Positions 1 through 55,966 of a DNA stretch of 55,966 nucleotides are shown here, one piece after another. The position numbers and the translations under genes were made by a program. The notes below the pieces were generated by a model, which was given only the letters and a program-made list of their open reading frames with translations, had not been told where the DNA came from and did no database searches. The stretch spans positions 1 through 55,966 of IMG/VR virus record IMGVR_UViG_3300042301_003333. One strand, 5' to 3'. The stretch is from a virus (Duplodnaviria; Caudoviricetes). The number at the start of each line of letters is the position of its first letter. Position 1 is the first letter of the stretch.

Positions 1-408
1 GGCCCACTTGCAACTCACCGCTCCGCTAATCCCCCCCCCCTGTTCCGTCGATTCGCAGACCGCCCGTAGCGCCTGCTCCAGAAGTGGCGGGAGTGCTTTT
101 CCGCGCTTTGCGGCGCGGCGCAGAATCCCCGCGCATGCCCTCGGCGAGAGAAAGTATTTCGCCGGCACATTCTCCTCCAAGATCTGCGACAAGGAACACT
201 CTTCGGCGACGCTGAGCCACTCGGTGGTAGCGGCTGTCCAGCACTCGCCACGCGACGTCACGCGCCCCGACGTCGACCAGCGTTTGGAGGACGACAGCAA
301 AGTCTCGGCCACCGTTGCTGCTGAAAAGTCCGGGGACGTTCTCGGCGATGGCGATGTCTGGCTTGCCGTCGCGCGCCCGAAGTTCGCAAATAACTCTAAC
401 TGCTTCAT
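1..408 (-). CDS. Overlapping +1-frame methyltransferase beta-type polypeptide (M.EcoHK31I-beta-like), open at the window edge
   Basis: ATG at 408 gives MKQLELFANFGR...GECWTAATTEWLSVAEECSLSQILEENVPAKYFLSPRACAGILRRAAKRGKALPPLLEQALRAV...GGGISGAVSCKWA with no stop before base 1; absent from the ORF track. Confidence 0.75.
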   Translation of the reverse strand, partial: MKQLELFANFGRATASQTSPSPRTSPDFSAATVAETLLSSSKRWSTSGRVTSRGECWTAATTEWLSVAEECSLSQILEENVPAKYFLSPRACAGILRRAAKRGKALPPLLEQALRAVCESTEQGGGISGAVSCKWA

Positions 409-697
409 GGAAGAGTCCGCTCCGCGCGCCATCGAGGCCCGCACGTTTGCCGGCCACCGAGAGGTCTTGGCATGGAAAGCCGTAGGTGATGACGTCGACC
501 GGCGCGAGGTTGTGCGCTCCGACCTTCGTCACGTCGTCGTGCAGATCGGCCTCGGGGAATCGCAGTCGGAGGACGGCCTGCGCCTTGTCGTCAATCTCAA
601 CGGCCCACGCCGTCTCAAAGCCCGCCCGACGGAAGCCGAGGTCAAACCCTCCGACGCCAGCGAACAGCGAGCCGATGCGAAGCTTGCGGTCGGTCAC
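26..697 (-). CDS. C5 cytosine DNA methyltransferase, alpha frame (motifs I-VIII), ending just after a G10 tract
   Basis: SLFAGVGG (I), GFPCQDLS (IV), ENVPG (VI), AQRRRRVF (VIII); GTG start at 697 overlaps the upstream stop (GTGA); TAG at 28-26 follows the G10 run. Confidence 0.9.
   Translation of the reverse strand: MTDRKLRIGSLFAGVGGFDLGFRRAGFETAWAVEIDDKAQAVLRLRFPEADLHDDVTKVGAHNLAPVDVITYGFPCQDLSVAGKRAGLDGARSGLFHEAVRVICELRARDGKPDIAIAENVPGLFSSNGGRDFAVVLQTLVDVGARDVAWRVLDSRYHRVAQRRRRVFLVADLGGECAGEILSLAEGMRGDSAPRRKARKSTPATSGAGATGGLRIDGTGGGD
31..40 (-). repeat. G10 homopolymer (C10 on + strand) inside the methyltransferase
   Basis: Directly read: cccccccccc at 31-40. Confidence 0.95.
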
Positions 698-900
698 TGC
701 TCTCCCCTCGCCGCCGCTTCGGCCATCGTCTGCGCGGCCTCGAGCGTCGGCGCGTAGCCCTTCGCTCCCGCTCGGCTCGTCGTCGGCAGACAGATCCATG
801 ACCACCAGCCCATGCGCGACCGAAGGACGTACACCGCCGCCCCGTCGACCGTCGCCCGGAGGCCGCCGTCGCTGTGCGAGAGCGGGTGCCAGGTGGTCAT
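694..900 (-). CDS. Small hypothetical phage protein
   Basis: ATGA/GTGA coupling to both neighbours; MTTWHPL...APTLEAAQTMAEAAARGEQ. Confidence 0.7.
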   Translation of the reverse strand: MTTWHPLSHSDGGLRATVDGAAVYVLRSRMGWWSWICLPTTSRAGAKGYAPTLEAAQTMAEAAARGEQ

Positions 901-1235
901 CGCTGTCCCCAGGTTCGCCGGCAGCCGTTGCAGCGCCACTCAGTCAGCCAAGGCATCTCAGCGAGCGCCTTACCCGTCGTGTGCGTCTCGCTGCTACCGC
1001 AGTTGCCGCAGTAGTTGAACATGCCAACGGATTGATAACGAGCGTCGCCTCCCGTCAGCGTTACCGATCCGCCATGCCTCGGGAGTCGTCGCTCAAGGTC
1101 CGCGACCTTCGCCTCCAGCTCCTTGACCCGCCGCACCATGTCCGCGTGCGTCTCACCTTGGCAGACATCGCAGGACTCGCGGTCCGCTCGTGCCGCACCA
1201 TCGTCATGCATGTGCCACTCGCCGGCGGTCGTCAC
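897..1235 (-). CDS. Hypothetical protein with coiled coil and CxxC zinc-ribbon motifs
   Basis: CDVC, CGNC and CNGC motifs; GTGA-coupled start at 1235. Confidence 0.65.
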   Translation of the reverse strand: MTTAGEWHMHDDGAARADRESCDVCQGETHADMVRRVKELEAKVADLERRLPRHGGSVTLTGGDARYQSVGMFNYCGNCGSSETHTTGKALAEMPWLTEWRCNGCRRTWGQR

Positions 1236-1429
1236 TTGGCGTCCCTCACCGCCGCAACCGCAGCGGCCTTGGCGGCGTCGAGGGTATCGGCACGGCCCCA
1301 CTTCTTGACCGGAGACAACAGCGCCTCCCAGCGAAAACACACGCTCGGGAGCCCGTAGATATGCACGGCGACTCCGTCGACGATGCCAGCGACCGCATCC
1401 ACGGGAATCCACTCCACCTCGGCGCTCAC
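1232..1429 (-). CDS. Small hypothetical phage protein, similar to 694-900
   Basis: Coupled start and stop; GIVDGVAVHI...ADTLDAAKAAA. Confidence 0.7.
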   Translation of the reverse strand: MSAEVEWIPVDAVAGIVDGVAVHIYGLPSVCFRWEALLSPVKKWGRADTLDAAKAAAVAAVRDAK

Positions 1430-1731
1430 TTGCCGCCCCGCTTACCCTTGCCGGCGACGAGCTCCTCGACGAAGGACGCCAGCGTGGCCGTCACCACGGA
1501 CAGCCGCGTGACCTCGGCGCGCAGCGCGAGCACCTGCGACGAGACGGTCTGCCCCGGCTTGCGGGCCTTCTTGACCCACCGCCGGAACGTCTCGCGGTTG
1601 ACGCCGATGCTGTCTGCGAACGCGGGCGACGACAGCTTGCCGGCGGCAAACCGCTCGACCGCCTTCTCTCGGAACTCGGCCGTATAGAGCGTCGTCTCGC
1701 GGCGCTGCATGACTCGTTCGACCTTCTTCAT
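1426..1731 (-). CDS. HTH DNA-binding protein resembling IS3-family OrfA (HTH plus leucine zipper)
   Basis: YTAEFREKAV...FADSIGVNRETFRRWVKK followed by VLALRAEVTRL; ATGA-coupled start at 1731. Confidence 0.7.
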   Translation of the reverse strand: MKKVERVMQRRETTLYTAEFREKAVERFAAGKLSSPAFADSIGVNRETFRRWVKKARKPGQTVSSQVLALRAEVTRLSVVTATLASFVEELVAGKGKRGGK

Positions 1732-2015
1732 TTGCCATCTCCCCTCTCGCTCGCCTCTGTCCAGCCCTCTCCCCGCATCAGCCGCTCGGCGGCGACCTGC
1801 ATCGCGTTCTGGAGAGGCTGCACCGACGGCCCCGCCATCGACAAGGTGACAACCGGGACCGGCGACCCGCGCCGGTACATCAGCGCGCACCAGCCGTCGG
1901 GCGGCGAGCCGACCATCTCGACCTCGATGCGCCCGTCGTACGCAGTGCCGGCAAACCGCGTGATGCGGCCCTCGCTCGGACTGCCGTGCGGGAAGGTCCA
2001 GGCGATCGGGTTCAC
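1728..2015 (-). CDS. Hypothetical protein
   Basis: GTG start at 2015 with GGAGG RBS, overlapping the upstream stop; MNPIAWTFPHG... Confidence 0.6.
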   Translation of the reverse strand: MNPIAWTFPHGSPSEGRITRFAGTAYDGRIEVEMVGSPPDGWCALMYRRGSPVPVVTLSMAGPSVQPLQNAMQVAAERLMRGEGWTEASERGDGK

Positions 2016-2284
2016 GACCGCCTCCGCTTGCGCGACCGCACCGAGCCGTAGCCGTCGCCGGAGCCGTAGCCGTAGCCGTCGCCGTAGCCGGAGCCGGAGC
2101 CGGAGCCGTAGCCGTCGCCGTAGCCGTAGCCGTCGCCGGAGCCGGAGCCGTAGCCGTCGCCGGAGCCGTAGCCGGAGCCGTAGCCGTCGCCGTAGCCGTC
2201 GCCGGAGCCGTAGCCGTCGCCGTAGCCGGAGCCAGAGCCGGAGCCGTAGCCGGAGCCGGAGCCAACAGGCCGCGTCGGGCTCAC
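2012..2284 (-). CDS. Gly-rich (G-Y/S/D)n repeat protein
   Basis: 37 consecutive Gly-X dipeptides and a basic tail RSRKRRRS; GTGA coupling at both ends selects this frame. Confidence 0.75.
   Translation of the reverse strand: MSPTRPVGSGSGYGSGSGSGYGDGYGSGDGYGDGYGSGYGSGDGYGSGSGDGYGYGDGYGSGSGSGYGDGYGYGSGDGYGSVRSRKRRRS
2042..2263 (-). repeat. Array of 37 hexamers, almost all GGCTAC/GGCTCC/GGCGAC
   Basis: Directly read; 222 bp. Confidence 0.95.
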
Positions 2285-2610
2285 TTGAGTCCCCACCCGT
2301 CATGCACCGGCACGCAGAAGATCTCGGCGTCCTCGGGCATGTCGACGTCGGCGATGGGTCGCAGGTCGCCCTTTTCGGTCTCCACCAGCTTCGCAAAACC
2401 GATGGACTCCCACTTGAAGACCCAGACGGCCCGCGAGAGGTGGATGCGGCCGTTCTCGCGCTTGACGTCGCCCGCGAAGATCCAGCCTCGGTCGACGACG
2501 ACCACGGCGCGCGTGCCGGCGGGACGAGGTTGGACGGGGGCGTACTCGACGCCGTTGATGGTGATCGTGTTGTTCATGGTCAGTGTCCCCTTCTGGTTGT
2601 TGTCAGACAT
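2281..2610 (-). CDS. Conserved phage hypothetical protein (DUF6948-like) of the type found upstream of GYG-repeat genes
   Basis: ITINGVEY...AVVVVDRGWIFAGDV...AVWVFKW; TGATG-coupled start at 2610 (alternative ATG at 2577). Confidence 0.7.
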   Translation of the reverse strand: MSDNNQKGTLTMNNTITINGVEYAPVQPRPAGTRAVVVVDRGWIFAGDVKRENGRIHLSRAVWVFKWESIGFAKLVETEKGDLRPIADVDMPEDAEIFCVPVHDGWGLK

Positions 2611-2903
2611 CACTTGCCTCCCTGCGCCCCGGTGAGCGCCTCCGGTCCGAGCGGCGGTCGGCCCGCCGCGTGCCAGGCGAGGGCGCGGCGTTCGAGCTCC
2701 TCGACGGAGGCGCCGAGGGTCCGAGCCAGCCCGACAACGCCCTTGAGGCCGACGCCCGACTGATGCTGCCGGAGTTGCGACACGAAGCCGGTCGTCACGC
2801 CCATGCGCTTGGCGAGCTCCATCAGCCGTCGGCCGTCGCGGTCCCATGCGTTTGCGACCTCGGCCGCGTACCCGCTGACTGCCTTCCTCGTCTCGTCGTC
2901 CAT
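2610..2903 (-). CDS. XRE/Cro-like HTH transcriptional regulator
   Basis: LMELAKRMGVTTGFVSQLR...LARTLGASVEEL; AAGGAG RBS; first gene of the leftward operon. Confidence 0.8.
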   Translation of the reverse strand: MDDETRKAVSGYAAEVANAWDRDGRRLMELAKRMGVTTGFVSQLRQHQSGVGLKGVVGLARTLGASVEELERRALAWHAAGRPPLGPEALTGAQGGK

Positions 2904-3029
2904 CGCTTTCTCCTTGCTTCGTTGTAGCGTGCTAAACTAGTGTTCTCTCTCGCAGCTTAGGCGACTGCGTTGAGCGCGGTCAAGACAAAATCAACCGAGG
3001 TGTCAACCTCAAGACCGAAAGGAGGGCGG
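2904..3029. promoter_or_regulatory. Divergent early promoter/operator region
   Basis: Lower-GC gap between divergent operons; minus-strand TTGACC(2983-2978)-18 nt-TAAGCT(2959-2954); plus-strand TGcTAAACT at 2930-2938. Confidence 0.55.
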
Positions 3030-3497
3030 ATGGCAGGATACGAAAAGGCGAAGCTGATCCAGATGTCCCGATGGGAACCGTGGGCGGATGCGTACTTCCG
3101 AGCCATGAGTTCGCATCAGAAGCTCGCGTGGATGTTCATCACGACAGGCCCACACACCTATCCTGCGGTGCCGGGTCTGTACCGGCTCACGTTCGCGCAG
3201 GTCTACGAGCGCCTCGACTTGCGACACGACAACGGGGAGCCGTTGACGCGCAAAGAGGTCGCCGGGATGACTCGCGAGTTCTTCGAGCAAGGCTACATGA
3301 AGGGCGACGGCGTCACCGGCCTCATTCGTGTTTTTGCGGTCACCGCCGACATGCCGATGTCATCGGCGACCGTCGTTTGCAACCAACTCAGCAAACTGCC
3401 GGCCTGCGACCTGAAGGACGAGCACATCGTCGAGATGATGCAAGCCGTTTCATCCCCAGACGTTATCGACCTCCTCTCCCACCAGTTGGGCCGGTAG
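3030..3497 (+). CDS. Phage replication-protein N-terminal-like (winged-helix) protein
   Basis: AAGGAGG RBS; WADAYFRAMSSHQKLAWMFITTGPHT..PGLYRL resembles N-termini of phage replisome organisers. Confidence 0.7.
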   Translation: MAGYEKAKLIQMSRWEPWADAYFRAMSSHQKLAWMFITTGPHTYPAVPGLYRLTFAQVYERLDLRHDNGEPLTRKEVAGMTREFFEQGYMKGDGVTGLIRVFAVTADMPMSSATVVCNQLSKLPACDLKDEHIVEMMQAVSSPDVIDLLSHQLGR

Positions 3498-3501
3498 GAC
3501 C

Positions 3502-4524
3502 ATGCCGAACCGAATCATCAAGGACGCGATTCTCGTCAGCGCGAACATCGACCAGCTTACGGCCGACGAGGAGCGGTTTTTCTTCCGTCTCCTCCTTATC
3601 TCGGACGACTACGGCCGGTTCGACGCCCGCCCGCCGGTCATCCGGGGGCGTGCCTACCCGCTCAAGCCCGAAGTGACCGATCAGCACGTCCTGTCGTGGA
3701 TTGCCAAGCTGGTCGAGGTCGACATCCTGCACGCCTACGAGGTCAAGGGCGCGAGGTTCATCGGTTTCTCGAACTGGCACACCTATCAGAACGTCCGCGC
3801 CGGCAAGAGCAAGTACCCGAGTCCCGAGGGTGCGCAACTCTTGCACTCGGAGGACATTGTCGGCAACGGCACGCCCCTGCTTGCGCCTGCGATCATCTGC
3901 AAGCAGATGCAATCAGATGATCCGTCTTCTCGTATCTCGTCTCTCGCTTCTCGCTTCTCGTCTCTCGGTTCTCGTGTCTCGCCTCTCGTCTCTTCTCCCG
4001 AACCTTCGCCGGCTGACGCCGGCGCGGAAGGCGACCTCGGACCGGCACCCCTCCTGCTGGCAGAGACGACCGACCCGCAGCCCGCAACCCCCGCCCGCCC
4101 GACGCCCGCCGTCGACGCCACCGGACAGGCAAGCCTCATCCCGGCCACCGGCAAGCCCGACCGCCGCCGCAAGCCCGCAGGCGAGCCTGAGGACGAACCG
4201 ACCGCCACGGCTGATCTGGACCGCTGGGTGGCCCGCTACGTCGAGCTCAAGCGCCCGCCGTTCCCGCCCGCACTGACGAAGGAGGACCGGATCTTCTTCT
4301 TCCAGCAGCGCAAGGCGCGTGGCATCGACGAGCTCGTCTGGGTGCTCGAAGTCCTGCACGGCGACTCGTACAGCGCCCACCTCCCCATCCGCGCCCTCGT
4401 CGCGCCCGAGGCCGCCCAGAAGGCCGCCGGCCTCAAGGCGAAGGTCGTCCAGTCGGCTGGCCCGCAACCCTCCAAGCACATCACCGGCCGCGACCTCGAC
4501 GGCCTCTGGGCCGGCGAAGCCTAG
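3502..4524 (+). CDS. Phage replication initiator / replisome organiser
   Basis: MPNRIIK...FFRLLLISDDYGRFDARP N-terminus, low-complexity linker, directly upstream of a DnaC-like ATPase. Confidence 0.85.
   Translation: MPNRIIKDAILVSANIDQLTADEERFFFRLLLISDDYGRFDARPPVIRGRAYPLKPEVTDQHVLSWIAKLVEVDILHAYEVKGARFIGFSNWHTYQNVRAGKSKYPSPEGAQLLHSEDIVGNGTPLLAPAIICKQMQSDDPSSRISSLASRFSSLGSRVSPLVSSPEPSPADAGAEGDLGPAPLLLAETTDPQPATPARPTPAVDATGQASLIPATGKPDRRRKPAGEPEDEPTATADLDRWVARYVELKRPPFPPALTKEDRIFFFQQRKARGIDELVWVLEVLHGDSYSAHLPIRALVAPEAAQKAAGLKAKVVQSAGPQPSKHITGRDLDGLWAGEA
3928..3990 (+). repeat. Nine tandem TCTCGNN heptamers inside the initiator gene (candidate ori region)
   Basis: tctcgta tctcgtc tctcgct tctcgct tctcgtc tctcggt tctcgtg tctcgcc tctcgtc; 63 bp. 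Confidence 0.9.
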
Positions 4525-4547
4525 CCGCCGCCCGAAAGGAACCCGCC

Positions 4548-5312
4548 ATGAAGCCCCTGTCTGAACTCGCCCCCTGGGAAAACTACTCCGGCCCCGAACT
4601 CGAGGAGCGCGTCGATCTGCCGCCCGAGCCGGAGCCTGTCGCCCGACCTGAGCCCGTCGTCGTCACCCTCGACCCGAGCGACCGCCGTCGAGGCTGCCTC
4701 CGGTTCGCCGGCGTCGAGAACGAGCGCCTTGTCGAGACCATCGCGACCGGCCCCGCCTTCTGCCCCGCTTTGCCCGGTCACGAGGGTAGCCAAGCCGCCG
4801 TCGAGGCCGTCGCCGCCTTTCTCGCCCGTCCCGAGCTCGCCACCCTCGTCCTTGCCGGCAAGGCCGGTCGCGGCAAGACCTACGCCGCCATCTACCCACT
4901 CGCCCACCCGTCGCTCTGGGACATGGCGAAGCACAAGGTCTGCCAGTTCCTCCACGCCTCCCGCGTCACCGTCGGCGACCGCTGGACCGCCAAGCGGGAC
5001 GCCTGCATCGACGCCCACCTCCTCGTCGTCGACGACCTCGGCCGCGAGTCGGGCGATTGGGCGAGCGACCAGGTGCTCTCCCTCATCCTCGACCGCCACG
5101 ACAACGGCCGGAAGACCATCATCACGACCAACCTCCGCCGGTCGTCCAAGGTCGTCACACCCGAGCAGGCCGCCCAGTACCGCAACCAGTTCATGGACCT
5201 GCGGTACACCGACAGCCTCATGTCCCGCCTGTCCGACCCGACCGCCACCCGCTTCGTCGTCTGCAGGGGCGACGACATCCGCCCCACTCACACGCAGGAG
5301 TCCGCCGAATGA
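4548..5312 (+). CDS. DnaC/IstB-like AAA+ helicase loader
   Basis: Walker A GKAGRGKT, Walker B LLVVDDLG, RHDNGRKTIITTN, SLMSRL. Confidence 0.9.
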   Translation: MKPLSELAPWENYSGPELEERVDLPPEPEPVARPEPVVVTLDPSDRRRGCLRFAGVENERLVETIATGPAFCPALPGHEGSQAAVEAVAAFLARPELATLVLAGKAGRGKTYAAIYPLAHPSLWDMAKHKVCQFLHASRVTVGDRWTAKRDACIDAHLLVVDDLGRESGDWASDQVLSLILDRHDNGRKTIITTNLRRSSKVVTPEQAAQYRNQFMDLRYTDSLMSRLSDPTATRFVVCRGDDIRPTHTQESAE

Positions 5313-5806
5313 AGTTCATCGCGCCGAAAGCCCGCTCGCCCCTGCACCGCGCCGCCGAGGGCGCCGTTCAGCGCCTCGTCGAGACGCCCACCCTCCGCAC
5401 TCTGCTCGTGCTCGACGACCCAGCCGACATCTCGGCGCCGGCTGTCGCCCGCTACCTCATGGCGAGCCTCACGCCCGACAACAAGGTCGGCGCGCCCTGG
5501 TGCGACATGCTTGAACCGAACATGGGTATCCCGTCGGACGACGAGATGCTCCGGGTTCAGAACGCGCCGGTCGTCGTTTTCTACAAGGCGCACGGGTACA
5601 TCGACCCCGGCGTGCTTTACGACTTTGTGATGCTCGTGCGGAACCGGCACGAGCGCGGCCTGCGGACCATCATTACGAGCCGCGTCGAGAAGCTGGCCGA
5701 GTGGTGCCATTGGCTCACGACTCACGGCGTCAACAGAGACGAGGTGCTGCCGCTCTGGAATCTGCTCCAGTCCGACACCGGCCGTGCGGTAATACTTACC
5801 AAGTGA
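5309..5806 (+). CDS. Degenerate DnaC-like paralog lacking Walker motifs
   Basis: ATGA-coupled; retains RNRHERGLRTIITS but has no GxGK or DD. Confidence 0.6.
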   Translation: MKFIAPKARSPLHRAAEGAVQRLVETPTLRTLLVLDDPADISAPAVARYLMASLTPDNKVGAPWCDMLEPNMGIPSDDEMLRVQNAPVVVFYKAHGYIDPGVLYDFVMLVRNRHERGLRTIITSRVEKLAEWCHWLTTHGVNRDEVLPLWNLLQSDTGRAVILTK

Positions 5807-6084
5807 TGCTCCCCCCGCTCTCCCCGCTCATGCGCTCGGTCCTGCTCCGCTTCGACTCGGAGACGACTGAGACCGACGTGACCCAGTTTCTCGACGAGGA
5901 GTCCGTCCGCGAACCGGCGACGCGCGCCCGCGCCGTCCTCGAGGCGCTGTGCAATATCGGCACACTCCACCGCGAGGGCGCCGTCTACCGCGTCACGCAG
6001 CGCGGCGAGCGCGTGCGAGACCAACTCCTCGCCGACCTCGCCGAGCAGGCCCGCGCCGCCCGACCCGTCCGCCGACGCACTTGA
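5806..6084 (+). CDS. Small winged-helix-like protein
   Basis: TGATG-coupled; VLEALCNIGTLHREGAVYRVTQRG resembles a wHTH wing. Confidence 0.6.
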   Translation: MLPPLSPLMRSVLLRFDSETTETDVTQFLDEESVREPATRARAVLEALCNIGTLHREGAVYRVTQRGERVRDQLLADLAEQARAARPVRRRT

Positions 6085-6203
6085 CATAATCACGACCAGC
6101 AGGAACGGCCCGTCCGTCGCGTCTGGCGCGTCCGCCGTCCGCAGACAGCGGCACCCCTTCCGAAGCGCCCCCGACCCCCTTTCCGTCCGCGAGGCACCCG
6201 TCG

Positions 6204-6434
6204 ATGAGCGGCATCCTGTACGACCAGTCCTCCGGCATCGGCACTGCCGGCCGAGCTCGCGCCCGCCGCGACCAGGTCATCGGCATGTCGCACTCCGTCG
6301 TCCGCGAGACCGACGACGAGCTCGCCGTTCGCAGGTGGTTCTCGACCGAGGTCTCCGTCTGGCGCAGGCTCGGAAGCCGCAAGGATGACCTCTGGGAGCT
6401 TGTGACCGGAGAAACAGACAGGGGCGGCCCGTAA
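6204..6434 (+). CDS. Hypothetical protein
   Basis: 76-aa ORF with GAGG upstream. Confidence 0.45.
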   Translation: MSGILYDQSSGIGTAGRARARRDQVIGMSHSVVRETDDELAVRRWFSTEVSVWRRLGSRKDDLWELVTGETDRGGP

Positions 6435-6600
6435 CCTGCACGGCACCGCCCCTCACGCCAAAACACCACCTCATGGGGCGTCGAACCGTCGGCCACGCGC
6501 TTGCGCCCGTGTCCAGCCCGAGATGGGCCGGTCCGCTCCTTAGAGTCGGTCGCGCTCACCTATCGCGACCCCGCACCCCGGCGCTAGGGGATCCGGTCCC

Positions 6601-6819
6601 ATGACCTACAAAAAGCCCGACCCGTCCGCCGCCGTCACCGTCGTCTGCTACCCCACCGGCGGCGCCTCCCTCGCCTGCGCCGACGGCCACGTCTGGTGCG
6701 GGTCGACCCGGCTCAAGGGCTGGCAGTCGGGCGACGGCGTCGAGGACCACGCGCTCTACTTTCCGACCGTCGCCCGCGCCCTCCAGTTCGCCCGAGGCAA
6801 CGGCTGGGTGGGAGAGTAG
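6601..6819 (+). CDS. Hypothetical protein
   Basis: 72-aa ORF, GC3-rich codon usage, GGGGA upstream. Confidence 0.6.
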   Translation: MTYKKPDPSAAVTVVCYPTGGASLACADGHVWCGSTRLKGWQSGDGVEDHALYFPTVARALQFARGNGWVGE

Positions 6820-6900
6820 CTGCCGGGAACACGGGTGTCGGTCGCGTCGCCGACAGGGTTTTCGCTCAAGCTGGGCGCGGCCGAAAACGATTCGACCAAG

Positions 6901-6970
6901 AACGAAGGACACATCGAGGGACACTTCTTCTTGATCGAGGGACACCCCGAGGGATAGGGTGTCCTTCGAT
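6901..6970. repeat. Three direct and one inverted copy of a 12-mer A(T/A)CGA(G/A)GGACAC
   Basis: 6901-6912, 6913-6924, 6934-6945 and inverted GTGTCCTTCGAT at 6959-6970. Confidence 0.85.
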
Positions 6971-7886
6971 GTCCGAACGCTTCATCGACAAGGCGACCTA
7001 CCTACGGCTCGTCGAGGCGTTCCGAACGCACGGCACCAACTGGCGGCGCGTCTCCATCGAGGCGGACGTCAGCCGGAACACCGCCAAGCGGGCCTACAAC
7101 GCCGGCTGGCTCGACCGTTGGGAATGGGCACGACCCATCGCCTCGGTGCTCGCCGACGGGTCCGAGGAAGTCCGCGCCGCGCTGACCGCGACCGTCCAGG
7201 CCGAGCTCGAGGCCGAACGACGCGCCCGACCGAAGGCTCGTAACAAGGTCGCCGAGCGCCGAGCCGCCGAACGGCAAGCCGCCCTCGCCGACGCCGAGGC
7301 CCGCCGACAGGCCGACACGGTCGCCGAGGTCCAGCGCGCCGAGTCCGAGGCCGACGAGCTCCGCCGTCGCATTGCCGAGCAGGCGCTTCGGGAACGGGAG
7401 GAAGCCGCCCGAGCCCGAGCGGCCAAAGAGGCGGCCGAGGAGGCCGAGCGCGAGAAGGCCCGCCAACAGGCGCTCGAGGCCCGCACGCAGGAGGCTCAGC
7501 TCGTCCGTCTGGCTCGAGGCGCCGCCATCGGTACCCTCGGCGGGACGATGAGGCTCATGCCGGGCCTCGCTAAGCTGGCCGACCAATTGAGGGCCGCCAT
7601 CGACGCCGGCCAGATTCCCATCGACAAGGCCGCCTCGACCATCGGGCAGATCAGTCGCACGGTGAAGGACGCGACCCTCGCCGCACAGGTGGTTATCGAG
7701 CTCGAGCGCCTGCACGTCGGCGCCCCGCAAGCGATCATCGGCGTCGTGCAGCATGAGATCAGCGTCGACGAGGCGGTGTCCGCCGTCCAAGAGGCCGAGG
7801 CCGCAGTCCAGCGCGCCCGGCAACTCGGGCTCGTCGCAGAGCAACAGAACGCCCTCGGGGCGCGAACGAAGGTGGCAGAGGCATGA
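6969..7886 (+). CDS. Probable terminase small subunit (N-terminal HTH plus long coiled coil)
   Basis: NWRRVSIEADVSRNTAKRAY HTH, Ala/Glu/Arg coiled coil; heads the operon containing terL. Confidence 0.6.
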   Translation: MSERFIDKATYLRLVEAFRTHGTNWRRVSIEADVSRNTAKRAYNAGWLDRWEWARPIASVLADGSEEVRAALTATVQAELEAERRARPKARNKVAERRAAERQAALADAEARRQADTVAEVQRAESEADELRRRIAEQALREREEAARARAAKEAAEEAEREKARQQALEARTQEAQLVRLARGAAIGTLGGTMRLMPGLAKLADQLRAAIDAGQIPIDKAASTIGQISRTVKDATLAAQVVIELERLHVGAPQAIIGVVQHEISVDEAVSAVQEAEAAVQRARQLGLVAEQQNALGARTKVAEA

Positions 7887-8164
7887 GCGACGTCGTCCGC
7901 GAGCAGTCCGCGCCCGTCGAGAGCGATCATCCTGCCGTCTGGCTGCTCGTCCTCGCTGACATGGCCGCCCGCGACGCCGACGGCCGCCGCAAGTACGGCG
8001 TGCCGCTGCAGCCGTTCAACGGCCGCGACCCGCTGGTGGACGCCTATCAGGAGAGCCTCGACCAGTCCGTATACCTGCGCTCCGCCATCTTCGAGCGGGC
8101 GGCGCTGCTGGCTCGCGTCGCGGAGCTCGAGGCCGAGGTCGCTCGGTTCAAGGGGAACGCATGA
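7883..8164 (+). CDS. Small all-alpha phage protein, MazG/NTP-pyrophosphatase-like pattern
   Basis: RDADGRRKYGVPL...GRDPLVDAYQESLDQSVYL. Confidence 0.6.
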   Translation: MSDVVREQSAPVESDHPAVWLLVLADMAARDADGRRKYGVPLQPFNGRDPLVDAYQESLDQSVYLRSAIFERAALLARVAELEAEVARFKGNA

Positions 8165-8487
8165 GAAAGCCCGACCACGTCCAGGTCGTCGTCCGCAAGC
8201 ACCCGCGAGGGCGGACCACCAACGTCGAGTGCTCGCTCTGCGGTACGTCGCAGCCGCTCGTCGTCCCCGGTCGGCGCGTCCCGTCCGAGGCCAACATCAA
8301 CCGGATCATCCACCTCTTCGGCGCCCTGCACGACCAGACCTGCCGCGACCGAGTGGAGGGGCTCGTCGCCGCGCTCAAGGCCGAGGCGGCGCAGGCCGAG
8401 GCGCCGGCCGAGGCAGCAAAGGTCGAAACCACCTTCTACCGGCACGTCAGCGACACCGCGCCGACCGACCCCGAGGTGCAGCCGTGA
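8161..8487 (+). CDS. Hypothetical protein with CxxC and HxxxC
   Basis: ATGA-coupled; CSLC, HDQTC. Confidence 0.65.
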   Translation: MRKPDHVQVVVRKHPRGRTTNVECSLCGTSQPLVVPGRRVPSEANINRIIHLFGALHDQTCRDRVEGLVAALKAEAAQAEAPAEAAKVETTFYRHVSDTAPTDPEVQP

Positions 8488-8852
8488 CCGCCACCGAGAC
8501 TGACGCCAAGCGGCAATCCGCTTTCATTCGCACCATACTGAAAAAGGACTGTCTGCCGAGTCACTGCGGCGCTTGCGGTCGGTGCGCGTGGGTCGTCGAG
8601 GAGGTCTACTGCATCGAGCGGCTCGATGGCCCCAAGTCGAGGGTCGTCGAAGGCATTCTCGGGTTCCCGTTTGGGTCGAACAGCTTCTTCCCTGTCCTTC
8701 CTGTCTGGTGCGGCAAGTGCGGGAACACGCACCTGTTTAACGCCATCGTGCTCGGGATCGTCGACCGTGACGGGAAGGTCTGCGTCAACCTCGACGAGAC
8801 CATGCCGTCGGGATGGGTCGAAGAGACCAAGACAACCGAGGTGCAGCCGTGA
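8484..8852 (+). CDS. Zinc-ribbon hypothetical protein flanked by 18-bp direct repeats
   Basis: GTGA-coupled start; CGACG...PVWCGKCGNTHLFNA; more AT-rich codons than neighbours. Confidence 0.65.
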   Translation: MTATETDAKRQSAFIRTILKKDCLPSHCGACGRCAWVVEEVYCIERLDGPKSRVVEGILGFPFGSNSFFPVLPVWCGKCGNTHLFNAIVLGIVDRDGKVCVNLDETMPSGWVEETKTTEVQP

Positions 8853-9037
8853 CGCCCGAGGAGCTCATCACGCTCGACTGCTGCGAGCGTGCCGAGGACA
8901 CCGGCCTCGTGACCTTCAACGAGGACAGCGTCCGTTGGGAGATCGTCCGACTGCAGCCCGACGGGTCGACCGTCGCCACCGGCATTGACCGCTGCCCATG
9001 GTGCGGCAAATGGCTGCGCCACCTCATCGCCGGATGA
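8849..9037 (+). CDS. Small Cys-rich hypothetical protein
   Basis: GTGA/ATGA-coupled; CC...IDRCPWCGK. Confidence 0.65.
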   Translation: MTPEELITLDCCERAEDTGLVTFNEDSVRWEIVRLQPDGSTVATGIDRCPWCGKWLRHLIAG

Positions 9038-11211
9038 CCAACCCGTCCGTCTACGACCGCGAGACGGCCGAGCGCCTCGCGATGGTCGAGCTCCGCCGCG
9101 CCGGGCAGCGGGCGAGGCAGGCGCACTACGCGCTGGCAGCGGCCGACCCGCTCTCGTTCGCCGAGATGGTCCTGCGCGACACGGCGACCGGCGAGAAGAT
9201 CAAGCTGTCGGGCGAGCAGATTCGGTGGCACCTCGCCGCCGAGCGCAGCCGTCGCACGGTCCTTTGGGCGCACGACCAGTCGGGCCGGTCGCTCTGGGCG
9301 GTGTCCCGCATCCTGCACACCCTCGGGAAAAACAGGAACGCGCGCATCGTCATCGTCGGTCGCACCCTGCCGGCGGCTCGGACGGTCCTCGGGCTCGTCG
9401 CCCGCTACCTCGACTCGTCGCCCGAGCTGCGGCATGTCTTCCCCGACCTGCGCCTCGATGGCGAGCCGAAGGCCCGCAGCCTCGCCGTCGCCGGCCGAGT
9501 CCACCGCGACCCGTCGGTGCAGGCCGTCGGGACCGGCCTCGGCCTCGTGTCCCGCGCCCCCATCGACCTGCTCGTCATCGACGACGCCCTCGCCGACGAG
9601 CACGTCCGCACGCCCGGCGCGCGCCAGCTCATTCGCGACTGGTTTGAGGCGGTCCTTTTTGCATCCGTCTCGCCCTTCGGGCAGGTCGTCGCCCTCGGGA
9701 CGCCGCTGCACCCCGAGGACGCCGTCTCCCGCCTCGCCTCGCAGCCTGACGTGCAGGTCGTCCGCTCGCCGGTCGTCGACGCCGCCGGCGTCCCGACGTG
9801 GCCCGAGAAGTGGTCCGTCGAGCGCGTCGAGCGGCGCAAGAAGGACATGGACGAACAAGCGTGGCAACGCCGGATGCTCGTCGCGCCCATCCTCTCGGCC
9901 GACATGCGGACCGCCGCCGAGCCGCTCAACTCGTTCATCGAGCGCGTATCGGGCGGCTCGCTCATCGCCCCGCGTCACCTCGCGCCCCTCGTCGCCCTCC
10001 TCGAGCGCGCCCGACACGAGCCGGTCCGAGCCGTCGTCTCCGCCCCGCCGCAGCACGGCAAGTCCGAGACGATCATGCACGCGCTCGCGTGGCACCTCGC
10101 CCAAGACCCGACGCGAACGCACGCATACGTCACCTACGCGGGCAACTTCGCGACCGACCAGAGCCGGCGCATCCGGTCAATCACCGACTCGGCCGGCGTC
10201 GAGATGTCCGACCAGGCGGCGCTCCGTCGCTGGCGCACCGCTCGAGGCGGCGGGCTCATCGCCGAAGGCGTCTCGGGCCAACTCACGGGTAAGAGCGTCG
10301 ACGGCATTTTCGTGATCGACGACCCCTACAAGGACCGCGTCGAGGCCGAGAGCGCGTTGAAACGCGAACGGGTATGGCAGTTCTTTACCGACGTCGCGAA
10401 GACGCGTTTGAACCCGGCGGCCTCCGTCATCGTCGTCCATACCCGCTGGCACGAGGACGACCTCGCCGGTCGACTCGCCAAGCAGGGCTGGGAGCGGGTC
10501 AACCTGCAGGCCGTCTCGCCCGAGGGCGCCCCGCTCTGGCCCGAGCGGTACACGCCCGCGTGGCTCAAGGAGCAGCGCGAGGCGCTCGGCGAATACTCGT
10601 GGGCCTCCCTCTATATGGGCGAGCCACGCCCGCGAGGCGGCGCCGTCTTCCGCGACGTCCGCCTGTACGACCCGCAGACGACCGTGGTCCGCTCGCACGT
10701 CTGGCGTGTGGCCATCGGCGTCGACCTTGCGTACACCGCTCGCGCCAAGGCCGACTACTCGACCGCCGTCGTCCTCGCCGCCGACGGGCAAGGCGTCTGC
10801 TACGTCCTCGACGTCATCCGGGCGCAGGTCGAGGCGCCCGCCTTTGCCTACCAGCTCGCGCAGCTCAAGCAGCGGTACGCCGCCCCGATCCTCTGGTACG
10901 CCGCCGGCACCGAGCAGGGCGTGGCGCAGTTCATCCGCAACCAAGGCGTGCCGCTCGAGGTGCAGGCACCGAAGGGCGACAAGTTCGTGAGGTCGATGCC
11001 GGTCGCCGCCGCGTGGAACGCCTCACGAATCTCGGTCCCGATGAACGCCGCATGGAGCAACGCCTTCGTGGAGGAGGTGCTCGCCTTTACCGGCGTCGGC
11101 GACCTGCACGACGATCAGGTGGACGCCCTCGCCGCCGCCTACGACCAGCTGTTCCCGCAAGTCGCGACCCCGGTCGCGCAAGTCCTCAACCTCGACCTCC
11201 GACGCCGATGA
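9034..11211 (+). CDS. terL: Terminase large subunit with a duplicated ATPase region
   Basis: Intact ATPase (SAPPQHGKS, VIDDPYKD, HTRWHEDDL, LWPERY), RNase H-like nuclease (GVDLA, DYS, GDKFVR, HDDQVDA), plus an N-terminal degenerate ATPase. Confidence 0.92.
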   Translation: MTNPSVYDRETAERLAMVELRRAGQRARQAHYALAAADPLSFAEMVLRDTATGEKIKLSGEQIRWHLAAERSRRTVLWAHDQSGRSLWAVSRILHTLGKNRNARIVIVGRTLPAARTVLGLVARYLDSSPELRHVFPDLRLDGEPKARSLAVAGRVHRDPSVQAVGTGLGLVSRAPIDLLVIDDALADEHVRTPGARQLIRDWFEAVLFASVSPFGQVVALGTPLHPEDAVSRLASQPDVQVVRSPVVDAAGVPTWPEKWSVERVERRKKDMDEQAWQRRMLVAPILSADMRTAAEPLNSFIERVSGGSLIAPRHLAPLVALLERARHEPVRAVVSAPPQHGKSETIMHALAWHLAQDPTRTHAYVTYAGNFATDQSRRIRSITDSAGVEMSDQAALRRWRTARGGGLIAEGVSGQLTGKSVDGIFVIDDPYKDRVEAESALKRERVWQFFTDVAKTRLNPAASVIVVHTRWHEDDLAGRLAKQGWERVNLQAVSPEGAPLWPERYTPAWLKEQREALGEYSWASLYMGEPRPRGGAVFRDVRLYDPQTTVVRSHVWRVAIGVDLAYTARAKADYSTAVVLAADGQGVCYVLDVIRAQVEAPAFAYQLAQLKQRYAAPILWYAAGTEQGVAQFIRNQGVPLEVQAPKGDKFVRSMPVAAAWNASRISVPMNAAWSNAFVEEVLAFTGVGDLHDDQVDALAAAYDQLFPQVATPVAQVLNLDLRRR

Positions 11212-11438
11212 CAAAGAACAAGACGAAGCCAAAAGCCAAACGCATCCACACCGACGAGGCGCTGCCCGTCTGGGCGCTCGACTCCGGCCACGACGGCCTC
11301 CTCGAAATCTACGCGGTGAACGGCCGCCTCGAACTGCGCTGTGACCTGACCTTCGTCAACGACGACTCCGACGACGAGGACGGCCTCGCCCGGCTCAAGG
11401 AAGAGGCGGCGGGCTACGCCGAGGGGAATCGGGAATGA
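11208..11438 (+). CDS. Hypothetical protein
   Basis: ATGA-coupled at both ends; MTKNKTKPK... Confidence 0.6.
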   Translation: MTKNKTKPKAKRIHTDEALPVWALDSGHDGLLEIYAVNGRLELRCDLTFVNDDSDDEDGLARLKEEAAGYAEGNRE

Positions 11439-12316
11439 GCGCAGCCGACGAGATCAAGGCTCGCCTCGCCGGTCGCCGCGTCGTCGCCAGCGTCAGCGGC
11501 GGCAAGGACTCGGCCGCCATGTCGCTCTACCTGACCGAGCTCGGCATCGAGCACGACCGAGTCTTCTGCGACACCGGCTGGGAGCACGACCTGACCTACG
11601 AGTACCTGCGCGGGCCGCTCGTCGAGAAGCTCGGGCCGATCACTTGGCTGGAGCCCAAGCGGAAGATGGAAGAGCTGATTCTTCACAAGGGCATGTTCCC
11701 GAGCCGGCAGCGCCGCTGGTGTACGCAGGAACTCAAGGTCCGTCCTTTGGCGCGACACTTCAAGGCCCGGATGGACGAGGGTGACGACATCGTCAACGCG
11801 GTCGGGATTCGCGCGGCCGAGTCCGAGTCGCGGTCCAAGATGCCCGAATGGGAGTGGCAGGACGGTTTTGACTGCGAGGTCTGGCGACCGCTCCTGCGGT
11901 GGTCCGAGCAGGACGTCATCGACATTCATCACAGGCACGGGCTTCGACCGAACCCGCTCTACCTGCGCGGGGCGCAGCGCGTGGGCTGCTGGCCGTGCAT
12001 CTACGCCCGCAAGGACGAGATCAAGTTGATTGCCGACACTGACCCTGACCGCATCGTCCGTCTGCGAGTGCTTGAAGGACAGGTGGCTGAGAAGGCGCAC
12101 GCCCGAGCCGCCGAGAAAGGCGAGACGCTCAAGAACGACCCCGCGTGGTTCCAGGCGAAGAACGGGGGCACTGGCGACTGCTGGCCCATCGACAAGGCCG
12201 TCGAGTGGTCGAGGACGGCCCGAGGCGGAAAGCAGTTTGAACTGTTCGCCGCCGACTCTCGGGATGCGGGATGCATGAGGTGGGGACTCTGTGAGACGAA
12301 TGGGAGGTCTGAATGA
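11435..12316 (+). CDS. PAPS reductase-family (CysH/DndC-like PP-loop) protein
   Basis: SVSGGKDS, DTGWEH, RWCTQELK, GIRAAES, RVGCWPC. Confidence 0.88.
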   Translation: MSAADEIKARLAGRRVVASVSGGKDSAAMSLYLTELGIEHDRVFCDTGWEHDLTYEYLRGPLVEKLGPITWLEPKRKMEELILHKGMFPSRQRRWCTQELKVRPLARHFKARMDEGDDIVNAVGIRAAESESRSKMPEWEWQDGFDCEVWRPLLRWSEQDVIDIHHRHGLRPNPLYLRGAQRVGCWPCIYARKDEIKLIADTDPDRIVRLRVLEGQVAEKAHARAAEKGETLKNDPAWFQAKNGGTGDCWPIDKAVEWSRTARGGKQFELFAADSRDAGCMRWGLCETNGRSE

Positions 12317-12528
12317 CGTTCAAGCCGGGCGACAAGGTACGCTGCACCTCGCACTACAGCGGCGAGGACCACGAGCACGACTACGAGATCCTCGACATCG
12401 GCGAGGTCAACCCGAGACGACCGGACCTCGGCCGGCCGTGGACCGTGCGGCAGCTCGACTCGGGCGAGGTCTTCGGGATGGCGCACCTCGAGTCGAAGAA
12501 CCCGCGACTGCTTGGGGGCAAGGAATGA
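12313..12528 (+). CDS. Small hypothetical protein (SH3-like start FKPGDKVR)
   Basis: GGAGG RBS, ATGA coupling. Confidence 0.65.
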   Translation: MTFKPGDKVRCTSHYSGEDHEHDYEILDIGEVNPRRPDLGRPWTVRQLDSGEVFGMAHLESKNPRLLGGKE

Positions 12529-12710
12529 GCGCCCGCATCTGGGACCGGCGGAGGCTGGCTCGACGTCGCGCCCGCATCGGAGCCCTCGCTAGCGAGCTCG
12601 CGACCGCGCCAACGCCCGAGCGCGAGCGGGAAATCGACCGGCGCCTCGGCCGAGTCTATGCCCGCGTCTTCCATCCGCCGCGCCGCGTCCGCGTCTGGCT
12701 GGCGTCGTGA
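12525..12710 (+). CDS. Small Arg-rich hypothetical protein
   Basis: ATGA-coupled; MSARIWDRRRLAR... Confidence 0.55.
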   Translation: MSARIWDRRRLARRRARIGALASELATAPTPEREREIDRRLGRVYARVFHPPRRVRVWLAS

Positions 12711-12913
12711 GCGCCGACCCGAACGCCTGTGACGGCGCGACCTGCGCCGAGGCGCCGGCCATCGTCATCCACCGCGAGGCTTTCGACGGCAAGCACCAGA
12801 CGGACGACGGCCCGTGCAACTGCCGGCCGACGGTCTACTGTTCGGGCTGCGGCGGTCGCAAGCCGTCGACGACGCCGACACGCAACTCCCGAACGTGGTG
12901 GGTGACCGAATGA
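12707..12913 (+). CDS. Small Cys-rich hypothetical protein
   Basis: GTGA-coupled; CNCRPTVYCSGC. Confidence 0.55.
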   Translation: MSADPNACDGATCAEAPAIVIHREAFDGKHQTDDGPCNCRPTVYCSGCGGRKPSTTPTRNSRTWWVTE

Positions 12914-13083
12914 GCGCGAGAGCATGGGGCCGCCGTCGCCTCGCCCGCTGGCAGCAGGCCGTCGTCGTCGCCCGCTTCTGGGCCGAGTTCGGCGACCAGC
13001 ACGAGCGCGACGAGGCGGCACGAATAATCCGACGGCTCGTCACCAGAGCGCGGCGCTACGGCGTCGACCTCGTTGTGGACTAG
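12910..13083 (+). CDS. Small Arg-rich hypothetical protein
   Basis: ATGA-coupled; MSARAWGRRRLAR... Confidence 0.55.
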   Translation: MSARAWGRRRLARWQQAVVVARFWAEFGDQHERDEAARIIRRLVTRARRYGVDLVVD

Positions 13084-13104
13084 GGACCGACGCGGAGCGT
13101 GTGA

Positions 13105-14874
13105 ATGTCGAGCGGCACACTGGTGGACTGGACGGCCACGCAAACCGTCTTCGGAGCTGCGATAGGCGGGGGCGCGATTCCCGATCAGTCGGACATCATG
13201 GGGCGCATCAAGCGCCTCGGCATGTCGCCGCGCCAGGTCGAGCTGAACCATCTGTGGAGCATCTATAGATCCGCTCAGTATGAGACCTGCTCGTCCGAGT
13301 GGGACGGGTCGCAGAAGATCAGTCGCATCGACCGCGAGGCGATCAACTCGGGCGCCTACATCCCGCCGGGCTTCTACGACCTCGGCGCGATGCTGCCACT
13401 GCGGTTCCGCAAGCCGACCGCGCCCTACCCGCTCGCCCGCGTCATCGTCGACCGCTTCACGAGCCTGCTGTTCAGCGAGAAGCGCCACCCGCGCGTCAAG
13501 GTCGAGGACGACGACGCGACGGACGATTATGTCGGCGCGCTGCTCGAGGCGTCTCGCTTCTGGCCGACGTGGATGCAGGCGCGTGGCTTCGGCGGCGCGA
13601 TGGGCTCGGTGGCCGTCGGCTTCTCCATCCTCGCCGGCAAGCCGCACCTCGAGATCTTCGACCCGCGATGGGCAACGCCGACCTTCGTCTCCCGCACCGG
13701 CAACGAGCTCAAGCGGATCGAGGTGCTCTACCAGTACCCGCGCGAGATCTACGACGGCGAGACGGGCGTCTGGCGCGAGGTGCCGTTCTGGTATCGCCGC
13801 GTCATCGACGCCGAGCGGGACATCGTCTACCGCTCCATCCCGGTCACCGACGAGGCGCCGGTCTGGCAGGTCGAGAACGAGGTCGTCCACGGGCTCGGCG
13901 AGGTTCCGGTCGTCTGGGTGCAGAACACCCCGAGCCAGGACGATGCCGACGGCGACAGCGACTATCACGGCGTCCTCGAGATGCTGCATGCCATCGACCA
14001 GCTTCTCGCCCAGGCGCAGATCGGCACCATCGCGAACGCCGACCCGACGCTCGTCATCTCGACCGACGCCTCGCTCCCGCCCGATCTCGCGAAAGGCTCG
14101 CGCGCCCCGATCCAGCTCCCGTCCTCGGGCAAGGCTCAGTACCTCGAGCTGCAGGGCATCGGCGCGAAGGCCGCGACCGAGCTCGCCGACCTCTACCGCA
14201 AGCGCGTCCTCGAGGCGTGCCACTGCGTGCTCGACGACGCCGCCAGCGACGGCAGCGCGAAGGTCCGCCGCACCGCGACCGAAATTGAGCGCAGCTACGC
14301 GGCGATGATCGCCCGCACCGACGTCCTGCGCGAGCAGTGGGCCGAGATGGGGCTCAAGCCGCTCCTGCGGAAGATGCTGCGAGCCATCCGACACGTCGAG
14401 CAGGGGCGCGTCGGCGAGGACGGCCGAGTCGTTCGCGGCGTCGTCGTCATACCGCCGCACATCGACCGCGACGCGAACGGGAAGATCGTCGGCAAGCGTC
14501 CCCGCGAGATCGGCGAGGGCGAGGTCATCGAGCTCGTCTGGCCGTCGTACTTCGAGCCGACCATCGACGACGCGGACACGGCCGTGAAGACCGCCGCCGC
14601 CGCGCTCGCCGGCCAGCTCGTCGACCAGGAGGCCGCCGTCGCGTACGTCGCGCCGTTCTTCCACGTCGGCGACCCGAAGGCGATGGCCGACCGCATCCGC
14701 AACGAGGCGGCCAAGCAGGCCGCGCTCGTCGCCGGCATCGAGGCGGGTCTGCCCGCCGGCGAGGTCATCGACGGTCCCGGCGGCGCCTCGCCGTTCGCGG
14801 CCGAGGACGAGCCCGCTGAGGACGAGCAGCCGGTCGAGGGCGAGGACGTCGAGGAGGCGGAGGTCGAGGCGTGA
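13105..14874 (+). CDS. Portal protein (SPP1-like)
   Basis: LARVIVDRFTSLLFS, HGLGEVPVVWVQN, GDSDY, acidic tail; size and position after terL. Confidence 0.85.
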   Translation: MSSGTLVDWTATQTVFGAAIGGGAIPDQSDIMGRIKRLGMSPRQVELNHLWSIYRSAQYETCSSEWDGSQKISRIDREAINSGAYIPPGFYDLGAMLPLRFRKPTAPYPLARVIVDRFTSLLFSEKRHPRVKVEDDDATDDYVGALLEASRFWPTWMQARGFGGAMGSVAVGFSILAGKPHLEIFDPRWATPTFVSRTGNELKRIEVLYQYPREIYDGETGVWREVPFWYRRVIDAERDIVYRSIPVTDEAPVWQVENEVVHGLGEVPVVWVQNTPSQDDADGDSDYHGVLEMLHAIDQLLAQAQIGTIANADPTLVISTDASLPPDLAKGSRAPIQLPSSGKAQYLELQGIGAKAATELADLYRKRVLEACHCVLDDAASDGSAKVRRTATEIERSYAAMIARTDVLREQWAEMGLKPLLRKMLRAIRHVEQGRVGEDGRVVRGVVVIPPHIDRDANGKIVGKRPREIGEGEVIELVWPSYFEPTIDDADTAVKTAAAALAGQLVDQEAAVAYVAPFFHVGDPKAMADRIRNEAAKQAALVAGIEAGLPAGEVIDGPGGASPFAAEDEPAEDEQPVEGEDVEEAEVEA

Positions 14875-15314
14875 TCATCTGCATCGACTTCGACTCGACC
14901 CTTGTCGACGAGTGGGGCCGGAAGTTCTCGGACGTCACGACGCCGCTCAAGCTCATGGGCGGCGCTCGCAAGGCGCTACAGGCGATGAAGGCCGCAGGCC
15001 ACGTCGTGCTCGTCTCGTCGGCGCGAGCAAACCGCGCCCTCCGCATCGACCCCGAACTCGACCCGCTCGTCCGAGCCGGCGTCGTGAAGCTCGACCGCAA
15101 GGCGTGGGAGGCCGAGCAGCCGCTCCACGAGGCGCGCTACCAGCAGATGGTGCAGTTCTGCGCGACGCAGCTCAAAGGGCTCGTCGACGCGGTGGACGAC
15201 GGCGGGCAGGGGAAGCCCGTGGCGGACCTCTACATCGACGACCGGGCGCTTCGGTTCGGTGGCGGCGTGGATGGTCACAACTGGTTCGACATCGCCCGCC
15301 AGTTCGGGGCGTGA
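14871..15314 (+). CDS. HAD-superfamily phosphatase-like protein
   Basis: ICIDFDSTL (motif I), GKPVADLYIDDRA (motifs III/IV). Confidence 0.8.
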   Translation: MIICIDFDSTLVDEWGRKFSDVTTPLKLMGGARKALQAMKAAGHVVLVSSARANRALRIDPELDPLVRAGVVKLDRKAWEAEQPLHEARYQQMVQFCATQLKGLVDAVDDGGQGKPVADLYIDDRALRFGGGVDGHNWFDIARQFGA

Positions 15315-15333
15315 CACGGGAAGACGGGAGACG

Positions 15334-16491
15334 ATGCACCAGGGGACATTTGACTTGCGGGAGGGCGACGCGCTCGACGTGCTGCGCTCGCTGCCCGATG
15401 CGTCCGTCAACCTCGTCGTGACGGACCCGCCGTACTTCAAGGTGAAGGCCGAATGGTGGGACCGGCAGTGGGAGAAGCCCGCCGGATTCCTCGCGTGGAT
15501 GGGGCAGCTCGTCGACGAGTGGCGGCGCGTGCTCAAGCCGAACGGCTCTCTCTACGTCTTCGCCTCGCCGCAAATGGCTGCCCGCGTCGAGGGCGTCGTC
15601 GCCGAGCGCATGAAGGTGCTCAACAGCATCGTGTGGGCAAAGCCGCGCTTCTCGACGAAGGCCGAGATGTTCGTCAAGGGCGACCAGCGCGCCTTCTTCC
15701 CTGCCACCGAGCGCATCGTCTTCGCGGAGCAGTTCGGCACCGACAACATGGCGCGAGGCGAGGCAGGCTACGCCGCCAAGTGCAACGAACTGCGGTCGCT
15801 CGTCTTTGAGCCGCTGCGCGCTTACCTAGACGGCGAGCGCGAGAGGGCGGAGCTGTCGCGAGTGGAAATCGCTCGCGCATGGGGGGGGCTTCGCAAGGAG
15901 AAAAAGCGTAGCGACATGACATCGCACTGGTTTGGTCAGTCACAATGGCAGTTGCCAAGCCGAGCAAGCTACGAGTGGCTCCGTGCGCTGTTTAACGAGG
16001 CGCAGCCGGGCGGAGACTTGCTCGCTCGCGAGTACGAAGGGTTGCGGCGCGAGTACGAAGGGTTGCGGCGCGAGTACGAAGGGTTGCGGCGCGAGTACGA
16101 AGGGTTGCGGCGTCCGTTCGAGGTGTCCGACGAAGTGCCGTACACCGACGTCTGGACGTTCCCGACGGTGCCGCACCGCCCCGGCAAGCATCCATGCGAG
16201 AAGCCGGCGGACCTCATTCGGCACATCGTGCGGGCCTCGTCGCGCCCCGGCGACGTCGTGCTCGACTCATTTGCCGGCTCGGGCGTCGTCGGGCGCATCG
16301 CCATCGAGGAAGGCCGGTCGTTCATCGGCTCCGAGATCGACCCGCACTGGGTCGCCGTAGCACGTCGCAGCATCGACGCCGCACAACCCGTCGCCGCGAC
16401 AACGGGCGGGGCTAGGGACTCGACGAGAAAGACGCGAACGGGGACCGCCTCGCCGTCGCAAGGCTGGTTGTTCGCACGGGAGACGGCATGA
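15334..16491 (+). CDS. N6-adenine/N4-cytosine DNA methyltransferase (beta class)
   Basis: VTDPPY, HPCEKP, VLDSFAGSG; ATG 15334 with GGGAG RBS. Confidence 0.92.
   Translation: MHQGTFDLREGDALDVLRSLPDASVNLVVTDPPYFKVKAEWWDRQWEKPAGFLAWMGQLVDEWRRVLKPNGSLYVFASPQMAARVEGVVAERMKVLNSIVWAKPRFSTKAEMFVKGDQRAFFPATERIVFAEQFGTDNMARGEAGYAAKCNELRSLVFEPLRAYLDGERERAELSRVEIARAWGGLRKEKKRSDMTSHWFGQSQWQLPSRASYEWLRALFNEAQPGGDLLAREYEGLRREYEGLRREYEGLRREYEGLRRPFEVSDEVPYTDVWTFPTVPHRPGKHPCEKPADLIRHIVRASSRPGDVVLDSFAGSGVVGRIAIEEGRSFIGSEIDPHWVAVARRSIDAAQPVAATTGGARDSTRKTRTGTASPSQGWLFARETA
15881..15888 (+). repeat. G8 homopolymer inside the methyltransferase, currently in frame
   Basis: TGG GGG GGG CTT. Confidence 0.9.
16027..16110 (+). 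repeat. Four perfect 21-bp tandem repeats encoding REYEGLR
   Basis: CGCGAGTACGAAGGGTTGCGG x4. Confidence 0.95.
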
Positions 16492-16877
16492 GCAACAGGG
16501 TCAAGAAGTTCATGGACGGCAAGGCGACACCGATGGACATGCATCGGCGCTACGCATGGAACGGCAAGCCCTGCACGACTTGCGGCGGCGCGCCGGTCAT
16601 CCGCCTCAAGACCTTCATGAAGGCCGACGACTTCACCTCGACCGTCGAGCCCGGCATCATGGCGATGATCGCGGCGGCGTGCGACGGCAGGCTCCCGACG
16701 GTCCCGACGAAGTTCGGACCCATCGTCCGCATCGGCGACGCCTACGCCTGCCGTGCCTGCCAGAAGGATGCCGAGGTCGCGGCGGCTCGTCTGCCGGAAT
16801 ACGTCATCGTTGAGATCGATAGGGGCGTGCGCGATGTCCCGATCCAGGTCGGCGCGACCGGCCTCGTGCTGGCGTAG
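16488..16877 (+). CDS. Hypothetical protein with two CxxC motifs
   Basis: CTTC and CRAC; ATGA-coupled. Confidence 0.7.
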   Translation: MSNRVKKFMDGKATPMDMHRRYAWNGKPCTTCGGAPVIRLKTFMKADDFTSTVEPGIMAMIAAACDGRLPTVPTKFGPIVRIGDAYACRACQKDAEVAAARLPEYVIVEIDRGVRDVPIQVGATGLVLA

Positions 16878-16879
16878 CC

Positions 16880-17098
16880 GTGGACCGGCGCTGCAGGACG
16901 TGCGCGCAGGTCGCGACGCTCTACGCGCACTCGCTGGCGGAGGAGGAGCACCGCTGGTCGGGCGGCGACGAGAGCCTCTGCCCGTGCGTGCCCGCCCTGC
17001 TCTGCGCCGTCTGCCATCACTCCCTGCTCGACGGACAGGCGCTTGTGCTGCTCGGCGAGGAGGACGCGCCGAAACAGGAATCCGCCCTAGTCCACTGA
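16880..17098 (+). CDS. Small Cys-rich hypothetical protein
   Basis: CRTC, CPC, CAVCHH; fills the gap between genes. Confidence 0.5.
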   Translation: MDRRCRTCAQVATLYAHSLAEEEHRWSGGDESLCPCVPALLCAVCHHSLLDGQALVLLGEEDAPKQESALVH

Positions 17099-17105
17099 GG
17101 TCCGC

Positions 17106-17417
17106 ATGGCCGACTCGTTCAAGCCGCCCGAGAGCGCCCGCAAGGCCGCGAAGCACGCGCTCGAGCTGCGCCGGAAATGGGGCCGTGGCGGAACGCCGGT
17201 CGGCGTCGCCCGCGCTCGCGACCTCGCCGGCGGAAAGAACGTCTCCCGCGAGACCGTCGGCCGCATGGCCGCCTTCGCTCGCCACCTCGACCAGCCCGAG
17301 GCGAAGCACGCAGAGGGTCCGAGCGCGCGCAAGGTGGCCGTAGGCCTTTGGGGCGGCCGGTCGGGCATCACCTGGGCGAAGTCGGTGATGGAGCGGCTCA
17401 AGAAGAAGGGGAAGTAG
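17106..17417 (+). CDS. Conserved phage head-region domain protein of unknown function
   Basis: GRGGTPVGVARARDLA...ETVGRM...LWGG...W pattern that recurs in phage head modules. Confidence 0.75.
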   Translation: MADSFKPPESARKAAKHALELRRKWGRGGTPVGVARARDLAGGKNVSRETVGRMAAFARHLDQPEAKHAEGPSARKVAVGLWGGRSGITWAKSVMERLKKKGK

Positions 17418-17419
17418 CC

Positions 17420-17620
17420 ATGCCGCTCAAGTCGCTTCGGCAAATGCGTTACCTGTATGCGGCAGAGGCGCGCAAGGAAGTGCCGAAGGGCACGGCCGCG
17501 AAGTTTGTCGCCGAGACCGGCAAGGCCAAGCTCGCGAAGCTGCCCGAGGTCGTGAAGCGCAAGGACCGGCGGCGGCTCGACCCGCTCGTCAAGGCGCGAC
17601 GCGCCGGGAAGGCGAAGTGA
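17420..17620 (+). CDS. Small basic phage protein (MPxKSxxQ type)
   Basis: MPLKSLRQMRYLYA...KLPE. Confidence 0.7.
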   Translation: MPLKSLRQMRYLYAAEARKEVPKGTAAKFVAETGKAKLAKLPEVVKRKDRRRLDPLVKARRAGKAK

Positions 17621-17982
17621 GCGACGCGCTCAAGCGGTTCGCCGCGACCATCCCGAAGCCCGCGCCCGCCGACGGCGGCGAGGGCCGTGCGCTCGAGCGC
17701 CTGCGCGGCGAGGCGACTGCGGCCGGTGCCACGCTAGCCAAGCAGGGCAAGGGCGGCCTGCCGGCGTCGACCGCGCTCGGCGTTTTCCGTCGCGACCAGT
17801 ACCGCTGCAAGAAGTGCGGCGGTCGCGAGAACCTCGAGTTGCACCACAAAGCCGACCTCAAGCACCCGCCATCCCTGCGTCTCGCCCGCATGTCGGTTGG
17901 GCTCGACCCGCGCACGATTGTCGTCGTCTGCGCCCGAGACCATGATCGCATCCACGCCGCCGATGAGGCTCTGAGTGGCTAA
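17617..17982 (+). CDS. HNH endonuclease
   Basis: VFRRDQYRCKKCG...LELHH...VVCARDHDRIH. Confidence 0.8.
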   Translation: MSDALKRFAATIPKPAPADGGEGRALERLRGEATAAGATLAKQGKGGLPASTALGVFRRDQYRCKKCGGRENLELHHKADLKHPPSLRLARMSVGLDPRTIVVVCARDHDRIHAADEALSG

Positions 17983-19165
17983 GCCGACGACGCCCGAGGA
18001 GCTCGCTCGTGCCGTCGAGCGCGTCGAGGGCGCGTTCCAAGCGACCGGCCGAACGCTCGAGCGCCTGACCCGCGAGCGCGGCGTGCGGCCGATGTTCCGT
18101 CTCATCGACCAGGCGGCGGCCGAGCTCGAGCGCAAGGTCGCCCGATTGGCTCCCGGCGACGAGACGTTCACGGCCGTCCAGCAGCGGGCGCTGCTCGCGC
18201 AGTACCGGATGATGCTGCTCGACCTTCAGCCGCGCATGACCCGCGTGCTCGGCGAGGCGTCCCGCGAGGCGCAGGTCGAAAGCATCCGCTCGATGGTCTC
18301 GACGCTCGCGCTCGCGGAGCTCGAGTTCGAGGGCGTCACGACGCCGGTCCCGCTGACGCAGGCCGCTCGCATGGCGGGCATCATCGACCGCGACCGCGCC
18401 TCGCTCCTGCGGCAGCACGACGTCTCGGTGCGGACCTACGGCGTCGACAGCATCACGCAGGCCGAGAAGTTCCTCGGGCAGTCGTTCGCGCTGCAGCGCC
18501 CGTATCACGAGGTGATGACAGGTCTTCTCGACATGGTCGACCAGAGCCGCTACCGCGCCGAGCGCATCGTTAGGACCGAGGTCTCGTTCGCGTATTCGGC
18601 CGCGCACGCCTCCGCCCTCGACGACGCATCCGAGATCATCCCTGGCCTGTTCCGGCGGTGGGTCGAGTACGTCAGCGACACGACCGGCGCCCCGCTTGAC
18701 GGCCGAGTGGCGAACGACTCGCTCGTCCTACACGGGCAGGTCGCCTTCACGCCCGAGGGCGCGACGATGGAGGCCCGCTCGACGTTCCTCGTCGGCGGCA
18801 CCGGCGGGTTCGAGATGCCTCGCGACAACCGCGTAAACGCGAAGCTCTGGGGCAAGCGGTACGCGCACCCGCCGAACCGGCCGAACGACCGCTCGCGCAT
18901 CGTCGGCTGGAAGGTCGACTGGCCGGTCCCCGCTTACATGGTCGTCAACGGGCAGCGCATGGACGTTAAGAAGGCGCTCGCGCTGATGACGGGCAAGGAC
19001 GCCGACGAGGCTCGCGAGGACGCCGAGGGAATCGACATTCCCGAGCAGCCGCTCGCCACCGAGGCCGAGGTCGACGAGGCCCGCGCCGGATTCGCTCGCG
19101 AGCGCGAACGGCGACGTGCCGAGGCCGCTGCACGACGTGCCAGGACACGCAAACCCAAGGAATGA
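17975..19165 (+). CDS. Head morphogenesis / minor capsid protein (Mu F / SPP1 gp7-like)
   Basis: RAERIVRTE and HPPNRPNDR. Confidence 0.8.
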   Translation: MAKPTTPEELARAVERVEGAFQATGRTLERLTRERGVRPMFRLIDQAAAELERKVARLAPGDETFTAVQQRALLAQYRMMLLDLQPRMTRVLGEASREAQVESIRSMVSTLALAELEFEGVTTPVPLTQAARMAGIIDRDRASLLRQHDVSVRTYGVDSITQAEKFLGQSFALQRPYHEVMTGLLDMVDQSRYRAERIVRTEVSFAYSAAHASALDDASEIIPGLFRRWVEYVSDTTGAPLDGRVANDSLVLHGQVAFTPEGATMEARSTFLVGGTGGFEMPRDNRVNAKLWGKRYAHPPNRPNDRSRIVGWKVDWPVPAYMVVNGQRMDVKKALALMTGKDADEAREDAEGIDIPEQPLATEAEVDEARAGFARERERRRAEAAARRARTRKPKE

Positions 19166-19219
19166 CGGTCCCGCAATAGGGACCGCGTTGTGCGCCTTCG
19201 CAGGCGCGAGGTATCGACG

Positions 19220-19669
19220 ATGGACGCAGCGAAGCTCAAGGCATTTGCCGGCCATGGTGCGGGCGAGGGCAGCGGCAAGGGCGGCATGCTCGCCGAGCCG
19301 GGCGTGGGCAAGGTGCCGGCGAAGCAGAAGGAGACCGAGCTCGCCAAGAAGGCTCGCGAGATGATGGCGAAGGCCGTCGCGGTCGCCGAGGACGAGGACG
19401 CCGCCGGTCACGAGGAAATGATCGAGCACCTCGCCGGCTTCGACCCCGAGGAAGACGAGGCGCCGAGCGGCGTCAAGGACGTCGGCCTCTGGAAGCGGTT
19501 CGTCGCTCTCGTCGACCCCGAGGGCAAGGGCAAGGAACTCGAGAGTCCGTACGCCGTGGCGCTCGCGCTCTACTGGCTCTCCGGCGGTCCGCTCGAGGAC
19601 ATCTACGAGCACATGGAAGAAGCCGAGGCCGCCGAAGAGGCGGAAGAGCTCGAGGAGGACGAGGACTAG
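19220..19669 (+). CDS. Acidic hypothetical head-region protein
   Basis: ATG 19220 with GAGGT RBS; YAVALALYWLSGG; Glu-rich tail. Confidence 0.7.
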   Translation: MDAAKLKAFAGHGAGEGSGKGGMLAEPGVGKVPAKQKETELAKKAREMMAKAVAVAEDEDAAGHEEMIEHLAGFDPEEDEAPSGVKDVGLWKRFVALVDPEGKGKELESPYAVALALYWLSGGPLEDIYEHMEEAEAAEEAEELEEDED

Positions 19670-19688
19670 CTCCTCGTCGGGAGGCCGC

Positions 19689-19916
19689 ATGGCCGACAAC
19701 GATCCGAAAGTCATGGCCGAGGCGTACCGGCAGGTGCTCATGGGGCGCGAGCCGCAGGGACTCGTGAGCGCCGACGTCAACCTGCCCGCGCTGTCTCGCG
19801 TCAACACGACGGCCGCGCAGCAGAAGGCGAAGGGCAACCCGGTCGGCGCTCGCTGGCTCGAGGGCGCCACCACGCGCGACGTCAAGTCGTACCGCGACGT
19901 CCGAGGAGGCAAGTGA
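19689..19916 (+). CDS. Small head-region protein 1
   Basis: GGAGG RBS; ends VKSYRDVRGGK. Confidence 0.7.
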   Translation: MADNDPKVMAEAYRQVLMGREPQGLVSADVNLPALSRVNTTAAQQKAKGNPVGARWLEGATTRDVKSYRDVRGGK

Positions 19917-20125
19917 TGTTCAAGTCACAGGCAGGCAACCTGCGCTCGCCGCGCAAGGAAGCCGAGAAGAAGGGCACCGAGGCGGCTGGCTTTGCGTCGT
20001 GGGACTACGACGCGCATGCCGGCATCCCCGACCGCGCCATGGGCGCGGGCCAGAAGTACGACGACAAGTCGGCGGGCCTCTCGCCCGTCAACGCTCCGGC
20101 CGGCGCGCAGCGCAAGCCGTTCTGA
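19916..20125 (+). CDS. Small head-region protein 2, ends KPF
   Basis: GGAGG RBS, TGATG coupling; ends AQRKPF. Confidence 0.7.
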   Translation: MFKSQAGNLRSPRKEAEKKGTEAAGFASWDYDAHAGIPDRAMGAGQKYDDKSAGLSPVNAPAGAQRKPF

Positions 20126-20133
20126 GGAACCCC

Positions 20134-20295
20134 ATGCACACGAAGCTTTCCGAGGTCGCCGCTGCCGTGCAGTCAGGCGCCGACAAGTGCCCGGTCTGCG
20201 TCATCGACAAGCAGATCGGGATGCACCAGGGCAACGTCACCGTCGCCCCCAGCTCGGCGCCCCTCGTCGGGCAGCCGAAGCCCTTCAAGGGCTAG
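20134..20295 (+). CDS. Small head-region protein 3 (53 aa), ends QPKPFKG
   Basis: GAGGA RBS; MHTKLSEV... Confidence 0.7.
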   Translation: MHTKLSEVAAAVQSGADKCPVCVIDKQIGMHQGNVTVAPSSAPLVGQPKPFKG

Positions 20296-20305
20296 GAGAA
20301 TCGCC

Positions 20306-20479
20306 ATGGTCAAGAACTCCGAGTTCGTCCCGATGGGTCCGCCCGCCGACCCGATGGAACTGATCAAGAAGGCGCAGGGCTCGTTCGTCTCGAACGTCCC
20401 CGCCGCCGCCGGCCTCGAGGACAGCACCGCTCTCGCGGCGATGCCCAAGCAGGTCCAGCCGAAGCCGTTCAAGGGATAG
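20306..20479 (+). CDS. Small head-region protein 4 (57 aa), ends QPKPFKG; not in the ORF track
   Basis: AGGAG RBS; MVKNSEFVPMGPPADPMELIKKAQGSFVSNVPAAAGLEDSTALAAMPKQVQPKPFKG. Confidence 0.7.
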   Translation: MVKNSEFVPMGPPADPMELIKKAQGSFVSNVPAAAGLEDSTALAAMPKQVQPKPFKG

Positions 20480-20485
20480 CTGCCA

Positions 20486-20881
20486 ATGGCCGACCTGATC
20501 CTTCCGACGACGTTCGAGCTCTCTGGCGGCTACGCGCTGGCTCCGACGCTTCCCCTCGCGGGCGGCGTCGAGGCGGCGGTCGAGCTGACCGAGATCGTGC
20601 AACTGTCGGCAGTGTCGGGTCCGCTGTCGCGCTCGCTCGCCCCGAACGCTGTCGCCACGCTTGACGTCGAGACGCTTCTCGGCGCTGACGTCGGCGGCGG
20701 CGTGCTCGTTGTCCAGTCGACGGGCGCGGTGCGCGTCGAGTGCGCGGGCGTCCTCGACGCTCGCGGCACGACCCTTGTCCTCATCCTCGACGCGAACCTG
20801 CTGACGGGCACGCTCGAGATCACGAACCTGTCAGCCACCACTTCCGCCTCCGTGCGATTCACGCTCGGGGCGCAACGCTAG
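20486..20881 (+). CDS. Beta-rich probable structural protein
   Basis: Thr/Val/Leu/Gly-rich; located in the head module. Confidence 0.6.
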   Translation: MADLILPTTFELSGGYALAPTLPLAGGVEAAVELTEIVQLSAVSGPLSRSLAPNAVATLDVETLLGADVGGGVLVVQSTGAVRVECAGVLDARGTTLVLILDANLLTGTLEITNLSATTSASVRFTLGAQR

Positions 20882-20891
20882 GGAATCCGCA

Positions 20892-21296
20892 ATGTCCACC
20901 GCCATTCTTCCCCAGACCCTCGAGCTCGGGCTCTCCCAGGCGAACCCCGGCTTCCTCGCCGACGCTCTCCGCAAGGTCGACCTCGGCTCCTTCTTCAAGC
21001 TGCAGAAGGAGACCATCACGCAGGCCGCCGCCGACACCGTCGTGCTGTCGAAGGCCGCGTTCGGTCCCGCCATGGTCCAGGTGCGCGTGACCGCCGGCGG
21101 CGCCAGCACCCTCGGCGCGTATCTCGTGTCCGACTCCGGCGGCGTCGCCGTGGTCGTCGGCGCCGAGATCGGCGTCTGCAAGCTGTCCGACGACGGCCTG
21201 ACGCTGACTTTCGCCGCCGGCAGCAACATCACCGGCTGCGTCGTCTCGTACCTCGCCGCCTCGGCCGCGCCGCTCGACGAGGCGTTCGGCTTCTAG
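20892..21296 (+). CDS. Probable head structural/decoration protein
   Basis: Composition and position upstream of the scaffold. Confidence 0.6.
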   Translation: MSTAILPQTLELGLSQANPGFLADALRKVDLGSFFKLQKETITQAAADTVVLSKAAFGPAMVQVRVTAGGASTLGAYLVSDSGGVAVVVGAEIGVCKLSDDGLTLTFAAGSNITGCVVSYLAASAAPLDEAFGF

Positions 21297-21451
21297 TCGC
21301 AGCATTCGGACGGTGCCCCCCTCGCCGTTCGATAGGGGCTCGGCGGGTTCGTCTCCCGCTCGCCGAGCTCCACTTTCCGCCGGGAGGCACAACCATCTCG
21401 ACAGCGTGCCGCCACGCCATACGCGGGCGGTAACTACGCGGACAAGGCACC

Positions 21452-22303
21452 ATGTCGGAAACCATCAGCACGACCCCTGTACAGGTTGGCGACGCCACCG
21501 TGGCGACCGCGCAGCCCATCGCACCGGGCAACCTCGTCTCCGGCGACACCGTCGCCGCGCCGATGGGCGCTCCCGAGCAGCCGCAGGGCAAGACCATCTC
21601 GCTGCCCACGTCGGCCTTCGCAAAGCTGAAGGCTGAGGCCATCGAGAAGGGCAAGAAGGCAGCGAACACCGAGATGCAGGCGAAGGCCAAGGCTTTCGGC
21701 TTCGACTCGGTCGACGCGATGTTCCAGGCGCTCGAGACGGCGCGCACTGGCTCGACCGTCGAGACGCAGCAGGAGACGCGGCAGGCTGCGAAGCCCGCGC
21801 AGGCGCAGAAGCCCGCGCAGGCCGCCGGCAACGTCTCGGCCGAGGCGCTCCGCATCGCGAAGGAAATGGAGCGCGCGCGCAAGGAAGCCGAGAAGGCGAG
21901 CCGCGAGGCCCGTCGCTATCGGCAGGAGCTCGAGGAGTACCAGGCGACCGCAGAGATGCGGGAGCACCTGCTCCGAGCCGGCGTTCGCGAGGACGTCGAC
22001 TACGCGCTCGACCTCATGCGTCGCGACATCAACGCGAAGCTGCAGACGGACCCCGAACTCGCGTCGTACAGCACCGACGAGTTCCTCAAGTCGCTCCGCA
22101 CGAACAAGCCGTTCCTTTTCGGCGAGGCGCGCGTGGCCGCGACGACCGGCACTGGCGGCGAGGGCGTGCAGGCGCGCCCGCTCGCTCCTGGGCAGGCCGC
22201 CGCGACGACGGCGCAGGCCGACCAGTTTGACGCCCGCAAGGCGTCAGCCGAGCAGATCAAGGCGCGTCTCGCGCAGCTCGGCGTTCAGTATTCCCGCCAG
22301 TAA
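21452..22303 (+). CDS. Capsid scaffolding protein
   Basis: Helical Ala/Glu/Lys-rich coiled coil, KPFLF motif, directly upstream of the MCP. Confidence 0.75.
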   Translation: MSETISTTPVQVGDATVATAQPIAPGNLVSGDTVAAPMGAPEQPQGKTISLPTSAFAKLKAEAIEKGKKAANTEMQAKAKAFGFDSVDAMFQALETARTGSTVETQQETRQAAKPAQAQKPAQAAGNVSAEALRIAKEMERARKEAEKASREARRYRQELEEYQATAEMREHLLRAGVREDVDYALDLMRRDINAKLQTDPELASYSTDEFLKSLRTNKPFLFGEARVAATTGTGGEGVQARPLAPGQAAATTAQADQFDARKASAEQIKARLAQLGVQYSRQ

Positions 22304-22386
22304 TAGGGCTGGCGGAAGCAACTCCGTCTCGGGTGGCTCGCGGAATCCCCGAGGCTCTCTCACTTCCGCACAGACTCAGGTGACAC

Positions 22387-23808
22387 ATGGCTGACTTTTC
22401 CGTCATTGCCCAGAGCGGCCAGGTCCGCGCTCTCGTGCAGGAGGGCTTGCTCGAGCGCGCCTTCCACGACTCTCTCTTTCCCCGCATGTTGTTCCGTGGC
22501 GATGCCGAGCAGAAGGCTTGGACCGCGAACCTCGGCGATTCGATGTACTTCACGGGCGCCGGGCTGCTCGACATCAGCCTGAAGCCGCAGCAGGCGAACG
22601 TCGACCCGACCCCGTCCACCTACTCGAACGAGCAGTGGATCGGCCAGCTCAACAGCTACTCGGGCAGCATCGACACGAACATCCCGACGAGCGTCAACGC
22701 CATCGCGGACCTGTTCGTTCGCAACGCCCAGCAGCTCGGCCTCGCGGCGGCGAAGACGATCAACCGCCTCGCCCGTGACAAGATGTACAACGCGGCCCTC
22801 GACGGCCAGACCGTCGCCGACGGCGCGGCGTCCTCGGGCGCCTCGACCATCGCGGTCAAGCGGCTCAACGGCTTCACCACGGCGCGCAATCCCGGTCTGC
22901 CGAGCGGCTCGCCGGTGCGCTTCGCTCCGGTGACCAGCGGCAACCCGCTCGCCATCCTCATCAACGTCGGCGGCTCGCTCGTCGCCAACACGGTCGTGGG
23001 CTACGTCCCCGGCGTCGCCGGTGACGAGATCGGGCCGGGCTCGCTCGTGCTCGGCACGCCGCTGTCGGGCAACGTCTCCGACCGCGCCGCCATCCTCGCG
23101 GTCGACCGCTCGGTCGTCATCCGCGCCGCGACGAACGGCGGGCAGGGCATCAACTCGACGGTGGACTCAGTTGACGCCGTGTTCTCGATGACCCAGATCC
23201 GCGCGGCGGTCGCCCGCTTCCGCCAGCAGAACGTCCCCGAGTACGCCGACGGGTCGTTCCACTCGCACCTCGACCCGATCTCCGAGGCCGAGATCTACGA
23301 GAGCACCGAGTTCCAGCGCCTCAACACGAGCTTGCCGGACTATTACATGTACCGGCAGTTCGCCATCGGCCAGATGCTCGGCGTCACGTTCTTCCGCAAC
23401 ACGGAGTGCCCGGTCAAGGAGACCGTCATCGGCGCCGGCGACAGCAACGCGACCGAGGTCTTCACGCAGGATGATCCGTTCGCGGGCGAGATCTGGAACG
23501 CCTCGAACACCGAGATCCACCGCGTGCTGTTCAGCGGTCAGGGCGGCCTGAACGAGTACTACCAGGACGTCGGCCAGTACATCACCGACGCCGGCCTGAC
23601 GGGCAAGCTCGCGACGCCCGCCATCACGAACAACGGCATCGAGGTGAACAGCGACAAGATCACGCTGATCATGCGCGCGCCGCTGAACCGCCTGCAGGAC
23701 CTCGTGTCGACCTCGTGGCGCTACGTCGGCGACTTCGTCGTCCGCACCGACGCCGCCGTGGGCGACAAGAGCCGCTACAAGCGCATGCTCACCGTCGAGC
23801 ACAAGTAA
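22387..23808 (+). CDS. Major capsid protein
   Basis: 473 aa after the scaffold; strongest codon bias in the region; QLGLAAAKTINRLARDKM helix and IGQMLGVTF. Confidence 0.85.
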   Translation: MADFSVIAQSGQVRALVQEGLLERAFHDSLFPRMLFRGDAEQKAWTANLGDSMYFTGAGLLDISLKPQQANVDPTPSTYSNEQWIGQLNSYSGSIDTNIPTSVNAIADLFVRNAQQLGLAAAKTINRLARDKMYNAALDGQTVADGAASSGASTIAVKRLNGFTTARNPGLPSGSPVRFAPVTSGNPLAILINVGGSLVANTVVGYVPGVAGDEIGPGSLVLGTPLSGNVSDRAAILAVDRSVVIRAATNGGQGINSTVDSVDAVFSMTQIRAAVARFRQQNVPEYADGSFHSHLDPISEAEIYESTEFQRLNTSLPDYYMYRQFAIGQMLGVTFFRNTECPVKETVIGAGDSNATEVFTQDDPFAGEIWNASNTEIHRVLFSGQGGLNEYYQDVGQYITDAGLTGKLATPAITNNGIEVNSDKITLIMRAPLNRLQDLVSTSWRYVGDFVVRTDAAVGDKSRYKRMLTVEHK

Positions 23809-23826
23809 GACACGCTGCCTTCTCTC

Positions 23827-24238
23827 GGGCCTCCGTCGCGATGTAGTCGACGGACGGAGGCCCACCAAGGTCGCGACTCGGCAGCTCCAAGCGGAGCGCC
23901 ACACGACAGCGGCAGCAGTCGTGAGTCGCAACCGAGGCGATGTCCACCAGGCGTGGACTAGCAAACGCCTCGCATTGTGACCCTCGGAGAGGGTCACCTA
24001 CCGGCGGGGCTTCGGTCCGCGCCGGCACACGGGGGCAAACCCTGCGGCTTTTGCCGCATGGAACCGCCCCTGATAACTTGGACACGACGGCTTCGGCCGT
24101 CGGGCGTCGAGGGTTCCGAGCTTTGCTCGGACCTCACATGACGTGCGGCGCAGAAGCGTCGTCGGGAGCATCCGGGACAACCTCGGTCAATGGTTGGTTC
24201 GCTCCCGCGACACACACTCTGCGCCGCGTCTTTTTTTT
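23827..24238 (+). ncRNA. Candidate large structured non-coding RNA (~410 nt)
   Basis: At least nine consecutive helical domains, two C(UUCG)G tetraloops, final long stem followed by T8; no credible ORF. Confidence 0.65.
24140..24238 (+). terminator. Long stem plus U8, terminator-like 3' end of the structured element
   Basis: GCGGCGCAGA(24145-24154)/TCTGCGCCGC(24218-24227), then TTTTTTTT 24231-24238. Confidence 0.55.
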
Positions 24239-24249
24239 GAGGATTTCAC

Positions 24250-24531
24250 ATGGGTCGTCCGAGGAAGTACCCGCTCGCCGCGCCGGCAGACGCCGCCCAG
24301 GTCGAGTTCGTCGTCGAGCCGCCGCAGGCCGTCGAGGCCGCGCCGGTCGTCGAGCCGGTCGTCGTCGAGAAGCCGCGCGCGGGCCTCTACCGCGTGACGC
24401 GCGGCGTGTTCTTCAACCAGCACGGCGCGTCGCAGTGGCTTGCGGTAGGGACTCTCATTGACGAGTCCGTCGTGGGCGCGGCCCATATCGCGGAGCTCAA
24501 GAGGCATCGGATTCCGCTCGAGGAGGTGTAG
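24250..24531 (+). CDS. Small hypothetical protein following the MCP
   Basis: GAGGA RBS; MGRPRKYP... Confidence 0.7.
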   Translation: MGRPRKYPLAAPADAAQVEFVVEPPQAVEAAPVVEPVVVEKPRAGLYRVTRGVFFNQHGASQWLAVGTLIDESVVGAAHIAELKRHRIPLEEV

Positions 24532-24533
24532 CC

Positions 24534-24965
24534 GTGCCGTCCCTGCTCACCGACACCGAGAAGGCGCAGATCCGACAGATCCTCGGCTACCCGAACGTCT
24601 CTCGCCTCACGGCGCTGATGGAGCTCTCGCCTGCGCCGCGTCAGCTTTCGTTCCTGCTTGAGCCGGCGATGGACGCGCTGCTTCCGCAGGCGGTCGCCAT
24701 CGTGCGGCAACTCATCTGTCAGTGCGAGGCCATCGAGTGCCAGCTCGGGCAGAGCGCGGACCGCATGCAGGCCGCCTCGGTGGGCAACCTCAAGATGCGC
24801 GCCGACGAGCAGGACGCGCTCGAGAAGCTCTACGTCCGCTTCGGTCGCCGTCTCGCCGACGTCCTCGGCGTGCCGCCGTACCCGCTGTCTGTGCGCTACC
24901 AGACCGACCAGACCGTCAACCTCGGGCCGTACGCGGGCAACCTCCGCATGCGGATGATGAACTAG
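24534..24965 (+). CDS. Probable head-tail adaptor
   Basis: GGAGGT RBS; LTDTEKAQIRQILGYP; helical; gene order. Confidence 0.65.
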   Translation: MPSLLTDTEKAQIRQILGYPNVSRLTALMELSPAPRQLSFLLEPAMDALLPQAVAIVRQLICQCEAIECQLGQSADRMQAASVGNLKMRADEQDALEKLYVRFGRRLADVLGVPPYPLSVRYQTDQTVNLGPYAGNLRMRMMN

Positions 24966-24969
24966 CGCC

Positions 24970-25509
24970 ATGTCGTCCTGCGCCTCAAAGCCGAACCCCT
25001 ACGCGCCGCTGACCTTCGCGGAGATCGAGAAGTCGTTTGCGCGGAAGATGATCCCGCTCGCCGACTCGGCGCGGGCGCTCGGCGTGCGGATGGGCATCAA
25101 GACCTACGAGGTCCGCATCGTTCGCACCGCCTGGACGGGCGCGTTCCGTGGCGAGGGCATGGAGTACGTCGTCGAGGAGTACCAGTTGACGCCGACGCCT
25201 ATGCTCTCGGGCCTCGACGGCATCACTCAGGCGACGGAGAGCGTCGGACAGGTCGAGCAGGGCAACGTCACGCTCTCCGAGATCAGCGGCCGCTACACCG
25301 AAGACTTTTTGCGCGGCTTCGGGCAGGACGGCACCGCTCCGGGACCGAACGAGCAGGTCTATTACGAGGTCCGCTACCCGACCGCCGACGGCGACGGCAT
25401 CCGGCGTCGCTTCTATCTGAGGGCGGGGCCGGCCTACTACGCCGACACGGCCGAGTGGAAGCTCTCGCTCGAGCGGCAGATCGAAGACCGCCCGCCGGAG
25501 CGGTACTGA
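24970..25509 (+). CDS. Probable head closure/stopper protein
   Basis: Beta-rich; gene order in the neck module. Confidence 0.55.
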   Translation: MSSCASKPNPYAPLTFAEIEKSFARKMIPLADSARALGVRMGIKTYEVRIVRTAWTGAFRGEGMEYVVEEYQLTPTPMLSGLDGITQATESVGQVEQGNVTLSEISGRYTEDFLRGFGQDGTAPGPNEQVYYEVRYPTADGDGIRRRFYLRAGPAYYADTAEWKLSLERQIEDRPPERY

Positions 25510-26081
25510 TGGCGGAGACCGTTCGCATCCCCGTCGGTGACCTGCCGCGCTACATGCAGGCGCTCGGGTCGTCCTTTGGACCGGCGATTCTGCGCGGCCT
25601 GACGGGCGCTGCCGTGCGGTCGGTCGCGACCCTGTCGAACGAGACGAACCGCAAGCGCATCCGCGACACCGGCCGATACCTCAACGGCTGGGGGCACTCG
25701 CCCGCCATGCACCTCGGTCCGGTCGCCGCATCCATTCGCGTCTACAATGACGCGCCCTACTCGGGCATCATCGAGCTCGGCCGCCGCGCCGGTCGCAAGA
25801 TGCCGTGGGTCCGAAACACGCCGCTCGAGTCGCAGCCCATCTACCTTTGGTGCATCCGCCAGCTCGGCATGACCGCCGACGAGGCCGCAAAGGCCGCGCG
25901 CCCCATCGCCTGGTCCATCAAGCGCAAGGGCATCAAGGGCAAGTACGTCGTGCGCGACGTGCTGCGGCAACTCAGCAACGAGGGCGCGGAGGAGGTCATC
26001 AAGTCACTCGACCGTGCCGTGCGCGACGCATCGCGCCGCGTCGGAGCCGGTGCGCCTCGCCTGCCCGGCGGGAGTCCCTGA
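25509..26081 (+). CDS. Neck protein (HK97 gp10-like)
   Basis: DTGRYLNGW...NDAPYSGIIELGRRAG; TGATG-coupled. Confidence 0.7.
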   Translation: MAETVRIPVGDLPRYMQALGSSFGPAILRGLTGAAVRSVATLSNETNRKRIRDTGRYLNGWGHSPAMHLGPVAASIRVYNDAPYSGIIELGRRAGRKMPWVRNTPLESQPIYLWCIRQLGMTADEAAKAARPIAWSIKRKGIKGKYVVRDVLRQLSNEGAEEVIKSLDRAVRDASRRVGAGAPRLPGGSP

Positions 26082-26794
26082 TGTCCTCCTGTCCTCCGAA
26101 CCAAGCTCCGCTTTCACCGGTCATGAACGCGCCGGGACCGCTGTTCTACGGCGGCACCGACGTCAGACCGGTCTTGCGGAACAACACGCCGCCCGTCATC
26201 ACGAACCGGCACGAGACAGACGCCCGCACGGCGCTGACGCTCGGCCTCGCCATGTACCTGCGCGGCCTCGAGTTCGACGGCGGCGCGGGGCGCATCCTCG
26301 CATTCGGCAACCGCGTCTTCGAGTCGTACGCCGACCCCGAGGTGCAGGCCGCCTTTCCGTCGGCGCTCGTCTCGAGCGACACGCCGGGTACCTACGACTC
26401 CTCGAGGCTGACGCCAGGCGAGCCGGTCGACCGCGTGCAGTCCAACGAGGGGAACGCGCTCGTCTCGACGAGCGAGTTCGTCATGGACATGGTCATCGAC
26501 ATCTGGGCGACCGAGAGCCGCTCCCGCATGGCGCTCGTCGCCGGCATGGAGCAGGCGCTCAGCCCTACGGACTGGATGTACGGGCTGCGGCTCGACCTCC
26601 CGTTCTACTTTGGCGCTCGGGCGGGCTACGAGTTGACGAGCGTGCAGTACATCGACAGCGAGGAGTCGGCCACCCGCCGCTACCGGCGCGCGTCGATGGT
26701 CGTCTCGGGGCGCGTCCCCGTCTACCGATTCGCCGCGAAGCCGCTGGCTCGGCCTCGGCTCGCGCTCGACGTCACAACCGCCGCGTCGGAATAG
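26081..26794 (+). CDS. Probable tail terminator
   Basis: TGATG-coupled, directly before the sheath; IDIWA...SR motif. Confidence 0.6.
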   Translation: MSSCPPNQAPLSPVMNAPGPLFYGGTDVRPVLRNNTPPVITNRHETDARTALTLGLAMYLRGLEFDGGAGRILAFGNRVFESYADPEVQAAFPSALVSSDTPGTYDSSRLTPGEPVDRVQSNEGNALVSTSEFVMDMVIDIWATESRSRMALVAGMEQALSPTDWMYGLRLDLPFYFGARAGYELTSVQYIDSEESATRRYRRASMVVSGRVPVYRFAAKPLARPRLALDVTTAASE

Positions 26795-26818
26795 GAACGG
26801 CGCGGAAGGAGTATTCCC

Positions 26819-28819
26819 ATGGGCGCAGGCTTCATTCAGCGGTTCGGGTCGTTCCCGTCCGTTCAGCAGATTCAGACCATCGAAGGCGTCGTGATCATCG
26901 ACGGCGTCGGGCCGGCGCAGATTCAGGGCACCGGGACCGGCGTGGTCGGCATCGTCGGCGAGTTTGCTGACGTGTCGTACGCGGTGCAGGTCGAGGGCGG
27001 CAACGTCACCTCGGCGCCGCAGCCCGTCTTCGTGACCAGCGACGCCGACCTCGTCTCGAAGGTCGGTCCGTTCGACCCGACGCTCGGCCAGTTCGGCGGC
27101 GCGTGCGGCAACGGCCTCGCTGACATTCGCGGCAAGCGGTTCGCCGGGCTCGTCGTGGCGCCCATCAACCTCGCCTCGTCGAAGGCCGTCCGCCTCGTGC
27201 GCGACCTGCCGACGAACGCCTCGGCGTCGAACCCCTCGCCGGTCGTCCCGATGGTCGGCGCGACCGTCGTCGCCGGTACGCTGTTCCAGGACAACGCGGC
27301 CGAGAAGCAGACGAAGTCCGCCGGCGCGGTCGTCTTCTCGTCGGTCGGGGCGTACGCCTCCGGCGTCGACGGCGTGTCCGTCGCCGGCGGCGCCTCGGGC
27401 GGCCAGCTCTTCAATAGCGCGGGCGGCGCGTTCGTGACGAACGGCGTGTCGGTCGGCGACGCCATCGTCATCGGCGTTCTCGGGACCGACGACGACGCCG
27501 GCACCTATCGCGTGCGGCAGGTCGTCTCGGAGACGCAGCTCGTCGTCGGGCAGCTCGACGGGACCAACTTTTCGTGGGCCGGTGACACGGCGCTCCCGTG
27601 GCGTATCCACGTCGCGGCGACGGCCGACTCGGGCGCGGGCCTGTTCTCGGCGGTAACGCAGTTCACCGTGCCTGCGCGTCCCATCATGGAGAGCGTGGCG
27701 AACGACGTCGTCCTGACGCCGGCCGTGCCCGCCGCTGCGGCGACGGCGACCTCGTGGCAGCCGCTCTCCGGCCTCAAGCTCTGCACGCAGCCCGGCTCGG
27801 GCAACGGTCTGGCCTACACGGCCGCCGTGCAGGCGCCCAACGCGGCGAACAGCACCGAGATCCTCGCGAAATACGGCGAGGTTCTCTCCGCGCTCGAGAG
27901 CGACAGCGACCCGGCGAACACCATCAACATCGTGATGTGCTCGCGCGCCGCGCGGCTCAACGCCTACAACCTGCGGCAGCTCGCCGTGAACCGATCGCAG
28001 GCCGGCCTCGGCATGGTTGCGGTCGTGGCGCCGGGTCTCGCCTGCCAGACGCTTGGCGAGGCCACCTCCTCGAGCTCGGGCGCGACGACGGACCAGGTCT
28101 TCGGTGTGGCGGCCATCGACGCCGCCGGCCGCTCGGACCGCGTCATCTACACCTGGACCGGCGTGCGTCAGTACAACGCCGACGCGGTCGGTATCAGCAT
28201 CGCCACCGCTACGGGCGGTTCGACGACCGACGGCGTGCTCGACCTGACCGCCGCCGGCCACCTGTGCTCGGTGCTCTCGCTCATCCAGCCGGAGCGCAAC
28301 CCCGGCGAGCTGACCGACGTCACTCAGTCGGCGCTCTCGACGGTGCTCGGGCAGCAGCGCGGCGCGCCGGTCCTGACGCGGGCCGACTACGAGGTCATGA
28401 AGTCCTTCGGCATCTGCGGCATCCGTATCGACCGCTCGAGCGGGCCGGTCTTCCAATCGGGCATCACGACGAGCCTGACCTCGGGCCGCACGCGCATCAG
28501 CCGCCGCCGGATGGCCGACTTCATCCAGGACAGCCTCGCGCGTCAGTACAACCTGTACGTCAAGCAGCTCATGAGCGAGAACATCAAGACCGCGCTCATC
28601 ACCGAGACGGACGGGTTCCTCGCGGGCCTGCTGGCGCGGGCGACGCCGAACCTGCAGCGCATCGCGGGCTACACGGTCGACTCGACCGGCGGCAACACGC
28701 CGGAGCTCGAGGCGCAGGGCATCTACGTCATCGGCGTCGCGGTTCGTCTGCTCTCGGAAATGGACAACATCGTCCTGTCCAGCCAGATCGGCGAGAACGT
28801 GGTTGTCACGGTGGTCTAG
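26819..28819 (+). CDS. Contractile tail sheath protein
   Basis: EGVVIID...TGVVGIVGEF N-terminus; SGITT...ISRRRMADFIQDSL C-terminus. Confidence 0.9.
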   Translation: MGAGFIQRFGSFPSVQQIQTIEGVVIIDGVGPAQIQGTGTGVVGIVGEFADVSYAVQVEGGNVTSAPQPVFVTSDADLVSKVGPFDPTLGQFGGACGNGLADIRGKRFAGLVVAPINLASSKAVRLVRDLPTNASASNPSPVVPMVGATVVAGTLFQDNAAEKQTKSAGAVVFSSVGAYASGVDGVSVAGGASGGQLFNSAGGAFVTNGVSVGDAIVIGVLGTDDDAGTYRVRQVVSETQLVVGQLDGTNFSWAGDTALPWRIHVAATADSGAGLFSAVTQFTVPARPIMESVANDVVLTPAVPAAAATATSWQPLSGLKLCTQPGSGNGLAYTAAVQAPNAANSTEILAKYGEVLSALESDSDPANTINIVMCSRAARLNAYNLRQLAVNRSQAGLGMVAVVAPGLACQTLGEATSSSSGATTDQVFGVAAIDAAGRSDRVIYTWTGVRQYNADAVGISIATATGGSTTDGVLDLTAAGHLCSVLSLIQPERNPGELTDVTQSALSTVLGQQRGAPVLTRADYEVMKSFGICGIRIDRSSGPVFQSGITTSLTSGRTRISRRRMADFIQDSLARQYNLYVKQLMSENIKTALITETDGFLAGLLARATPNLQRIAGYTVDSTGGNTPELEAQGIYVIGVAVRLLSEMDNIVLSSQIGENVVVTVV

Positions 28820-28921
28820 GTGCTAGAGACTGAGTGACGCCGCGCCACCCGCCGAGGGTGGAATAGGGCGCACGGTGACCCGACGAGGGGCCGTGCGCCC
28901 TTCGTCTTTTCGGAGGTTCCC

Positions 28922-29353
28922 ATGCCCAGCTATCGCGTTCGTGGACAGGAAGTGTCGGTGCAGGTCGTCCAGAACGGCAAGATCGTTGCCGAGCTCACGG
29001 ACGTGAAGTCCTTCGACGTCGAGTTCCAGATGGACGTCATGAAGGAGGGCTACCTCGGCGAGTTCACCGACCGCCGCGACGACATGTTCAAGGGCATCTC
29101 GGGCAAGATCGAGTTCCACATCGAGAACAACGCGCCCTTCGACTTCATCAACGCCATCGTGCAGCGGTCGCAGTCGCGCGTGAAGGGCACGCAGTTCAAC
29201 GTGCAGTCGACCATCAACCTCCCGAACGGGCAGGTCAAGCGGCTGCTCGTGAACGACATTTTCTTCTCGAACGTCCCGGTGAACGTCTCGGGCCGCTCGG
29301 ACTACGTCACCTATTCGCTGCCCTACGAGGCGGCGGAAGGCAAGTTCCTGTAA
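28922..29353 (+). CDS. Tail tube protein
   Basis: 143-aa beta-rich protein after the sheath; GGAGGT RBS. Confidence 0.8.
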   Translation: MPSYRVRGQEVSVQVVQNGKIVAELTDVKSFDVEFQMDVMKEGYLGEFTDRRDDMFKGISGKIEFHIENNAPFDFINAIVQRSQSRVKGTQFNVQSTINLPNGQVKRLLVNDIFFSNVPVNVSGRSDYVTYSLPYEAAEGKFL

Positions 29354-29409
29354 GACCGACCGAGGAAGCGCAAGACCAGGGGTAACCACTAGCCGTCAGG
29401 GAGACGCGC

Positions 29410-29772
29410 ATGATTCCGGGAACCGACAACTCACGACCCGTCTACACCTACCAGATCCCCGCCAAGCTCGCGGCCGAGGCCGAGGTCTCGAGCGTGACGC
29501 TCGTGCACCTCACGGCGGCCGAGGAGCTGCAGGCGGCGAAGCGCGCGGGCGGCACCGACGCGATGCGGCTGGCTCAGGAGCTCGCGAAGGCGTGCCTGCA
29601 CGGCCTCAACGGCAAGACGCTGTCGCCGGTGAACAACGAGAAGGAGGCGGCGTGGCACAAGCTGCATCCGAAGATCCGCTCGCTGGTGCTGTCGGCGTAC
29701 GCGAAGTTGCACTCCCCGGACAACGAGGACGTCGACTCTTTTCTCGCCAGCGAGGTCATCGAAGCGGCCTGA
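29410..29772 (+). CDS. Tail assembly chaperone
   Basis: 120 aa between tube and tape measure. Confidence 0.75.
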   Translation: MIPGTDNSRPVYTYQIPAKLAAEAEVSSVTLVHLTAAEELQAAKRAGGTDAMRLAQELAKACLHGLNGKTLSPVNNEKEAAWHKLHPKIRSLVLSAYAKLHSPDNEDVDSFLASEVIEAA

Positions 29773-29993
29773 GCCTCGCGGAGCTCGCCGTCGCACTTGA
29801 CGCGGTGAGCGTGGCCGAGCGCGTCGCGGCCGTCTGGCGGCTGCTCGCCTTCGTCGGACGATACGGGCATCAGTCGGTCGACGCGCTCCTGCGGATGACC
29901 ATCGCCGACCTCGCGGCGTTCTCGCTGGCCCTACAGGAGCTCATGAACAAAGAGGGCGATCCTCTTCGTGAGCGCATCGCGGCGGGTGGCTGA
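29739..29993 (+). CDS. Probable -1-frame extension of the tail assembly chaperone
   Basis: -1 frame open to TGA 29991-29993, coupled to the TMP start; WRLLAFVGRYGHQSVDALLRMT; start coordinate is the putative slip site. Confidence 0.55.
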   Translation, partial: FSRQRGHRSGLSLAELAVALDAVSVAERVAAVWRLLAFVGRYGHQSVDALLRMTIADLAAFSLALQELMNKEGDPLRERIAAGG

Positions 29994-31432
29994 TGGCTGT
30001 CACGAACATCGTCGACCTGGTCTTCAAGGTCACCGACAACGCAACCGGACCGGCCAACCGGCTGAGCGGTGCCATGTCGGGGCTCTCGTCAGCGGCTCGC
30101 ATCGCGGCGGGTGCTCTCGGCGCCATCGGCGTCGGCGTCGGCATCAAAGAGGTCATCGGCCTCAGTTCCGACTACGAAAAGCAGGTGCTCAACATCGCCT
30201 CGAAGCTGCGCGCCTTCGGCTTCGCGGGTCCGTTCGAGGAGGCCGAACTCGCGACGCGCTCGGCGCTCAAGAGCATCGAGGACTTGGCGGCCAAGCTGCC
30301 CGGCGAGGCGGCTGACTACACGACGGTCTTCACGCAGATCATGCCGAAGGCGATTGCCTCTGGCATGACCAACATGAAGGACATTGTCGACTTCACGGCG
30401 CGCTACACGGCTGGAATCAGCGGCAGCGGCATCGACGCAGGGCAAGCGGCGATGGACATGGTCCGCATGCTCAGTGGGCAGGCGGGCGCCGACGTCCGCA
30501 CGTTCACCGAACAGATCCGCGACCTCCTGCCGGTGCAGTTGCAGTCGGCCGAGGCGTTCAACAATCTCTCGGCCGAGGCTCGCCGCGTCGAACTCGATAA
30601 GGTGTTCAAGTCGACGGCCATCGCCGAGAAAATGACGAAGGCCGCCGACACGCTCGACAGCAAGCTCGGCGAGGTCATCTCCAAGGTCAAGGCGATGATT
30701 CGCGAGTCGAGCAAGCCAATGTTCGAGGGCGCGAAGCGACTGCTCGAGGAGCTGAGCAAGTTCATCACGGACAACGAGGCGCAGATCCTCGGGCTCGGCA
30801 AGCTCATCGGGCAGGGGCTACAGGACGCGGTCGCGCTCGCGCTGCCGGCGCTGCAGTTCATGCTGCGGCACCTTGAGGGCATCGCCCGCGTCATGGCGGT
30901 CGTCTTCGGGTTCTGGGCCGGCTCGCAGTTGACGGCGATGCTGTCGGGGCTTGGCGCCCTCGCAAAGCAGATTCAAATCCTGTACGGCGCGATGCGCGCG
31001 TTTGGCGTCATGACCGCAGTCACCGGCATGATTCAAGAGGCGATGGGCAAGGGCTGGGTCGGAATCGCGAGCGCGCTCGGAAAGGCGGCTGTCGTCGGTG
31101 GCGCAGTTGGTCTTGCGCTGTACGAGGTCAACAAGGCGTTCGACAAGATGGGCGAGAAGCCGCTCGCGCTGCCAAAGCTCGAGGACATCACGCTTCCGAA
31201 GGTCGAGATTCCTGAGCCCGCCGCGAAGAAGAAGGAAGAGGGCGAGAAGGTCCGCAAGGGTCCACCGAAGGCCGAGGTGTACATCGAGAACGCCCGATTC
31301 GACATCAAGCAGGCGTTCGCCGAGGGCTTCGACCCGGACCGTATCGCGGCGGCGTTCGTCGAGCAGATCGGCTCGACGACGATGTACATGGGGCAGTCGT
31401 CGTTCGCGGCCGCTGCGACGGCGGGGGCATAA
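29993..31432 (+). CDS. Tape measure protein (short, 479 aa)
   Basis: FKVTDNATGP start; Ala/Gly helical with hydrophobic segments; gene order. Confidence 0.8.
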   Translation: MAVTNIVDLVFKVTDNATGPANRLSGAMSGLSSAARIAAGALGAIGVGVGIKEVIGLSSDYEKQVLNIASKLRAFGFAGPFEEAELATRSALKSIEDLAAKLPGEAADYTTVFTQIMPKAIASGMTNMKDIVDFTARYTAGISGSGIDAGQAAMDMVRMLSGQAGADVRTFTEQIRDLLPVQLQSAEAFNNLSAEARRVELDKVFKSTAIAEKMTKAADTLDSKLGEVISKVKAMIRESSKPMFEGAKRLLEELSKFITDNEAQILGLGKLIGQGLQDAVALALPALQFMLRHLEGIARVMAVVFGFWAGSQLTAMLSGLGALAKQIQILYGAMRAFGVMTAVTGMIQEAMGKGWVGIASALGKAAVVGGAVGLALYEVNKAFDKMGEKPLALPKLEDITLPKVEIPEPAAKKKEEGEKVRKGPPKAEVYIENARFDIKQAFAEGFDPDRIAAAFVEQIGSTTMYMGQSSFAAAATAGA

Positions 31433-32575
31433 ATGGCGCTGCCTCAATTCACCATCACGACGCTCGACCGGACGACGCCGAGCCAGCTTGTGCTCTCGGG
31501 CCGCGCGCTGCCGTACCGCCCGATCACGCTCGAGGGTACGCAGGAACTCGAGGTCGTCTGGTATCCGGGCTTCCCGAACGCGACGGCACAGGCGCTCGGG
31601 CCGCACGAGGAGAAGACGACCATCAAGGGCTTCTGGAAGGACCGCTTCCTCCAGGCGGTCGACGTCGGCACGGCGCCCGCGAAGCTCGACGGGCGGGACG
31701 TGAACTCGGCGGCGGAGCTCGTCGAAGCTGCCGACTCGTTCCGGCGCCTCGGCTACGAGGTGCAGGTCACTTGGCAGACCGTCACGCGCATCGGCTTCAT
31801 CACGCGGCTGTCGCAGTCGTGGCACACCGAGCACGACTGCGAGTTTGAGATTGAGTTCACCTGGACGGGTCGCGTCCAGACGCCCATCACGTCGGTCCTT
31901 CCGGTCGGCCAGAACTACACCGACTACGCGAACCGGCTCACGACGGCGCTGGTCGACTCGGGCGCGTATCAGACGACGCAGACGGCGCTCGGGTCGCTGA
32001 ACTCGGCGGTGGCAACGGCCTTCTCTGTCTCGCAGGACGTCGGCACGGTCGTGAGCCTCGCCCTCGGCCAGATCGCGAACGCGACGCAGGCGCTCACGAA
32101 CCTGTCGGCAAACGTCGCGACGGCGGCGCAGATTCCCGCCGGCGCGGTGTCGCAGGCGACGGGCATCCTCTCGGGGCTTGCGCGGTCCTACACGACGGTT
32201 GCCGAGTCGCTCGAGCGCACCGAGTCGACGGTCAAGGCAGGACTGACGACGCTCGCCCTGCAGGCGACCGGCGGCAACCTGTTTGCGGCGCAGCTCGTCG
32301 CGGACACGCAGTACTCGGAGACGACCAATACCTACCGAGGGCTCGCGCAGCAGGCGACGGAGTGGGCGCAGCAGTCGCAGGCCGTTGACGCGCCCGCGCC
32401 TGACTGGATTTACGTCGCGGGGCAGGACGACGACCTGCGGCGGGTGGCGACGCTCTACTACGGCGACCCGGCATCGTGGGTCCGCCTCGCCGAGTACAAC
32501 GGACTCTCGTCGTCGCTGCTCACGCCGGGCCAGCAGGTCAACGTGCCGCCGACGCAGCAGCCGAGGGCCGCATGA
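31433..32575 (+). CDS. Tail tube initiator / baseplate protein with C-terminal LysM-like domain
   Basis: DDLRRVATLYYGDPASWVRLAEYNGL...PGQQVNVP. Confidence 0.8.
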   Translation: MALPQFTITTLDRTTPSQLVLSGRALPYRPITLEGTQELEVVWYPGFPNATAQALGPHEEKTTIKGFWKDRFLQAVDVGTAPAKLDGRDVNSAAELVEAADSFRRLGYEVQVTWQTVTRIGFITRLSQSWHTEHDCEFEIEFTWTGRVQTPITSVLPVGQNYTDYANRLTTALVDSGAYQTTQTALGSLNSAVATAFSVSQDVGTVVSLALGQIANATQALTNLSANVATAAQIPAGAVSQATGILSGLARSYTTVAESLERTESTVKAGLTTLALQATGGNLFAAQLVADTQYSETTNTYRGLAQQATEWAQQSQAVDAPAPDWIYVAGQDDDLRRVATLYYGDPASWVRLAEYNGLSSSLLTPGQQVNVPPTQQPRAA

Positions 32576-34341
32576 GCGGATTGACGCCGCGCCCGCCGGT
32601 GTACCGGCCGAGTTGCCTCGTGAAGCTCAACGCCCGCTTCGACACGGCCTACCTGCCCGCGACCGACCCGCCAGGCGCGACGTCGCTGCAACAGCCGCGC
32701 GCCGAGGTGCAGCAGGCGGGCAACACGCTGGGGCTCACGGGCGCGAAGAACGACGGGCTCACGGAACAGATCGTCGTCCGCCCCATCTCGGCCAGCGTCG
32801 AGGTGCCGTCGCCTCGCGAGGCCGGCCGCTTCTCGCTCGAGTTCCTGTACCGCGACTTCCCTGTCGACCCGCGCATGTTCTCGGCCATCGCGTGCGAGGT
32901 CTACCTAGGCGGCGTCTCGGCCGACAAGTCGGCGCAGGGCATCGGCGGGCAGGGCTACAGCCTTACGAACAACCCCGCGCTGGTCTCGCTCACGGACGAC
33001 AACCTCGCGGTGGTCGGCATCGTCGACGAAGTGCGGGTACGTCACGACGGGCAGATGAGCCGCGTTACGCTCGAGGGGCGCGACCTCCGGGGCGTGCTGC
33101 TCGACTCGCCCGCACCGGCCGCGCTGTTCACGCAGCTCGACCTCCGCAAGCCCATCCAGAACGTCGTGCGGCAGATCCTCGACAAGCATCCGTTCGGCTC
33201 GACGCTGTCGCTCTGGTACTTCCCTGACGAGTGGACGGTGCCGGGCGACGAGTTGCGAGGCCCGCCGAGCCCGTACTCCACCGACGGCTCGACCCGCGTG
33301 CGCCTCGGCGCGACGGGCAGGGAATCGAAGGGCACCCCGAAGGCGGGCGAGGAGGTCTCCTTCTGGGATCTCATCACCAACTACTGCTTCCTGTGCGGCG
33401 TGCTTCCGTACTTCTCGGGGAACAAGCTCCTGCTCCGGCGGGCGCGATCCTACTGGTCGCAACTCGGCACCGTGCGCGGAATGATCTACGGGCGCGACGT
33501 CCTCTCGCTCGAGATCAACCGCCGGTTCCAAGGCTCGAACGGGCTCAAGGGGCGCGCCGTCATGGTGACGTCCATCGACACCGACAGCACGCAGCGCGGC
33601 AACGCTCGGCTGAAGGAGGTCGTCTGGGGACCAACCATCCTCGACGCGAACAACCCGGACAACCGAGGCACGACAAAGACGGGCAAGACCGTCAAGACGC
33701 ACGAGGCGGCTCTGCCGCCGGGGCAGACGACCCGCCCGCAGGTCGGCCAGATCTCGCCGAGCGGCCTCGTTGGGTACACCGACGTCGTTCGCATCCCTGT
33801 CTCGGGCATCAAGAGCGAGGCGCAACTCCTCGAAGTGGCGAAGGCGGTCTACGAGGAGATCGGACGCGGCGAGATGTCGGGCGCCTTTGAAACGTGCAAC
33901 CTCGCGACCTATGGCCGACCGGACCTCGAGGCCGACCTGCTCAAGCTCCGGCCGGGCGACGCGGTTCGCATCCAAGTCGACGAGCGGCTGTCGACCGGAC
34001 AGGCGCCGGCAGTCTCTCCGCTGCAGAAGGACGCGACGACGGCGGCAGCCGAGCGCATCCGCGAGATGACGAGCCGAGGCATCCCCGCTCGCATGGCGGC
34101 GGCCATCGTGCAGTCGGCCGAGCGCGGCGTGCCTGCTCTCGCGCCCATATTCCGCGCCAAGCACGTCAAGTTCGACTACAGCGTGACGACGGGCGTCAAG
34201 ATCACCTGCGACTTCGAGAACTACGTCGAGGCGACGCGGGCCAAGACCGGCCTCACGGTGACGACGAGCCTCCCCACGACGAACACGACCGGCAACGTCC
34301 CGACGGCGCTGCAGGCCGTCGAAGTGCCGAGCGAGAGGTAG
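32572..34341 (+). CDS. Baseplate hub protein (Mu P / P2 D-like)
   Basis: VVGIVDEV...VTLEGRDLRGVLLD; LRPGDAVRI. Confidence 0.75.
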   Translation: MSGLTPRPPVYRPSCLVKLNARFDTAYLPATDPPGATSLQQPRAEVQQAGNTLGLTGAKNDGLTEQIVVRPISASVEVPSPREAGRFSLEFLYRDFPVDPRMFSAIACEVYLGGVSADKSAQGIGGQGYSLTNNPALVSLTDDNLAVVGIVDEVRVRHDGQMSRVTLEGRDLRGVLLDSPAPAALFTQLDLRKPIQNVVRQILDKHPFGSTLSLWYFPDEWTVPGDELRGPPSPYSTDGSTRVRLGATGRESKGTPKAGEEVSFWDLITNYCFLCGVLPYFSGNKLLLRRARSYWSQLGTVRGMIYGRDVLSLEINRRFQGSNGLKGRAVMVTSIDTDSTQRGNARLKEVVWGPTILDANNPDNRGTTKTGKTVKTHEAALPPGQTTRPQVGQISPSGLVGYTDVVRIPVSGIKSEAQLLEVAKAVYEEIGRGEMSGAFETCNLATYGRPDLEADLLKLRPGDAVRIQVDERLSTGQAPAVSPLQKDATTAAAERIREMTSRGIPARMAAAIVQSAERGVPALAPIFRAKHVKFDYSVTTGVKITCDFENYVEATRAKTGLTVTTSLPTTNTTGNVPTALQAVEVPSER

Positions 34342-34350
34342 GAGGCGACC

Positions 34351-35004
34351 ATGCGACGAGCAGCCAGCGGCCTCGACCTCAACGCGCTCTCGCGCGCCAT
34401 GCAGCGCCCTGGCATCGACCCGCGCTCGTGGTGCTCGCTCGCCATCGTGCAGTCGGTCGTCATCGACGAGGCGGCGGGCGTCTTCTGCGACGTCCTGCTG
34501 ATGCCGTCCAAGCGGCGAGAGACGGCGCGGCTCGGCGCGGCCTACGCAGGCTCGGGTTTCGGCTTCTATGTGCCGGTCCGCGTTGACGACGAGGTGCTCG
34601 TCTCGGCTCCCGGCGGTGACCCCGCGCAAGGGCTCGTCATCACGCAGCGGCTCTGGTCGCCGGCTGACGTCCCGCCGGCGGGGCTTGAGGCGACGCCCGA
34701 GGACGTCGTCCTCGTCGTCGAGGCCGACAAGTCGCTGCGGCTCACGGTGCAGGGCGGCGGGAACGTCATCCTCGCGGTCGACACGGGCAAAGTCTTCCTC
34801 GGCAGCGAGACGGGTACGGAGGCGGTCGCGAAGGGCGACAGTCTCAAGAGCTATCTCGACGGCATCGTGAGCCAACTCAACAGCCACACGCACGTTCCGA
34901 CAGCATTCGGCACCCCTACAGGACCAATGACCGCCTCGACGCCTCCGGTCACGCTGTCAGGTCCGACGTCGGCCATTCTTTCGACGACCTCCGAGGTGAA
35001 GTAA
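34351..35004 (+). CDS. Baseplate central spike protein
   Basis: OB-fold-like PVRVDDEVLV...GDP; C-terminal NSHTH metal-binding tip. Confidence 0.8.
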   Translation: MRRAASGLDLNALSRAMQRPGIDPRSWCSLAIVQSVVIDEAAGVFCDVLLMPSKRRETARLGAAYAGSGFGFYVPVRVDDEVLVSAPGGDPAQGLVITQRLWSPADVPPAGLEATPEDVVLVVEADKSLRLTVQGGGNVILAVDTGKVFLGSETGTEAVAKGDSLKSYLDGIVSQLNSHTHVPTAFGTPTGPMTASTPPVTLSGPTSAILSTTSEVK

Positions 35005-35831
35005 TGATGGTCTCCGGCTACGGCTACCAGGCGTGGGGCACGTCCCAATGGGGCGGGCTCTCGGTCGGCGTCATCGACTTCGTCCGCGCGTTCGCGGCGG
35101 GCGACCGCATCGTGCTCGTCGAGCTCAACTACGAGCCGCAGCACCTCGGGGCGCAGTATCCCGGCGATGCACTCAACCCCGCGTCGTGGACGGTCGTCGG
35201 GCCGGTCCGCAACGACGAGGGCGTTATCACCGGAACGAGCGACCGCGTCGTGGCCTCGGTCGAGTACGTCAACGCGACGACCTACCGGCTCATCACGCTG
35301 TTCGCCCTCGGACCGGCGACCGACACGCTCACAGTCTCGACGGTCGGCCTGCGGAACCCTGTCGGCGCGGTGCAGCCCGACGCGGCCATCTCGTTCGACG
35401 GGTGCGCGCAGGCGCCGCAGCTCGTCGCGCAGCCGGGCACGACGGGCGACCTGCGGAACATCCAGCCGCAGGTGCTCGACAATCAGGTCTCGGGCACGCT
35501 GCAGGTCGGAAGCGACGGCGACTATCAGCTCGGCACCGTCGAGGAGACGGTCCGCAAGTTGATCATCCGTCGGCTGACCATCCCGAAGGGCGGCTTCACC
35601 TGGCTACCTGACTACGGGCTCGACCTGCCGGTCAAGGGGCTGATCTCGCCCAGCCAACTCCCGCTCATCCGCGACACCATCAAGTCGAACGTGCTCAAGG
35701 AGCCCGAGGTCGTCGACGCGGGCGTGCGGGTGTCGCTCCAGGGCGACGGCATCGTCCTTGTCCAGATACAGGCGCGACTGCGGAGCGGGACGAGCGTGAA
35801 CGTCGCAACGCGGGTGGTCGCGGCGGCATAA
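35004..35831 (+). CDS. Baseplate wedge protein with C-terminal gp25/W-like domain
   Basis: IIRRLTIPKGGFTWLPDYG...EPEV; extra N-terminal domain. Confidence 0.7.
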   Translation: MMVSGYGYQAWGTSQWGGLSVGVIDFVRAFAAGDRIVLVELNYEPQHLGAQYPGDALNPASWTVVGPVRNDEGVITGTSDRVVASVEYVNATTYRLITLFALGPATDTLTVSTVGLRNPVGAVQPDAAISFDGCAQAPQLVAQPGTTGDLRNIQPQVLDNQVSGTLQVGSDGDYQLGTVEETVRKLIIRRLTIPKGGFTWLPDYGLDLPVKGLISPSQLPLIRDTIKSNVLKEPEVVDAGVRVSLQGDGIVLVQIQARLRSGTSVNVATRVVAAA

Positions 35832-35841
35832 GAGGTGACCT

Positions 35842-36981
35842 GTGGACCGTCCTACCTACGCCGACCTGTTCTCCATCGCCCGCAACCAACTGTTGCAGGC
35901 GAACCCGCGCCTCACGGCCGTTGACCGCGAGGGCAGCGACGCGAACGCGCTCGTGGCGAGCATCGCGGCGGTCGGCGACGAGGTGGCGCAGCAGGTCTCC
36001 TACGTCGCGGCGGCCTCGTTCCTCGACACGGCGACGGGGCTCAACCTCGACCGGCTCGTCTTCGACCGCTACGGCCTCGTCCGCAAGCCGGCGGCGGCGG
36101 CGCTCGGGACAGTGCAGTTCACGTCGGCGACCGGCGCGGCGTCGACCTTCGCCATTCCTGTGCAGACGAAGCTCGTCACGGCCGACGGGACGCAGTTTGA
36201 GACGACCGAGCCGGCGACGTTCTTTCTTGGCAGCAACGGGCCGGTCAACGTCCCCGTGCGCTCGGTTCTTGCCGGCACGACGCAGCAGGCCGGCGTCGGC
36301 GAGATCAACACGCTCCTCTCGCCGGTCCCCGGCGCGGTGGCCGACCTTGCGGTGACCAACGCCCTCGCGACGGCAGGCGCGGCCGACCCTGAGTCTGACG
36401 CCGAGCTCCGCGAGCGGGCGCGCCGGTTCTTCACGACGGTCCAGCGCGGCACCCTCGCCGCCATCGAGCAGGCGGCGCGAGGCGTCCCCGGCGTGCGGTA
36501 CGCGGCGGCGTTTGAGGATGTCGACGCCTACGGCCAGCAGACGGGCTACGTCTCGCTGGCGGTCACCGACCAGTACACGGACACGCTCGCGAACCTCGGA
36601 ACGGTCCCGCCGGCCTACGAGACGCAGTCGCAGCAGCTCGCGGCGCAGGTCGCTCTTGCCGTCGACCAGGCTCGGGCGGCTGGCATCTACGTTCAGACGG
36701 TCGTCGCGCAGGTCGTTCTTCAGCCGGTGACGCTGCGCCTGCGGGTCAAGGCTGGCTTCGACACGGCGTCGGTCTCGCTGCAGGCGCGCTCGGCGTGCGT
36801 GCAGGTCATCAACGCGCTCGCGCCGGGTGCCGAGCTCACGGTGGCCGCGCTCGAGGCCGCGCTTGCGAACGTGAACGGTCTCTACCAGTCGACCGACACG
36901 GTGGTGCTGCCGGTCGCGACGGTCGTCCCGACGCCACTGCAGGTCATCCGCACGAACCTCCAGCTTGTCGTGGCGGGGTAG
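35842..36981 (+). CDS. Baseplate J-like protein
   Basis: ATGLNLDRL, GAADPESDAELRER, RGTLAAI...VPGV. Confidence 0.9.
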   Translation: MDRPTYADLFSIARNQLLQANPRLTAVDREGSDANALVASIAAVGDEVAQQVSYVAAASFLDTATGLNLDRLVFDRYGLVRKPAAAALGTVQFTSATGAASTFAIPVQTKLVTADGTQFETTEPATFFLGSNGPVNVPVRSVLAGTTQQAGVGEINTLLSPVPGAVADLAVTNALATAGAADPESDAELRERARRFFTTVQRGTLAAIEQAARGVPGVRYAAAFEDVDAYGQQTGYVSLAVTDQYTDTLANLGTVPPAYETQSQQLAAQVALAVDQARAAGIYVQTVVAQVVLQPVTLRLRVKAGFDTASVSLQARSACVQVINALAPGAELTVAALEAALANVNGLYQSTDTVVLPVATVVPTPLQVIRTNLQLVVAG

Positions 36982-36984
36982 CGC

Positions 36985-37974
36985 ATGTCGCTGATTCCCT
37001 GTCCCGTCAACGCCGACACGCCGGAGCAACTCGTCGAGGTGCTTCGCCGGTTCTTGCCGCCCGAGTATCTCGACCCGATGGAGCCGCCCGGTACTGGCGC
37101 TCCAGGCGCGCCCGGTTGGGAGGTCATCCTCGCGGCGTCGCAGGCGCTCTCCCGCGTCAGCGCGGCGGCCGAGCGGCTCGGGTGCGGGCTGTTCTTCCTG
37201 ACGGCGCCCTCGGCCGAGCTCTCGACGGCGACGGTGACGCTGACCCGCGCCTCAACCGCGACGGGCGTCTTTACCGTCAAGGCGGGCTCGGCGGTCGTCG
37301 CGACGAGCGGGCGCATCTACTTCGCGAGCGAGGACGTCACCTTCGGCGCGGGCGACCTCTCGGTCTCGGTGCCGGTCGTCTCGTCGGTCGCGGCCTACTG
37401 GCTGAACACGGCGGTCGTCGCGGGCGTGACGACGGTTCCGATCACGACGACGTGGACGGTCGGCGCCCTGACGACGGTTCCGCCGTTCGCCGACACGACG
37501 ATCACCGTCTCGGCCGACGGCAGCACCGATGGCGGCGTCTCGCCGTTCCTCGAGTTGCTCGGCAACGACCGTGGCCTGACGCAGTACCTCGGCGAGAGCG
37601 ACGAGGCGTTCCGGCTCCGCTGCCGCACGCTGCCCGACACCGTCACGCCGGGTGCGATTCAGCGGATGCTCGCCCGCATCTTCACGGCGCCGACGCAGTC
37701 CTACGAGTACCACGACCTCTGGGCGACGGACTTCCAGACGGCGTACGACATGCCTCTGGACACCGACCCCGTCGTCTTCTGCTACGACGACCCGCGCCCG
37801 TTCCCGCCCTCGCGCAACCGCTACCTGCCCCGCAACTACCTGCAGGCGTTCGTCGTGTCGCTGTTCGACTCGGCCGGGTCCATCCCAGACTCGACCTACG
37901 GCAGCTTCACTGACCAGCTCGCGGCCATCAAGGCGGCGGGCGTCGCCGCCCACGTCCTCTGGGAGACGAACTGA
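36985..37974 (+). CDS. Baseplate wedge protein (P2 I-like with J-like insert)
   Basis: LELLGNDRGL...GESDEAFRLR; C-terminal IKAAGV. Confidence 0.7.
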   Translation: MSLIPCPVNADTPEQLVEVLRRFLPPEYLDPMEPPGTGAPGAPGWEVILAASQALSRVSAAAERLGCGLFFLTAPSAELSTATVTLTRASTATGVFTVKAGSAVVATSGRIYFASEDVTFGAGDLSVSVPVVSSVAAYWLNTAVVAGVTTVPITTTWTVGALTTVPPFADTTITVSADGSTDGGVSPFLELLGNDRGLTQYLGESDEAFRLRCRTLPDTVTPGAIQRMLARIFTAPTQSYEYHDLWATDFQTAYDMPLDTDPVVFCYDDPRPFPPSRNRYLPRNYLQAFVVSLFDSAGSIPDSTYGSFTDQLAAIKAAGVAAHVLWETN

Positions 37975-39143
37975 TGCCGACGATCACCCCGCCCTTCCAG
38001 CGCCGCATCACGAACCCGCTTCAGCGGCCGGTCGCAGCCGACCTCAACCTGCAGGCGTTCTACGACTCGGTCACGCAGAGCTACTTGGCGGGCGCGGTCT
38101 ACTCGGCGTCGCCCGGCGGCAACCCGACCTTCGAGACCGGATTCATCGGAAACAGTTTTCGGTGCTTCGCGAGCACGACGTCTCGGGAAGTCGTCGTTCA
38201 GAAGGGGCTCGGCTTCATCGCGCAGGACGCGCAGGACGACGCGAACGGCGTCAACTCGGGTGCTTACTCGCCGGTCGTGTGCGAGCCTAACGACCCCGAC
38301 GCGGCCGGTCTCTATGTCCCGGTCGACGAGCTCGCGGTGGGCCTACAGCGTATCGACATCGTCTGCGTCAAGTCGCCCAACTACGCGACTGCCGTGCAGA
38401 GCATTGGCCTTCTCAACCCGTCGTCGAGCACGTTCGCCTTTGCGCCGCGCCCGACGCAGTTCACCGAGAACGCCTTCACTGTCACGTCTGGCGACCCCGA
38501 CTTCATCAAGGTCGTGACCGGCACGCCCAGCGCGGGCACGCCGACGGTGCCGACGGTGCCGACGGGCTACGTCGAGATCGGTCGCGTCTATGTCCCGGTC
38601 GGAGCGGCCAACCTCGCAAACTCCGACATCGAGGACCGCCGCCCCGTGCTCATCCCGCACGGTGGGCGAGCGATGACGCTCTCGTTCCTCACGTCGATCA
38701 CGACGACCGAGGTGCTTGGATTCGACTTCGGCAACAACGGTGTTCACGCAGCGGTCCGCAAGGTCGTCGACGGGTCAAACCGTAGGTGGTTTGAGGTCTA
38801 CGTCGCATCGGGTGCCACCAATCCAAGCGTCTTTCAGATGGTCGCGGGTGGGTGGGCGGCGCTAGACGGAACAGGCGCACCGACGAACACGCTGCAGGGT
38901 GGAGCGATGACGGCTGTCTACTCAGAGGAGACGGTCTCGCGAGCGAGTGCGCTGCCCATCTTCGAGGCGGCCGGAACGTACGACGCCCTCATCGGACCGA
39001 CCGTCAGGAGGTTCGTCGTGCTCGCGGGCTTCCTCGACAAGTCGGGCGTCACGGACAACTGCGTCATCAACATCGACGACACCTCTGGCCTCAACGCGAA
39101 TGTTCGTCGCGTTCGTCTCTCGCTCTACGCGCAAGCCTTCTAA
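37974..39143 (+). CDS. Baseplate-proximal tail fibre / fibre anchor protein
   Basis: RIDIV...GTP...PTVPTGYVEIGRVYV...IEDRR. Confidence 0.7.
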   Translation: MPTITPPFQRRITNPLQRPVAADLNLQAFYDSVTQSYLAGAVYSASPGGNPTFETGFIGNSFRCFASTTSREVVVQKGLGFIAQDAQDDANGVNSGAYSPVVCEPNDPDAAGLYVPVDELAVGLQRIDIVCVKSPNYATAVQSIGLLNPSSSTFAFAPRPTQFTENAFTVTSGDPDFIKVVTGTPSAGTPTVPTVPTGYVEIGRVYVPVGAANLANSDIEDRRPVLIPHGGRAMTLSFLTSITTTEVLGFDFGNNGVHAAVRKVVDGSNRRWFEVYVASGATNPSVFQMVAGGWAALDGTGAPTNTLQGGAMTAVYSEETVSRASALPIFEAAGTYDALIGPTVRRFVVLAGFLDKSGVTDNCVINIDDTSGLNANVRRVRLSLYAQAF

Positions 39144-39153
39144 GGAGACGCCC

Positions 39154-42100
39154 ATGGCAGCCATCATCCAGATCAACGGCGGCACGGCCGGCGTCTCCGA
39201 CGACAACGTCACGCTCGGCTCGACGGTCACGCTCTACAGCGTCGACGCGGCGACGACCTACCAGTGGGCCATCGTCTCGCAGCCTGCGGGCGCCACGGAC
39301 GCACTCGTCACGCCGACGCAGCGCGGCGCCTCGTTCGTCGCAACGAAAGAAGGTTCGTACCTTCTGCGCCTGACGGTCGACGACGGCCTCCCGACCGAGT
39401 CGAGCCAGCAGCTCATCGCGGCGGTGCGCGAGCTCGAGACGGGCGACCGCATTCCGGCCATCGGCGAGACGACCGAGAACAGCGCCAACGACGGATGGGC
39501 GAACCCTGTCGACGCGATCCTTCGGCGGGTGACGCAGTTCACCGAGGCCGGCGTGCAGCCTGGCGTCGCGGCCGAGGCGCTCGTCGTCGGAGACGTTGTC
39601 TACGCGAGCGACGTCTACACCCTCGCGGCCGGCTTGCCGGGCGAGCGCATCGTCGCGAGCTGGTCGAAGTGCCATGCGGACGTCGTCGCCGAGGTGCAGG
39701 GCGTCTTCGGCGTCGTCGCCGGTAGCGTGAACGGCGGCAGCATCGCGGCCGACGATATCATCACCGTGCAGACGACGGGCCTCTATCAGGGCGTGCCGTT
39801 CGGCTCCGCTCCGACCGTCGGCGACCCCGTCTTCATCTCGGACGCGGCGGGCCTCGCGCTGACGCAGGGCACCATCAAGCGGCAGATCGGCACCGTGTGC
39901 GCGGTCGGCGCGAGCACCTACGACGTCATGGTCGGACCGGCGCCGGCCGAGCTCGTCGTCCCTGACCTGTTCGCGAAGACGTACTTCGTCGCGACGACCG
40001 GCTCGGACGTCGTCGGCGACGGCAGCATCACCAACCCCTATGCGACGCCGCAGAAGGCGCACGACGTTGCGCTTGTCGACTACCCGACCGACTGGGTGTC
40101 GGTGCAGATCGGCCCCGGCTCGTACATCGGCGGGATCGCTATCGAGAAGTGGAACATCGTCTTCCACGGTTCCGGCTCGCGACCTGAGACGCAGGCGACG
40201 AAGCTGCTCGGGCTGGTAAGCGTCAACCCTGACGCCGCCACGCAGAAGTTCAACGACGTCGTCGGGCTCGACCGGCTCTACATCGAGACCTCGTCGGGCG
40301 GCGACCCTGCGCTGTCCGTAGGCGGCACGGGCGCCTTCTCTCTGGTCGTCACCGACTGCTACCTGACGACGTCCGACGCGCTTGCGTCGGCGGCCGTCGA
40401 CATCGCGCCGTCCAACGCCATCCGCCCCCGCGTGACGCTCAACGACTGCGTGATCACGGTGCAGGCGGCCGGCCCCGACATCGTCGCCGTCGGCAAGGGC
40501 GACGTGCGGATGAGCAACACGCAGCTCTACTTCGCGTCGTCGGTTCCGAGCGGCTCGGCGGGCAAGGGCATCACGGTCGCGTCGGACGCCTCGCTGTTCG
40601 CCGACCGACTTCTGCTCGACATGCAGACCATCGGACCCGGAATCGAGGTCACGGGCAGCTACGCGGGCGTCAAGCTCACGCTGTCCGGCTCCTCGGTGAC
40701 GCTGTCGAACGCCTCCTGCTCGCACGCCATCAGCGCGACGAACGGCAGCGCGGGGCAGCTCGCGGCCTTCGTTTGGAACTGCGCCTTCGGCATCGCGAAC
40801 GCGGCTTCAATGATCATCAACGGCTCGGGCTCGCTCGGCTCGAACATCGTCATGGTCGGGCAGCTCTCGTCCCTGTTCGGGACGGTTGGCGGGCTTGGCT
40901 CGACGGTGACGCGGCTCGACATGAGCCCCGGCGTGCTGGCCTACACGAACGCCAGCTATCCCGCCCCGAGCGGCCTCGCGCCGCCGGCGGGTTCGAGTGC
41001 GATTCCCGTCGGTCCCGGCGTCGGCGGCTCGTGGACGCAGTTTGAGGCGCAGAACAGCAGCGGCACGGCGCAGTCGCCAGGGCTGCGGCTCGTCGCGGGC
41101 TCCAACGCGGGCGCGGGTGCGGGCGGCGACGCGCGCATCATCGGCGGCGAGTCTGCGACCGGCGAGGCCGCGTACGCCTCGGCCGGCGGCGCGACGGCGA
41201 CGGTTGGCGGTTCCTTCGTTGCTGGCGGCGGTCTCGGCCCCATCGGCGGCGACGTCACGCTGACGGCAGGACAGGGCGACGCGACCGACGGCGGTGCGGC
41301 GACGCTCACGGGTGGAGTCGGCGCGGCAGAGGGCGGTGACGCGGGCCTGCTCGGAGGCGCTGGCAACACCGGCAAGGGCGGCGACGCGGCCGTGCTTGGC
41401 GGAAGTTCGAGCGGAGGCGGCAACGGAGGGATTGCCGTTATCGACGCAGGCACGGGCGCGACGAATGGACACGTCCTCGTTGGTACGGTTCGCGCGGAGT
41501 ACGTCGGTCTCGGACGCAGCGGGAAGGACGTCATCGTCAACGGGCGCAACGTCGGCACGCCGGTCACCTACGCGCCCCTCGCCGCGACGACGATCCCCGT
41601 CAACGGTCCGACCATCTTCTTGAACCCCGCCGCGAATCGCGACATGACGGCCTCGCCGACGCTCCAGACGAGCGGCATCACGGCGGGAACCATCGTCACG
41701 CTCGCGAACGAGGACACGACCTTCTACGTCGACCTCACGCAGCACAACGGCAATCCGACGACGGGCAGCTTTCTCAAGCTCGCGACCGGCAACATCTACC
41801 TGTTCAAGTACGACACGATCACCCTCATCTTTGACGGCACCTACTGGGTCGAGGTGGGTCGCAGCGTGCAGCCGGGCAAGAGCTACACGCCGGTCGCGGG
41901 AACAACCATCCCGTTCTACTGCCCGACGGTGCTCCTGACGAACGCGGGCGCGGTGAACCTCGGCACGGCAAACGCGACGATTCAGACCGCCGGTATCAAC
42001 CCCGGCTCGCGCATCACCTTCGTCCAGAAGGGCGCGGGGACGACGACGTTCTCTCGCGGCGGAAGCAGCGCCTTGAAGCTGACCAACCCGTCGCATGCTC

Positions 42101-42177
42101 TGGCTCCATACGCCACGCTCGAGCTCGTCTTCGACGGCACGTTCTGGTGCGAGCTTAGCCAATCGAACAACGCCTAA
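39154..42177 (+). CDS. Multidomain fibre/spike protein
   Basis: AAGGAG RBS; Ig/PKD-like N-terminus, YFVATTGSD..GDGSITNPYAT beta-helix start, Gly-rich repeats, duplicated C-terminal domain. Confidence 0.75.
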   Translation: MAAIIQINGGTAGVSDDNVTLGSTVTLYSVDAATTYQWAIVSQPAGATDALVTPTQRGASFVATKEGSYLLRLTVDDGLPTESSQQLIAAVRELETGDRIPAIGETTENSANDGWANPVDAILRRVTQFTEAGVQPGVAAEALVVGDVVYASDVYTLAAGLPGERIVASWSKCHADVVAEVQGVFGVVAGSVNGGSIAADDIITVQTTGLYQGVPFGSAPTVGDPVFISDAAGLALTQGTIKRQIGTVCAVGASTYDVMVGPAPAELVVPDLFAKTYFVATTGSDVVGDGSITNPYATPQKAHDVALVDYPTDWVSVQIGPGSYIGGIAIEKWNIVFHGSGSRPETQATKLLGLVSVNPDAATQKFNDVVGLDRLYIETSSGGDPALSVGGTGAFSLVVTDCYLTTSDALASAAVDIAPSNAIRPRVTLNDCVITVQAAGPDIVAVGKGDVRMSNTQLYFASSVPSGSAGKGITVASDASLFADRLLLDMQTIGPGIEVTGSYAGVKLTLSGSSVTLSNASCSHAISATNGSAGQLAAFVWNCAFGIANAASMIINGSGSLGSNIVMVGQLSSLFGTVGGLGSTVTRLDMSPGVLAYTNASYPAPSGLAPPAGSSAIPVGPGVGGSWTQFEAQNSSGTAQSPGLRLVAGSNAGAGAGGDARIIGGESATGEAAYASAGGATATVGGSFVAGGGLGPIGGDVTLTAGQGDATDGGAATLTGGVGAAEGGDAGLLGGAGNTGKGGDAAVLGGSSSGGGNGGIAVIDAGTGATNGHVLVGTVRAEYVGLGRSGKDVIVNGRNVGTPVTYAPLAATTIPVNGPTIFLNPAANRDMTASPTLQTSGITAGTIVTLANEDTTFYVDLTQHNGNPTTGSFLKLATGNIYLFKYDTITLIFDGTYWVEVGRSVQPGKSYTPVAGTTIPFYCPTVLLTNAGAVNLGTANATIQTAGINPGSRITFVQKGAGTTTFSRGGSSALKLTNPSHALAPYATLELVFDGTFWCELSQSNNA

Positions 42178-42187
42178 GGAGTAGGTC

Positions 42188-42964
42188 ATGCTCTCGCAGC
42201 TCACAGGCGTTGTCCGCTCGGGAGGCCGACCGAGCCTTCGCGTGCCGCCCGACTCTCGGCAGGGGCTCGCCATCGTCGGCGGCATGTCGAACGACGTCCT
42301 CGTCACCGTCGTCAATCAGCAGGGCGCGGCGGTCGATCTGTTCGACTCGACGCTGACCCTGACGGTGCGGCGCTCGCCTCGAGATCTCTCGCCGCTGCTT
42401 GCGGTGCAGGGCGTGAACGTCCCCGAGCAGGGACCGAACCTCGCCGTCTTCGCGCTGCCCGGCGACCAGACCGGCTCGTGGCGCACGACCGGCTACTGCT
42501 ACGACGTCGTCCTGCTGCGCTCGAGCGGCGAACTGGAGGCCATCGTGCCGACCTCTCCTCTGTACGTCACCCCGAGCGTCTACAGCGGCACGGCCAGCAG
42601 CTCGGCGCCCGCGCAGCTCCGAGGCACCGTCCCTGCGCCGGGTGGCCCGTATCCTGCGATTCCGGTCGGTACGCCGGTCGGCATCGTCGACGAGATCGTG
42701 CTGGTTATCGCCGACGCGGGCGACCCCGCAACTATGCCGTGCGTCGGCCTCTACACGGGCGCGGCGTCGAACCTCGTCCGCACCGACGGCACCTTCGAGG
42801 GACTCGTCGGCCTGCCCGAAAGCGTGCCGCTGTTTGTCGCGGTCGGCGGCGGATTCACGGACGTTCCGCCGTCTGCCATCGGCCAGTCTCAGCAGCGCAT
42901 CGGCAAGTCGATTGGCACGACCAACGCCTTCCTCGAACTCGGTCCGAGCGTGCTTCTGGCCTAA
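42188..42964 (+). CDS. Structural protein: BppU-like N-domain plus cement-like C-domain
   Basis: AVDLFDSTLTLTVR...YCYDV; C-terminal half similar to 43370-43927. Confidence 0.55.
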   Translation: MLSQLTGVVRSGGRPSLRVPPDSRQGLAIVGGMSNDVLVTVVNQQGAAVDLFDSTLTLTVRRSPRDLSPLLAVQGVNVPEQGPNLAVFALPGDQTGSWRTTGYCYDVVLLRSSGELEAIVPTSPLYVTPSVYSGTASSSAPAQLRGTVPAPGGPYPAIPVGTPVGIVDEIVLVIADAGDPATMPCVGLYTGAASNLVRTDGTFEGLVGLPESVPLFVAVGGGFTDVPPSAIGQSQQRIGKSIGTTNAFLELGPSVLLA

Positions 42965-42976
42965 GTAGGGGAGGGA

Positions 42977-43357
42977 ATGGCTACCCTCACCACGCCCATC
43001 AAGGTCACGCTACAGACCGGCTACTCGTCGCCTCGATTCGTGCTCAAGGCCGGCGACACGCTGCCGGTCATTCGCGTGCAGATCGACTCGACGTTCGGCG
43101 CGGCAGACTTGACGGGCGCCGTCGTGACGTTCCGTTGGTGGCCGGCGGGCTGCGGGTGCGTGGCGCCCGAGGTCGTCTTCGAGGCGGTCGCGACCATCGA
43201 GAATGCTCCGAAGGGCATCGTCTCGTACGCCTGGGAGTCTGGCGACACCGACGTGCATGGCACCTACGCCTGCGAGTGGGTCGTCGAGCAGGGCGGCAAG
43301 CAATACACGGCTCCGAATGACGGCGACGTCGAGCTGGTCATCCTTCCCCGATACTGA
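42977..43357 (+). CDS. BppU N-terminal-like beta-sandwich protein
   Basis: LKAGDTLP...DLTGAVVTF...GIVSYAW..GDTDVHGTY..EW. Confidence 0.7.
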   Translation: MATLTTPIKVTLQTGYSSPRFVLKAGDTLPVIRVQIDSTFGAADLTGAVVTFRWWPAGCGCVAPEVVFEAVATIENAPKGIVSYAWESGDTDVHGTYACEWVVEQGGKQYTAPNDGDVELVILPRY

Positions 43358-43369
43358 CGCGAGGCACGC

Positions 43370-43927
43370 ATGGCAGTCTTCATTCCGCTCGGCGGCGGCA
43401 GTGGCGGCGGTGGAGGTTCCCCGACGGGACCGGCCGCCGGCGACCTTGGCGGCACCTACCCTTCGCCACAGGTCGACGGCCTTCGCGGGCGTCCCATCGG
43501 AACGGCGGCGCCTGCTGTCGGCGACACGATGGTCTGGAACGGAACCGCTTGGGTGCCGGGACTCCCGCCCTCGGCCGGCGTCGCTGGTGCGGTTCCTGCT
43601 CCGGGACCGACGACCTACCCAAGCATTCCCGCCGGCACGCCGGTCGCGCAGGCCGGTGACGCACTCGTCGCGGCCGATGCGGGCGACCCCGCCAAGATGC
43701 CGTGTTGCGGCTTCTACACGGGCAGCACGACCAACCTCGTGAAGTCTGCGGGCACCATCGACGGGCTCACGGGAATCGTCGTGGACGCGCTCTACTACGT
43801 TGCGGTCGGCGGCGGCCTGACGACGGTCGAGCCCACTGACCCCGGCGAGGTCGTGCAGCTCGTCGGCAAGGGCGCGACGACGACCAGCCTCTACGCGCTG
43901 CTCGGAACCCCGGTCACCAACTCCTAA
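43370..43927 (+). CDS. Short fibre/decoration protein
   Basis: GPAAGDLGGTYPSP fibre motif, WNGTAWVP, cement-like C-domain. Confidence 0.65.
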   Translation: MAVFIPLGGGSGGGGGSPTGPAAGDLGGTYPSPQVDGLRGRPIGTAAPAVGDTMVWNGTAWVPGLPPSAGVAGAVPAPGPTTYPSIPAGTPVAQAGDALVAADAGDPAKMPCCGFYTGSTTNLVKSAGTIDGLTGIVVDALYYVAVGGGLTTVEPTDPGEVVQLVGKGATTTSLYALLGTPVTNS

Positions 43928-43972
43928 CCCCCACCCGGACCGGCGGGCGACACCGGCTTGAAAGGAATCTCC

Positions 43973-46060
43973 ATGTCCGATTTCGTTAACAAGGTCGTCG
44001 TACTCGAGAACGGCCAGCTCAAGAAGATCGGCCCCGCCGACAACCTCGAGATGGGCGGAACCTTCACCGCCGGTTCGCTCGTCGGCGACGGCTCGGGCGT
44101 CACGAACATCGATCAGGCCAACGTCGTCGGCCTGACCAGCGACCTGGCGACGCTGACGAGCGACGTCGGCACCGCGAACAGCAACGCGAGCGCGGCCGTC
44201 TCGACCGCGAACGCAGCGGCGGCGGACGCTGCCACGGCGATGGCGGACGCGGCTCAGGCTGCCAGCGACGCCTCGGCCGCTGCTGCCTCGGCCTCGTCGG
44301 CTGCGTCGGACGCCTCGAGCGCCGCGTCGTCGGCTTCGTCGGCCGCTTCGTCGGCCAGCACGGCGGCGTCGGACGCCTCGGCCGCTGCGGCCAGCGCCCT
44401 TGCGGCTCAGGGTGACGCCTCGGCGGCTGCGTCGAGCGCGAGCTCGGCGGCTTCGTCCGCGTCGTCCGCTGCCTCGGACGCTTCGGCGGCGGCGGCTTCC
44501 GCGTCGTCGGCGGCTTCGGACGCCTCGACCGCGCAGGGTGCGGCGACGGCCTCGGCGGCGGACGCTGCGTCGGCTGCTTCGGACGCGAGCAACGCGGCGG
44601 CCTCGGCTCTCGCGGCGCAGGGCGACGCCAGCACTGCCGCTTCGTCGGCCTCGAGCGCGGCGACCTCCGCCTCAAACGCGGCGAGCGACGCCTCCAGCGC
44701 GGCTTCCTCGGTGTCGGCTGCGGCGTCCAGCGCCAGCAGCGCGGCGAGCGACGCGAGCGCGGCGGCTGCTTCGGCTGCCTCGGCGGCCAGCGATGCGGCC
44801 TCGGCCATCAGCACGGCCAACGGCGCGGTGTCGACCGCCAACGCGGCGGCTTCGGACGCGGCGGCTGCCGTCTCGACGGCCAACAGCGCGGCTTCCGACG
44901 CCTCGTCGGCTCTCGCTCTCGCGCAGGACGCCCTCCCGCTCTCCGGCGGCACGCTGACCGGCGCCCTCAACGGCACCGACCTGTCGCTCTCCGGTGACCT
45001 CACTGTGCAGGGCAACATCGTCAGCAAGGGCCAGGTCGACGTCATCATCTCGGACAGCTTCCTCGACCTCAACTCGGGGAACGTCGGCTCGTCGGCGACC
45101 GCCGGCGGATTCACGGTCAACGTGCAGAAGGCGTCCGGGTTCACGGCCGAGGAGGCTACGGCCTTCGTCGCGGGCGTCTCGAGCGTCTCCGCTCCGTCGA
45201 TGACCATCAGCGGCTCGGCTCTCGCGGCTGGCGACATCGTCCAGGTGAGCAACAGCGCCGGGGGCAAGAACGACGGTCTCTACGTCGTCGCCGGCGTCGC
45301 CGGTTCCGTCGTGTCCATCAAAGGCATCGGCGGCACGATGCCTTCCGCGCAGGTTCCGTTCGTCCAGAACCAGCTCGTGGCTGGCTCGGGCGAGAACGCC
45401 ATCGTGGTCAAGGTCGACCTCGCGGCCATCGCCGTGAGCAACGGCTCGCTCGTGAGCGCCTCGGGCAGCATCGCGGCCGGGCTGCTCTGCTACGCCTACG
45501 CGGCGAGCGCGACCGAGGCCGCCTTCATCGGCGACTGGTCGGTCCTCGCCTCGACCGCCTCGAGCTCGCTGCAGAGCGCGTACGACAACGGCGACGGCGC
45601 CATCGACCTCGCGAACGGCAAGGACTTCGAGATCAACGGCTCGGGCGACGGTTCGGCCGACGTGGTGCTCAACCCGCACATCGTGATCGGCTCGTCCATC
45701 GGCCAGAAGAAGCAGGTCGAGGCGAACGTCGCGGCCGGCGACATCGTGTTCCTCGACACCGACGGCGTCTGCAAGAAGGCCAGCTCGACGCTGTTCTCTG
45801 AGGCGCTCTACGTCGCGCTCGAGGCGACCGGCGGCGCGCAGGCGCTCAAGAAGGTCGACTTCCTCGGCGAGATGAAGGTCGGCATCGTCGGCACGGCGCC
45901 CAACATCAAGGACGTGCTGTTCCTCTCGGAGACGGCCGGCAAGGCGTCGAAGGTGGCTCCGGCCTCGGGCTCGGTCATCTCGCTCGGCGCGTGCGTCGGC
46001 GCGGCCGCTGGCGGCCTGTACCCGGTGCGGTTCCAGGTCGGCATGCCCGTCGCGCTCTAG
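43973..46060 (+). CDS. Fibre protein with a long Ala/Ser heptad coiled coil
   Basis: AAAGGA RBS; roughly 250 aa of AASDASA/AASSASS heptads; LPLSGGTLTG. Confidence 0.8.
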   Translation: MSDFVNKVVVLENGQLKKIGPADNLEMGGTFTAGSLVGDGSGVTNIDQANVVGLTSDLATLTSDVGTANSNASAAVSTANAAAADAATAMADAAQAASDASAAAASASSAASDASSAASSASSAASSASTAASDASAAAASALAAQGDASAAASSASSAASSASSAASDASAAAASASSAASDASTAQGAATASAADAASAASDASNAAASALAAQGDASTAASSASSAATSASNAASDASSAASSVSAAASSASSAASDASAAAASAASAASDAASAISTANGAVSTANAAASDAAAAVSTANSAASDASSALALAQDALPLSGGTLTGALNGTDLSLSGDLTVQGNIVSKGQVDVIISDSFLDLNSGNVGSSATAGGFTVNVQKASGFTAEEATAFVAGVSSVSAPSMTISGSALAAGDIVQVSNSAGGKNDGLYVVAGVAGSVVSIKGIGGTMPSAQVPFVQNQLVAGSGENAIVVKVDLAAIAVSNGSLVSASGSIAAGLLCYAYAASATEAAFIGDWSVLASTASSSLQSAYDNGDGAIDLANGKDFEINGSGDGSADVVLNPHIVIGSSIGQKKQVEANVAAGDIVFLDTDGVCKKASSTLFSEALYVALEATGGAQALKKVDFLGEMKVGIVGTAPNIKDVLFLSETAGKASKVAPASGSVISLGACVGAAAGGLYPVRFQVGMPVAL

Positions 46061-46078
46061 TCGCGGTCGGCACGGCAT

Positions 46079-46117
46079 GGGCCGGTCGGCGTCCTTCGGG
46101 GCGTCGGTCGGCCCTTT
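46079..46117 (+). terminator. Stem-loop with UUCG loop, probable intrinsic terminator or stabiliser
   Basis: GGGCCGGTCGGCGTCC-TTCG-GGGCGTCGGTCGGCCC then only TTT. Confidence 0.6.
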
Positions 46118-46162
46118 CGCGTTGCTAGGTAGGCAAAGGACACGACTCGCGAGGGATACCGC

Positions 46163-49100
46163 ATGTCCAAGCCTGTGCTTTTGCTCGACGCCGGCCAGTT
46201 CGTCGGCCTCTTCGGAAACGCCGACGGCGACGTCCTGCGATGGAACGCGACGACGAGCGCGTGGGAGGCGGCAGCGGGCGGCGGCACGGGAACTGTCACA
46301 AGCGTGACGGCGGGTGCTGGCCTCTCGGGCGGGACCATCACTGGCGCCGGCACGATCTCGATGCCGAACGTCGGGACGGCGGGCGAGTACGGAAGCGCCT
46401 CGTCGGTCGCCGTCATCACCACGGACGCACAGGGTCGCGTGTCGGCGGCGACGACGACGGCTATCTCGATCACGCAGTCGCAGGTCGCAGACCTCGTCAC
46501 GGACCTTGCTGCCAAGGCGGACAAGTCGGTCACGGCGACGGCGGGCGCGGGTCTCACGGGCGGCGGAACGCTCGGGGCCAGCTTCTCGTTCGCTCTCAAC
46601 ACGGTCGGCACCGCGCAGACGAGCCTCGGCAGCGCGTCGAAGACGGTCACCATCTCGACGGACGCCTATGGGCGCGTGACCTCGCTCTCCGAGCAGGACA
46701 TCAGCGGGCTTGCGGCGTCGGTCATCGCGTCGGGACAGCTCGGCCTCGCTCGAGGCGGTACGGGCATCGACGCCTCGGGTGTCACAGCGGGGCAGGTGCT
46801 CGTCGGCGGCTCGGGCTCGTTTGCGCTGCAGAGCATCAGCGGCGACGCGACGCTGGCGAGCTCGGGTGCGGTGGCCGTCACGGCTCTGCAGGGCAACCCG
46901 GTGTCGGCGACGGCTCTCGGCGCGCCTGACGCGGGCAAGGCGCTCGTCTGGTCGGGCTCCGAGTGGCAGGCGTCGACCATCCAGGGCGGCGGCGGCGGTG
47001 GCGGCCTGACGTTCTTCATGAACTACGCGGCGTCGAGCCCGTACCCGATGTCTCCGCAGTTCGACGAGAACGCGGGATGGGACACGGGCGCGATCACGGT
47101 CGCGAACACCACAGCCGGAACGGCGCTCGGCACCTTCGTGACGGCTGTCGGGTCGCCCGCCATCGAGGTCATTCCGGCGGGCCTCTGGGACGTCAACTTC
47201 TACGCGCAGTCGAGCGACGGCGTGAACAGCACCGCCGTCCGCGTGAAGGTTGCGACGCTCGCGGGTGCGACGCAGACGGTCATCGCGACCTCGGACTGGG
47301 TCTACCTCTCCGACCCGAGCGCAATCATCCAATACTCGGCCAGCGTCTACGTTCCGGCCACGGACGTCGCGCTGACCGACCGCGTCGAGATTATCTTCGA
47401 GGGTCGCCGTTTCGTCTCGCCGGCGCAGACCATCACGCTGCACTTTGGCACCGGCACCATTACGCACGCGCACACGACAATCAACGCGCCGGGCGGAACG
47501 GGGCTTGTCAAGGTTGTCGACGGCTTCCTGCAGTCGCCGGCGACGCTGCTCGTCAACGCGGACGTGGACGCGGCGGCGGCCATCTCTGTTTCCAAGCTCG
47601 CGGCGGGCACGAACGACTACGTCCTGACGACGGTCGCGGGCGTGCCGACGTGGAGCGCGCTGCCCGCCTCGGGAGTGACGAGCCTCACCGGCACGGCCGA
47701 CCAGGTACTCGTCGGCGGGACGAGCGGCTCGCCGCAGACCGGCGCGCTGACGCTGACGCTGCCGCAGAGCATCGCCACGACGAGCTCGCCGACGTTCGCG
47801 GGGCTAACGGTCGGAAGCCTCTCGGGACTGCTGCGGGCGACGGCGGGCGTGCTTTCGGGCGGCGCGTCCGTGTCGCTGTCGAGCGAGGTCAGCGACACGC
47901 TCGGTGTTGCAAACGGCGGCACCGGCCTGACGGCATCTGGCGCGAGCGGGAACCTGCTCGTCTCGGACGGTTCGTCGTGGGCCTCGGTAGCCATGAGCGG
48001 CGACGCGACGCTCGCCTCGACTGGCGCGATGACGCTCAAGAACACGGGCACGGCCGGAACCTACGGCTCGGCGTCGACGGTGCCGGTCTTCGCGACGGAC
48101 GCACAGGGCCGCGTGACGAGCGTCACGAACACGAACATCGCCGTCAGCGGTTCCTCGTTCGGGTCGCAGACGGCGAACACGGTCCTCGCCGCGCCCGATG
48201 GCTCTAACGGCGACCCCCTGTTCCGTGCGCTGGTCGCTTCCGACATTCCGAGCCTGTCGGGCGTCTACCTGCCGCTCTCGGGCGGCACGCTCACGGGCAA
48301 GCTGACGACGGCGGCGACGGCTACGCTTGCCGGCCTGACCGTCGGCTCCTCGACGCTCGCCCCGACTTCGCTCGTGAATGGCGACATCTGGTATCAGACG
48401 AACACCAACACGCTCTACGCGCGATTGAACGGATTTAGTCAGGCAATCGTCGCGAGCAATCCCAGCACGAACACCTCGATTGCGGCGGCCACCAGTGCAG
48501 GCGCCACAGGCTTTTCTTTCACCATCACGGCCGGCGCTTCGTCGGCCACGTCAGGGGCGGGTGGCCCGCTAACTTTTTCGGCGGGTAACGGAACGGGCAC
48601 GACAAGCACGGGCGGCACGCTGACGCTGCGTGCTGGCACCGGAACCTCCGCGAACGGCGCAATCAGCATCGGCGCGACGAACACGGCGTCTATCGGCATC
48701 GGCGCGGCGGGTGTCACGACGACGTTCAGCGGTCGCGTCGTCACCCCTGCGTTGACGACCTCGGCGGCGGGATTCAACATCGCCCCGACATCGGCCACGC
48801 CGACGACCTTGTCGAACGGCGACATGTGGGCGACCTCCGCGAATCTGTTCGTCCGCATCAACGGCGTGACGCAGACGCTGGCGCCCCTCGCCTCGCCGAC
48901 GTTCACCGGCACTCCGGCCGCTCCGACCGCAAGCTCCGGCGACAACACTACGCAGATCGCCACGACCGCGTTCGTAACGACCGCAGTGGCGAACTCCGCA
49001 GGGGCTCCGTACGACGTTGCCGGCGAGTACGTCGGCAAGCCGCCGGTCTCGACGGTGCTCATGCGGTTCGTCGCAAACCGCTCGTGGACGCTCAAGCGCA

Positions 49101-49345
49101 CGCTGGTGCAGGCCGCTTGCACGGCCTTTCCGACGGGCTCCAATGCGGTGGCGACCATCAGCGTTGCGGGCTCGAACATCACGAGCGGCACAATCACCTG
49201 GACGACGAGCAGTACGGTCACGGTCGGCAACTTCGCTGACACGACCATCACGGCGGGTCAGGCGGTCGTCGTCACGCTCACGACGGCGGACTCGGGCAAC
49301 ACGTTTGAGAATCCGTTCTTCACGCTCGGTGGGGTGGTGGCCTAA
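46163..49345 (+). CDS. Long tail fibre protein (1060 aa)
   Basis: Repeated YGS...TDAQGRV, SGDATLASSG, LPLSGGTLTG and LASPTFTGTPAAPTA...TTQIATTAFV fibre motifs. Confidence 0.85.
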   Translation: MSKPVLLLDAGQFVGLFGNADGDVLRWNATTSAWEAAAGGGTGTVTSVTAGAGLSGGTITGAGTISMPNVGTAGEYGSASSVAVITTDAQGRVSAATTTAISITQSQVADLVTDLAAKADKSVTATAGAGLTGGGTLGASFSFALNTVGTAQTSLGSASKTVTISTDAYGRVTSLSEQDISGLAASVIASGQLGLARGGTGIDASGVTAGQVLVGGSGSFALQSISGDATLASSGAVAVTALQGNPVSATALGAPDAGKALVWSGSEWQASTIQGGGGGGGLTFFMNYAASSPYPMSPQFDENAGWDTGAITVANTTAGTALGTFVTAVGSPAIEVIPAGLWDVNFYAQSSDGVNSTAVRVKVATLAGATQTVIATSDWVYLSDPSAIIQYSASVYVPATDVALTDRVEIIFEGRRFVSPAQTITLHFGTGTITHAHTTINAPGGTGLVKVVDGFLQSPATLLVNADVDAAAAISVSKLAAGTNDYVLTTVAGVPTWSALPASGVTSLTGTADQVLVGGTSGSPQTGALTLTLPQSIATTSSPTFAGLTVGSLSGLLRATAGVLSGGASVSLSSEVSDTLGVANGGTGLTASGASGNLLVSDGSSWASVAMSGDATLASTGAMTLKNTGTAGTYGSASTVPVFATDAQGRVTSVTNTNIAVSGSSFGSQTANTVLAAPDGSNGDPLFRALVASDIPSLSGVYLPLSGGTLTGKLTTAATATLAGLTVGSSTLAPTSLVNGDIWYQTNTNTLYARLNGFSQAIVASNPSTNTSIAAATSAGATGFSFTITAGASSATSGAGGPLTFSAGNGTGTTSTGGTLTLRAGTGTSANGAISIGATNTASIGIGAAGVTTTFSGRVVTPALTTSAAGFNIAPTSATPTTLSNGDMWATSANLFVRINGVTQTLAPLASPTFTGTPAAPTASSGDNTTQIATTAFVTTAVANSAGAPYDVAGEYVGKPPVSTVLMRFVANRSWTLKRTLVQAACTAFPTGSNAVATISVAGSNITSGTITWTTSSTVTVGNFADTTITAGQAVVVTLTTADSGNTFENPFFTLGGVVA

Positions 49346-49659
49346 TGCCGGTCGTCCGCGTCCAGCGCATCGTCGGGACGGTCAACGTCAACACGACGCA
49401 GCAGAAGACCGTGCAGGGAACGCTCGTCTTCCCCGGTCTCGCGCAGTTCACGCTCGACCCGTCGGCGGGCTGGGCGGCGGGCGTCTACAGCCTCATCGAG
49501 TACGACACGTTCGACTTCGCGGGCTCGGGCTCGGGCTACGCGAGCGGACAGGCGTGCCTCGACGCGCTCGTCGATGTTGTCTTGACCGGCACCGGGCTTA
49601 CGACGTGGACGCTGACCGACGACACCGCAAACAGCCGCATCACCGTCACGCTGGCGTAG
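49345..49659 (+). CDS. Small beta-rich protein resembling an autotransporter passenger C-terminal cap
   Basis: TAATG-coupled; AAGVYSLIEY...LTTWTL. Confidence 0.55.
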   Translation: MPVVRVQRIVGTVNVNTTQQKTVQGTLVFPGLAQFTLDPSAGWAAGVYSLIEYDTFDFAGSGSGYASGQACLDALVDVVLTGTGLTTWTLTDDTANSRITVTLA

Positions 49660-49672
49660 CGAGGAGAAAACG

Positions 49673-52336
49673 ATGCCTCAAATCAATCGCGCAAACCTCG
49701 CTACCAATCTCAACCTGAACGGCGCTTGGACCGGCGGCGTTGCGCCGACGTCCATCGACATCGCCGCGTGGGGTACTCCGAACATCACGGTCGGCACCAC
49801 GCAGCCACTCGGCGGTGCCGTTTCGTGGCAAGGCATTCTACTTCAGTCGACACAGACGACGGCGATCAGTATCGGCACGACCTCCGCCGCCATGACCATC
49901 GGCTCGTCGGGCATCGACCTGTCGGCGTCAGGGGCAAATCTCACCATCGCCTCGCCGGTCACCGTCACGCTCGGCGCTAACCAGACGTGGAACGTAGCCT
50001 CCGGGCGCACGCTTTCGATGAGCGCAGCAACCGGAGCTATTTCCGGAACCGCGAAAAACGTCATCATTGCTGGTGCAGGCACGACTGCGTTCTCGGGCAA
50101 CAGCTCGGCATCGTGGACCGGCAGCCAGTTGACCGTCTCTGGAGGTCTTGTCACGTCTTCCGCCGCCGGTGGTATCGGCGCTGCGTCAAACACCGTGATC
50201 GTGTCGAGCGGCGGCGCGATTCGCTTTACGGCCTCGCCCGCTCCGACGTCGTTCACCGTCTCCGGGCAAGGCAACGCGCTTCAGGCGGGCGCGATCTTCT
50301 TCAACGTCGTGGGCGGCATCGCCAACGGCAAGACGGTCACGCTGACGGGCGCCTCGCCGACCATCGGCGTTATCGCGAGCACGCAAGCAGGCGTCATTGC
50401 CGGTCCGTCGATTACCGGCAACGTCACCTTCAATATGTCGGGGGCCAACAACACGACGGCGACGTTCACAAACGCCTCGTCGTTTCTTGTTCCGAGCGGA
50501 AACTACGTCGTTTTGCAGGGCGTCAACCCGACGAACGGTGTCGTCACAGAGGCCGACTTCAGCTTCTCAGGAACCGACCTCAACGGCATTGGGAACGCCG
50601 CAAACGCGGTCAACGTCAAGTCGTCGCTCCGCCTTCTGAACGGAGACAACTCCGCCGTCACGCTCTCGCGAAACTACCTGTTCGACGGCGAATCGACGAG
50701 CGCGCTGCCGGCGTTACCAAACATCTACTCAATTGCGCCCAAGGCCGCTACAGGGTCCAGTCTTACGTTTCAGGGCACCATCAGCATCGGCACGCCTGGC
50801 TATTGGATCAAGACCAGTACGAGCGGAGGCATTGTTGCCAACTCCATTCAGTTCGGAAGCGCGACCGGCGGCAAGATTGACGGACAGGTCAATCTGCGAG
50901 TTTTTGCAGCAAGCACGACGCTGCGCCTGCACCCGAATCTCGACATCAGCACTTGGGTTCCGTCGGGCGGTGTCGGTGGCGAGATTTGGGTCAACGACGT
51001 TTCGTATGGCGTGGCTCCGACGGGCGCGGCAACGTGGAATCCCAACAACACCATCGACAACATCAAGGGCTCGGCGCTCACGCTGGCCCATTCGTCGTAC
51101 TCGATTTTTGCAGGCACGGTCACGTTTACCGGCACCGATGACCTCAGCCTCGGCACGGGTCCGATAACGACGACCGGCGGCGTGACGTTCGCGACTCCGA
51201 CGGCTGGCAAGCGGCTCGAGATTCCCAACAACATCGCGGGCAGCGGCGCTCTCGGCAAGACGGGCGCGGGCACGCTCAGGCTCAGCGGCGACAACACGGG
51301 CTTCACCTCGTTCCCGCATCAGGGCGGCGTGCTCGAGCTCAACAGTGCAGGCGCGGCCGGTCCTGCGGGTGCGACGTTCACGGTCACGGCCGCGACGGCC
51401 AACACAATCGATTCGACGACCGGCGCGACGCTGAAGCAGTCGGGAACCATCGCCCTCAACGCCGACTTCACTTGGGGCGGCTCGGCGGACCTGACGTTTG
51501 GAGCAGGCGCTCTGTCGTGGGGCTTGCCCCGCACCATCAAATTCCTCAACGGGAAGAACGGCATTCTGAAGTTTCCCGGCAACATCGGCGCTATCGTTGC
51601 GTCAAACACCCTGACAATTGGCGGCGCGACTCCACCGGTTGGCGGCAGCCGCAGCCGCCTCTGGTTCAGCGGCACGAACGGAATGCTGGCGACTACGAGC
51701 TCCGTGACGGCGGGCTACTTCCGCGTCTCCAACTCAGCTGGCCTCGGCAACGCCGTGACGACGATGTGGACCGTCTCGTCGGGCGCGGCGCTTGAGGTCG
51801 ATGGCGGCATCTCGCCGTCAAGTGCTCGCAACGTCACCATCACCGGCCCTGGCCCCAATACCGACGGCGCGCTGCGCTCGGTCAGCGGCAACAACCAGTG
51901 GAACAGCGATATCGTAATTCCGGTGACGTCGACCGCCTCGCCAACGCGGATACAGGTCGACGCGGGCACTTTCACGCTTGCGGCGCCGGCGTTCCAACTT
52001 ATCAACCCGACCACCACCGGCACGCCTCTTGATTTCACAGCCTTCGGCTCAACGGCGCGACTGAACCAGCCGCGAAAGCTCACGAACAAGGTGAGCAGCG
52101 TGCGAATCAACAACGGCGGTCTCGGCGTCGTTGAACTTTCCGCCGCGAACGAGCATACGGGCGGAACCACCTGCGAGGGCGGAACAACCCGCGTCACGCA
52201 TGTCACCGCAACCAGCACGGGAGCCGTGCAGGTCAACGCAACAGCGACGCTTGAAAGTACGGTACAATCACAGTTCGGCACGCTTTCCCTCGGTTCATCC
52301 CTCACCACGCGAGCGATTCTCAAGTTCGCCGCTTAG
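49673..52336 (+). CDS. Beta-helical adhesin-like protein with autotransporter-associated (PATR-like) repeats
   Basis: GALGKTGAGTLRLSGDNTG, VELSAANEHTGGTTCEGG, GALRSVSGNNQW; no signal peptide or beta-barrel; more AT-rich. Confidence 0.75.
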   Translation: MPQINRANLATNLNLNGAWTGGVAPTSIDIAAWGTPNITVGTTQPLGGAVSWQGILLQSTQTTAISIGTTSAAMTIGSSGIDLSASGANLTIASPVTVTLGANQTWNVASGRTLSMSAATGAISGTAKNVIIAGAGTTAFSGNSSASWTGSQLTVSGGLVTSSAAGGIGAASNTVIVSSGGAIRFTASPAPTSFTVSGQGNALQAGAIFFNVVGGIANGKTVTLTGASPTIGVIASTQAGVIAGPSITGNVTFNMSGANNTTATFTNASSFLVPSGNYVVLQGVNPTNGVVTEADFSFSGTDLNGIGNAANAVNVKSSLRLLNGDNSAVTLSRNYLFDGESTSALPALPNIYSIAPKAATGSSLTFQGTISIGTPGYWIKTSTSGGIVANSIQFGSATGGKIDGQVNLRVFAASTTLRLHPNLDISTWVPSGGVGGEIWVNDVSYGVAPTGAATWNPNNTIDNIKGSALTLAHSSYSIFAGTVTFTGTDDLSLGTGPITTTGGVTFATPTAGKRLEIPNNIAGSGALGKTGAGTLRLSGDNTGFTSFPHQGGVLELNSAGAAGPAGATFTVTAATANTIDSTTGATLKQSGTIALNADFTWGGSADLTFGAGALSWGLPRTIKFLNGKNGILKFPGNIGAIVASNTLTIGGATPPVGGSRSRLWFSGTNGMLATTSSVTAGYFRVSNSAGLGNAVTTMWTVSSGAALEVDGGISPSSARNVTITGPGPNTDGALRSVSGNNQWNSDIVIPVTSTASPTRIQVDAGTFTLAAPAFQLINPTTTGTPLDFTAFGSTARLNQPRKLTNKVSSVRINNGGLGVVELSAANEHTGGTTCEGGTTRVTHVTATSTGAVQVNATATLESTVQSQFGTLSLGSSLTTRAILKFAA

Positions 52337-52346
52337 GAGTACGCAC

Positions 52347-52637
52347 ATGGCTCTTGTCGGAAACTGCATCCCTGCGAAGAACGACGTGTTCTTCGACTTC
52401 TCTGCGGCCTACGCCCGCGTTCTTTCGGTCACGTCCGAGAACGTGGCGAACGCCGTCTCGTTCATCAAGGTCGAGATTCACGCCGACCAGGCGGCGCGTC
52501 AGGCACAGGCCGTGCCGGTCGTCGGTCGCGTCTACAACGCTCCGACGGTCGATCTCCCGGCGGCGGCTTCGCCCATCGCCTCCGCGTACCTCTGGCTCAA
52601 GACGCAGCCCGACTTCGCCGGATGGGTGGACTCGTAA
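52347..52637 (+). CDS. Small tail-fibre-associated protein
   Basis: AGGAG RBS; C-terminal AYLWLKTQPDFAGWVD motif typical of proteins after fibre genes. Confidence 0.7.
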   Translation: MALVGNCIPAKNDVFFDFSAAYARVLSVTSENVANAVSFIKVEIHADQAARQAQAVPVVGRVYNAPTVDLPAAASPIASAYLWLKTQPDFAGWVDS

Positions 52638-52700
52638 GGTCATGCGTGTCGAGCCTGCTGCGGTAGGGAGCGGGCTGACACGACATCAGGAGACGACACC

Positions 52701-52919
52701 GTGCCCGAATGGATCATCGCAGCAGTACCCGTGGGATTGAGCATCCTCGGCGGCCTTTGGAAGGTCGCCTCGGAGATCAACAAACTGTCGTTCGCGGTCG
52801 ACACGCTGGGCAAGGTTCTTCACGAGCTGCGCGACGACCAAGCGCAGCTTCGGCGCGAGGTCGCCGGTCTCCGCACCGAGGTCGAGGTTCTCAAGGCCCG
52901 AACGGAGTCGCACTCATGA
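52701..52919 (+). CDS. Membrane protein with one TM and a coiled coil (holin/antiholin-like)
   Basis: WIIAAVPVGLSILGGLW then heptads; AGGAG RBS. Confidence 0.55.
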   Translation: MPEWIIAAVPVGLSILGGLWKVASEINKLSFAVDTLGKVLHELRDDQAQLRREVAGLRTEVEVLKARTESHS

Positions 52920-53206
52920 TTCGCAATTACACGGTCGACATCAGCGCCACCGAGGCGTACCCGTCCGCACCGCAGGTCTCGGTCCCCTTTGTCGGCCGGT
53001 CCTGCTCGGTCGTCTCTCGGCACCCGTCGGCCATCGTGAAGGTCTCGCTCGACGGCGTCGTCGACGCTTCGGTTATCGACTCGTCGCGGGTCGTGGGCAT
53101 GTCGTTTGGCACGCCGACGCAGCAGATTTGGCTGTGCCGCGAGCCGGGCGAGGTCACGCCGGAGACGGTGCTTGTCGATGTCACGGTCGAGGACGTCATC
53201 TACTAG
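52916..53206 (+). CDS. Hypothetical beta-rich protein
   Basis: ATGA-coupled; MIRNYTVDIS... Confidence 0.6.
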   Translation: MIRNYTVDISATEAYPSAPQVSVPFVGRSCSVVSRHPSAIVKVSLDGVVDASVIDSSRVVGMSFGTPTQQIWLCREPGEVTPETVLVDVTVEDVIY

Positions 53207-53231
53207 CGCCCTCGCGGCGCCCGAGGTTCGC

Positions 53232-53450
53232 ATGTCATTCGAGCATGCAATCGCCATCGCCGGCGTCGTGGTTTCGGTCGCGTCGGTCGTCGCCAGTTTC
53301 GTCAACCAGTACGTCCGCGACGCGCAGCAGTCGGGCTCGAGCGTCTCGGCGTGGGTGCTGCACTCGGCGGCCGTGCTGAACGCGCTGGCGCTCAACGGCG
53401 ACAAGGCTGTGCAGGCGCTCAAGCTCGCGAAGGCGTGGAAGGCGTCGTGA
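53232..53450 (+). CDS. Holin-like small membrane protein
   Basis: Hydrophobic AIAIAGVVVSVASVVASFV; VLNALALN; GAGGT RBS. Confidence 0.55.
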   Translation: MSFEHAIAIAGVVVSVASVVASFVNQYVRDAQQSGSSVSAWVLHSAAVLNALALNGDKAVQALKLAKAWKAS

Positions 53451-53752
53451 GGTCCGTCAAGGACTTCGCGTGGTTTATCGTGTCCGGCGTCGTCGGCCTG
53501 TGTGGCGCGCTGTGGGCGGCGCTGTCGTCGTTCGCGCGCAAGTCGTCGGCCGAGAAGGCGACGGAGAAGCTCGACGAGGCTGCGAAGGCGCACGCGGCGG
53601 GCGCGGCGCTGCGCGCAAAGGTGGCAGAGGCCGTCGCGGCGAAGGCTCAGGCGCAGGCCGAGCAGGAGAAGGCGCGTGACACCGTCGACGTGGCGAACGA
53701 CCTCATTCTGGGCGGCGGCGCTGTTGCTCGCGTCGACGGCGGCGAGGGCTGA
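53447..53752 (+). CDS. i-spanin-like protein
   Basis: N-terminal TM (FAWFIVSGVVGLCGALW) and Ala/Lys/Glu coiled coil; overlapped by the next gene. Confidence 0.55.
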   Translation: MRSVKDFAWFIVSGVVGLCGALWAALSSFARKSSAEKATEKLDEAAKAHAAGAALRAKVAEAVAAKAQAQAEQEKARDTVDVANDLILGGGAVARVDGGEG

Positions 53753-54113
53753 CGAGAAGCCCTGCCGTCGAAACGACGACGGCTCGGTGACCTGTTCCGA
53801 GGTCGGGCTCAAGGCGCTGACCGACGCGGTACTCGACGCTCGAGCGCAGAGCGTCGCACTCACGTCGAAGCTCAACGCGGCGCAGGTCGACAAGACCGAG
53901 TTGCGGCACATGCTCGACGTCTGCCGTGCGGACCTCAAAGCCGTGCCGCCGCCTCCCGACCCGACGTGGCAGCGCGTCGGCTACTCGCTCGGCGTTGCCG
54001 GCGGCGCGATGCTTGCGAGCGTGCCCTGGGCGGAGACCGTCGACCGGCGCGCGGCCCTCGGCGGCTTTGGCGCGGCGGCCTTGGCGGCTGGCTTCCTCGT
54101 CGTGACCTGGTAG
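53676..54113 (+). CDS. Exported spanin-partner-like protein (signal peptide, coiled coil, C-terminal hydrophobic hairpin)
   Basis: AGGAG RBS before GTG 53676; FWAAALLLASTAARA-DEK; PPPPDP; two Gly/Ala-rich hydrophobic segments. Confidence 0.55.
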   Translation: MTPSTWRTTSFWAAALLLASTAARADEKPCRRNDDGSVTCSEVGLKALTDAVLDARAQSVALTSKLNAAQVDKTELRHMLDVCRADLKAVPPPPDPTWQRVGYSLGVAGGAMLASVPWAETVDRRAALGGFGAAALAAGFLVVTW

Positions 54114-54478
54114 CCGACGTCCTTTGGCGAGCGTCGGTCCCAGAGAAGCAGCAGCAGACCGAGGAGCTCGAGCGGCATCATCGCTGTCGCCTCCTCCTGG
54201 TCGTCGCGGCAGATGGCGACGGGCCAGCAGTCGGCACCGGAGCGCACGATGGCGTCTCGGGCCTGTCGCAGCGCGGCGCGAGAGTCAGTCTTCTTCCCGC
54301 GCTTGAGTTCAAGCCACAACGGCCACCCGCCGGGCGTAAGGACGTCGGGCTCCTCGGCGGTCCCGCCTCGAGGCTGCGAGAGGCCGCGCTTCGCCTCGAT
54401 GCCGACCGTCTCGCGCAGCCACGCGGCGATCTCGCGCTCGAATCCGTGACCCTTCGTCCTGCTCGCTCGTCCGCCCAT
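53981..54478 (-). CDS. PD-(D/E)xK nuclease, Holliday junction resolvase-like
   Basis: MGGRASRTKGHGFEREIA...EPDV...LELKRGK. Confidence 0.8.
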   Translation of the reverse strand: MGGRASRTKGHGFEREIAAWLRETVGIEAKRGLSQPRGGTAEEPDVLTPGGWPLWLELKRGKKTDSRAALRQARDAIVRSGADCWPVAICRDDQEEATAMMPLELLGLLLLLWDRRSPKDVGYQVTTRKPAAKAAAPKPPRAARRSTVSAQGTLASIAPPATPSE

Positions 54479-54506
54479 TCGCGCACCTTCGCACCGCGCG
54501 TTGCCG

Positions 54507-54535
54507 TTGTCACGCGGTAGCGTTTCGCGTACCGT
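54507..54535 (+). promoter_or_regulatory. Possible sigma70-type promoter for the helicase
   Basis: TTGTCA-17 nt-TACCGT in the divergent gap. Confidence 0.35.
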
Positions 54536-54553
54536 GCGCGTCTTCCGACAGGG

Positions 54554-55924
54554 GTGCGCGTGCAGGTCGAGTTCCGCAACGTCTCGTGCCGCATCGTTCG
54601 CGCGGACGACTACGAGCGCGACTGGCTGCGGCACCTCCTGACGTTCCGCGCGGTCGGGGCAACGGGCGTCGAGCGGCCGATGTGCCTGCTCGACGAGACC
54701 GCCGGCGAGTTCCCGTCGGGCTTCCTGCCCATCGTCCAGTCGCGCGCGTCGAAGGAGCTCCGCACGCTCGATGTCCTCGATCTTCGCCCAACCTCGCCGG
54801 CGCGCGACGAGAGCGTGGACGTGTCGTGGCTGCGCGACTACCAGCAAGCGGCGCTCGAGGCCGTCTGCGCGCGCGAGCGGGGCATCCTCTGGCTCCCGAC
54901 GGCTGCGGGGAAGACCGCGACCGCCTCGAGCATCGTCGCCTCGTTTCCGCAGTCGCGCTGGTTGTTCCTCGTCCACCGGCTCTCGTTGCTGAACCAGACG
55001 GCCGAGAGCTTCCGCAAGTTCACGAGCGAGACCGCCGGCAAGGTCGGCGAGAGCGGGTGGCGGCCGCGCCGGTTCACCGTCGCGACTTTCCAGACGCTCG
55101 CCGCCCGGCTGGCACACGGGGACATCGAGGCGCGGGCGCTGCTCGAGTCGGTCGACGGCGTCATCGTCGACGAGGCGCACGCTCTCGCGGCGTCGACCTT
55201 CACGACGGTGATGAGCGTCGCGACGAACGCCCGCTACCGCATCGGCCTGTCGGGCACGCCGCTCGCTCGAGGCGACCGGAAGTCCTCGCTCGTCGTCGGC
55301 GCGACCGGCCCGGTCATCTACCGCATGCGCCCCGAGGTGCTCGTCGAGCGCGAGGTGCTGGCGCGGCCGACCATTCTCATGGCCGACTGCTGGCAGGACG
55401 AGCTCGATGATGCGACGTGGCCGACGGTCTATGACCGGCTCGTCGTTCACTCGGCGAGGCGAAACGCGCTCGTCGTCGAGGCCGTGCGGCGCTCCGAGAA
55501 GCCCGCGCTCGTCTTTGTACAGGCGGTCGAGCACGGACAGGTGCTCATGCGCGCCTTCGCTCGCGTCGGCATCCGGGCGGGCTACGTCCACGGGGCGCAC
55601 ACGACCGAGCAGCGAGAGGCCGCCATCGCGCAGCTCGTCGAGGGTCGCATCGACGTCCTTGTCTGCTCGGTGATCTTTCAAGAGGGGGTGGACGTCCCGG
55701 CGCTGCGAAGCGTGGTCATTGCGGCCGGCGGACAGTCGACCATCGCGGCCATTCAGCGCGTCGGGCGCGGGCTGCGAAAGAGTGAGGGGAAGACCTCCTG
55801 CACGGTGTGGGAGGTCAACGACCGAGGCCAGCGGTGGCTCGAGGCGCACGCGCGCGCTCGACGCCTCGCCTATCAGGCCGAGGGCTACGAGGTGCGCGTG
55901 GAGCACCTGGGAGAGACGGAATGA
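54554..55924 (+). CDS. Superfamily 2 DExH helicase
   Basis: LRDYQ, PTAAGKT, VDEAH, LSGTP, EGVDVP, QRVGRGLR. Confidence 0.92.
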   Translation: MRVQVEFRNVSCRIVRADDYERDWLRHLLTFRAVGATGVERPMCLLDETAGEFPSGFLPIVQSRASKELRTLDVLDLRPTSPARDESVDVSWLRDYQQAALEAVCARERGILWLPTAAGKTATASSIVASFPQSRWLFLVHRLSLLNQTAESFRKFTSETAGKVGESGWRPRRFTVATFQTLAARLAHGDIEARALLESVDGVIVDEAHALAASTFTTVMSVATNARYRIGLSGTPLARGDRKSSLVVGATGPVIYRMRPEVLVEREVLARPTILMADCWQDELDDATWPTVYDRLVVHSARRNALVVEAVRRSEKPALVFVQAVEHGQVLMRAFARVGIRAGYVHGAHTTEQREAAIAQLVEGRIDVLVCSVIFQEGVDVPALRSVVIAAGGQSTIAAIQRVGRGLRKSEGKTSCTVWEVNDRGQRWLEAHARARRLAYQAEGYEVRVEHLGETE

Positions 55925-55966
55925 CGAGGGTTCGCACAGAGGAACTGCAGGAGGCGCTCGACCTCG
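55921..55966 (+). CDS. Start of the next gene, truncated by the window
   Basis: ATGA-coupled with GGAG RBS; MTRVRTEELQEALDL. Confidence 0.5.
   Translation, partial: MTRVRTEELQEALDL

Follow-up and report, generated by a model that had tools for sequence, protein, structure and literature searches.

C5 DNA methyltransferases are textbook single-chain enzymes. Two natural two-chain exceptions are named in the published descriptions, M.EcoHK31I and M.AquI (PMC2836561; PMC3404938). M.EcoHK31I is described as encoding its second polypeptide in another frame within the gene for the larger chain, with both polypeptides required for activity; the small chain supplies motif IX, the large chain is without it, and much of the N-terminus of the small chain can be removed at the cost of reduced activity (PMC2836561; PMC3404938). 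In M.AquI, according to the description of that enzyme, the second chain has the rest of the variable region together with motifs IX and X (PMC3404938). Type III mod genes are described as phase-variable, with a G/C homopolymer inside the methyltransferase frame (PMC3711429).

The window analysed here is the whole stretch of 55,966 nucleotides from a tailed-phage contig, and the gene of interest lies at its left end. A first-pass annotation had proposed that this gene encodes a C5 methyltransferase in two overlapping frames, with a tract of ten Gs deciding which frame continues. The two frames are real, on the minus strand of the window, and all of the sequence statements made about them hold. 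Conservation and selection mark the +1 frame as an overlapping gene that is conserved within this phage C5 methyltransferase family and embedded in its genes, dmt of phage P1 included. We further propose, with a probability of about 0.7, that the window carries the front part of a two-chain overlapping methyltransferase in which the embedded +1 gene is family-wide and the chains assemble into one enzyme.

Two reading frames in the window gene

The alpha chain (P0001; Table 1) matches Pfam PF00145 with 158.1 bits (cut-off 22) and E 4.8e-46, chain residues 7-171 aligning to positions 2-160 of the 324 in the profile, and TIGR00675 with 151.6 bits (cut-off 100.65, positions 3-159 of 329). It contains FAGVGG, GFPCQD, ENVPG and QRRRRVFLV, which we take from the C5-methyltransferase literature to be motifs I, IV, VI and VIII. 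By these catalytic motifs and by the profile cut-offs, alpha qualifies as a C5 DNA methyltransferase. Its stop codon follows the G10 tract one codon on (GGG GGG GGG GAT TAG), in agreement with the earlier statement that alpha ends just after the tract. G+C content at third codon positions (GC3), taken by frame, hints at a frame change after motif VIII and is ambiguous farther on. The small ORF upstream of alpha matched no PHROG family at E 1e-5; a stop/start overlap such as the GTGA by which it adjoins alpha is a common layout for coupled translation.

Table 1. Features of the methyltransferase gene and its surroundings in the window
Feature	Position	Strand	Basis or remark
Upstream small ORF, 81 aa	694..939	-	TGA stop overlaps alpha GTG start (GTGA)
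Alpha chain, C5 DNA methyltransferase N-terminal half	26..697 (GTG 697 to TAG 28-26)	-	translation, 223 aa, motifs I-VIII
FAGVGG, alpha frame	664-647	-	
PCQ, alpha frame	475-467	-	
ENV, alpha frame	343-335	-	
Motif VIII QRRRRVFLV, alpha frame	188..214 (214-188)	-	inspection; site where both conserved readings overlap
+1-frame ORF, 5' part of putative long second chain	1..528	-	open from 528, leaves contig at position 1
AT-rich patch around ATG 408 (TTC CAT GAA GCA GTT AGA GTT ATT)	383..412	-	G+C content
Conserved +1 module, CSLSQILEENVPAKYFLSPRACAGILRRAAKRGKALPPLLEQALRAVCES, about 50 residues	49..198	-	alignments; predicted three helices
G10 tract (C10 on + strand)	31..40	-	GGG in both frames; sets the frame continuing into the TRD/IX/X half

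Translated from ATG 408, the +1 protein reads MKQLELF...CSLSQILEENVPAKYFLSPRACAGILRRAAKRGK...QGGGISGAVSCKWA and, just as had been reported, passes through G10 into ISGAVSCKWA at the window edge. Candidate starts are ATG 408, ATG 432, GTG 444, GTG 312, TTG 300 and GTG 261. The chain probably starts inside the alpha gene, with ATG 408 as the leading candidate; in a relative known as protein P0147, the annotated start lies 34 residues ahead of the module, as TTG 300 does here. Candidate starts vary from clade to clade. In most loci the first +1 ATG lies 0-4 codons past the upstream stop, its distance from ENV being fixed within each lineage, and in one large group of loci it is preceded by a purine run of the GAGG type. 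The unusually AT-rich codons that the first pass had noticed at about 385-408 are real: positions 412-383 have 37% G+C in a contig of 68% G+C, with a frame-0 GC3 of 0.40. The corresponding patch in L089, a locus from a related but distinct phage in another sample (89.4% identical DNA, about 11% divergence, no gaps), has 43% G+C, and the codons CAT GAA GCA GTT AGA GTT ATT are identical in both. Frame-0 third positions differ between these two genomes at 2 of 46 sites over 408 to 270, as against 29 of 96 upstream. The patch may possibly be a translation-initiation region for the +1 chain inside the alpha gene. We infer from sequence that the +1 frame is translated, where it starts and that the chains physically assemble.

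Conservation of the +1 module and selection on the overlap

The first codons of the conserved +1 module overlap those for VFLV in the motif VIII strand of alpha. The module has 16 invariant columns in one alignment (A1) and 17 in another (A2). It lies in +1 relative to the catalytic half in 83 of the 87 loci with an N-terminal match and in all 84 loci of a second sample picked through the C-terminal half, counts that are not numbers of independent events, the loci sharing kinship. Seven of the eight named phages examined have it in +1 (P1, VpaJT_1, Javan102 with 37% G+C, CobraSix, D14E, BL94 and Dove), and named hosts in the sample include Escherichia, Vibrio, Pseudomonas, Caulobacter, Mycobacterium and Streptococcus. 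The module profile matches 4,372 representative proteins, and the module was confirmed on at least 576 stretches of viral contigs. Among the best 150 of the 4,372 representatives, the module was found in frame after motif VIII in none, and four showed frame jumps resembling damage. One protein considered as a single-chain form with an in-frame module, P0155, was rejected, being an ordinary full-length frame-0 enzyme.

The module is predicted to be a small basic three-helix unit, with block means of pLDDT of 91-97 in a model of the full +1 protein from locus L065 and of 71-92 in the L089 model. The L089 long-chain model was left out of the fold comparison because it is poor overall (mean pLDDT 49). 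For the window +1 protein (P0002), which contains the module, no Pfam family scored above its cut-off and NCBIfam gave no match. Searches of PDB sequences with the module alone or its profile gave no match either, and Foldseek with the module returned nothing at E 1e-3 or better. The best hit of a wide structural search was a generic helical hairpin (Z 5.3 over 42 residues), ESM Atlas matches of the module were to unnamed viral clusters only, and solved structures were reached through motifs IX-X only. An hhalign comparison aligned the module over 30 columns with E. coli Dcm 309-338 (E 0.016, probability 2.8%; Dcm motif VIII is at 274 and motif IX at 400), and for P0142 one Pfam alignment agrees in placing the module on the post-motif-VIII stretch of ordinary enzymes. 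These alignments hint that the module might be equivalent to that stretch.

Selection on the overlap was read from several comparisons. Mean pairwise identity of the module is 65% in +1, 39% in frame 0 and 39% in +2 (400 pairs), and of 279 differences in the module (24 of 41 pairs) a fraction of 0.58 is synonymous when read in +1, as against 0.20 for frame 0 and 0.19 for +2. Frame-0 synonymous differences were also scored in five bins over 41 independent close pairs. Their rate starts at 0.359 ahead of the +1 ORF, drops to 0.205 and then 0.157 once that ORF is open, reaches 0.112 in the module and is back at 0.353 past the stop (Wilcoxon tests of bins two to five against bin one, 1.4e-5, 1.2e-5, 9.5e-8 and 0.10); suppression sets in about 110 codons upstream. 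All of the unique loci (73 of 73) keep +1 open across the 80 codons that precede the module, compared with 18.4 expected from synonymous shuffles with codon usage drawn from the same ORFs; in the +2 control over the same codons, 2 loci are open and 3.2 are expected. Upstream of the module, +1 amino-acid identity between distant loci is 32%, as against 31% in the +2 control. The frame is thus kept open and frame-0 synonymous change is suppressed out to the limits of the ORF, the two marks by which an overlapping gene would be recognised. Between the window and L089, S/N is 27/11 in the N-terminal part and, from the module to the tract, 14/6 in +1 and 5/15 in frame 0; the tail of alpha after motif VIII, 53 residues, accordingly bears no selection signal. 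Both differences in the 30 bases past the tract are synonymous in the frame of the +1 chain. The first-pass annotation was to be given up if homologs did not keep the +1 frame. This objection clearly fails, since hundreds of loci keep this frame and selection in the overlap acts on it. Full-text searches of a literature collection with few subscription journals gave no earlier description of this overlap.

Gene layouts, the G10 tract and alternative readings

Three layouts occur in the family: a full-length enzyme with the embedded ORF, a split enzyme with the embedded ORF, and the module fused to the TRD/IX/X half, which is the layout of the window. In the first sample the N- and C-terminal halves share one frame in 77 of 83 loci, the commonest layout there. 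For the split layout, readthrough or a reassigned stop was rejected, there being 1-5 stops of all three kinds between the module ORF and the C-terminal gene. It had been suggested that the contig be extended leftward and the TRD and motif X located. The contig is a fragment, and its far end has a helicase gene and another cut ORF with no methyltransferase, so a gene continuing round the contig ends was rejected; the TRD and motifs IX and X were located in L089. There the +1 chain is intact: counted from the ATG that corresponds to 408 it has 365 aa, takes in the TRD, RRLIPRECSKLQGF (motif IX) and GNAVTVNV (motif X) and reaches its stop, and it covers positions 277-328 of the 329-position dcm model (TIGR00675) of which alpha covers 3-159. 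Because the window ends 30 bases past the tract, with motifs IX and X beyond the contig end, its C-terminal half is inferred from L089. The second methyltransferase of the window phage found no match in the phage of L089, whose record is estimated to be 56% complete.

The fused layout looks stable on these comparisons, because L089 has the same G10 and an intact chain and P0147, a 65% identical relative known from its protein alone, is fused through a different, shorter junction. In locus L084 the layout occurs without any homopolymer. More than 100 residues follow the module in 13 of the best 150 of the 4,372 representatives, 11 of the 13 with motif IX. In each of the 12 long forms that were scanned the C-terminal part of PF00145 is present, and its positions of about 250-323 match after the module and not inside it. 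The window type of TRD is attached to frame 0 in P0155 and L081.

The tract (40-31), a homopolymer within a reading frame as in phase-variable genes, is the longest homopolymer in the window and one of three runs of at least 7, another being a G8 that lies in the gene for the phage's second methyltransferase; by chance, 0.125 G/C runs of at least 10 are expected per window under first-order Markov simulations. The frame arithmetic of the first pass is borne out by inspection: with G9, alpha would gain ISGAVSCKWA and the +1 frame would end QGGGLAER*. One G more than in the common layout keeps the module joined to the C-terminal half in the window. A comparison of homologs for G9 versus G10, also suggested at that stage and made on assembled contigs, gave an identical G10 in L089, hence in 2 of 2 genomes of the lineage, and elsewhere the fused layout with other junctions. 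Of 88 related loci, 5 have a run of G8-G10 close to this junction. Pattern scans for other tract lengths, using the tract flanks with a variable gap, gave 0 matches in metagenome contigs in each of two scans and only that of L089 in viral contigs. The contig of the second-best run spans the window from position 42 on, that is, without the tract, and runs X3 and X4 stop short of it.

In the reading we favour, alpha would provide catalytic motifs I-VIII, followed by a meaningless tail to the stop just past G10, while the second chain would start in +1 within the alpha gene and run on from the three-helix module through G10 into the TRD and motifs IX and X. These two chains would most likely form one enzyme, as in the natural two-chain M.AquI. 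In most relatives the +1 ORF ends past the module and would probably give a separate small protein, about 130-190 residues long, which would attach to the enzyme. The recurrent fusion of the module to the TRD/IX/X half may be a sign of this partnership. Complex prediction for a canonical enzyme with its own +1 peptide scored 0.56, compared with 0.00-0.01 for three controls, on a measure benchmarked with 80 solved complexes, 58 of which reach the mark, and 110 mismatched pairs, 2 of which do so; 7 of the 80 and both mismatches do so at 0.60 or under. The runs share at least 42% of contacts and the partner has a pLDDT of at least 67, which faintly suggests that the two may form a complex.

The +1 product could instead be real and no enzyme subunit, for example a small basic DNA-binding protein that regulates the methyltransferase gene, or one with an unrelated phage function that has no more than the DNA in common with the enzyme. 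The module's small, basic three-helix form, with no detectable family or informative fold match, would suit such a role, as would the weak complex prediction and the presence of all ten motifs in the frame-0 enzyme of the common layout. However, in the samples examined the module occurs with this gene family only, it is repeatedly fused to the TRD/IX/X half, the complex-test controls stayed near zero, and its faint similarity to Dcm falls at the correct position after motif VIII; we regard this explanation as rather unlikely. The first-pass annotation itself saw the tract as a switch. G10 would slip in replication or transcription, and the population would mix G9 alleles (full-length alpha and a free small +1 protein), G10 alleles (short alpha and long +1 chain) and G8 or G11 alleles, in which the C-terminal half is on neither chain and the enzyme is off. 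Homopolymer phase variation is established knowledge and a 10-G run is slippage-prone by nature; the length of the run, the G8 in the second methyltransferase gene, the similar runs in 5 of 88 loci and the complete sets of parts that both G9 and G10 yield all fit a switch. Against it stand exactly ten Gs in both lineage genomes despite their divergence, the different junction of P0147, the tract-free fusion in L084 and scans that returned no length variant, and we think a switch unlikely. More doubtful is the combined claim that the embedded gene encodes an obligatory small subunit throughout this large phage family, P1 Dmt too, and that slippage re-partitions the enzyme between a free and a TRD-tethered subunit, with other lengths off.

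An assembly or sequencing error, the true tract being G9 in an ordinary full-length gene with an embedded +1 ORF, is very unlikely. Errors do arise easily in homopolymers, the first sample has the full-length layout more often than any other and the same TRD type sits on frame 0 in two relatives, but the identical G10 recurs in L089, which was separately sampled and separately assembled; the synonymous differences past the tract and the fused layout of the deeper relative P0147 also speak against an error. A contig built by another assembler, from what is probably the source run, repeats G10 with 0 gaps, although it is not independent of the reads. Even less credible is a recent pseudogene, in which a one-base insertion broke a full-length gene and left a dead enzyme. 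Split C5 methyltransferases, natural and artificial, are described as active (PMC3404938), and purifying selection is seen on both sides of the break (27/11 and 14/6) with the L089 +1 chain intact across 365 codons, set against an alpha shorter than its full-length relatives and the few damage-like frame jumps among the representatives. Least credible of all is ribosomal frameshifting, a +1 slip after motif VIII that would make the module a C-terminal extension of the catalytic half. The module is always in +1 directly after motif VIII, and programmed frameshifts are common in phages. However, because the first module codons overlap the motif VIII strand, a shift must sacrifice one reading, either that strand or the first conserved codons of the module, and an in-frame motif VIII precedes the module in 0 of the best 150 representatives. 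A programmed +1 frameshift would moreover need no independent upstream ORF, whereas here +1 is open and constrained for some 80-110 codons upstream, unlike the pattern of such a frameshift.

Significance and comparison with described enzymes

If the +1 gene is translated and needed, a widespread phage and prophage methyltransferase family is mis-annotated, and recoded or codon-optimised clones could fail or act oddly because codon changes destroy the hidden frame. It would also be among the clearest long same-strand overlapping genes kept across phages of very different hosts, and the three layouts offer a natural series on how enzymes split and re-join. Should the subunit reading be true, "single-chain" enzymes of this family would really be two- or three-chain machines; should slippage occur, methylation behaviour would be mixed within a population.

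Type III mod genes share with this locus a long G/C homopolymer within a methyltransferase reading frame, but they are on/off genes whose tract varies between isolates, whereas here both genomes have G10 and the neighbouring length G9 would still encode all parts. E. coli Dcm belongs to the same superfamily (PF00145, TIGR00675), and the module aligns, weakly, between its motifs VIII and IX; Dcm, however, is one chain in one frame. P1 Dmt is of the same family, and its gene holds the same +1 ORF (L003 2165-2656, 164 codons) ending CLLSQVLE...YFLSSKACAGILRRGEKRRKSLPPLLQMALQSVAKA. It differs in that its frame-0 enzyme is full-length and has an adenine methyltransferase domain fused to it; the P1 record describes a single bifunctional methyltransferase of 754 aa, and the inner ORF is absent from the feature table of that record.

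Among described enzymes, M.EcoHK31I and M.AquI come nearest. The comparison with M.EcoHK31I that the first pass had drawn is apt as an analogy, and the family's common layout resembles that enzyme on paper, its embedded ORF being unconserved in the N-terminal part and conserved in a C-terminal core. The arrangement in the window is nonetheless not that of M.EcoHK31I, because motif IX is placed elsewhere: set against the published description, motif IX (RRLTP.ECERLQGF) is here in the frame-0 chain (BL94, P1 and others) or in the long chain, and directly after motif VIII the +1 module forms another piece. The window +1 chain, moreover, runs past the alpha stop, a wholly embedded ORF being found in the common layout, for example in the 77 loci. 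The window and L089, and also the split layout with an embedded ORF, appear to show the chain split of M.AquI, with motifs I-VIII on one chain and the variable region and motifs IX-X on another, the second chain being seen in L089. They differ from M.AquI in that the two chains overlap by more than 100 codons in two frames and the overlap holds a conserved module, whereas the account of M.AquI consulted here mentions no embedded ORF (PMC3404938).

Two frames at the contig end

At the left end of the contig, a C5 methyltransferase is encoded on the minus strand in two overlapping frames. The first-pass annotation had proposed this from the sequence, and the proposal is supported and much widened, through conservation of the +1 frame among homologs and synonymous suppression in frame 0. 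The frame-0 chain (alpha) contains FAGVGG, GFPCQD, ENVPG and QRRRRVFLV, and its residues 7-171 match positions 2-160 of the 324 in the Pfam C5 methyltransferase profile (E 4.8e-46). Translation agrees that alpha stops just past the G10 run and that the second frame reads through it; the accompanying frame arithmetic, by which G9 would carry alpha onward and end the +1 chain, is correct on inspection, and the AT-rich patch is present (about 412-383; 37% G+C vs 68% for the contig). The original observation is confirmed.

The phage is tailed, with genes for terminase, portal, major head protein, sheath and baseplate hub, and near-identical DNA was found in contigs from lake-water metagenome runs. 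ORFs are cut at both contig ends, so the record covers only part of a larger phage genome. The genome available for leftward extension is the contig itself, whose other end holds no continuation of the methyltransferase gene. Elsewhere, the AGCCGT repeat encodes long dipeptide-type repeats in any frame (e.g. PATATATA on the minus strand), and the short repeats within the initiator gene could be an iteron-type origin. Only three homopolymers of at least 7 occur in the window, two of them G/C runs inside the two methyltransferase genes; the second of these genes has no match in the contig of a related phage (locus L089).

Coordinates of features in the window (unless another locus is named)
Feature	Position	Strand	Remarks
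Alpha, frame-0 C5 methyltransferase chain	GTG 697 to TAG 28-26	minus	translation, 223 residues
+1 ORF	open from 528 to window edge	minus	ATG 408 gives MKQLELF...CSLSQILEENVPAKYFLSPRACAGILRRAAKRGKALPPLLEQALRAVCESTEQGGGISGAVSCKWA
G10 run	40-31	minus	TAG of alpha one codon further on
ORFs cut at contig ends	55923-55966 and 1-30
AGCCGT tandem repeat	2044-2263		6-base unit, 36.7 copies, 84% matches; in ORFs 1426-2265 and 1728-2396
Short tandem repeats	3923-3993		period 7/14/21; in ORF 3502-4524
Replication initiation protein gene	3502-4524	plus	phrog_5810, E 8.3e-16
G8 run	15881-15888		in ORF 15259-16491
Second, unrelated DNA methyltransferase gene	15259-16491	plus	phrog_67, E 1.6e-69
+1 ORF in phage P1 dmt	L003 2165-2656		NC_005856; 164 codons, conserved module at its end
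G10 run, locus L057	2671-2680		just downstream of +1 stop; frame-0 gene intact, full-length
G10 run, locus L074	2787-2796		just downstream of +1 stop; frame-0 gene intact, full-length

Conservation of and selection on the +1 frame

A tblastn search with the +1 protein matched 201 phage records, and its last 66 residues alone matched 140. In seven of the eight named phages opened, the match lies in +1 inside the annotated methyltransferase gene: Caulobacter BL94, Mycobacterium Dove, P1 (dmt), Vibrio VpaJT_1, Streptococcus Javan102 (37% G+C), Enterobacter CobraSix and Pseudomonas D14E. Their +1 frame is open from stop to stop for 136-166 codons and includes a conserved module of about 50 residues that is 58-67% identical to the window copy, with 16 invariant columns in the alignment; the frame-0 sequence opposite it is a loosely conserved linker of the VLFE.EG.RRD.AP.RE type. 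The detailed feature table of the P1 record (NC_005856) lists no inner ORF in dmt. In the eighth phage, Faecalibacterium Toutatis, the methyltransferase gene is fragmented.

In a collection of viral contigs, at least 576 stretches were confirmed (576 of the 580 pattern matches listed), and when 1.84 billion representative proteins were searched with a profile, 4,372 matched at E ≤1e-3 and 3,429 at ≤1e-10. Of the 88 loci L001-L088, 87 have an N-terminal hit, and in 83 of these the module reads +1 relative to the catalytic half; motifs IX/X return to frame 0 in 82 of 84 loci, and in 77 of 83 the N-terminal and C-terminal parts are in one frame. Another 88 loci, picked via the C-terminal half together with close relatives, have the module at +1 wherever there is an N-terminal hit (84 of 84). 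None of the best 150 of the 4,372 proteins has motif VIII in frame ahead of the module. Four of them (P0116, P0137, P0145 and P0048) read early motifs in frame (PCQ in all, ENV in three) and switch to +1 at differing points before motif VIII; Toutatis gp14 resembles them, and all five are probably frameshift errors or decayed genes.

For 400 random pairs, pairwise identity in the module averages 65% in +1 and 39% both in frame 0 and in +2, which is non-coding. Upstream, over motifs VII-VIII, the averages are 44% (frame 0), 32% (+1) and 31% (+2). Of 279 differences, 58% are synonymous in +1 vs 20% in frame 0 and 19% in +2 (24 of 41 independent close pairs, those in which a simple anchor was found). 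The clearest signal is in the rate of frame-0 synonymous codon differences, computed in five bins over the 41 pairs: it is 0.359 before the +1 ORF opens, 0.205 inside it more than 45 codons before the module (Wilcoxon vs the first bin, 1.4e-5), 0.157 from 45 to 6 codons before the module (1.2e-5), 0.112 in the module (9.5e-8) and 0.353 after the +1 stop (0.10). The dip, from about 110 codons before the module to about 50 past its start, coincides with the extent of the +1 ORF. All 73 unique loci keep +1 open through the 80 codons preceding the module, vs 18.4 expected under synonymous reshuffling of frame 0; the +2 control gave 2 vs 3.2 expected. Failure of homologs to conserve the +1 frame would have counted against the first-pass annotation; instead, the frame is conserved across loci. 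Conservation, synonymous suppression and openness are what a same-strand overlapping gene typically shows; they suggest, but do not prove, that the +1 frame is translated.

Gene layouts, expression and the G10 tract

Relatives show three arrangements. Layout A, a full-length frame-0 enzyme with an embedded +1 ORF, accounts for most of the first sample and 21 of the 69 unique loci of the second. In layout B, found in 47 of those 69 (L099-L176, e.g. L111 2088-3035), alpha ends about 80 residues past motif VIII with the +1 ORF embedded, and a separate gene for the target-recognition part (TRD) and motifs IX-X begins by overlapping the alpha stop (median 22 bases), giving three ORFs for one enzyme. 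Readthrough is ruled out as the origin of layout B by the 1-5 stops, of all three kinds, between the module ORF and the TRD/IX/X gene. Layout C, a fusion of the module with the TRD/IX/X half, occurs in the window, L089, the protein P0147 and L084 (49% G+C, without a homopolymer). Thirteen of the best 150 of the 4,372 proteins also have more than 100 residues after the module, with motif IX in 11, and all 12 long forms scanned contain the C-terminal part of PF00145. The …GAVS.KWAKGTGGPAGDE type of TRD is joined to frame 0 in the protein P0155 and to the +1 chain in the window lineage; locus L081 has a similar TRD on frame 0.

Ribosomal frameshifting at the junction could in principle yield the module. 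It is unlikely, because the module's first conserved codons (C-S-L-S) overlap the conserved strand of motif VIII and because +1 is kept open and constrained far upstream. The first +1 ATG lies 0-4 codons past the upstream stop in most loci and precedes ENV at a lineage-fixed distance of 9, 18 or 23 codons; in one large group it comes after a stretch of purines formed by a fixed frame-0 ATG AGG pair. Candidate starts vary among clades, and some ORFs open ahead of motif IV. In the window, the AT-rich patch encloses ATG 408, and CAT GAA GCA GTT AGA GTT ATT is the same in L089; frame-0 third positions differ between the two at 2 of 46 over 408-270 and at 29 of 96 upstream. TTG 300 is a further candidate start, at a distance matching the annotated start of P0147.

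The first-pass annotation had read the G10 tract as a switch. It is the window's longest homopolymer (0.125 such runs expected), G8-G10 runs lie near the junction in 5 of 88 loci, and a different assembler's contig from the probable source run, which is not independent, reproduces the tract and adds 848 bases beyond position 1. L089, on a 74-kb viral contig from a different sample, aligns gap-free with window 1-697 at 89.4% identity and shares the G10 and the alpha stop; its +1 chain runs 365 residues through the TRD, RRLIPRECSKLQGF and GNAVTVNV before stopping. Over the pieces they share in the first 12 kb, the two phages are syntenic at 82-89% identity, and they differ in gene content. Synonymous/nonsynonymous differences between them are 27/11 for frame 0 in the N-terminal part, 14/6 for +1 and 5/15 for frame 0 from module to tract, and 2/0 in the +1 chain's frame past the tract. 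P0147, which shares 65% identity with the L089 chain, has the fusion as well, with the junction ...ESTEQGGAVSCKWAKG three codons shorter. The shared G10, intact L089 chain, substitution pattern and fused P0147 speak against an isolated error or a newly arisen pseudogene and favour a stable split layout, and on present evidence the switch, which is unproven, is less likely than this fixed layout. In L057 and L074, a change in tract length would break frame 0 alone.

The module and known two-chain enzymes

The module is predicted with high confidence to form three short helices. In the full +1 model of locus L065 its 10-residue block means of pLDDT are 91-97; elsewhere in that model, confidence is low for residues 51-102 and moderate for a short pair of N-terminal helices. 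The L089 model is otherwise poor but gives the module block means of 71-92. Pfam and NCBIfam searches returned no model for it, part of it falls within one PHROG family, labelled DNA methyltransferase, and ESM Atlas matches were unnamed viral clusters only. Proteins bearing it are publicly named 'hypothetical protein' or given methylase names. Taking a complex prediction and two alignments together with its recurrent fusion to the C-terminal half, we judge the module's most likely role, with a probability of about two in three, to be that of a structural piece of the enzyme, provided in trans in layouts A and B and, in layout C, in cis on the TRD chain. Predicted with its own +1 peptide (66 aa), the layout-A L065 enzyme (374 aa) scored 0.56 vs 0.01 for the best control, with contact agreement of at least 42% and partner pLDDT of at least 67; this is weak support. 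Of 80 solved complexes 58 reached the mark, as did 2 of 110 mismatched pairs, but those reaching it at ≤0.60 were only 7 of the 80 and both mismatches. By hhalign the module aligns weakly with residues 309-338 of E. coli Dcm, a stretch flanked by motif VIII (274) and motif IX (400) (40% identity over 30 columns, E 0.016, probability 2.8%); in the protein P0142, Pfam matches it to the profile from position 171 on, right after motif VIII.

Full-text searches, covering main texts and few subscription journals, found no published description of the +1/frame-0 overlap, nor is it mentioned in passages from a survey of frameshifts or from a review on overlapping genes in viruses. M.EcoHK31I and M.AquI are described, in passages from two papers, as the two natural two-chain C5 methyltransferases; the M.EcoHK31I beta chain is encoded entirely in a second frame of alpha and includes motif IX, and M.AquI is split within the variable region (PMC2836561; PMC3404938). 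Judged from these partial accounts, the window resembles M.AquI in its division of motifs, and the family's common layout resembles M.EcoHK31I in having a second frame embedded in a larger gene; however, compared by published description, the piece embedded in the phage family differs from that of M.EcoHK31I in that it is not motif IX.

Follow-up and report, generated by a model that had tools for sequence, protein, structure and literature searches.

The large terminase (TerL) gene in the window, the 55,966-nucleotide stretch of viral DNA that was analysed here, codes for two tandem TerL-type ATPase units that are followed by one nuclease. By homology and phylogeny, the first unit (N unit) is of the N-type, i.e. 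T7 gp19-like, whereas the rest of the protein (C part) is a complete C-type TerL. In the explanation that we favour, and in which we place about half of our confidence, the N-type TerL core of this phage lineage was replaced by a C-type TerL and the old ATPase was kept as a non-hydrolysing adaptor, most likely for TerS.

Architecture of the TerL gene

The reading frame is open over 8998..11211 (+), which gives a protein of 737 amino acid residues. The ATG at 9034 overlaps the stop codon of the upstream ORF (8813-9037) as ATGA, and a start at this codon yields the 725-residue form that is also found in the database homologues. Residue numbers refer to the 737-aa reading. The gene is placed in the head-morphogenesis module, upstream of the portal gene (Table 1). 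The contig showed no direct terminal repeat. A free C-type TerL would result from an internal start at M293; no Shine-Dalgarno-like purine run precedes this codon.

Table 1. Coordinates of the TerL gene, its motifs and the partner genes in the window
Feature	Position	Strand	Evidence
TerS-like gene: N-terminal HTH, long coiled coil, conserved C-terminal segment	6969..7886	+	homologues' location, AF2 model
TerL gene, 725 aa + stop	9034..11211	+	ORF call, database homologues
N unit, putative relic N-type (T7 gp19-like) TerL ATPase domain, aa 13-300	9034..9897	+	phrog_38, HMMER, AF2, Foldseek
Walker A-like P-loop WAHDQSGRS, aa 90-98, Arg97 at Lys position	9265..9291	+	alignments
Walker B strand region SRAPIDLLVIDD, D195 D196 kept	9550..9585	+	alignments
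Junction, N-type ATPase end to C-type TerL start	9898..9960	+	alignments; bridging contigs
Second, canonical C-type ATPase domain	9961..10692	+	Pfam Terminase_6N; phrog_38, phrog_4758; invariant motifs in A1
Walker A SAPPQHGKS of second unit, aa 348-356	10039-10065	+	invariant in A1
Walker B VIDDPYKD of second unit	10312-10335	+	invariant in A1
HTRWHEDDL of second unit	10438-10464	+	motif invariant in A1
Single RNase H-like nuclease domain (C-type)	10693..11172	+	Pfam Terminase_6C; invariant acidic residues
C-terminal tail VAQVLNLDLRRR, motif h-[DNST]-h-x-x-R at C terminus	11173..11208	+	tail comparison
Portal gene	13105..14874	+	relatives adjoin N-type TerLs
Major head protein	22387-23808		head-morphogenesis module
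Sheath	26819-28819		head-morphogenesis module

Pfam matched Terminase_6N at aa 348-552 (23.7 bits, cut-off 22) and Terminase_6C at aa 573-716 (33.8 bits, cut-off 22.6), and gave no match for aa 1-311. Taken alone, this null result would wrongly point to an N-terminal extension of unknown kind. With the PHROGs profiles, aa 34-304 were aligned to positions 259-527, the ATPase part, of the TerL profile phrog_38 (E 1.7e-31). The second unit matched the same region of this profile (positions 293-708, E 1.4e-76) and also phrog_4758. The sequence-only reading had proposed two tandem ATPase units with one nuclease, which was borne out by PHROGs, HMMER and, for the second unit, Pfam, and both P-loops lie where it had placed them. 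It had also expected two Terminase_6N-type matches; the second unit gave one in Pfam, but the first was found through phrog_38 instead. The two ATPase units are 24% identical over 132 aa, which rules out a recent duplication.

The two-ATPase layout was present in all 13 full-length database clusters, at 57-100% identity and without any frameshift or stop, and in five IMG/VR viral contigs (5 of 80 viral loci). The 13 clusters come from ncbi, jgi, ena and Logan sources. At the junction the motif RRMLVAP, equivalent to RQLMC, ends the N-type ATPase and PLNSFIERV...HLAPL begins the C-type TerL, with the reading frame continuous across it. Logan contigs (not raw reads) from 4/4 other runs spanned 9880-9930 without joints. 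Since many sources hold the tandem form and contigs bridge the junction in all of these runs, a misassembly, which had been raised as a doubt about this site, is excluded at the contig level.

When the whole TerL was compared with phage records, 1793 matched and none covered at least 80% of the protein; no cultured example was found there. The sequencing runs in which this DNA occurs are metagenomes of lake water. The N unit, searched by tblastn against 50,697 phage records, gave only two weak TerL matches. A separate N-like gene was absent from the flanks of 73 single-ATPase C-type loci and no relic of an N-type nuclease was found elsewhere in the 56-kb genome, so that an origin from a split gene is not visible.

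Homology and fold of the N unit

In an exhaustive HMMER search the N unit matched 2648 proteins at E<=1e-3. The best matches outside the family were the N-terminal ATPase domains of TerLs of approximately 490-580 aa, with about 35% identity and E values around 1e-40. The profile of alignment A4 matched the T7 gp19 model (4bij, E 1.1e-23) and the PhiV-1 TerL (8dgc_E, E 2.4e-23) among the PDB sequences; phmmer with the C part gave no match there. The AF2 model of the N unit had a pLDDT of 92.7 and a pTM of 0.89, and Foldseek ranks 1-10 in the PDB were all TerLs (best E 1.1e-10), with matches to those of PhiV-1, P74-26, T4 gp17, Sf6, HK97 and D6E. By this model the N unit has the P-loop ASCE fold of the solved TerLs, as had been anticipated for the N-terminal region.

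In the tree the N unit fell inside the N-type clade, which is parted from the C-type ATPase domains by a branch with a support of 100, and the C part fell inside the C-type clade. In the mixed MAFFT alignments A3 and A6 the N-type homologues were placed on the second unit. Judged from the separate trees and the low identity between the units, the N unit and the C part are of different TerL clades, N-type and C-type, in agreement with the proposal that two subfamilies had been joined.

Catalytic residues and selection in the N unit

The Walker A lysine is replaced by arginine (K97R) in 13/13 full-length clusters of the family, as had been read from the window; of 69 single N-type TerLs, 99% have a lysine here. 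An arginine seven residues before the first Walker B aspartate is conserved in 99% of the N-type TerLs. At this position (188) the family has proline, or alanine in one member, and none of the 10 members aligned in A4 has an arginine; R186 sits two residues before it. By its position, the lost residue would correspond to the trans-acting arginine finger of the P74-26 R139 type, whose place was taken from PMC5727402. Among the 53 columns that are at least 80% conserved in the 69 N-type singles, 28 were unchanged in all 10 aligned family members. The replacements found in 10/10 include R188 (P/A), G186R, W157 (P/A) and R223S. The first unit had been called degenerate from its Walker A motif, and these further losses strengthen that view.

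The acidic Walker B residues and the motif-III-like residues of the N unit were all kept. No family member deviates in the acidic pair D195 and D196 or in the GTP..H.ED block, and R204 and R209, which follow the Walker B motif, are retained. In W90-R97, 7/8 residues are invariant and make up the densest invariant block of the N unit. That the P-loop is its best conserved stretch is easier to reconcile with a site for ligand binding, or even for catalysis, than with a surface that serves docking alone. Approximately 88 columns within the N unit, counted from the list of invariant columns, are invariant, including the whole P-loop, while the identity of the unit across the family is 43-48%. Its dN/dS was 0.09-0.22 in close pairs and 0.44 for L003/L005, compared with 0.09-0.11 for the C-type ATPase in those pairs. 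By these ratios the N unit is under purifying selection. Its rate of evolution is about 2.7 times that of the C part, with a tree path from the window to P0013 of 1.44 versus 0.54. Taken together, the substitutions suggest that the N unit probably no longer hydrolyses ATP, and it may still be able to bind nucleotide.

The C-type core and its tail

From its conserved motifs, aa 313-737 is a complete C-type TerL that is predicted to carry out packaging and cutting. Its nuclease residues D576, D705, D706 and D709 are invariant in the family. The last approximately 12 residues (...LDLRRR) are a tail of the N-type kind. The tail motif was present in 13/14 tandem proteins, in 46/177 N-type singles and in 8/131 C-type proteins, these eight being three truncated family members and the sister clade P0017-21.

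The portal of the window matched 36/78 N-type loci, with up to 48% identity over about 560 aa, and 2/73 C-type loci at 25% identity. Among the N-type loci the tail motif was compared with the presence of a window-like portal (18/2 versus 12/30, Fisher p 6e-6), and by this comparison the tail type co-varies with the portal type. In PMC5727402 a role in portal docking is proposed for a conserved arm with positive charge at the C terminus of TerL. We infer from the covariation that the portal is bound by the C-terminal tail.

TerS-like gene and sister phage

The TerS-like ORF matched 13 N-type loci at E<=1e-4 (20 at E<=1e-3) and 0/73 C-type loci. In eight loci (L088, L102-104, L131/132 and L003/4) its homologues end 107-330 nt upstream of TerL. 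Two of 16 homologues matched the Pfam family PF03592 Terminase_2 (best E 2.8e-6). The window protein matched no Pfam family at E<=0.001, its sole PHROG match was a weak one to a tape-measure profile (E 0.005), and its model gave no match in BFVD at E<=1e-3 in a fold search. In the AF2 model three helices form the N-terminal domain, one helix runs over residues 66-212, and further helices lie at the C-terminal end. With an HTH, a central helical region, a C-terminal segment and homologues just upstream of TerL, the ORF has the architecture expected of a TerS according to PMC7617512, where the TerL-binding domain is located at the C terminus. Judged from their homologues, the portal, the TerS-like gene and the TerL tail of this phage are all N-type.

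A complex prediction of the N unit with aa 150-305 of the TerS-like protein gave a score of 0.47 (runs 0.69, 0.47 and 0.08), and the best of three controls scored 0.00. At least 29% of the contacts agreed between the runs, and the partner pLDDT was at least 57. The mark applied to such predictions was reached by 58/80 solved complexes and 2/110 mismatched pairs, and with scores of at most 0.60 by only 7 of the 80 solved complexes and by both passing mismatches; these counts hold roughly, as our own alignments were used. The prediction gives weak support to a contact of the N unit with the TerS-like protein.

The sister clade P0017 was represented in the metagenome scan by the uninformative 1-kb fragment L161 only; a scan of viral contigs then gave the sister phage L162. 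It has the portal family of the window (53% identity over the 131 aa available) and the same tail type as the window TerL, and its TerL is a single C-type protein without an N unit. The gene directly upstream codes for another kind of TerS (phrog_4102, E 1.4e-24); relatives of it stand before the C-type TerLs of L010 and L017, and the window has none. That TerS type and N unit go together is drawn from this one sister locus with 1.45 kb of upstream sequence, and an N-type TerS may lie further upstream. The first unit had been thought to be kept for docking to TerS or portal. Docking to TerS gains comparative support, because the TerS-like gene belongs to the N lineage and the sister with a different TerS is without the N unit, but the portal fit tracks the C-terminal tail instead. 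We infer that TerS is bound by the N unit.

A further tandem protein, P0120, is a metagenomic TerL of 782 aa from a single cluster on an 8.4-kb contig. Like the window TerL it has an N-type ATPase followed by a complete C-type TerL, and the two are collinear with 40% identity over 698 aa. It differs in that the GGKT of its N unit is canonical and nearly all of the conserved N-type residues are present, its tail is C-type, and its C part branches at another place of the C-type tree, where one clade with the family was rejected (p-AU 3.75e-9). In the N-unit tree, the AU test of one shared fusion of the family and P0120 gave p 0.49. The intact GGKT and the C-type tail suggest that the tandem layout can exist without a dead N unit and without an N-type tail. 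P0120 is a singleton and may be a chimeric assembly.

Models for the tandem TerL

In the explanation that we favour, the ancestral lineage would have used an N-type (T7 gp19-like) TerL together with a TerS and a portal of its own. The N-type nuclease domain would then have been displaced by a whole C-type TerL with a Terminase_6N ATPase and a Terminase_6C nuclease, and the N-terminal ATPase domain and the C-terminal tail of approximately 12 residues would be the N-type remainders. The C-type core would drive ATP-powered translocation and DNA cutting, and the N-type portal would be the docking site for the TerL tail. The relic N unit, kept by purifying selection, would couple the foreign motor to the TerS of the lineage. 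The order of these events, with the N unit retained or added later, is unrooted.

A wider form of this idea, which we advance tentatively, combines separable partner modules, an exchangeable core, a pseudo-ATPase second ring and a layout that arose at least twice. If it is true, the family would amount to a domain swap of the packaging motor performed by nature. TerS specificity would reside in an N-terminal module with an ATPase fold and portal specificity in a tail of approximately 12 residues, and these parts would be physically separable from the ATPase-nuclease core, which could pass between distant phage lineages. A nucleotide-binding pseudo-ATPase second ring would relay TerS signals to a foreign engine, and the tandem architecture would have arisen at least twice (P0120).

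The N unit could also be a nucleotide-binding, non-hydrolysing module for assembly or regulation, which as a second ring, stacked on the active one, stabilises or gates the pentameric motor and does not dock TerS; this we consider rather unlikely. Despite the fast divergence of the N unit, three of its elements stay invariant, namely the P-loop, the Walker B DD and the GTP..H.ED block, and its purifying selection is in line with such a role, as is the general behaviour of P-loop ATPases, where a Lys-to-Arg change typically spares binding and abolishes hydrolysis. However, the sister phage, whose portal is of the same type, manages without an N unit, and the lost pre-Walker B arginine would also serve ring contacts between subunits. 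The reading is moreover compatible with TerS docking and therefore not exclusive of it.

That both ATPase units are active, with Arg97 taking the place of the lysine in two coupled motors or in a first motor for a separate step such as initiation, appears improbable. It would account for the retained acidic Walker B and motif-III-like residues, and P0120 has the same layout with a fully canonical first unit. The near-universal lysine of the 69 N-type TerLs, the pre-Walker B arginine that is gone in 10/10 aligned members and the faster evolution of the N unit speak against it, and in T4 gp17 conservative Walker A Lys-to-Arg changes are said to inactivate the protein.

Somewhat more doubtful still is a decaying, functionless remnant that is tolerated since its clean removal is rare. 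The N unit has lost catalytic residues and evolves faster than the rest of TerL, as a remnant would, but frame and fold are kept down to 57% overall and 43-48% N-unit identity, and the intact frames of the 13 clusters, the dN/dS of 0.09-0.44 and the invariant columns with the whole P-loop speak against decay.

The sequence-only reading had also offered a decoy or shield against terminase-sensing defences of the Avs type, which we regard as very unlikely. The best solved match of the N unit is a T7-like TerL in complex with Avs3, but this match arises from the T7-like ancestry and no evidence in support of a decoy was obtained. As a mechanism the idea is hard to sustain when the domain is fused in cis, where a TerL-like domain adds a recognisable surface and hides none, and the lineage match with TerS and portal accounts for the N unit without any defence. 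Finally, an artefact of assembly or gene calling is refuted at the contig level by the 13 clusters from four source kinds, the five IMG/VR contigs and a junction that is bridged in frame in 4/4 independent runs.

Relation to known terminases and significance

TerL is described as a protein with one ATPase and one nuclease. No report of a tandem-ATPase TerL was found among the titles and abstracts listed by full-text literature searches or by a term search of a 2026 review. The window TerL resembles the Terminase_6N/Terminase_6C proteins (T4 gp17-like in the Pfam naming) over aa 313-737, with GKS, DD, the HTRWHEDD block and an RNase H-like nuclease, and in the position of its gene upstream of the portal gene. 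It differs from them by approximately 290 extra N-terminal residues that form a second ATPase domain, and by the last approximately 12 residues, which resemble the tails of another clade. The closest solved relatives of the N-type clade are T7/T3 gp19 and the PhiV-1 TerL (4bij, a threading model, and 8dgc_E, the top Foldseek match). These relatives have the GxxxGxRxDxxIxDD block in common with N-type TerLs, whereas the N unit is without the Walker A lysine, the arginine of this block and a nuclease domain of its own.

Intein-bearing TerLs of both clades are likewise long proteins (580-1280 aa), and their length by itself could hint at additional domains. Their extra length is a Hint/LAGLIDADG insertion within the single ATPase or nuclease domain (9 of 14 long relatives scanned), and none has a second ATPase unit. 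In two-ring AAA+ machines of the NSF and p97 type, one ring is inactive and serves assembly or regulation. With two successive ATPase domains in a single chain, of which one is weak in catalysis, these machines are a possible analogy; they belong to another ATPase superfamily and form hexamers, whereas the TerL described here would be a fusion of two diverged orthologues and not an internal duplication.

The extra ATPase domain is missed by Pfam-based annotation, and the N unit would add a pseudo-enzyme to the viral packaging motors. Tail and portal co-vary in dozens of uncultured phages, and this can be used as a predictor for pairing terminases with portals. In conclusion, this TerL family may give a natural and testable answer to the question of which surfaces carry the specificity for TerS and portal, as the N-terminal domain and the C-terminal tail would have remained with the partners of the lineage when the catalytic core was exchanged.

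Genome and gene layout

The record consists of a single contig of 55,966 bp, on which no terminal repeat was found. It belongs to a tailed phage with a packaging and head module and a contractile tail. TerL is encoded by a single ORF, whose start codon shares the sequence ATGA with the stop codon of the ORF ahead of it. This start gives 725 aa, the same length as the database homologues; residues are numbered here in the 737-aa reading.

Positions of the features on the contig
Feature	Position	Strand	Remark
Replication initiator + DnaC-like loader	3502-5312		
TerS-like ORF	6969-7886		
Two small Cys-rich ORFs	8484-9037 (frames 8229-8852, 8813-9037)		CxxC pairs; between TerS-like gene and TerL
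TerL ORF	8998-11211	+	start ATG at 9034
Stretch checked across the junction of the two TerL units	9880-9930		
TerL C-terminal tail	11173-11208		
PAPS-reductase-like gene	11435-12316		phrog_424, Pfam PAPS_reduct; between TerL and portal
Portal	13105-14874		
N6/N4 DNA methyltransferase	15259-16491		directly after portal
Sheath (contractile tail)	26819-28819		
Tape-measure-like	29993-31432		
Baseplate wedge	35842-36981		
Long ORF	53981-55906	-	C-terminal part matches a RusA-like Holliday-junction resolvase (phrog_244, E 6e-12)

The PAPS-reductase-like gene had no match among the compared C-type and N-type loci, and together with the DNA methyltransferase it looks like cargo inserted in the packaging module. 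For the two Cys-rich ORFs, no family matches and no homologues in related loci were found. The real gene within the long ORF at the end of the contig is probably far shorter, the genome being 69% G+C.

TerL contains two ATPase units and one nuclease

The motif coordinates of the sequence-only reading, which had proposed two tandem ATPase domains, were exact on re-check. Pfam recognised Terminase_6N (aa 348-552) and Terminase_6C (aa 573-716) in the second half of TerL, both above the gathering scores, and had no match in aa 1-311. The residues 34-304 aligned to the positions 259-527 of the TerL profile phrog_38 of PHROGs (E 1.7e-31), the same ATPase region that is matched by the second unit. 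The first unit alone (the N unit, aa 13-300) was used as HMMER query in an exhaustive search of 1.84 billion representatives and gave 2648 matches at E<=1e-3. Outside the family of tandem TerLs like this one, the best matches were to ordinary TerLs about 490-580 aa long, in their N-terminal ATPase domain (~35% identity, E ~1e-40). An AlphaFold2 model built from an 80-row alignment of the N unit reached a pLDDT of 92.7 and a pTM of 0.89, and the Foldseek ranks 1-10 in the PDB were all TerLs (PhiV-1, P74-26, T4 gp17, Sf6), with HK97 and D6E just below. The P-loop fold, on which the sequence-only reading depended, is thus predicted for the N unit.

The two units share only 24% identity over 132 aa and are therefore diverged orthologues, in agreement with the earlier view that they represent different subfamilies and not a recent duplication. 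The clade of the first unit is termed N-type and that of the second C-type; the N-type profile was nearest to the T7 gp19 model 4bij and the PhiV-1 TerL 8dgc_E (E ~1e-23).

The identical architecture was found in 13 full-length protein clusters (725-737 aa, 57-100% identity) from NCBI, JGI, ENA and Logan assemblies. Among 80 IMG/VR loci found with the TerL protein, 5 were tandem, 2 were cut by the contig end and 73 had a single ATPase; no N-like gene was found in the flanks of these 73. None of the cultured-phage records searched had the tandem architecture. A misassembly at the junction had been considered, but in a check on assembled contigs, not raw reads, those from 4 of 4 other sequencing runs crossed it without a joint, two of them with zero differences from the window. 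With the 13 clusters of the same layout, this shows that the tandem architecture is not an artefact.

In other long TerL relatives a second ATPase was ruled out, the extra length being inteins (intein domains in 9 of the 14 scanned). Members of both clades frequently carry inteins (Hint_2, LAGLIDADG_3, Intein_splicing), among them the clusters P0018-P0021 and many N-type matches of 640-1280 aa. The inteins often split the ATPase just past the Walker A region; P0020 reads RHGK and then intein sequence.

One further tandem TerL, P0120, is a single cluster on an 8.4-kb contig. Its 782 aa are arranged in the same way, and it aligns collinearly to the window protein, with 40% identity over 698 aa. 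Unlike the family, its first unit has GGKT and nearly all conserved N-type residues, its tail is C-type, and its halves are each 50-64% identical to single TerLs of the respective clade. In the tree of the C part (aa 313-737), P0120 stands beside the single TerL P0268, and a group with the family, chosen after the tree was seen, was rejected (delta lnL 240, p-AU 3.75e-9). In the N-unit tree it stands beside P0271 (support 98); the constraint to P0120 plus family was not rejected here (p 0.49), because the long branch of the family attaches almost anywhere. The two halves of P0120 were probably joined in a recent and independent fusion of these TerL clades, unless the assembly is chimeric.

The N unit is degenerate and under purifying selection

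The Arg in place of the first Walker A Lys, already seen in the sequence-only reading, was present in 13 of 13 family clusters, and Lys in 99% of the single N-type TerLs (n=69). Conservation in these 69 proteins reaches at least 80% in 53 columns, of which 28 stay unchanged in all 10 aligned family members. Replaced in all 10 were, among others, G186 (Arg), R188 and W157 (each Pro or Ala), R223 (Ser), H244 (Ser or Gln), K129 and S121 (Gly). The site of R188 is Arg in 99% of N-type TerLs and lies seven residues ahead of the first Walker B Asp. PMC5727402 places the trans-acting finger R139 of P74-26 just ahead of the Walker B strand, between alpha2 and beta3; going by position and not by superposition, we infer that R188 is its equivalent. 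The Walker B residues D195 and D196, the GTP.H.ED and WPE.W blocks and two Arg after Walker B are kept, and the most densely invariant stretch is the P-loop. With neither the Walker A Lys nor the conserved Arg ahead of Walker B, the N unit is probably unable to hydrolyse ATP; given the strict conservation of the P-loop, nucleotide binding may persist.

Sequence change has been faster in the N unit than in the other parts of TerL. Between the window and the tandem locus L003 the identity was 48% in the N unit, 72% in the C ATPase and 63% in the nuclease, and the tree path from the window to the cluster P0013 was 1.44 for the N unit versus 0.54 for the C part. The N unit is still under purifying selection, with dN/dS (Nei-Gojobori) of 0.09-0.22 in close pairs and 0.44 for the L003/L005 pair; the C ATPase had 0.09-0.11 in the same pairs.

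Portal, TerS-like protein and TerL tail have N-type kin

The neighbour genes were compared with 73 C-type loci and with 78 N-type loci taken from a second scan of viral contigs. The portal had matches beside N-type TerLs in 36 of the 78 loci, with up to 48% identity over ~560 aa (E 5e-154), whereas only 2 of the 73 C-type loci matched, at 25% identity. The TerS-like ORF matched 13 N-type loci at E<=1e-4 and 20 at E<=1e-3, but none of the 73 C-type loci. Its homologues end 107-330 nt ahead of TerL in L088, L102-104, L131/132 and the tandem loci L003 and L004, which is the TerS position. Members of the TerS-like family combine a three-helix domain at the N terminus with a very long helix and a conserved segment at the C terminus, as PMC7617512 describes for TerS. 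Pfam Terminase_2 was matched by 2 of 16 members; the window's own protein matched no curated TerS family and its model had no significant BFVD match. New in this analysis is that the portal and the TerS-like gene of the phage have N-type kin.

In the central coiled coil (alignment columns about 120-170), the TerS-like protein of the window and its nearest homologue, in L002, have about 55 additional residues rich in Ala, Glu and Arg, which are absent from the other 14 homologues. The N-type loci L110-L112 and L144 differ from the others in being divergently oriented: here the HTH part of the TerS-like protein finds its match on the strand opposite to TerL, at a distance of 34 nt from the start of that gene.

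The family TerLs end with LDLRRR. The corresponding C-terminal motif, hydrophobic-[DNST]-hydrophobic-x-x-Arg, was found in 13 of 14 tandem proteins (the sole exception is P0120), in 46 of 177 N-type singles and in 8 of 131 proteins classed as C-type. The sister clade P0017-21 and three truncated family members account for these 8, and the motif was missing from the remaining 123. Among those N-type loci (from L083-L160) in which TerL is complete and followed by at least 3.5 kb, 18 had both the motif and a window-like portal, 2 the motif only, 12 the portal only and 30 neither (Fisher p 6e-6). On reading the listed tails, most of the 12 portal-only loci had near-motif tails ending in Arg. Both features were present in 9 of 9 tandem loci and neither in 61 of 63 C-type loci. 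For the conserved, positively charged C-terminal arm of TerL, docking on the portal is described as the probable role (PMC5727402), and the covariation of tail and portal agrees with this.

In the C-part tree the nearest relative of the family is P0017/P0020 (support 100). L162, a locus of this sister clade, has a single C-type TerL with a tail of the same kind (ending MDIMRR), a window-like portal start (53% identity over the 131 aa present) and no N unit. Immediately upstream of its TerL is a different TerS (phrog_4102, E 1.4e-24), whose relatives precede C-type TerLs in L010 and L017 and were not found in the window, the tandem loci or the N-type loci. Thus, going by this one locus, which has only 1.45 kb of sequence upstream, presence of the N unit follows the N-type TerS rather than the portal type.

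Origin and role of the N unit

Most simply, a C-type TerL would have replaced the working core of the enzyme in an N-type phage. The N-type nuclease would have been lost, and no relic of it was found anywhere in the genome. The tail matching the N-type portal would have stayed in place on the chimeric TerL, and the N-type ATPase domain would have been left at the N terminus. The most likely role of the probably non-hydrolysing N unit would be to link the foreign motor with the TerS of the phage's own lineage. When the N unit was modelled in complex with the C-terminal half of the TerS-like protein, the score was 0.47 (runs 0.69, 0.47 and 0.08; best of 3 controls 0.00), with a contact agreement of at least 29% and a partner pLDDT of at least 57. 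Of the 80 solved complexes 58 reached the mark, as did 2 of the 110 mismatched pairs, counts that apply only roughly to a prediction made from self-built alignments; passing scores of <=0.60 came from only 7 of the 80 solved complexes and from both mismatches. The predicted complex lends weak support to the coupling role. The main rival is an assembly or regulatory module that forms a second nucleotide-binding ring, which is compatible with TerS coupling.

In a full-text literature search, its broader part by titles and abstracts of the matches listed, no report of a tandem-ATPase TerL was found, and a term search of a 2026 packaging-machinery review (PMC13595956) for tandem, duplicated or pseudo-ATPase TerLs came up empty. 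The novel aspect would be a TerL whose partner-specific ends and catalytic core differ in ancestry and which carries a relic pseudo-ATPase domain. The last six residues of TerL may be a general portal-matching code across uncultured N-type TerLs.

Follow-up and report, generated by a model that had tools for sequence, protein, structure and literature searches.

What occupies the 441 nt (23809-24249) between the stop codon of the major capsid protein gene and the ATG at 24250 in this uncultured lake phage, where no credible gene can be found? The DNA analysed, hereafter the window, is an IMG/VR virus record of 55,966 nt with a G+C content of about 67% and an estimated completeness of 63%. Its capsid gene (22387-23808, + strand, 473 aa) matches phrog_1357, a major head protein, with an E-value of 5.6e-10, and the presence of a tail-sheath-like gene (26819-28819, phrog_23) indicates a contractile-tailed phage. 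According to the original prediction, made from the sequence, this gap in a genome of overlapping genes is paired almost end to end and encodes a novel large RNA. The description of the genome is only partly true: several other gaps of 200-970 nt appear in our rough map of open reading frames. In the same rough gene map, 972 nt in the middle of the tail region (37975-38946) contain no ORF with high GC3.

The folding of the gap agrees with the predicted RNA. On the + strand, the minimum free energy is -240.8 kcal/mol compared with -183.5 ± 5.6 kcal/mol for 100 dinucleotide shuffles (z -10.25), and none of the 100 folds as well. Excess structure was absent from two control gaps of the same window (5313-5700, z -0.67; 52337-52819, z -0.51) and from two coding controls (23368-23808, z -0.41; 24250-24690, z +0.47). 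Pairing is indeed nearly end to end, and all helices proposed at the outset were recovered within 1-3 nt by a repeat finder and by consensus folding. Since the - strand gives a z of -9.52, close to that of the + strand, the strand is not decided by folding energy alone. The parts of the RNA and its immediate surroundings are listed in Table 1.

Table 1. Features of the capsid-downstream gap and of the start of the following gene (positions in the window).
Feature	Position	Strand	Remarks
Whole non-coding gap with RNA	23809-24249	+	z -10.25; 144 pairs
H1, 16-pair hairpin	23827-42/23846-63	+	19 nt past the capsid stop; no U-run behind
Three-way junction, closing helix 23869-79/23923-33	23869-23933	+	arms 23880-88/23893-900 and 23903-10/23915-22
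M0, helix 23934-39/23966-71, asymmetric loop, inner hairpin 23942-47/23953-58	23934-23971	+	two double-change pairs
H4, 9-pair hairpin 23977-85/23989-97	23977-23997	+	three double-change pairs, one with a U-G intermediate
H5, UUCG-loop hairpin	24001-24025	+	invariant G-U pair
M1, outer helix 24030-36/24066-72, hairpin 24040-48/24053-61	24030-24072	+	strong covariation
H7, UUCG-loop hairpin	24085-24102	+	conserved single strand 24073-24084 in front
H8, helix 24104-09/24139-44, inner hairpin 24111-21/24125-34	24104-24144	+	three double-change pairs, one with three pair types
H9 / 3' domain, stem 24145-54/24218-27 and 24156-69/24201-13 around M2	24145-24227	+	model R2
M2, enclosing helix, 5' loop, hairpin 24178-82/24192-96	24163-24207	+	descriptor parse
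Pseudoknot of M2, likely	24172-74 with 24184-86	+	base changes in relatives, permutation test
T8 run	24233-24240	+	directly past the last stem, 10 nt before the ATG
GAGGA ribosome-binding site	24241-24245	+	precedes g93
g93, small conserved protein	24250-24531	+	profile from 17 positional analogues

Protein searches of viral, metagenome and genome contigs returned relatives of the capsid gene with 41-100% identity, including 36 loci in viral contigs and 34 in metagenome contigs. The close group among these (alignment A6) has eight rows, the window and seven distinct sequences with 87-100% capsid identity, and a mean identity of 94%. Across it, 144 pairs in 19 helices are conserved, with 99.5% of the cells paired. 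Double changes were found at 12 pairs and in 28 cells, numbers that none of 500 column shuffles reached, and when the partners were moved by 1-3 columns, 0-1 double-change pairs were left. Three covarying pairs each lie in H4 and H8, and one pair in an arm of the three-way junction changes from U-A to C-G in four of the eight sequences. H5 is invariant in the group, hence uninformative for covariation, and H1 shows no covariation there. A long-range pairing of 23865-69 with 24077-81 was also considered, and the variants in the close-relative alignment give it no support. The compensatory changes, here and in the distant relatives described below, exceed those of the controls: the gap encodes a conserved structured RNA.

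Two further comparisons within the close group bear on the nature of the sequence. Identity in the gap amounts to 91-95% when the window is compared with its close relatives and so exceeds the 78-90% identity at third codon positions of the flanking capsid gene (78-86%) and of g143, so the gap is under purifying selection. In addition, the outer helix of M1 contains two extra base pairs in the window, and the relatives carry paired deletions of 2 nt, one in each arm (at 24031 and 24070). These deletions are present in seven of the eight aligned sequences, together with further 1-nt indels, and recur in DNA runs X2 and X5. ORF 23940-24461 is open in the window itself, and its translation was among the outcomes that would have told against the original prediction. 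Because the indels break its frame in the relatives, we conclude that it is not protein-coding. Likewise, an extension of the capsid protein into the gap by frameshifting was dismissed, the alternative frame ending at the stop codon at 23846.

The direction of the RNA can be read from its base changes. In the close group, one-sided changes proceed through G-U, for example in H4 and H9, where C-G becomes U-G; there are also several G-U pairs without any variation. When the helices are mirrored onto the - strand, 1016 of 1077 cells pair, compared with 1071 on the + strand, the structure itself having been derived on the + strand. Family-wide, the 3' domain contains 10 G-U and 1 A-C cells. Taken with T8, which follows the last stem, and with the orientation of all genes nearby, these G-U data place the RNA on the + strand, as was originally thought.

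How far does the RNA extend beyond the close group? Sixteen of 21 capsid-downstream gaps fold far better than their shuffles, with z from -4.8 to -14.4 in a rough test of eight mononucleotide shuffles each. Both M1 and the 3' domain are found again in relatives with capsid identities of only 41-60%. In M1, an outer helix encloses an A-rich internal loop that is conserved (GGCAAACCC ... GGAACCGCC) and has a C-U mismatch, followed by a hairpin of variable sequence. Its covariation score over 16 sequences is 0.476 compared with 0.112 after shuffling (0 of 500 shuffles reach it), the pairs of its hairpin and outer helix occurring in up to four pair types, and the invariant loop motifs are retained down to 41% capsid identity. 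A DNA pattern made of the two invariant halves of M1 matched viral contigs 59 times, where about 39 matches would be expected by chance for a pattern of this size. Twenty of the 59 adopt the shape of M1, and the count of capsid neighbours covers these 20: ten lie on contigs already in the capsid set, and the ten new contigs have this capsid gene just upstream in every case and a homologue of g143 downstream in nine, the remaining contig (L093) ending early. A covariance search with model R1 located M1 at 26 places in 49 sources and in 6 of 28 metagenome loci; wherever these searches placed the RNA, it lay between the capsid gene and a g93-like gene. The counts indicate that only part of the family has the canonical M1. 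At locus L083, an unusually long spacer of about 1000 nt separates the capsid stop from the g93-like gene; M1 lies at 4700-4751 and the 3' domain at 4814-4909, with some 850 nt more sequence before them.

The second module is the 3' domain, the long stem that holds M2. MAFFT alone left its distant forms out of register. The M2 cores were cut by coordinates and by a descriptor search. The descriptor, which runs from an enclosing helix through a C-rich 5' loop, a C-G-closed hairpin of 5-6 pairs and a short 3' loop back to the enclosing helix, fits 19 of 22 sequences, and each pair of the hairpin occurs in 3-5 pair types. The first bases of the hairpin loop are complementary to the 5' loop, so that a pseudoknot may form. 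The two strands read CCG/CGG in the window and CGG/CCG in seven relatives, with the pair 24173-24185 changed from C-G to G-C; in a second set of relatives, group B, they read CCG/CGG in three members and CTG/CAG in two. Cognate loops form 3.22 bp on average compared with 2.72 bp for non-cognate ones, a value reached in 81 of 10,000 permutations. Judged from these base changes, the pseudoknot is likely rather than proven. A pairing of the M1 loop with the 3' loop of M2 was discarded, as it fits the window and L019 only.

Model R2 was built from the five group B sequences only. Of 14 other loci, 10 have its best match where the 3' domain was expected, among them L025, L083, L032 and L019 (E 5e-4 to 0.012) and, in the window's own group, L004 (3391-3486, E 0.13). 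In an alignment of 11 divergent rows of the 3' domain, 95.2% of the cells pair and 23 of 26 pairs are double-changed, although an alignment fitted with R2 favours pairing. Within group B, compensatory changes occur at 9 of the 29 pairs of the 3' domain and at 36 of the 112 consensus pairs of the whole RNA. The modules of group B follow the order of the window (junction, M0, hairpin, M1-like element, 3' domain), its junction is shaped like the one at 23869-23933, and a counterpart of M0 can be made out by eye. Model R3, representing the 5' half of group B, detects this domain in L041, L032 and L029 (E 1.9e-8 to 5.5e-4), with a weak match in L046 and none in the window's group or in nine other loci. 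As R3 misses the window's group, homology of the window's 5' half to that of group B is a matter of visual likeness, as is that of a single strand and hairpin in L008 which resemble the H7 region.

The RNA belongs to no catalogued family. At gathering thresholds, Rfam 15 has no match in the whole window and none in 20 relatives (138,750 nt); at E-values up to 10, the window yields four chance-level matches only (the best with 17.3 bits against a threshold of 40), and at E-values up to 5, nine loci yield nothing consistent. ARAGORN found no tRNA or tmRNA gene in the window. The absence of a known family, tRNA or tmRNA, as originally perceived, thus holds in these searches, and Rfam 15, whose models range from riboswitches and ribozymes to 6S, RNase P and SRP RNAs, includes GOLLD and ROOL. 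Processive antitermination RNAs such as HK022 put and Bacillus EAR, the latter also in Rfam, are about 70-120 nt long. By analogy with these cis-acting folded RNAs of long operons, the gap RNA could alter the polymerase before downstream terminators; they are, however, shorter, and the gap RNA matches no such model. In full-text searches of the literature, we found no account of a conserved RNA downstream of a capsid gene. A survey of IMG/VR lists 8495 candidate structured RNAs, 1241 of them with predicted terminators (PMC10690425); it draws on the database that holds our record and likewise relies on covariation among viral contigs. The candidates named in its main text lie upstream of capsid genes whereas ours lies downstream, a comparison with that text, the lists being in its supplements. 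GOLLD and ROOL, as described in PMC12286853 and PMC7567579, are likewise phage-borne, several hundred nucleotides long and rich in covarying helices. GOLLD, at about 800 nt according to PMC7567579, is longer than the 360-430 nt of the gap RNA. Instead of lying near tRNA genes, the gap RNA is locked to the junction of the capsid and g93 genes, and it has no match in Rfam 15. We therefore regard it as a previously uncatalogued, well-supported family of large structured phage RNA.

The layout of this junction in the relatives is instructive. From the capsid stop to the g93-like gene, 240-1000 nt are found in about 36 of 46 loci and no more than about 150 nt in ten, the start codons being approximate. 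These roughly ten relatives have no RNA; their 60-150 nt hold a GC-rich hairpin with a T-run, followed by the ribosome-binding site and the g93-like gene. A textbook hairpin and T-run right before the ribosome-binding site, in the first 60-120 nt past the capsid stop, is seen in L020, L103, L130 and L028. As the RNA-less relatives carry a plain terminator there, the sequence of capsid gene, terminator and g93-like gene is the apparent ground plan, and in most members the large RNA would thus replace or add to a simple terminator. On a quick capsid tree with weak support, the 32 long-gap rows are spread throughout and the seven short-gap rows require five changes.

An intrinsic terminator after the capsid gene is familiar from T-phi of phage T7. 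The gap RNA occupies the same place and shares a GC-rich terminal stem with T8, but adds about 350 nt of conserved structure, invariant loops and a pseudoknot. T8 is the only U-run of the gap in the window, and a run of T7-T9 is kept in all eight sequences of the close group; T8 is likely the 3' end of the RNA and an intrinsic terminator. That T8 follows the stem 24145-24227 was noted by eye, since the long stem exceeds the 3-8-nt loop limit of the terminator scan and was missed by it. Beyond the window's group, the U-run behind the last stem is short or broken, so termination at this stem is not conserved there. The position of H1 is taken by another hairpin in the relatives, and in several of them a U-rich tail follows it. 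In the RNA-bearing loci L007, L008, L082 and L101 this tail places the RNA beyond a likely capsid terminator. The junction begins directly after H1 in the relatives, leaving no obvious room for a promoter, and no sigma-70-like promoter was found in 22000-25000, a weak result, as it depends on which promoters the host polymerase uses. Between the 3' end of the RNA and the next start codon there are always 10-40 nt, and several relatives form a small hairpin in which the ribosome-binding site is paired to a CCCU/CUCC stretch.

The gene that follows, g93, belongs to a small protein family that the profile finds in 46 of 58 unique loci, always between the capsid gene (or the RNA) and the homologue of g143, as at 3427-3753 of L012 and 1335-1649 of L034. 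Its members have a basic N-terminus, a linker rich in Pro, Ala and Glu, and a C-terminal domain of about 50 aa. Searches of Pfam, PHROG and the PDB gave no match, and the Atlas scores were only 0.81-0.83, under the lead level. The arginine-rich N-terminus invites comparison with an RNA-binding arm in the style of lambda N, an idea that was dropped as the RNA-less relatives are similarly lysine-rich there. In two near-identical loci, L015 and L016, the stretch from the g93-like gene to the g143 homologue differs in length by about 600 nt (L015, ~6150-6770): g143 lies 1358 nt from the capsid stop in L015 and 755 nt in L016, and L015 has an extra ORF of 205 aa in this stretch.

Elsewhere in the window, the large terminase gene (8998-11211) encodes 737 aa with a Terminase_6N match from residue 348 and about 345 unexplained N-terminal residues. 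It may be what the original prediction called an unusual terminase; for the packaging or prohead role that was linked to it, no support was found. Between the terminase and the head genes lie a PAPS-reductase-domain protein (11435-12316, E 1e-24) and an N6/N4 DNA methylase (15259-16491, E 3.4e-40), which may form a DNA-modification module. GenBank phages show no DNA similarity to the window. The nearest cultured phage by protein, Streptomyces phage Kromp, has a capsid protein of 29.7% identity and a post-capsid gap of 58 nt, and consequently a cultured model is absent.

At least part of the window occurs in 24 listed sequencing runs, 23 of which are DNA runs with labels of lake water, freshwater, aquatic or simply metagenome. 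In seven runs, at least half of the sampled words are present, one of these runs possibly being the source sample, and three DNA runs that were examined carry variants of the gap. The single RNA run contains contigs of a relative with about 90% identity; they cover the capsid gene, 23892-23961 and 24315-24539, with none over 23962-24276, and give neither levels nor ends. They thus speak neither for nor against the abundant late RNA of the original prediction. The capsid gene is present in only two metagenome bins, one of Acidimicrobiaceae and one of Gemmatimonadaceae (L096 and L097), and L097 carries M1 at 62 bits. Because the binning of phage contigs is unreliable, these bins are host hints at best and we name no host.

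With structure, conservation, strand, fixed position and absence from Rfam established, what does the RNA do? The reading that we prefer, with a probability of roughly 0.4, is that it acts in cis as a control element, placed where the capsid gene gives way to those for neck and tail. An RNA of about 400 nt and several domains would be made on the + strand as the tail of the late capsid transcript, presenting in order H1, the three-way junction, M0, two hairpins, M1, two hairpins, the terminal stem with M2, T8 and the ribosome-binding site. Such an element would be an elaborated version of the plain terminator of the RNA-less relatives. Most capsid transcripts would end, and be protected, at the last stem and U-run, while a set fraction of the polymerases, and then ribosomes, would continue into g93 and the genes for neck and tail. 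The invariant loop of M1 and the pseudoknot of M2 could serve as docking sites for a factor (protein or small molecule) that tunes the read-through. We favour action in cis because the position is fixed, all ten new M1 contigs being linked to this capsid gene, and because the hairpin and T-run of the RNA-less relatives make an attenuation point before the next gene seem part of the ground plan. The T8 run directly behind the last stem, the nearness of the 3' end to the next start codon and the lack of a recognisable promoter point the same way. The suggestion in the original prediction of a device controlling read-through into the tail genes is close to this reading and would fit the anatomy. 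Against it stands the fact that a terminator or stabiliser needs one hairpin, not some 18 helices, invariant loops and a pseudoknot; the complexity of the RNA suits a specific binding or catalytic role better. The poor U-runs of distant members and the terminator-like H1 of some RNA-bearing relatives also count against it.

The complexity also speaks for the main rival, a tenable possibility in which the capsid transcript gives rise to a stable RNA of its own through cleavage at H1 or behind it and termination at T8. Acting in trans, this RNA might, for instance, bind a protein of the host or phage as its decoy or scaffold, or it might be ornate and self-assembling in the manner of GOLLD and ROOL. 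Besides the size of the RNA, with its helices and pseudoknot, the persistence of the invariant loop motifs down to the most distant capsid proteins speaks for it, and so does the loss of the RNA in about 10 of 46 relatives, which makes it dispensable in the way of accessory genes. Abundance would come from riding the strongest late promoter. Abundant non-coding RNAs do occur in phages, as in ICP1 (PMC7567579) and in mycobacteriophage L5 (cluster A), which makes a stable leader RNA of about 500 nt in an operon (PMC5712189). The L5 RNA stands at the start of the early operon, in contrast to the gap RNA, which follows the capsid gene. Its structure is not known to covary, and a sequence relation between the two is not expected. 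However, a free-standing RNA gene might move, whereas this one is found only between capsid and g93-like genes; the contigs of the RNA run, with no cover over 23962-24276, give no sign of processing or abundance; and a search of 151 genomes from the class to which one putative host bin belongs returned no M1, although such a search is uninformative when empty.

Unlikely is a riboswitch-like leader that governs g93 and the genes for neck and tail by sensing a ligand or protein. M1 and M2 would do the sensing in such a switch, and its expression platform would be the last stem with its pyrimidine run. Pseudoknots and invariant internal loops such as those of M1 and M2 are typical of binding pockets, and the 3' end of the RNA abuts the ribosome-binding site, which hairpins sequester in some relatives. 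Yet we identified no mutually exclusive alternative fold, the RNA is far larger than known aptamers, and no Rfam riboswitch matches at E-values up to 10. This switch overlaps the cis-acting control element that we prefer and is separated from it only by the sensing step.

Very unlikely is a passive structured spacer that is folded just to resist Rho and RNases and has no specific partner. It would explain the series of stable hairpins with UUCG and similar loops, and also why helices covary in the close group while many loops vary, but it leaves unexplained the invariant single-stranded and internal-loop sequences of the distant relatives as well as the covariation of the pseudoknot, and the RNA-less relatives suffice with 60-150 nt. 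Hardly credible, finally, is a hidden protein-coding gene or an element that works as DNA (origin, packaging site or mobile insertion): folding of the - strand is about equally good, the ORF is open in the window and presence and absence are scattered over the capsid tree, but the one-sided changes through G-U would be A-C on the other strand, the mirrored helices pair less completely, indels of 1-2 nt break the ORF, the gap has no notable direct repeats, and the RNA diverges in step with the capsid gene instead of being near-identical across hosts.

Few RNAs of bacteria and phages combine a length of more than 300 nt with a conserved fold of this complexity, and most of those known have proved biochemically unusual. 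A more ambitious, and doubtful, reading is that the gap RNA represents a new class of large ornate RNA of phage capsid operons with an active function. It may be a late-operon switch from head to neck and tail genes, in which the M1 loop and the M2 pseudoknot sense a signal (for instance a metabolite, or capsid or neck protein in free form), or it may be a new ribozyme or RNA particle, self-processing or self-assembling, that is released from the capsid transcript.

The RNA has a fixed address, with the structural gene of highest expression on one side and the neck and tail genes on the other; relatives with a plain terminator at the same place are natural "knock-outs", and two small, sharply conserved modules are open to mutation. 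The ratio of head to tail gene products in a tailed phage, and the part that an RNA may play in setting it, thereby become testable. The family is suited for submission to an RNA database, and it offers a means of recognising a clade of uncultured phages from freshwater and soil.
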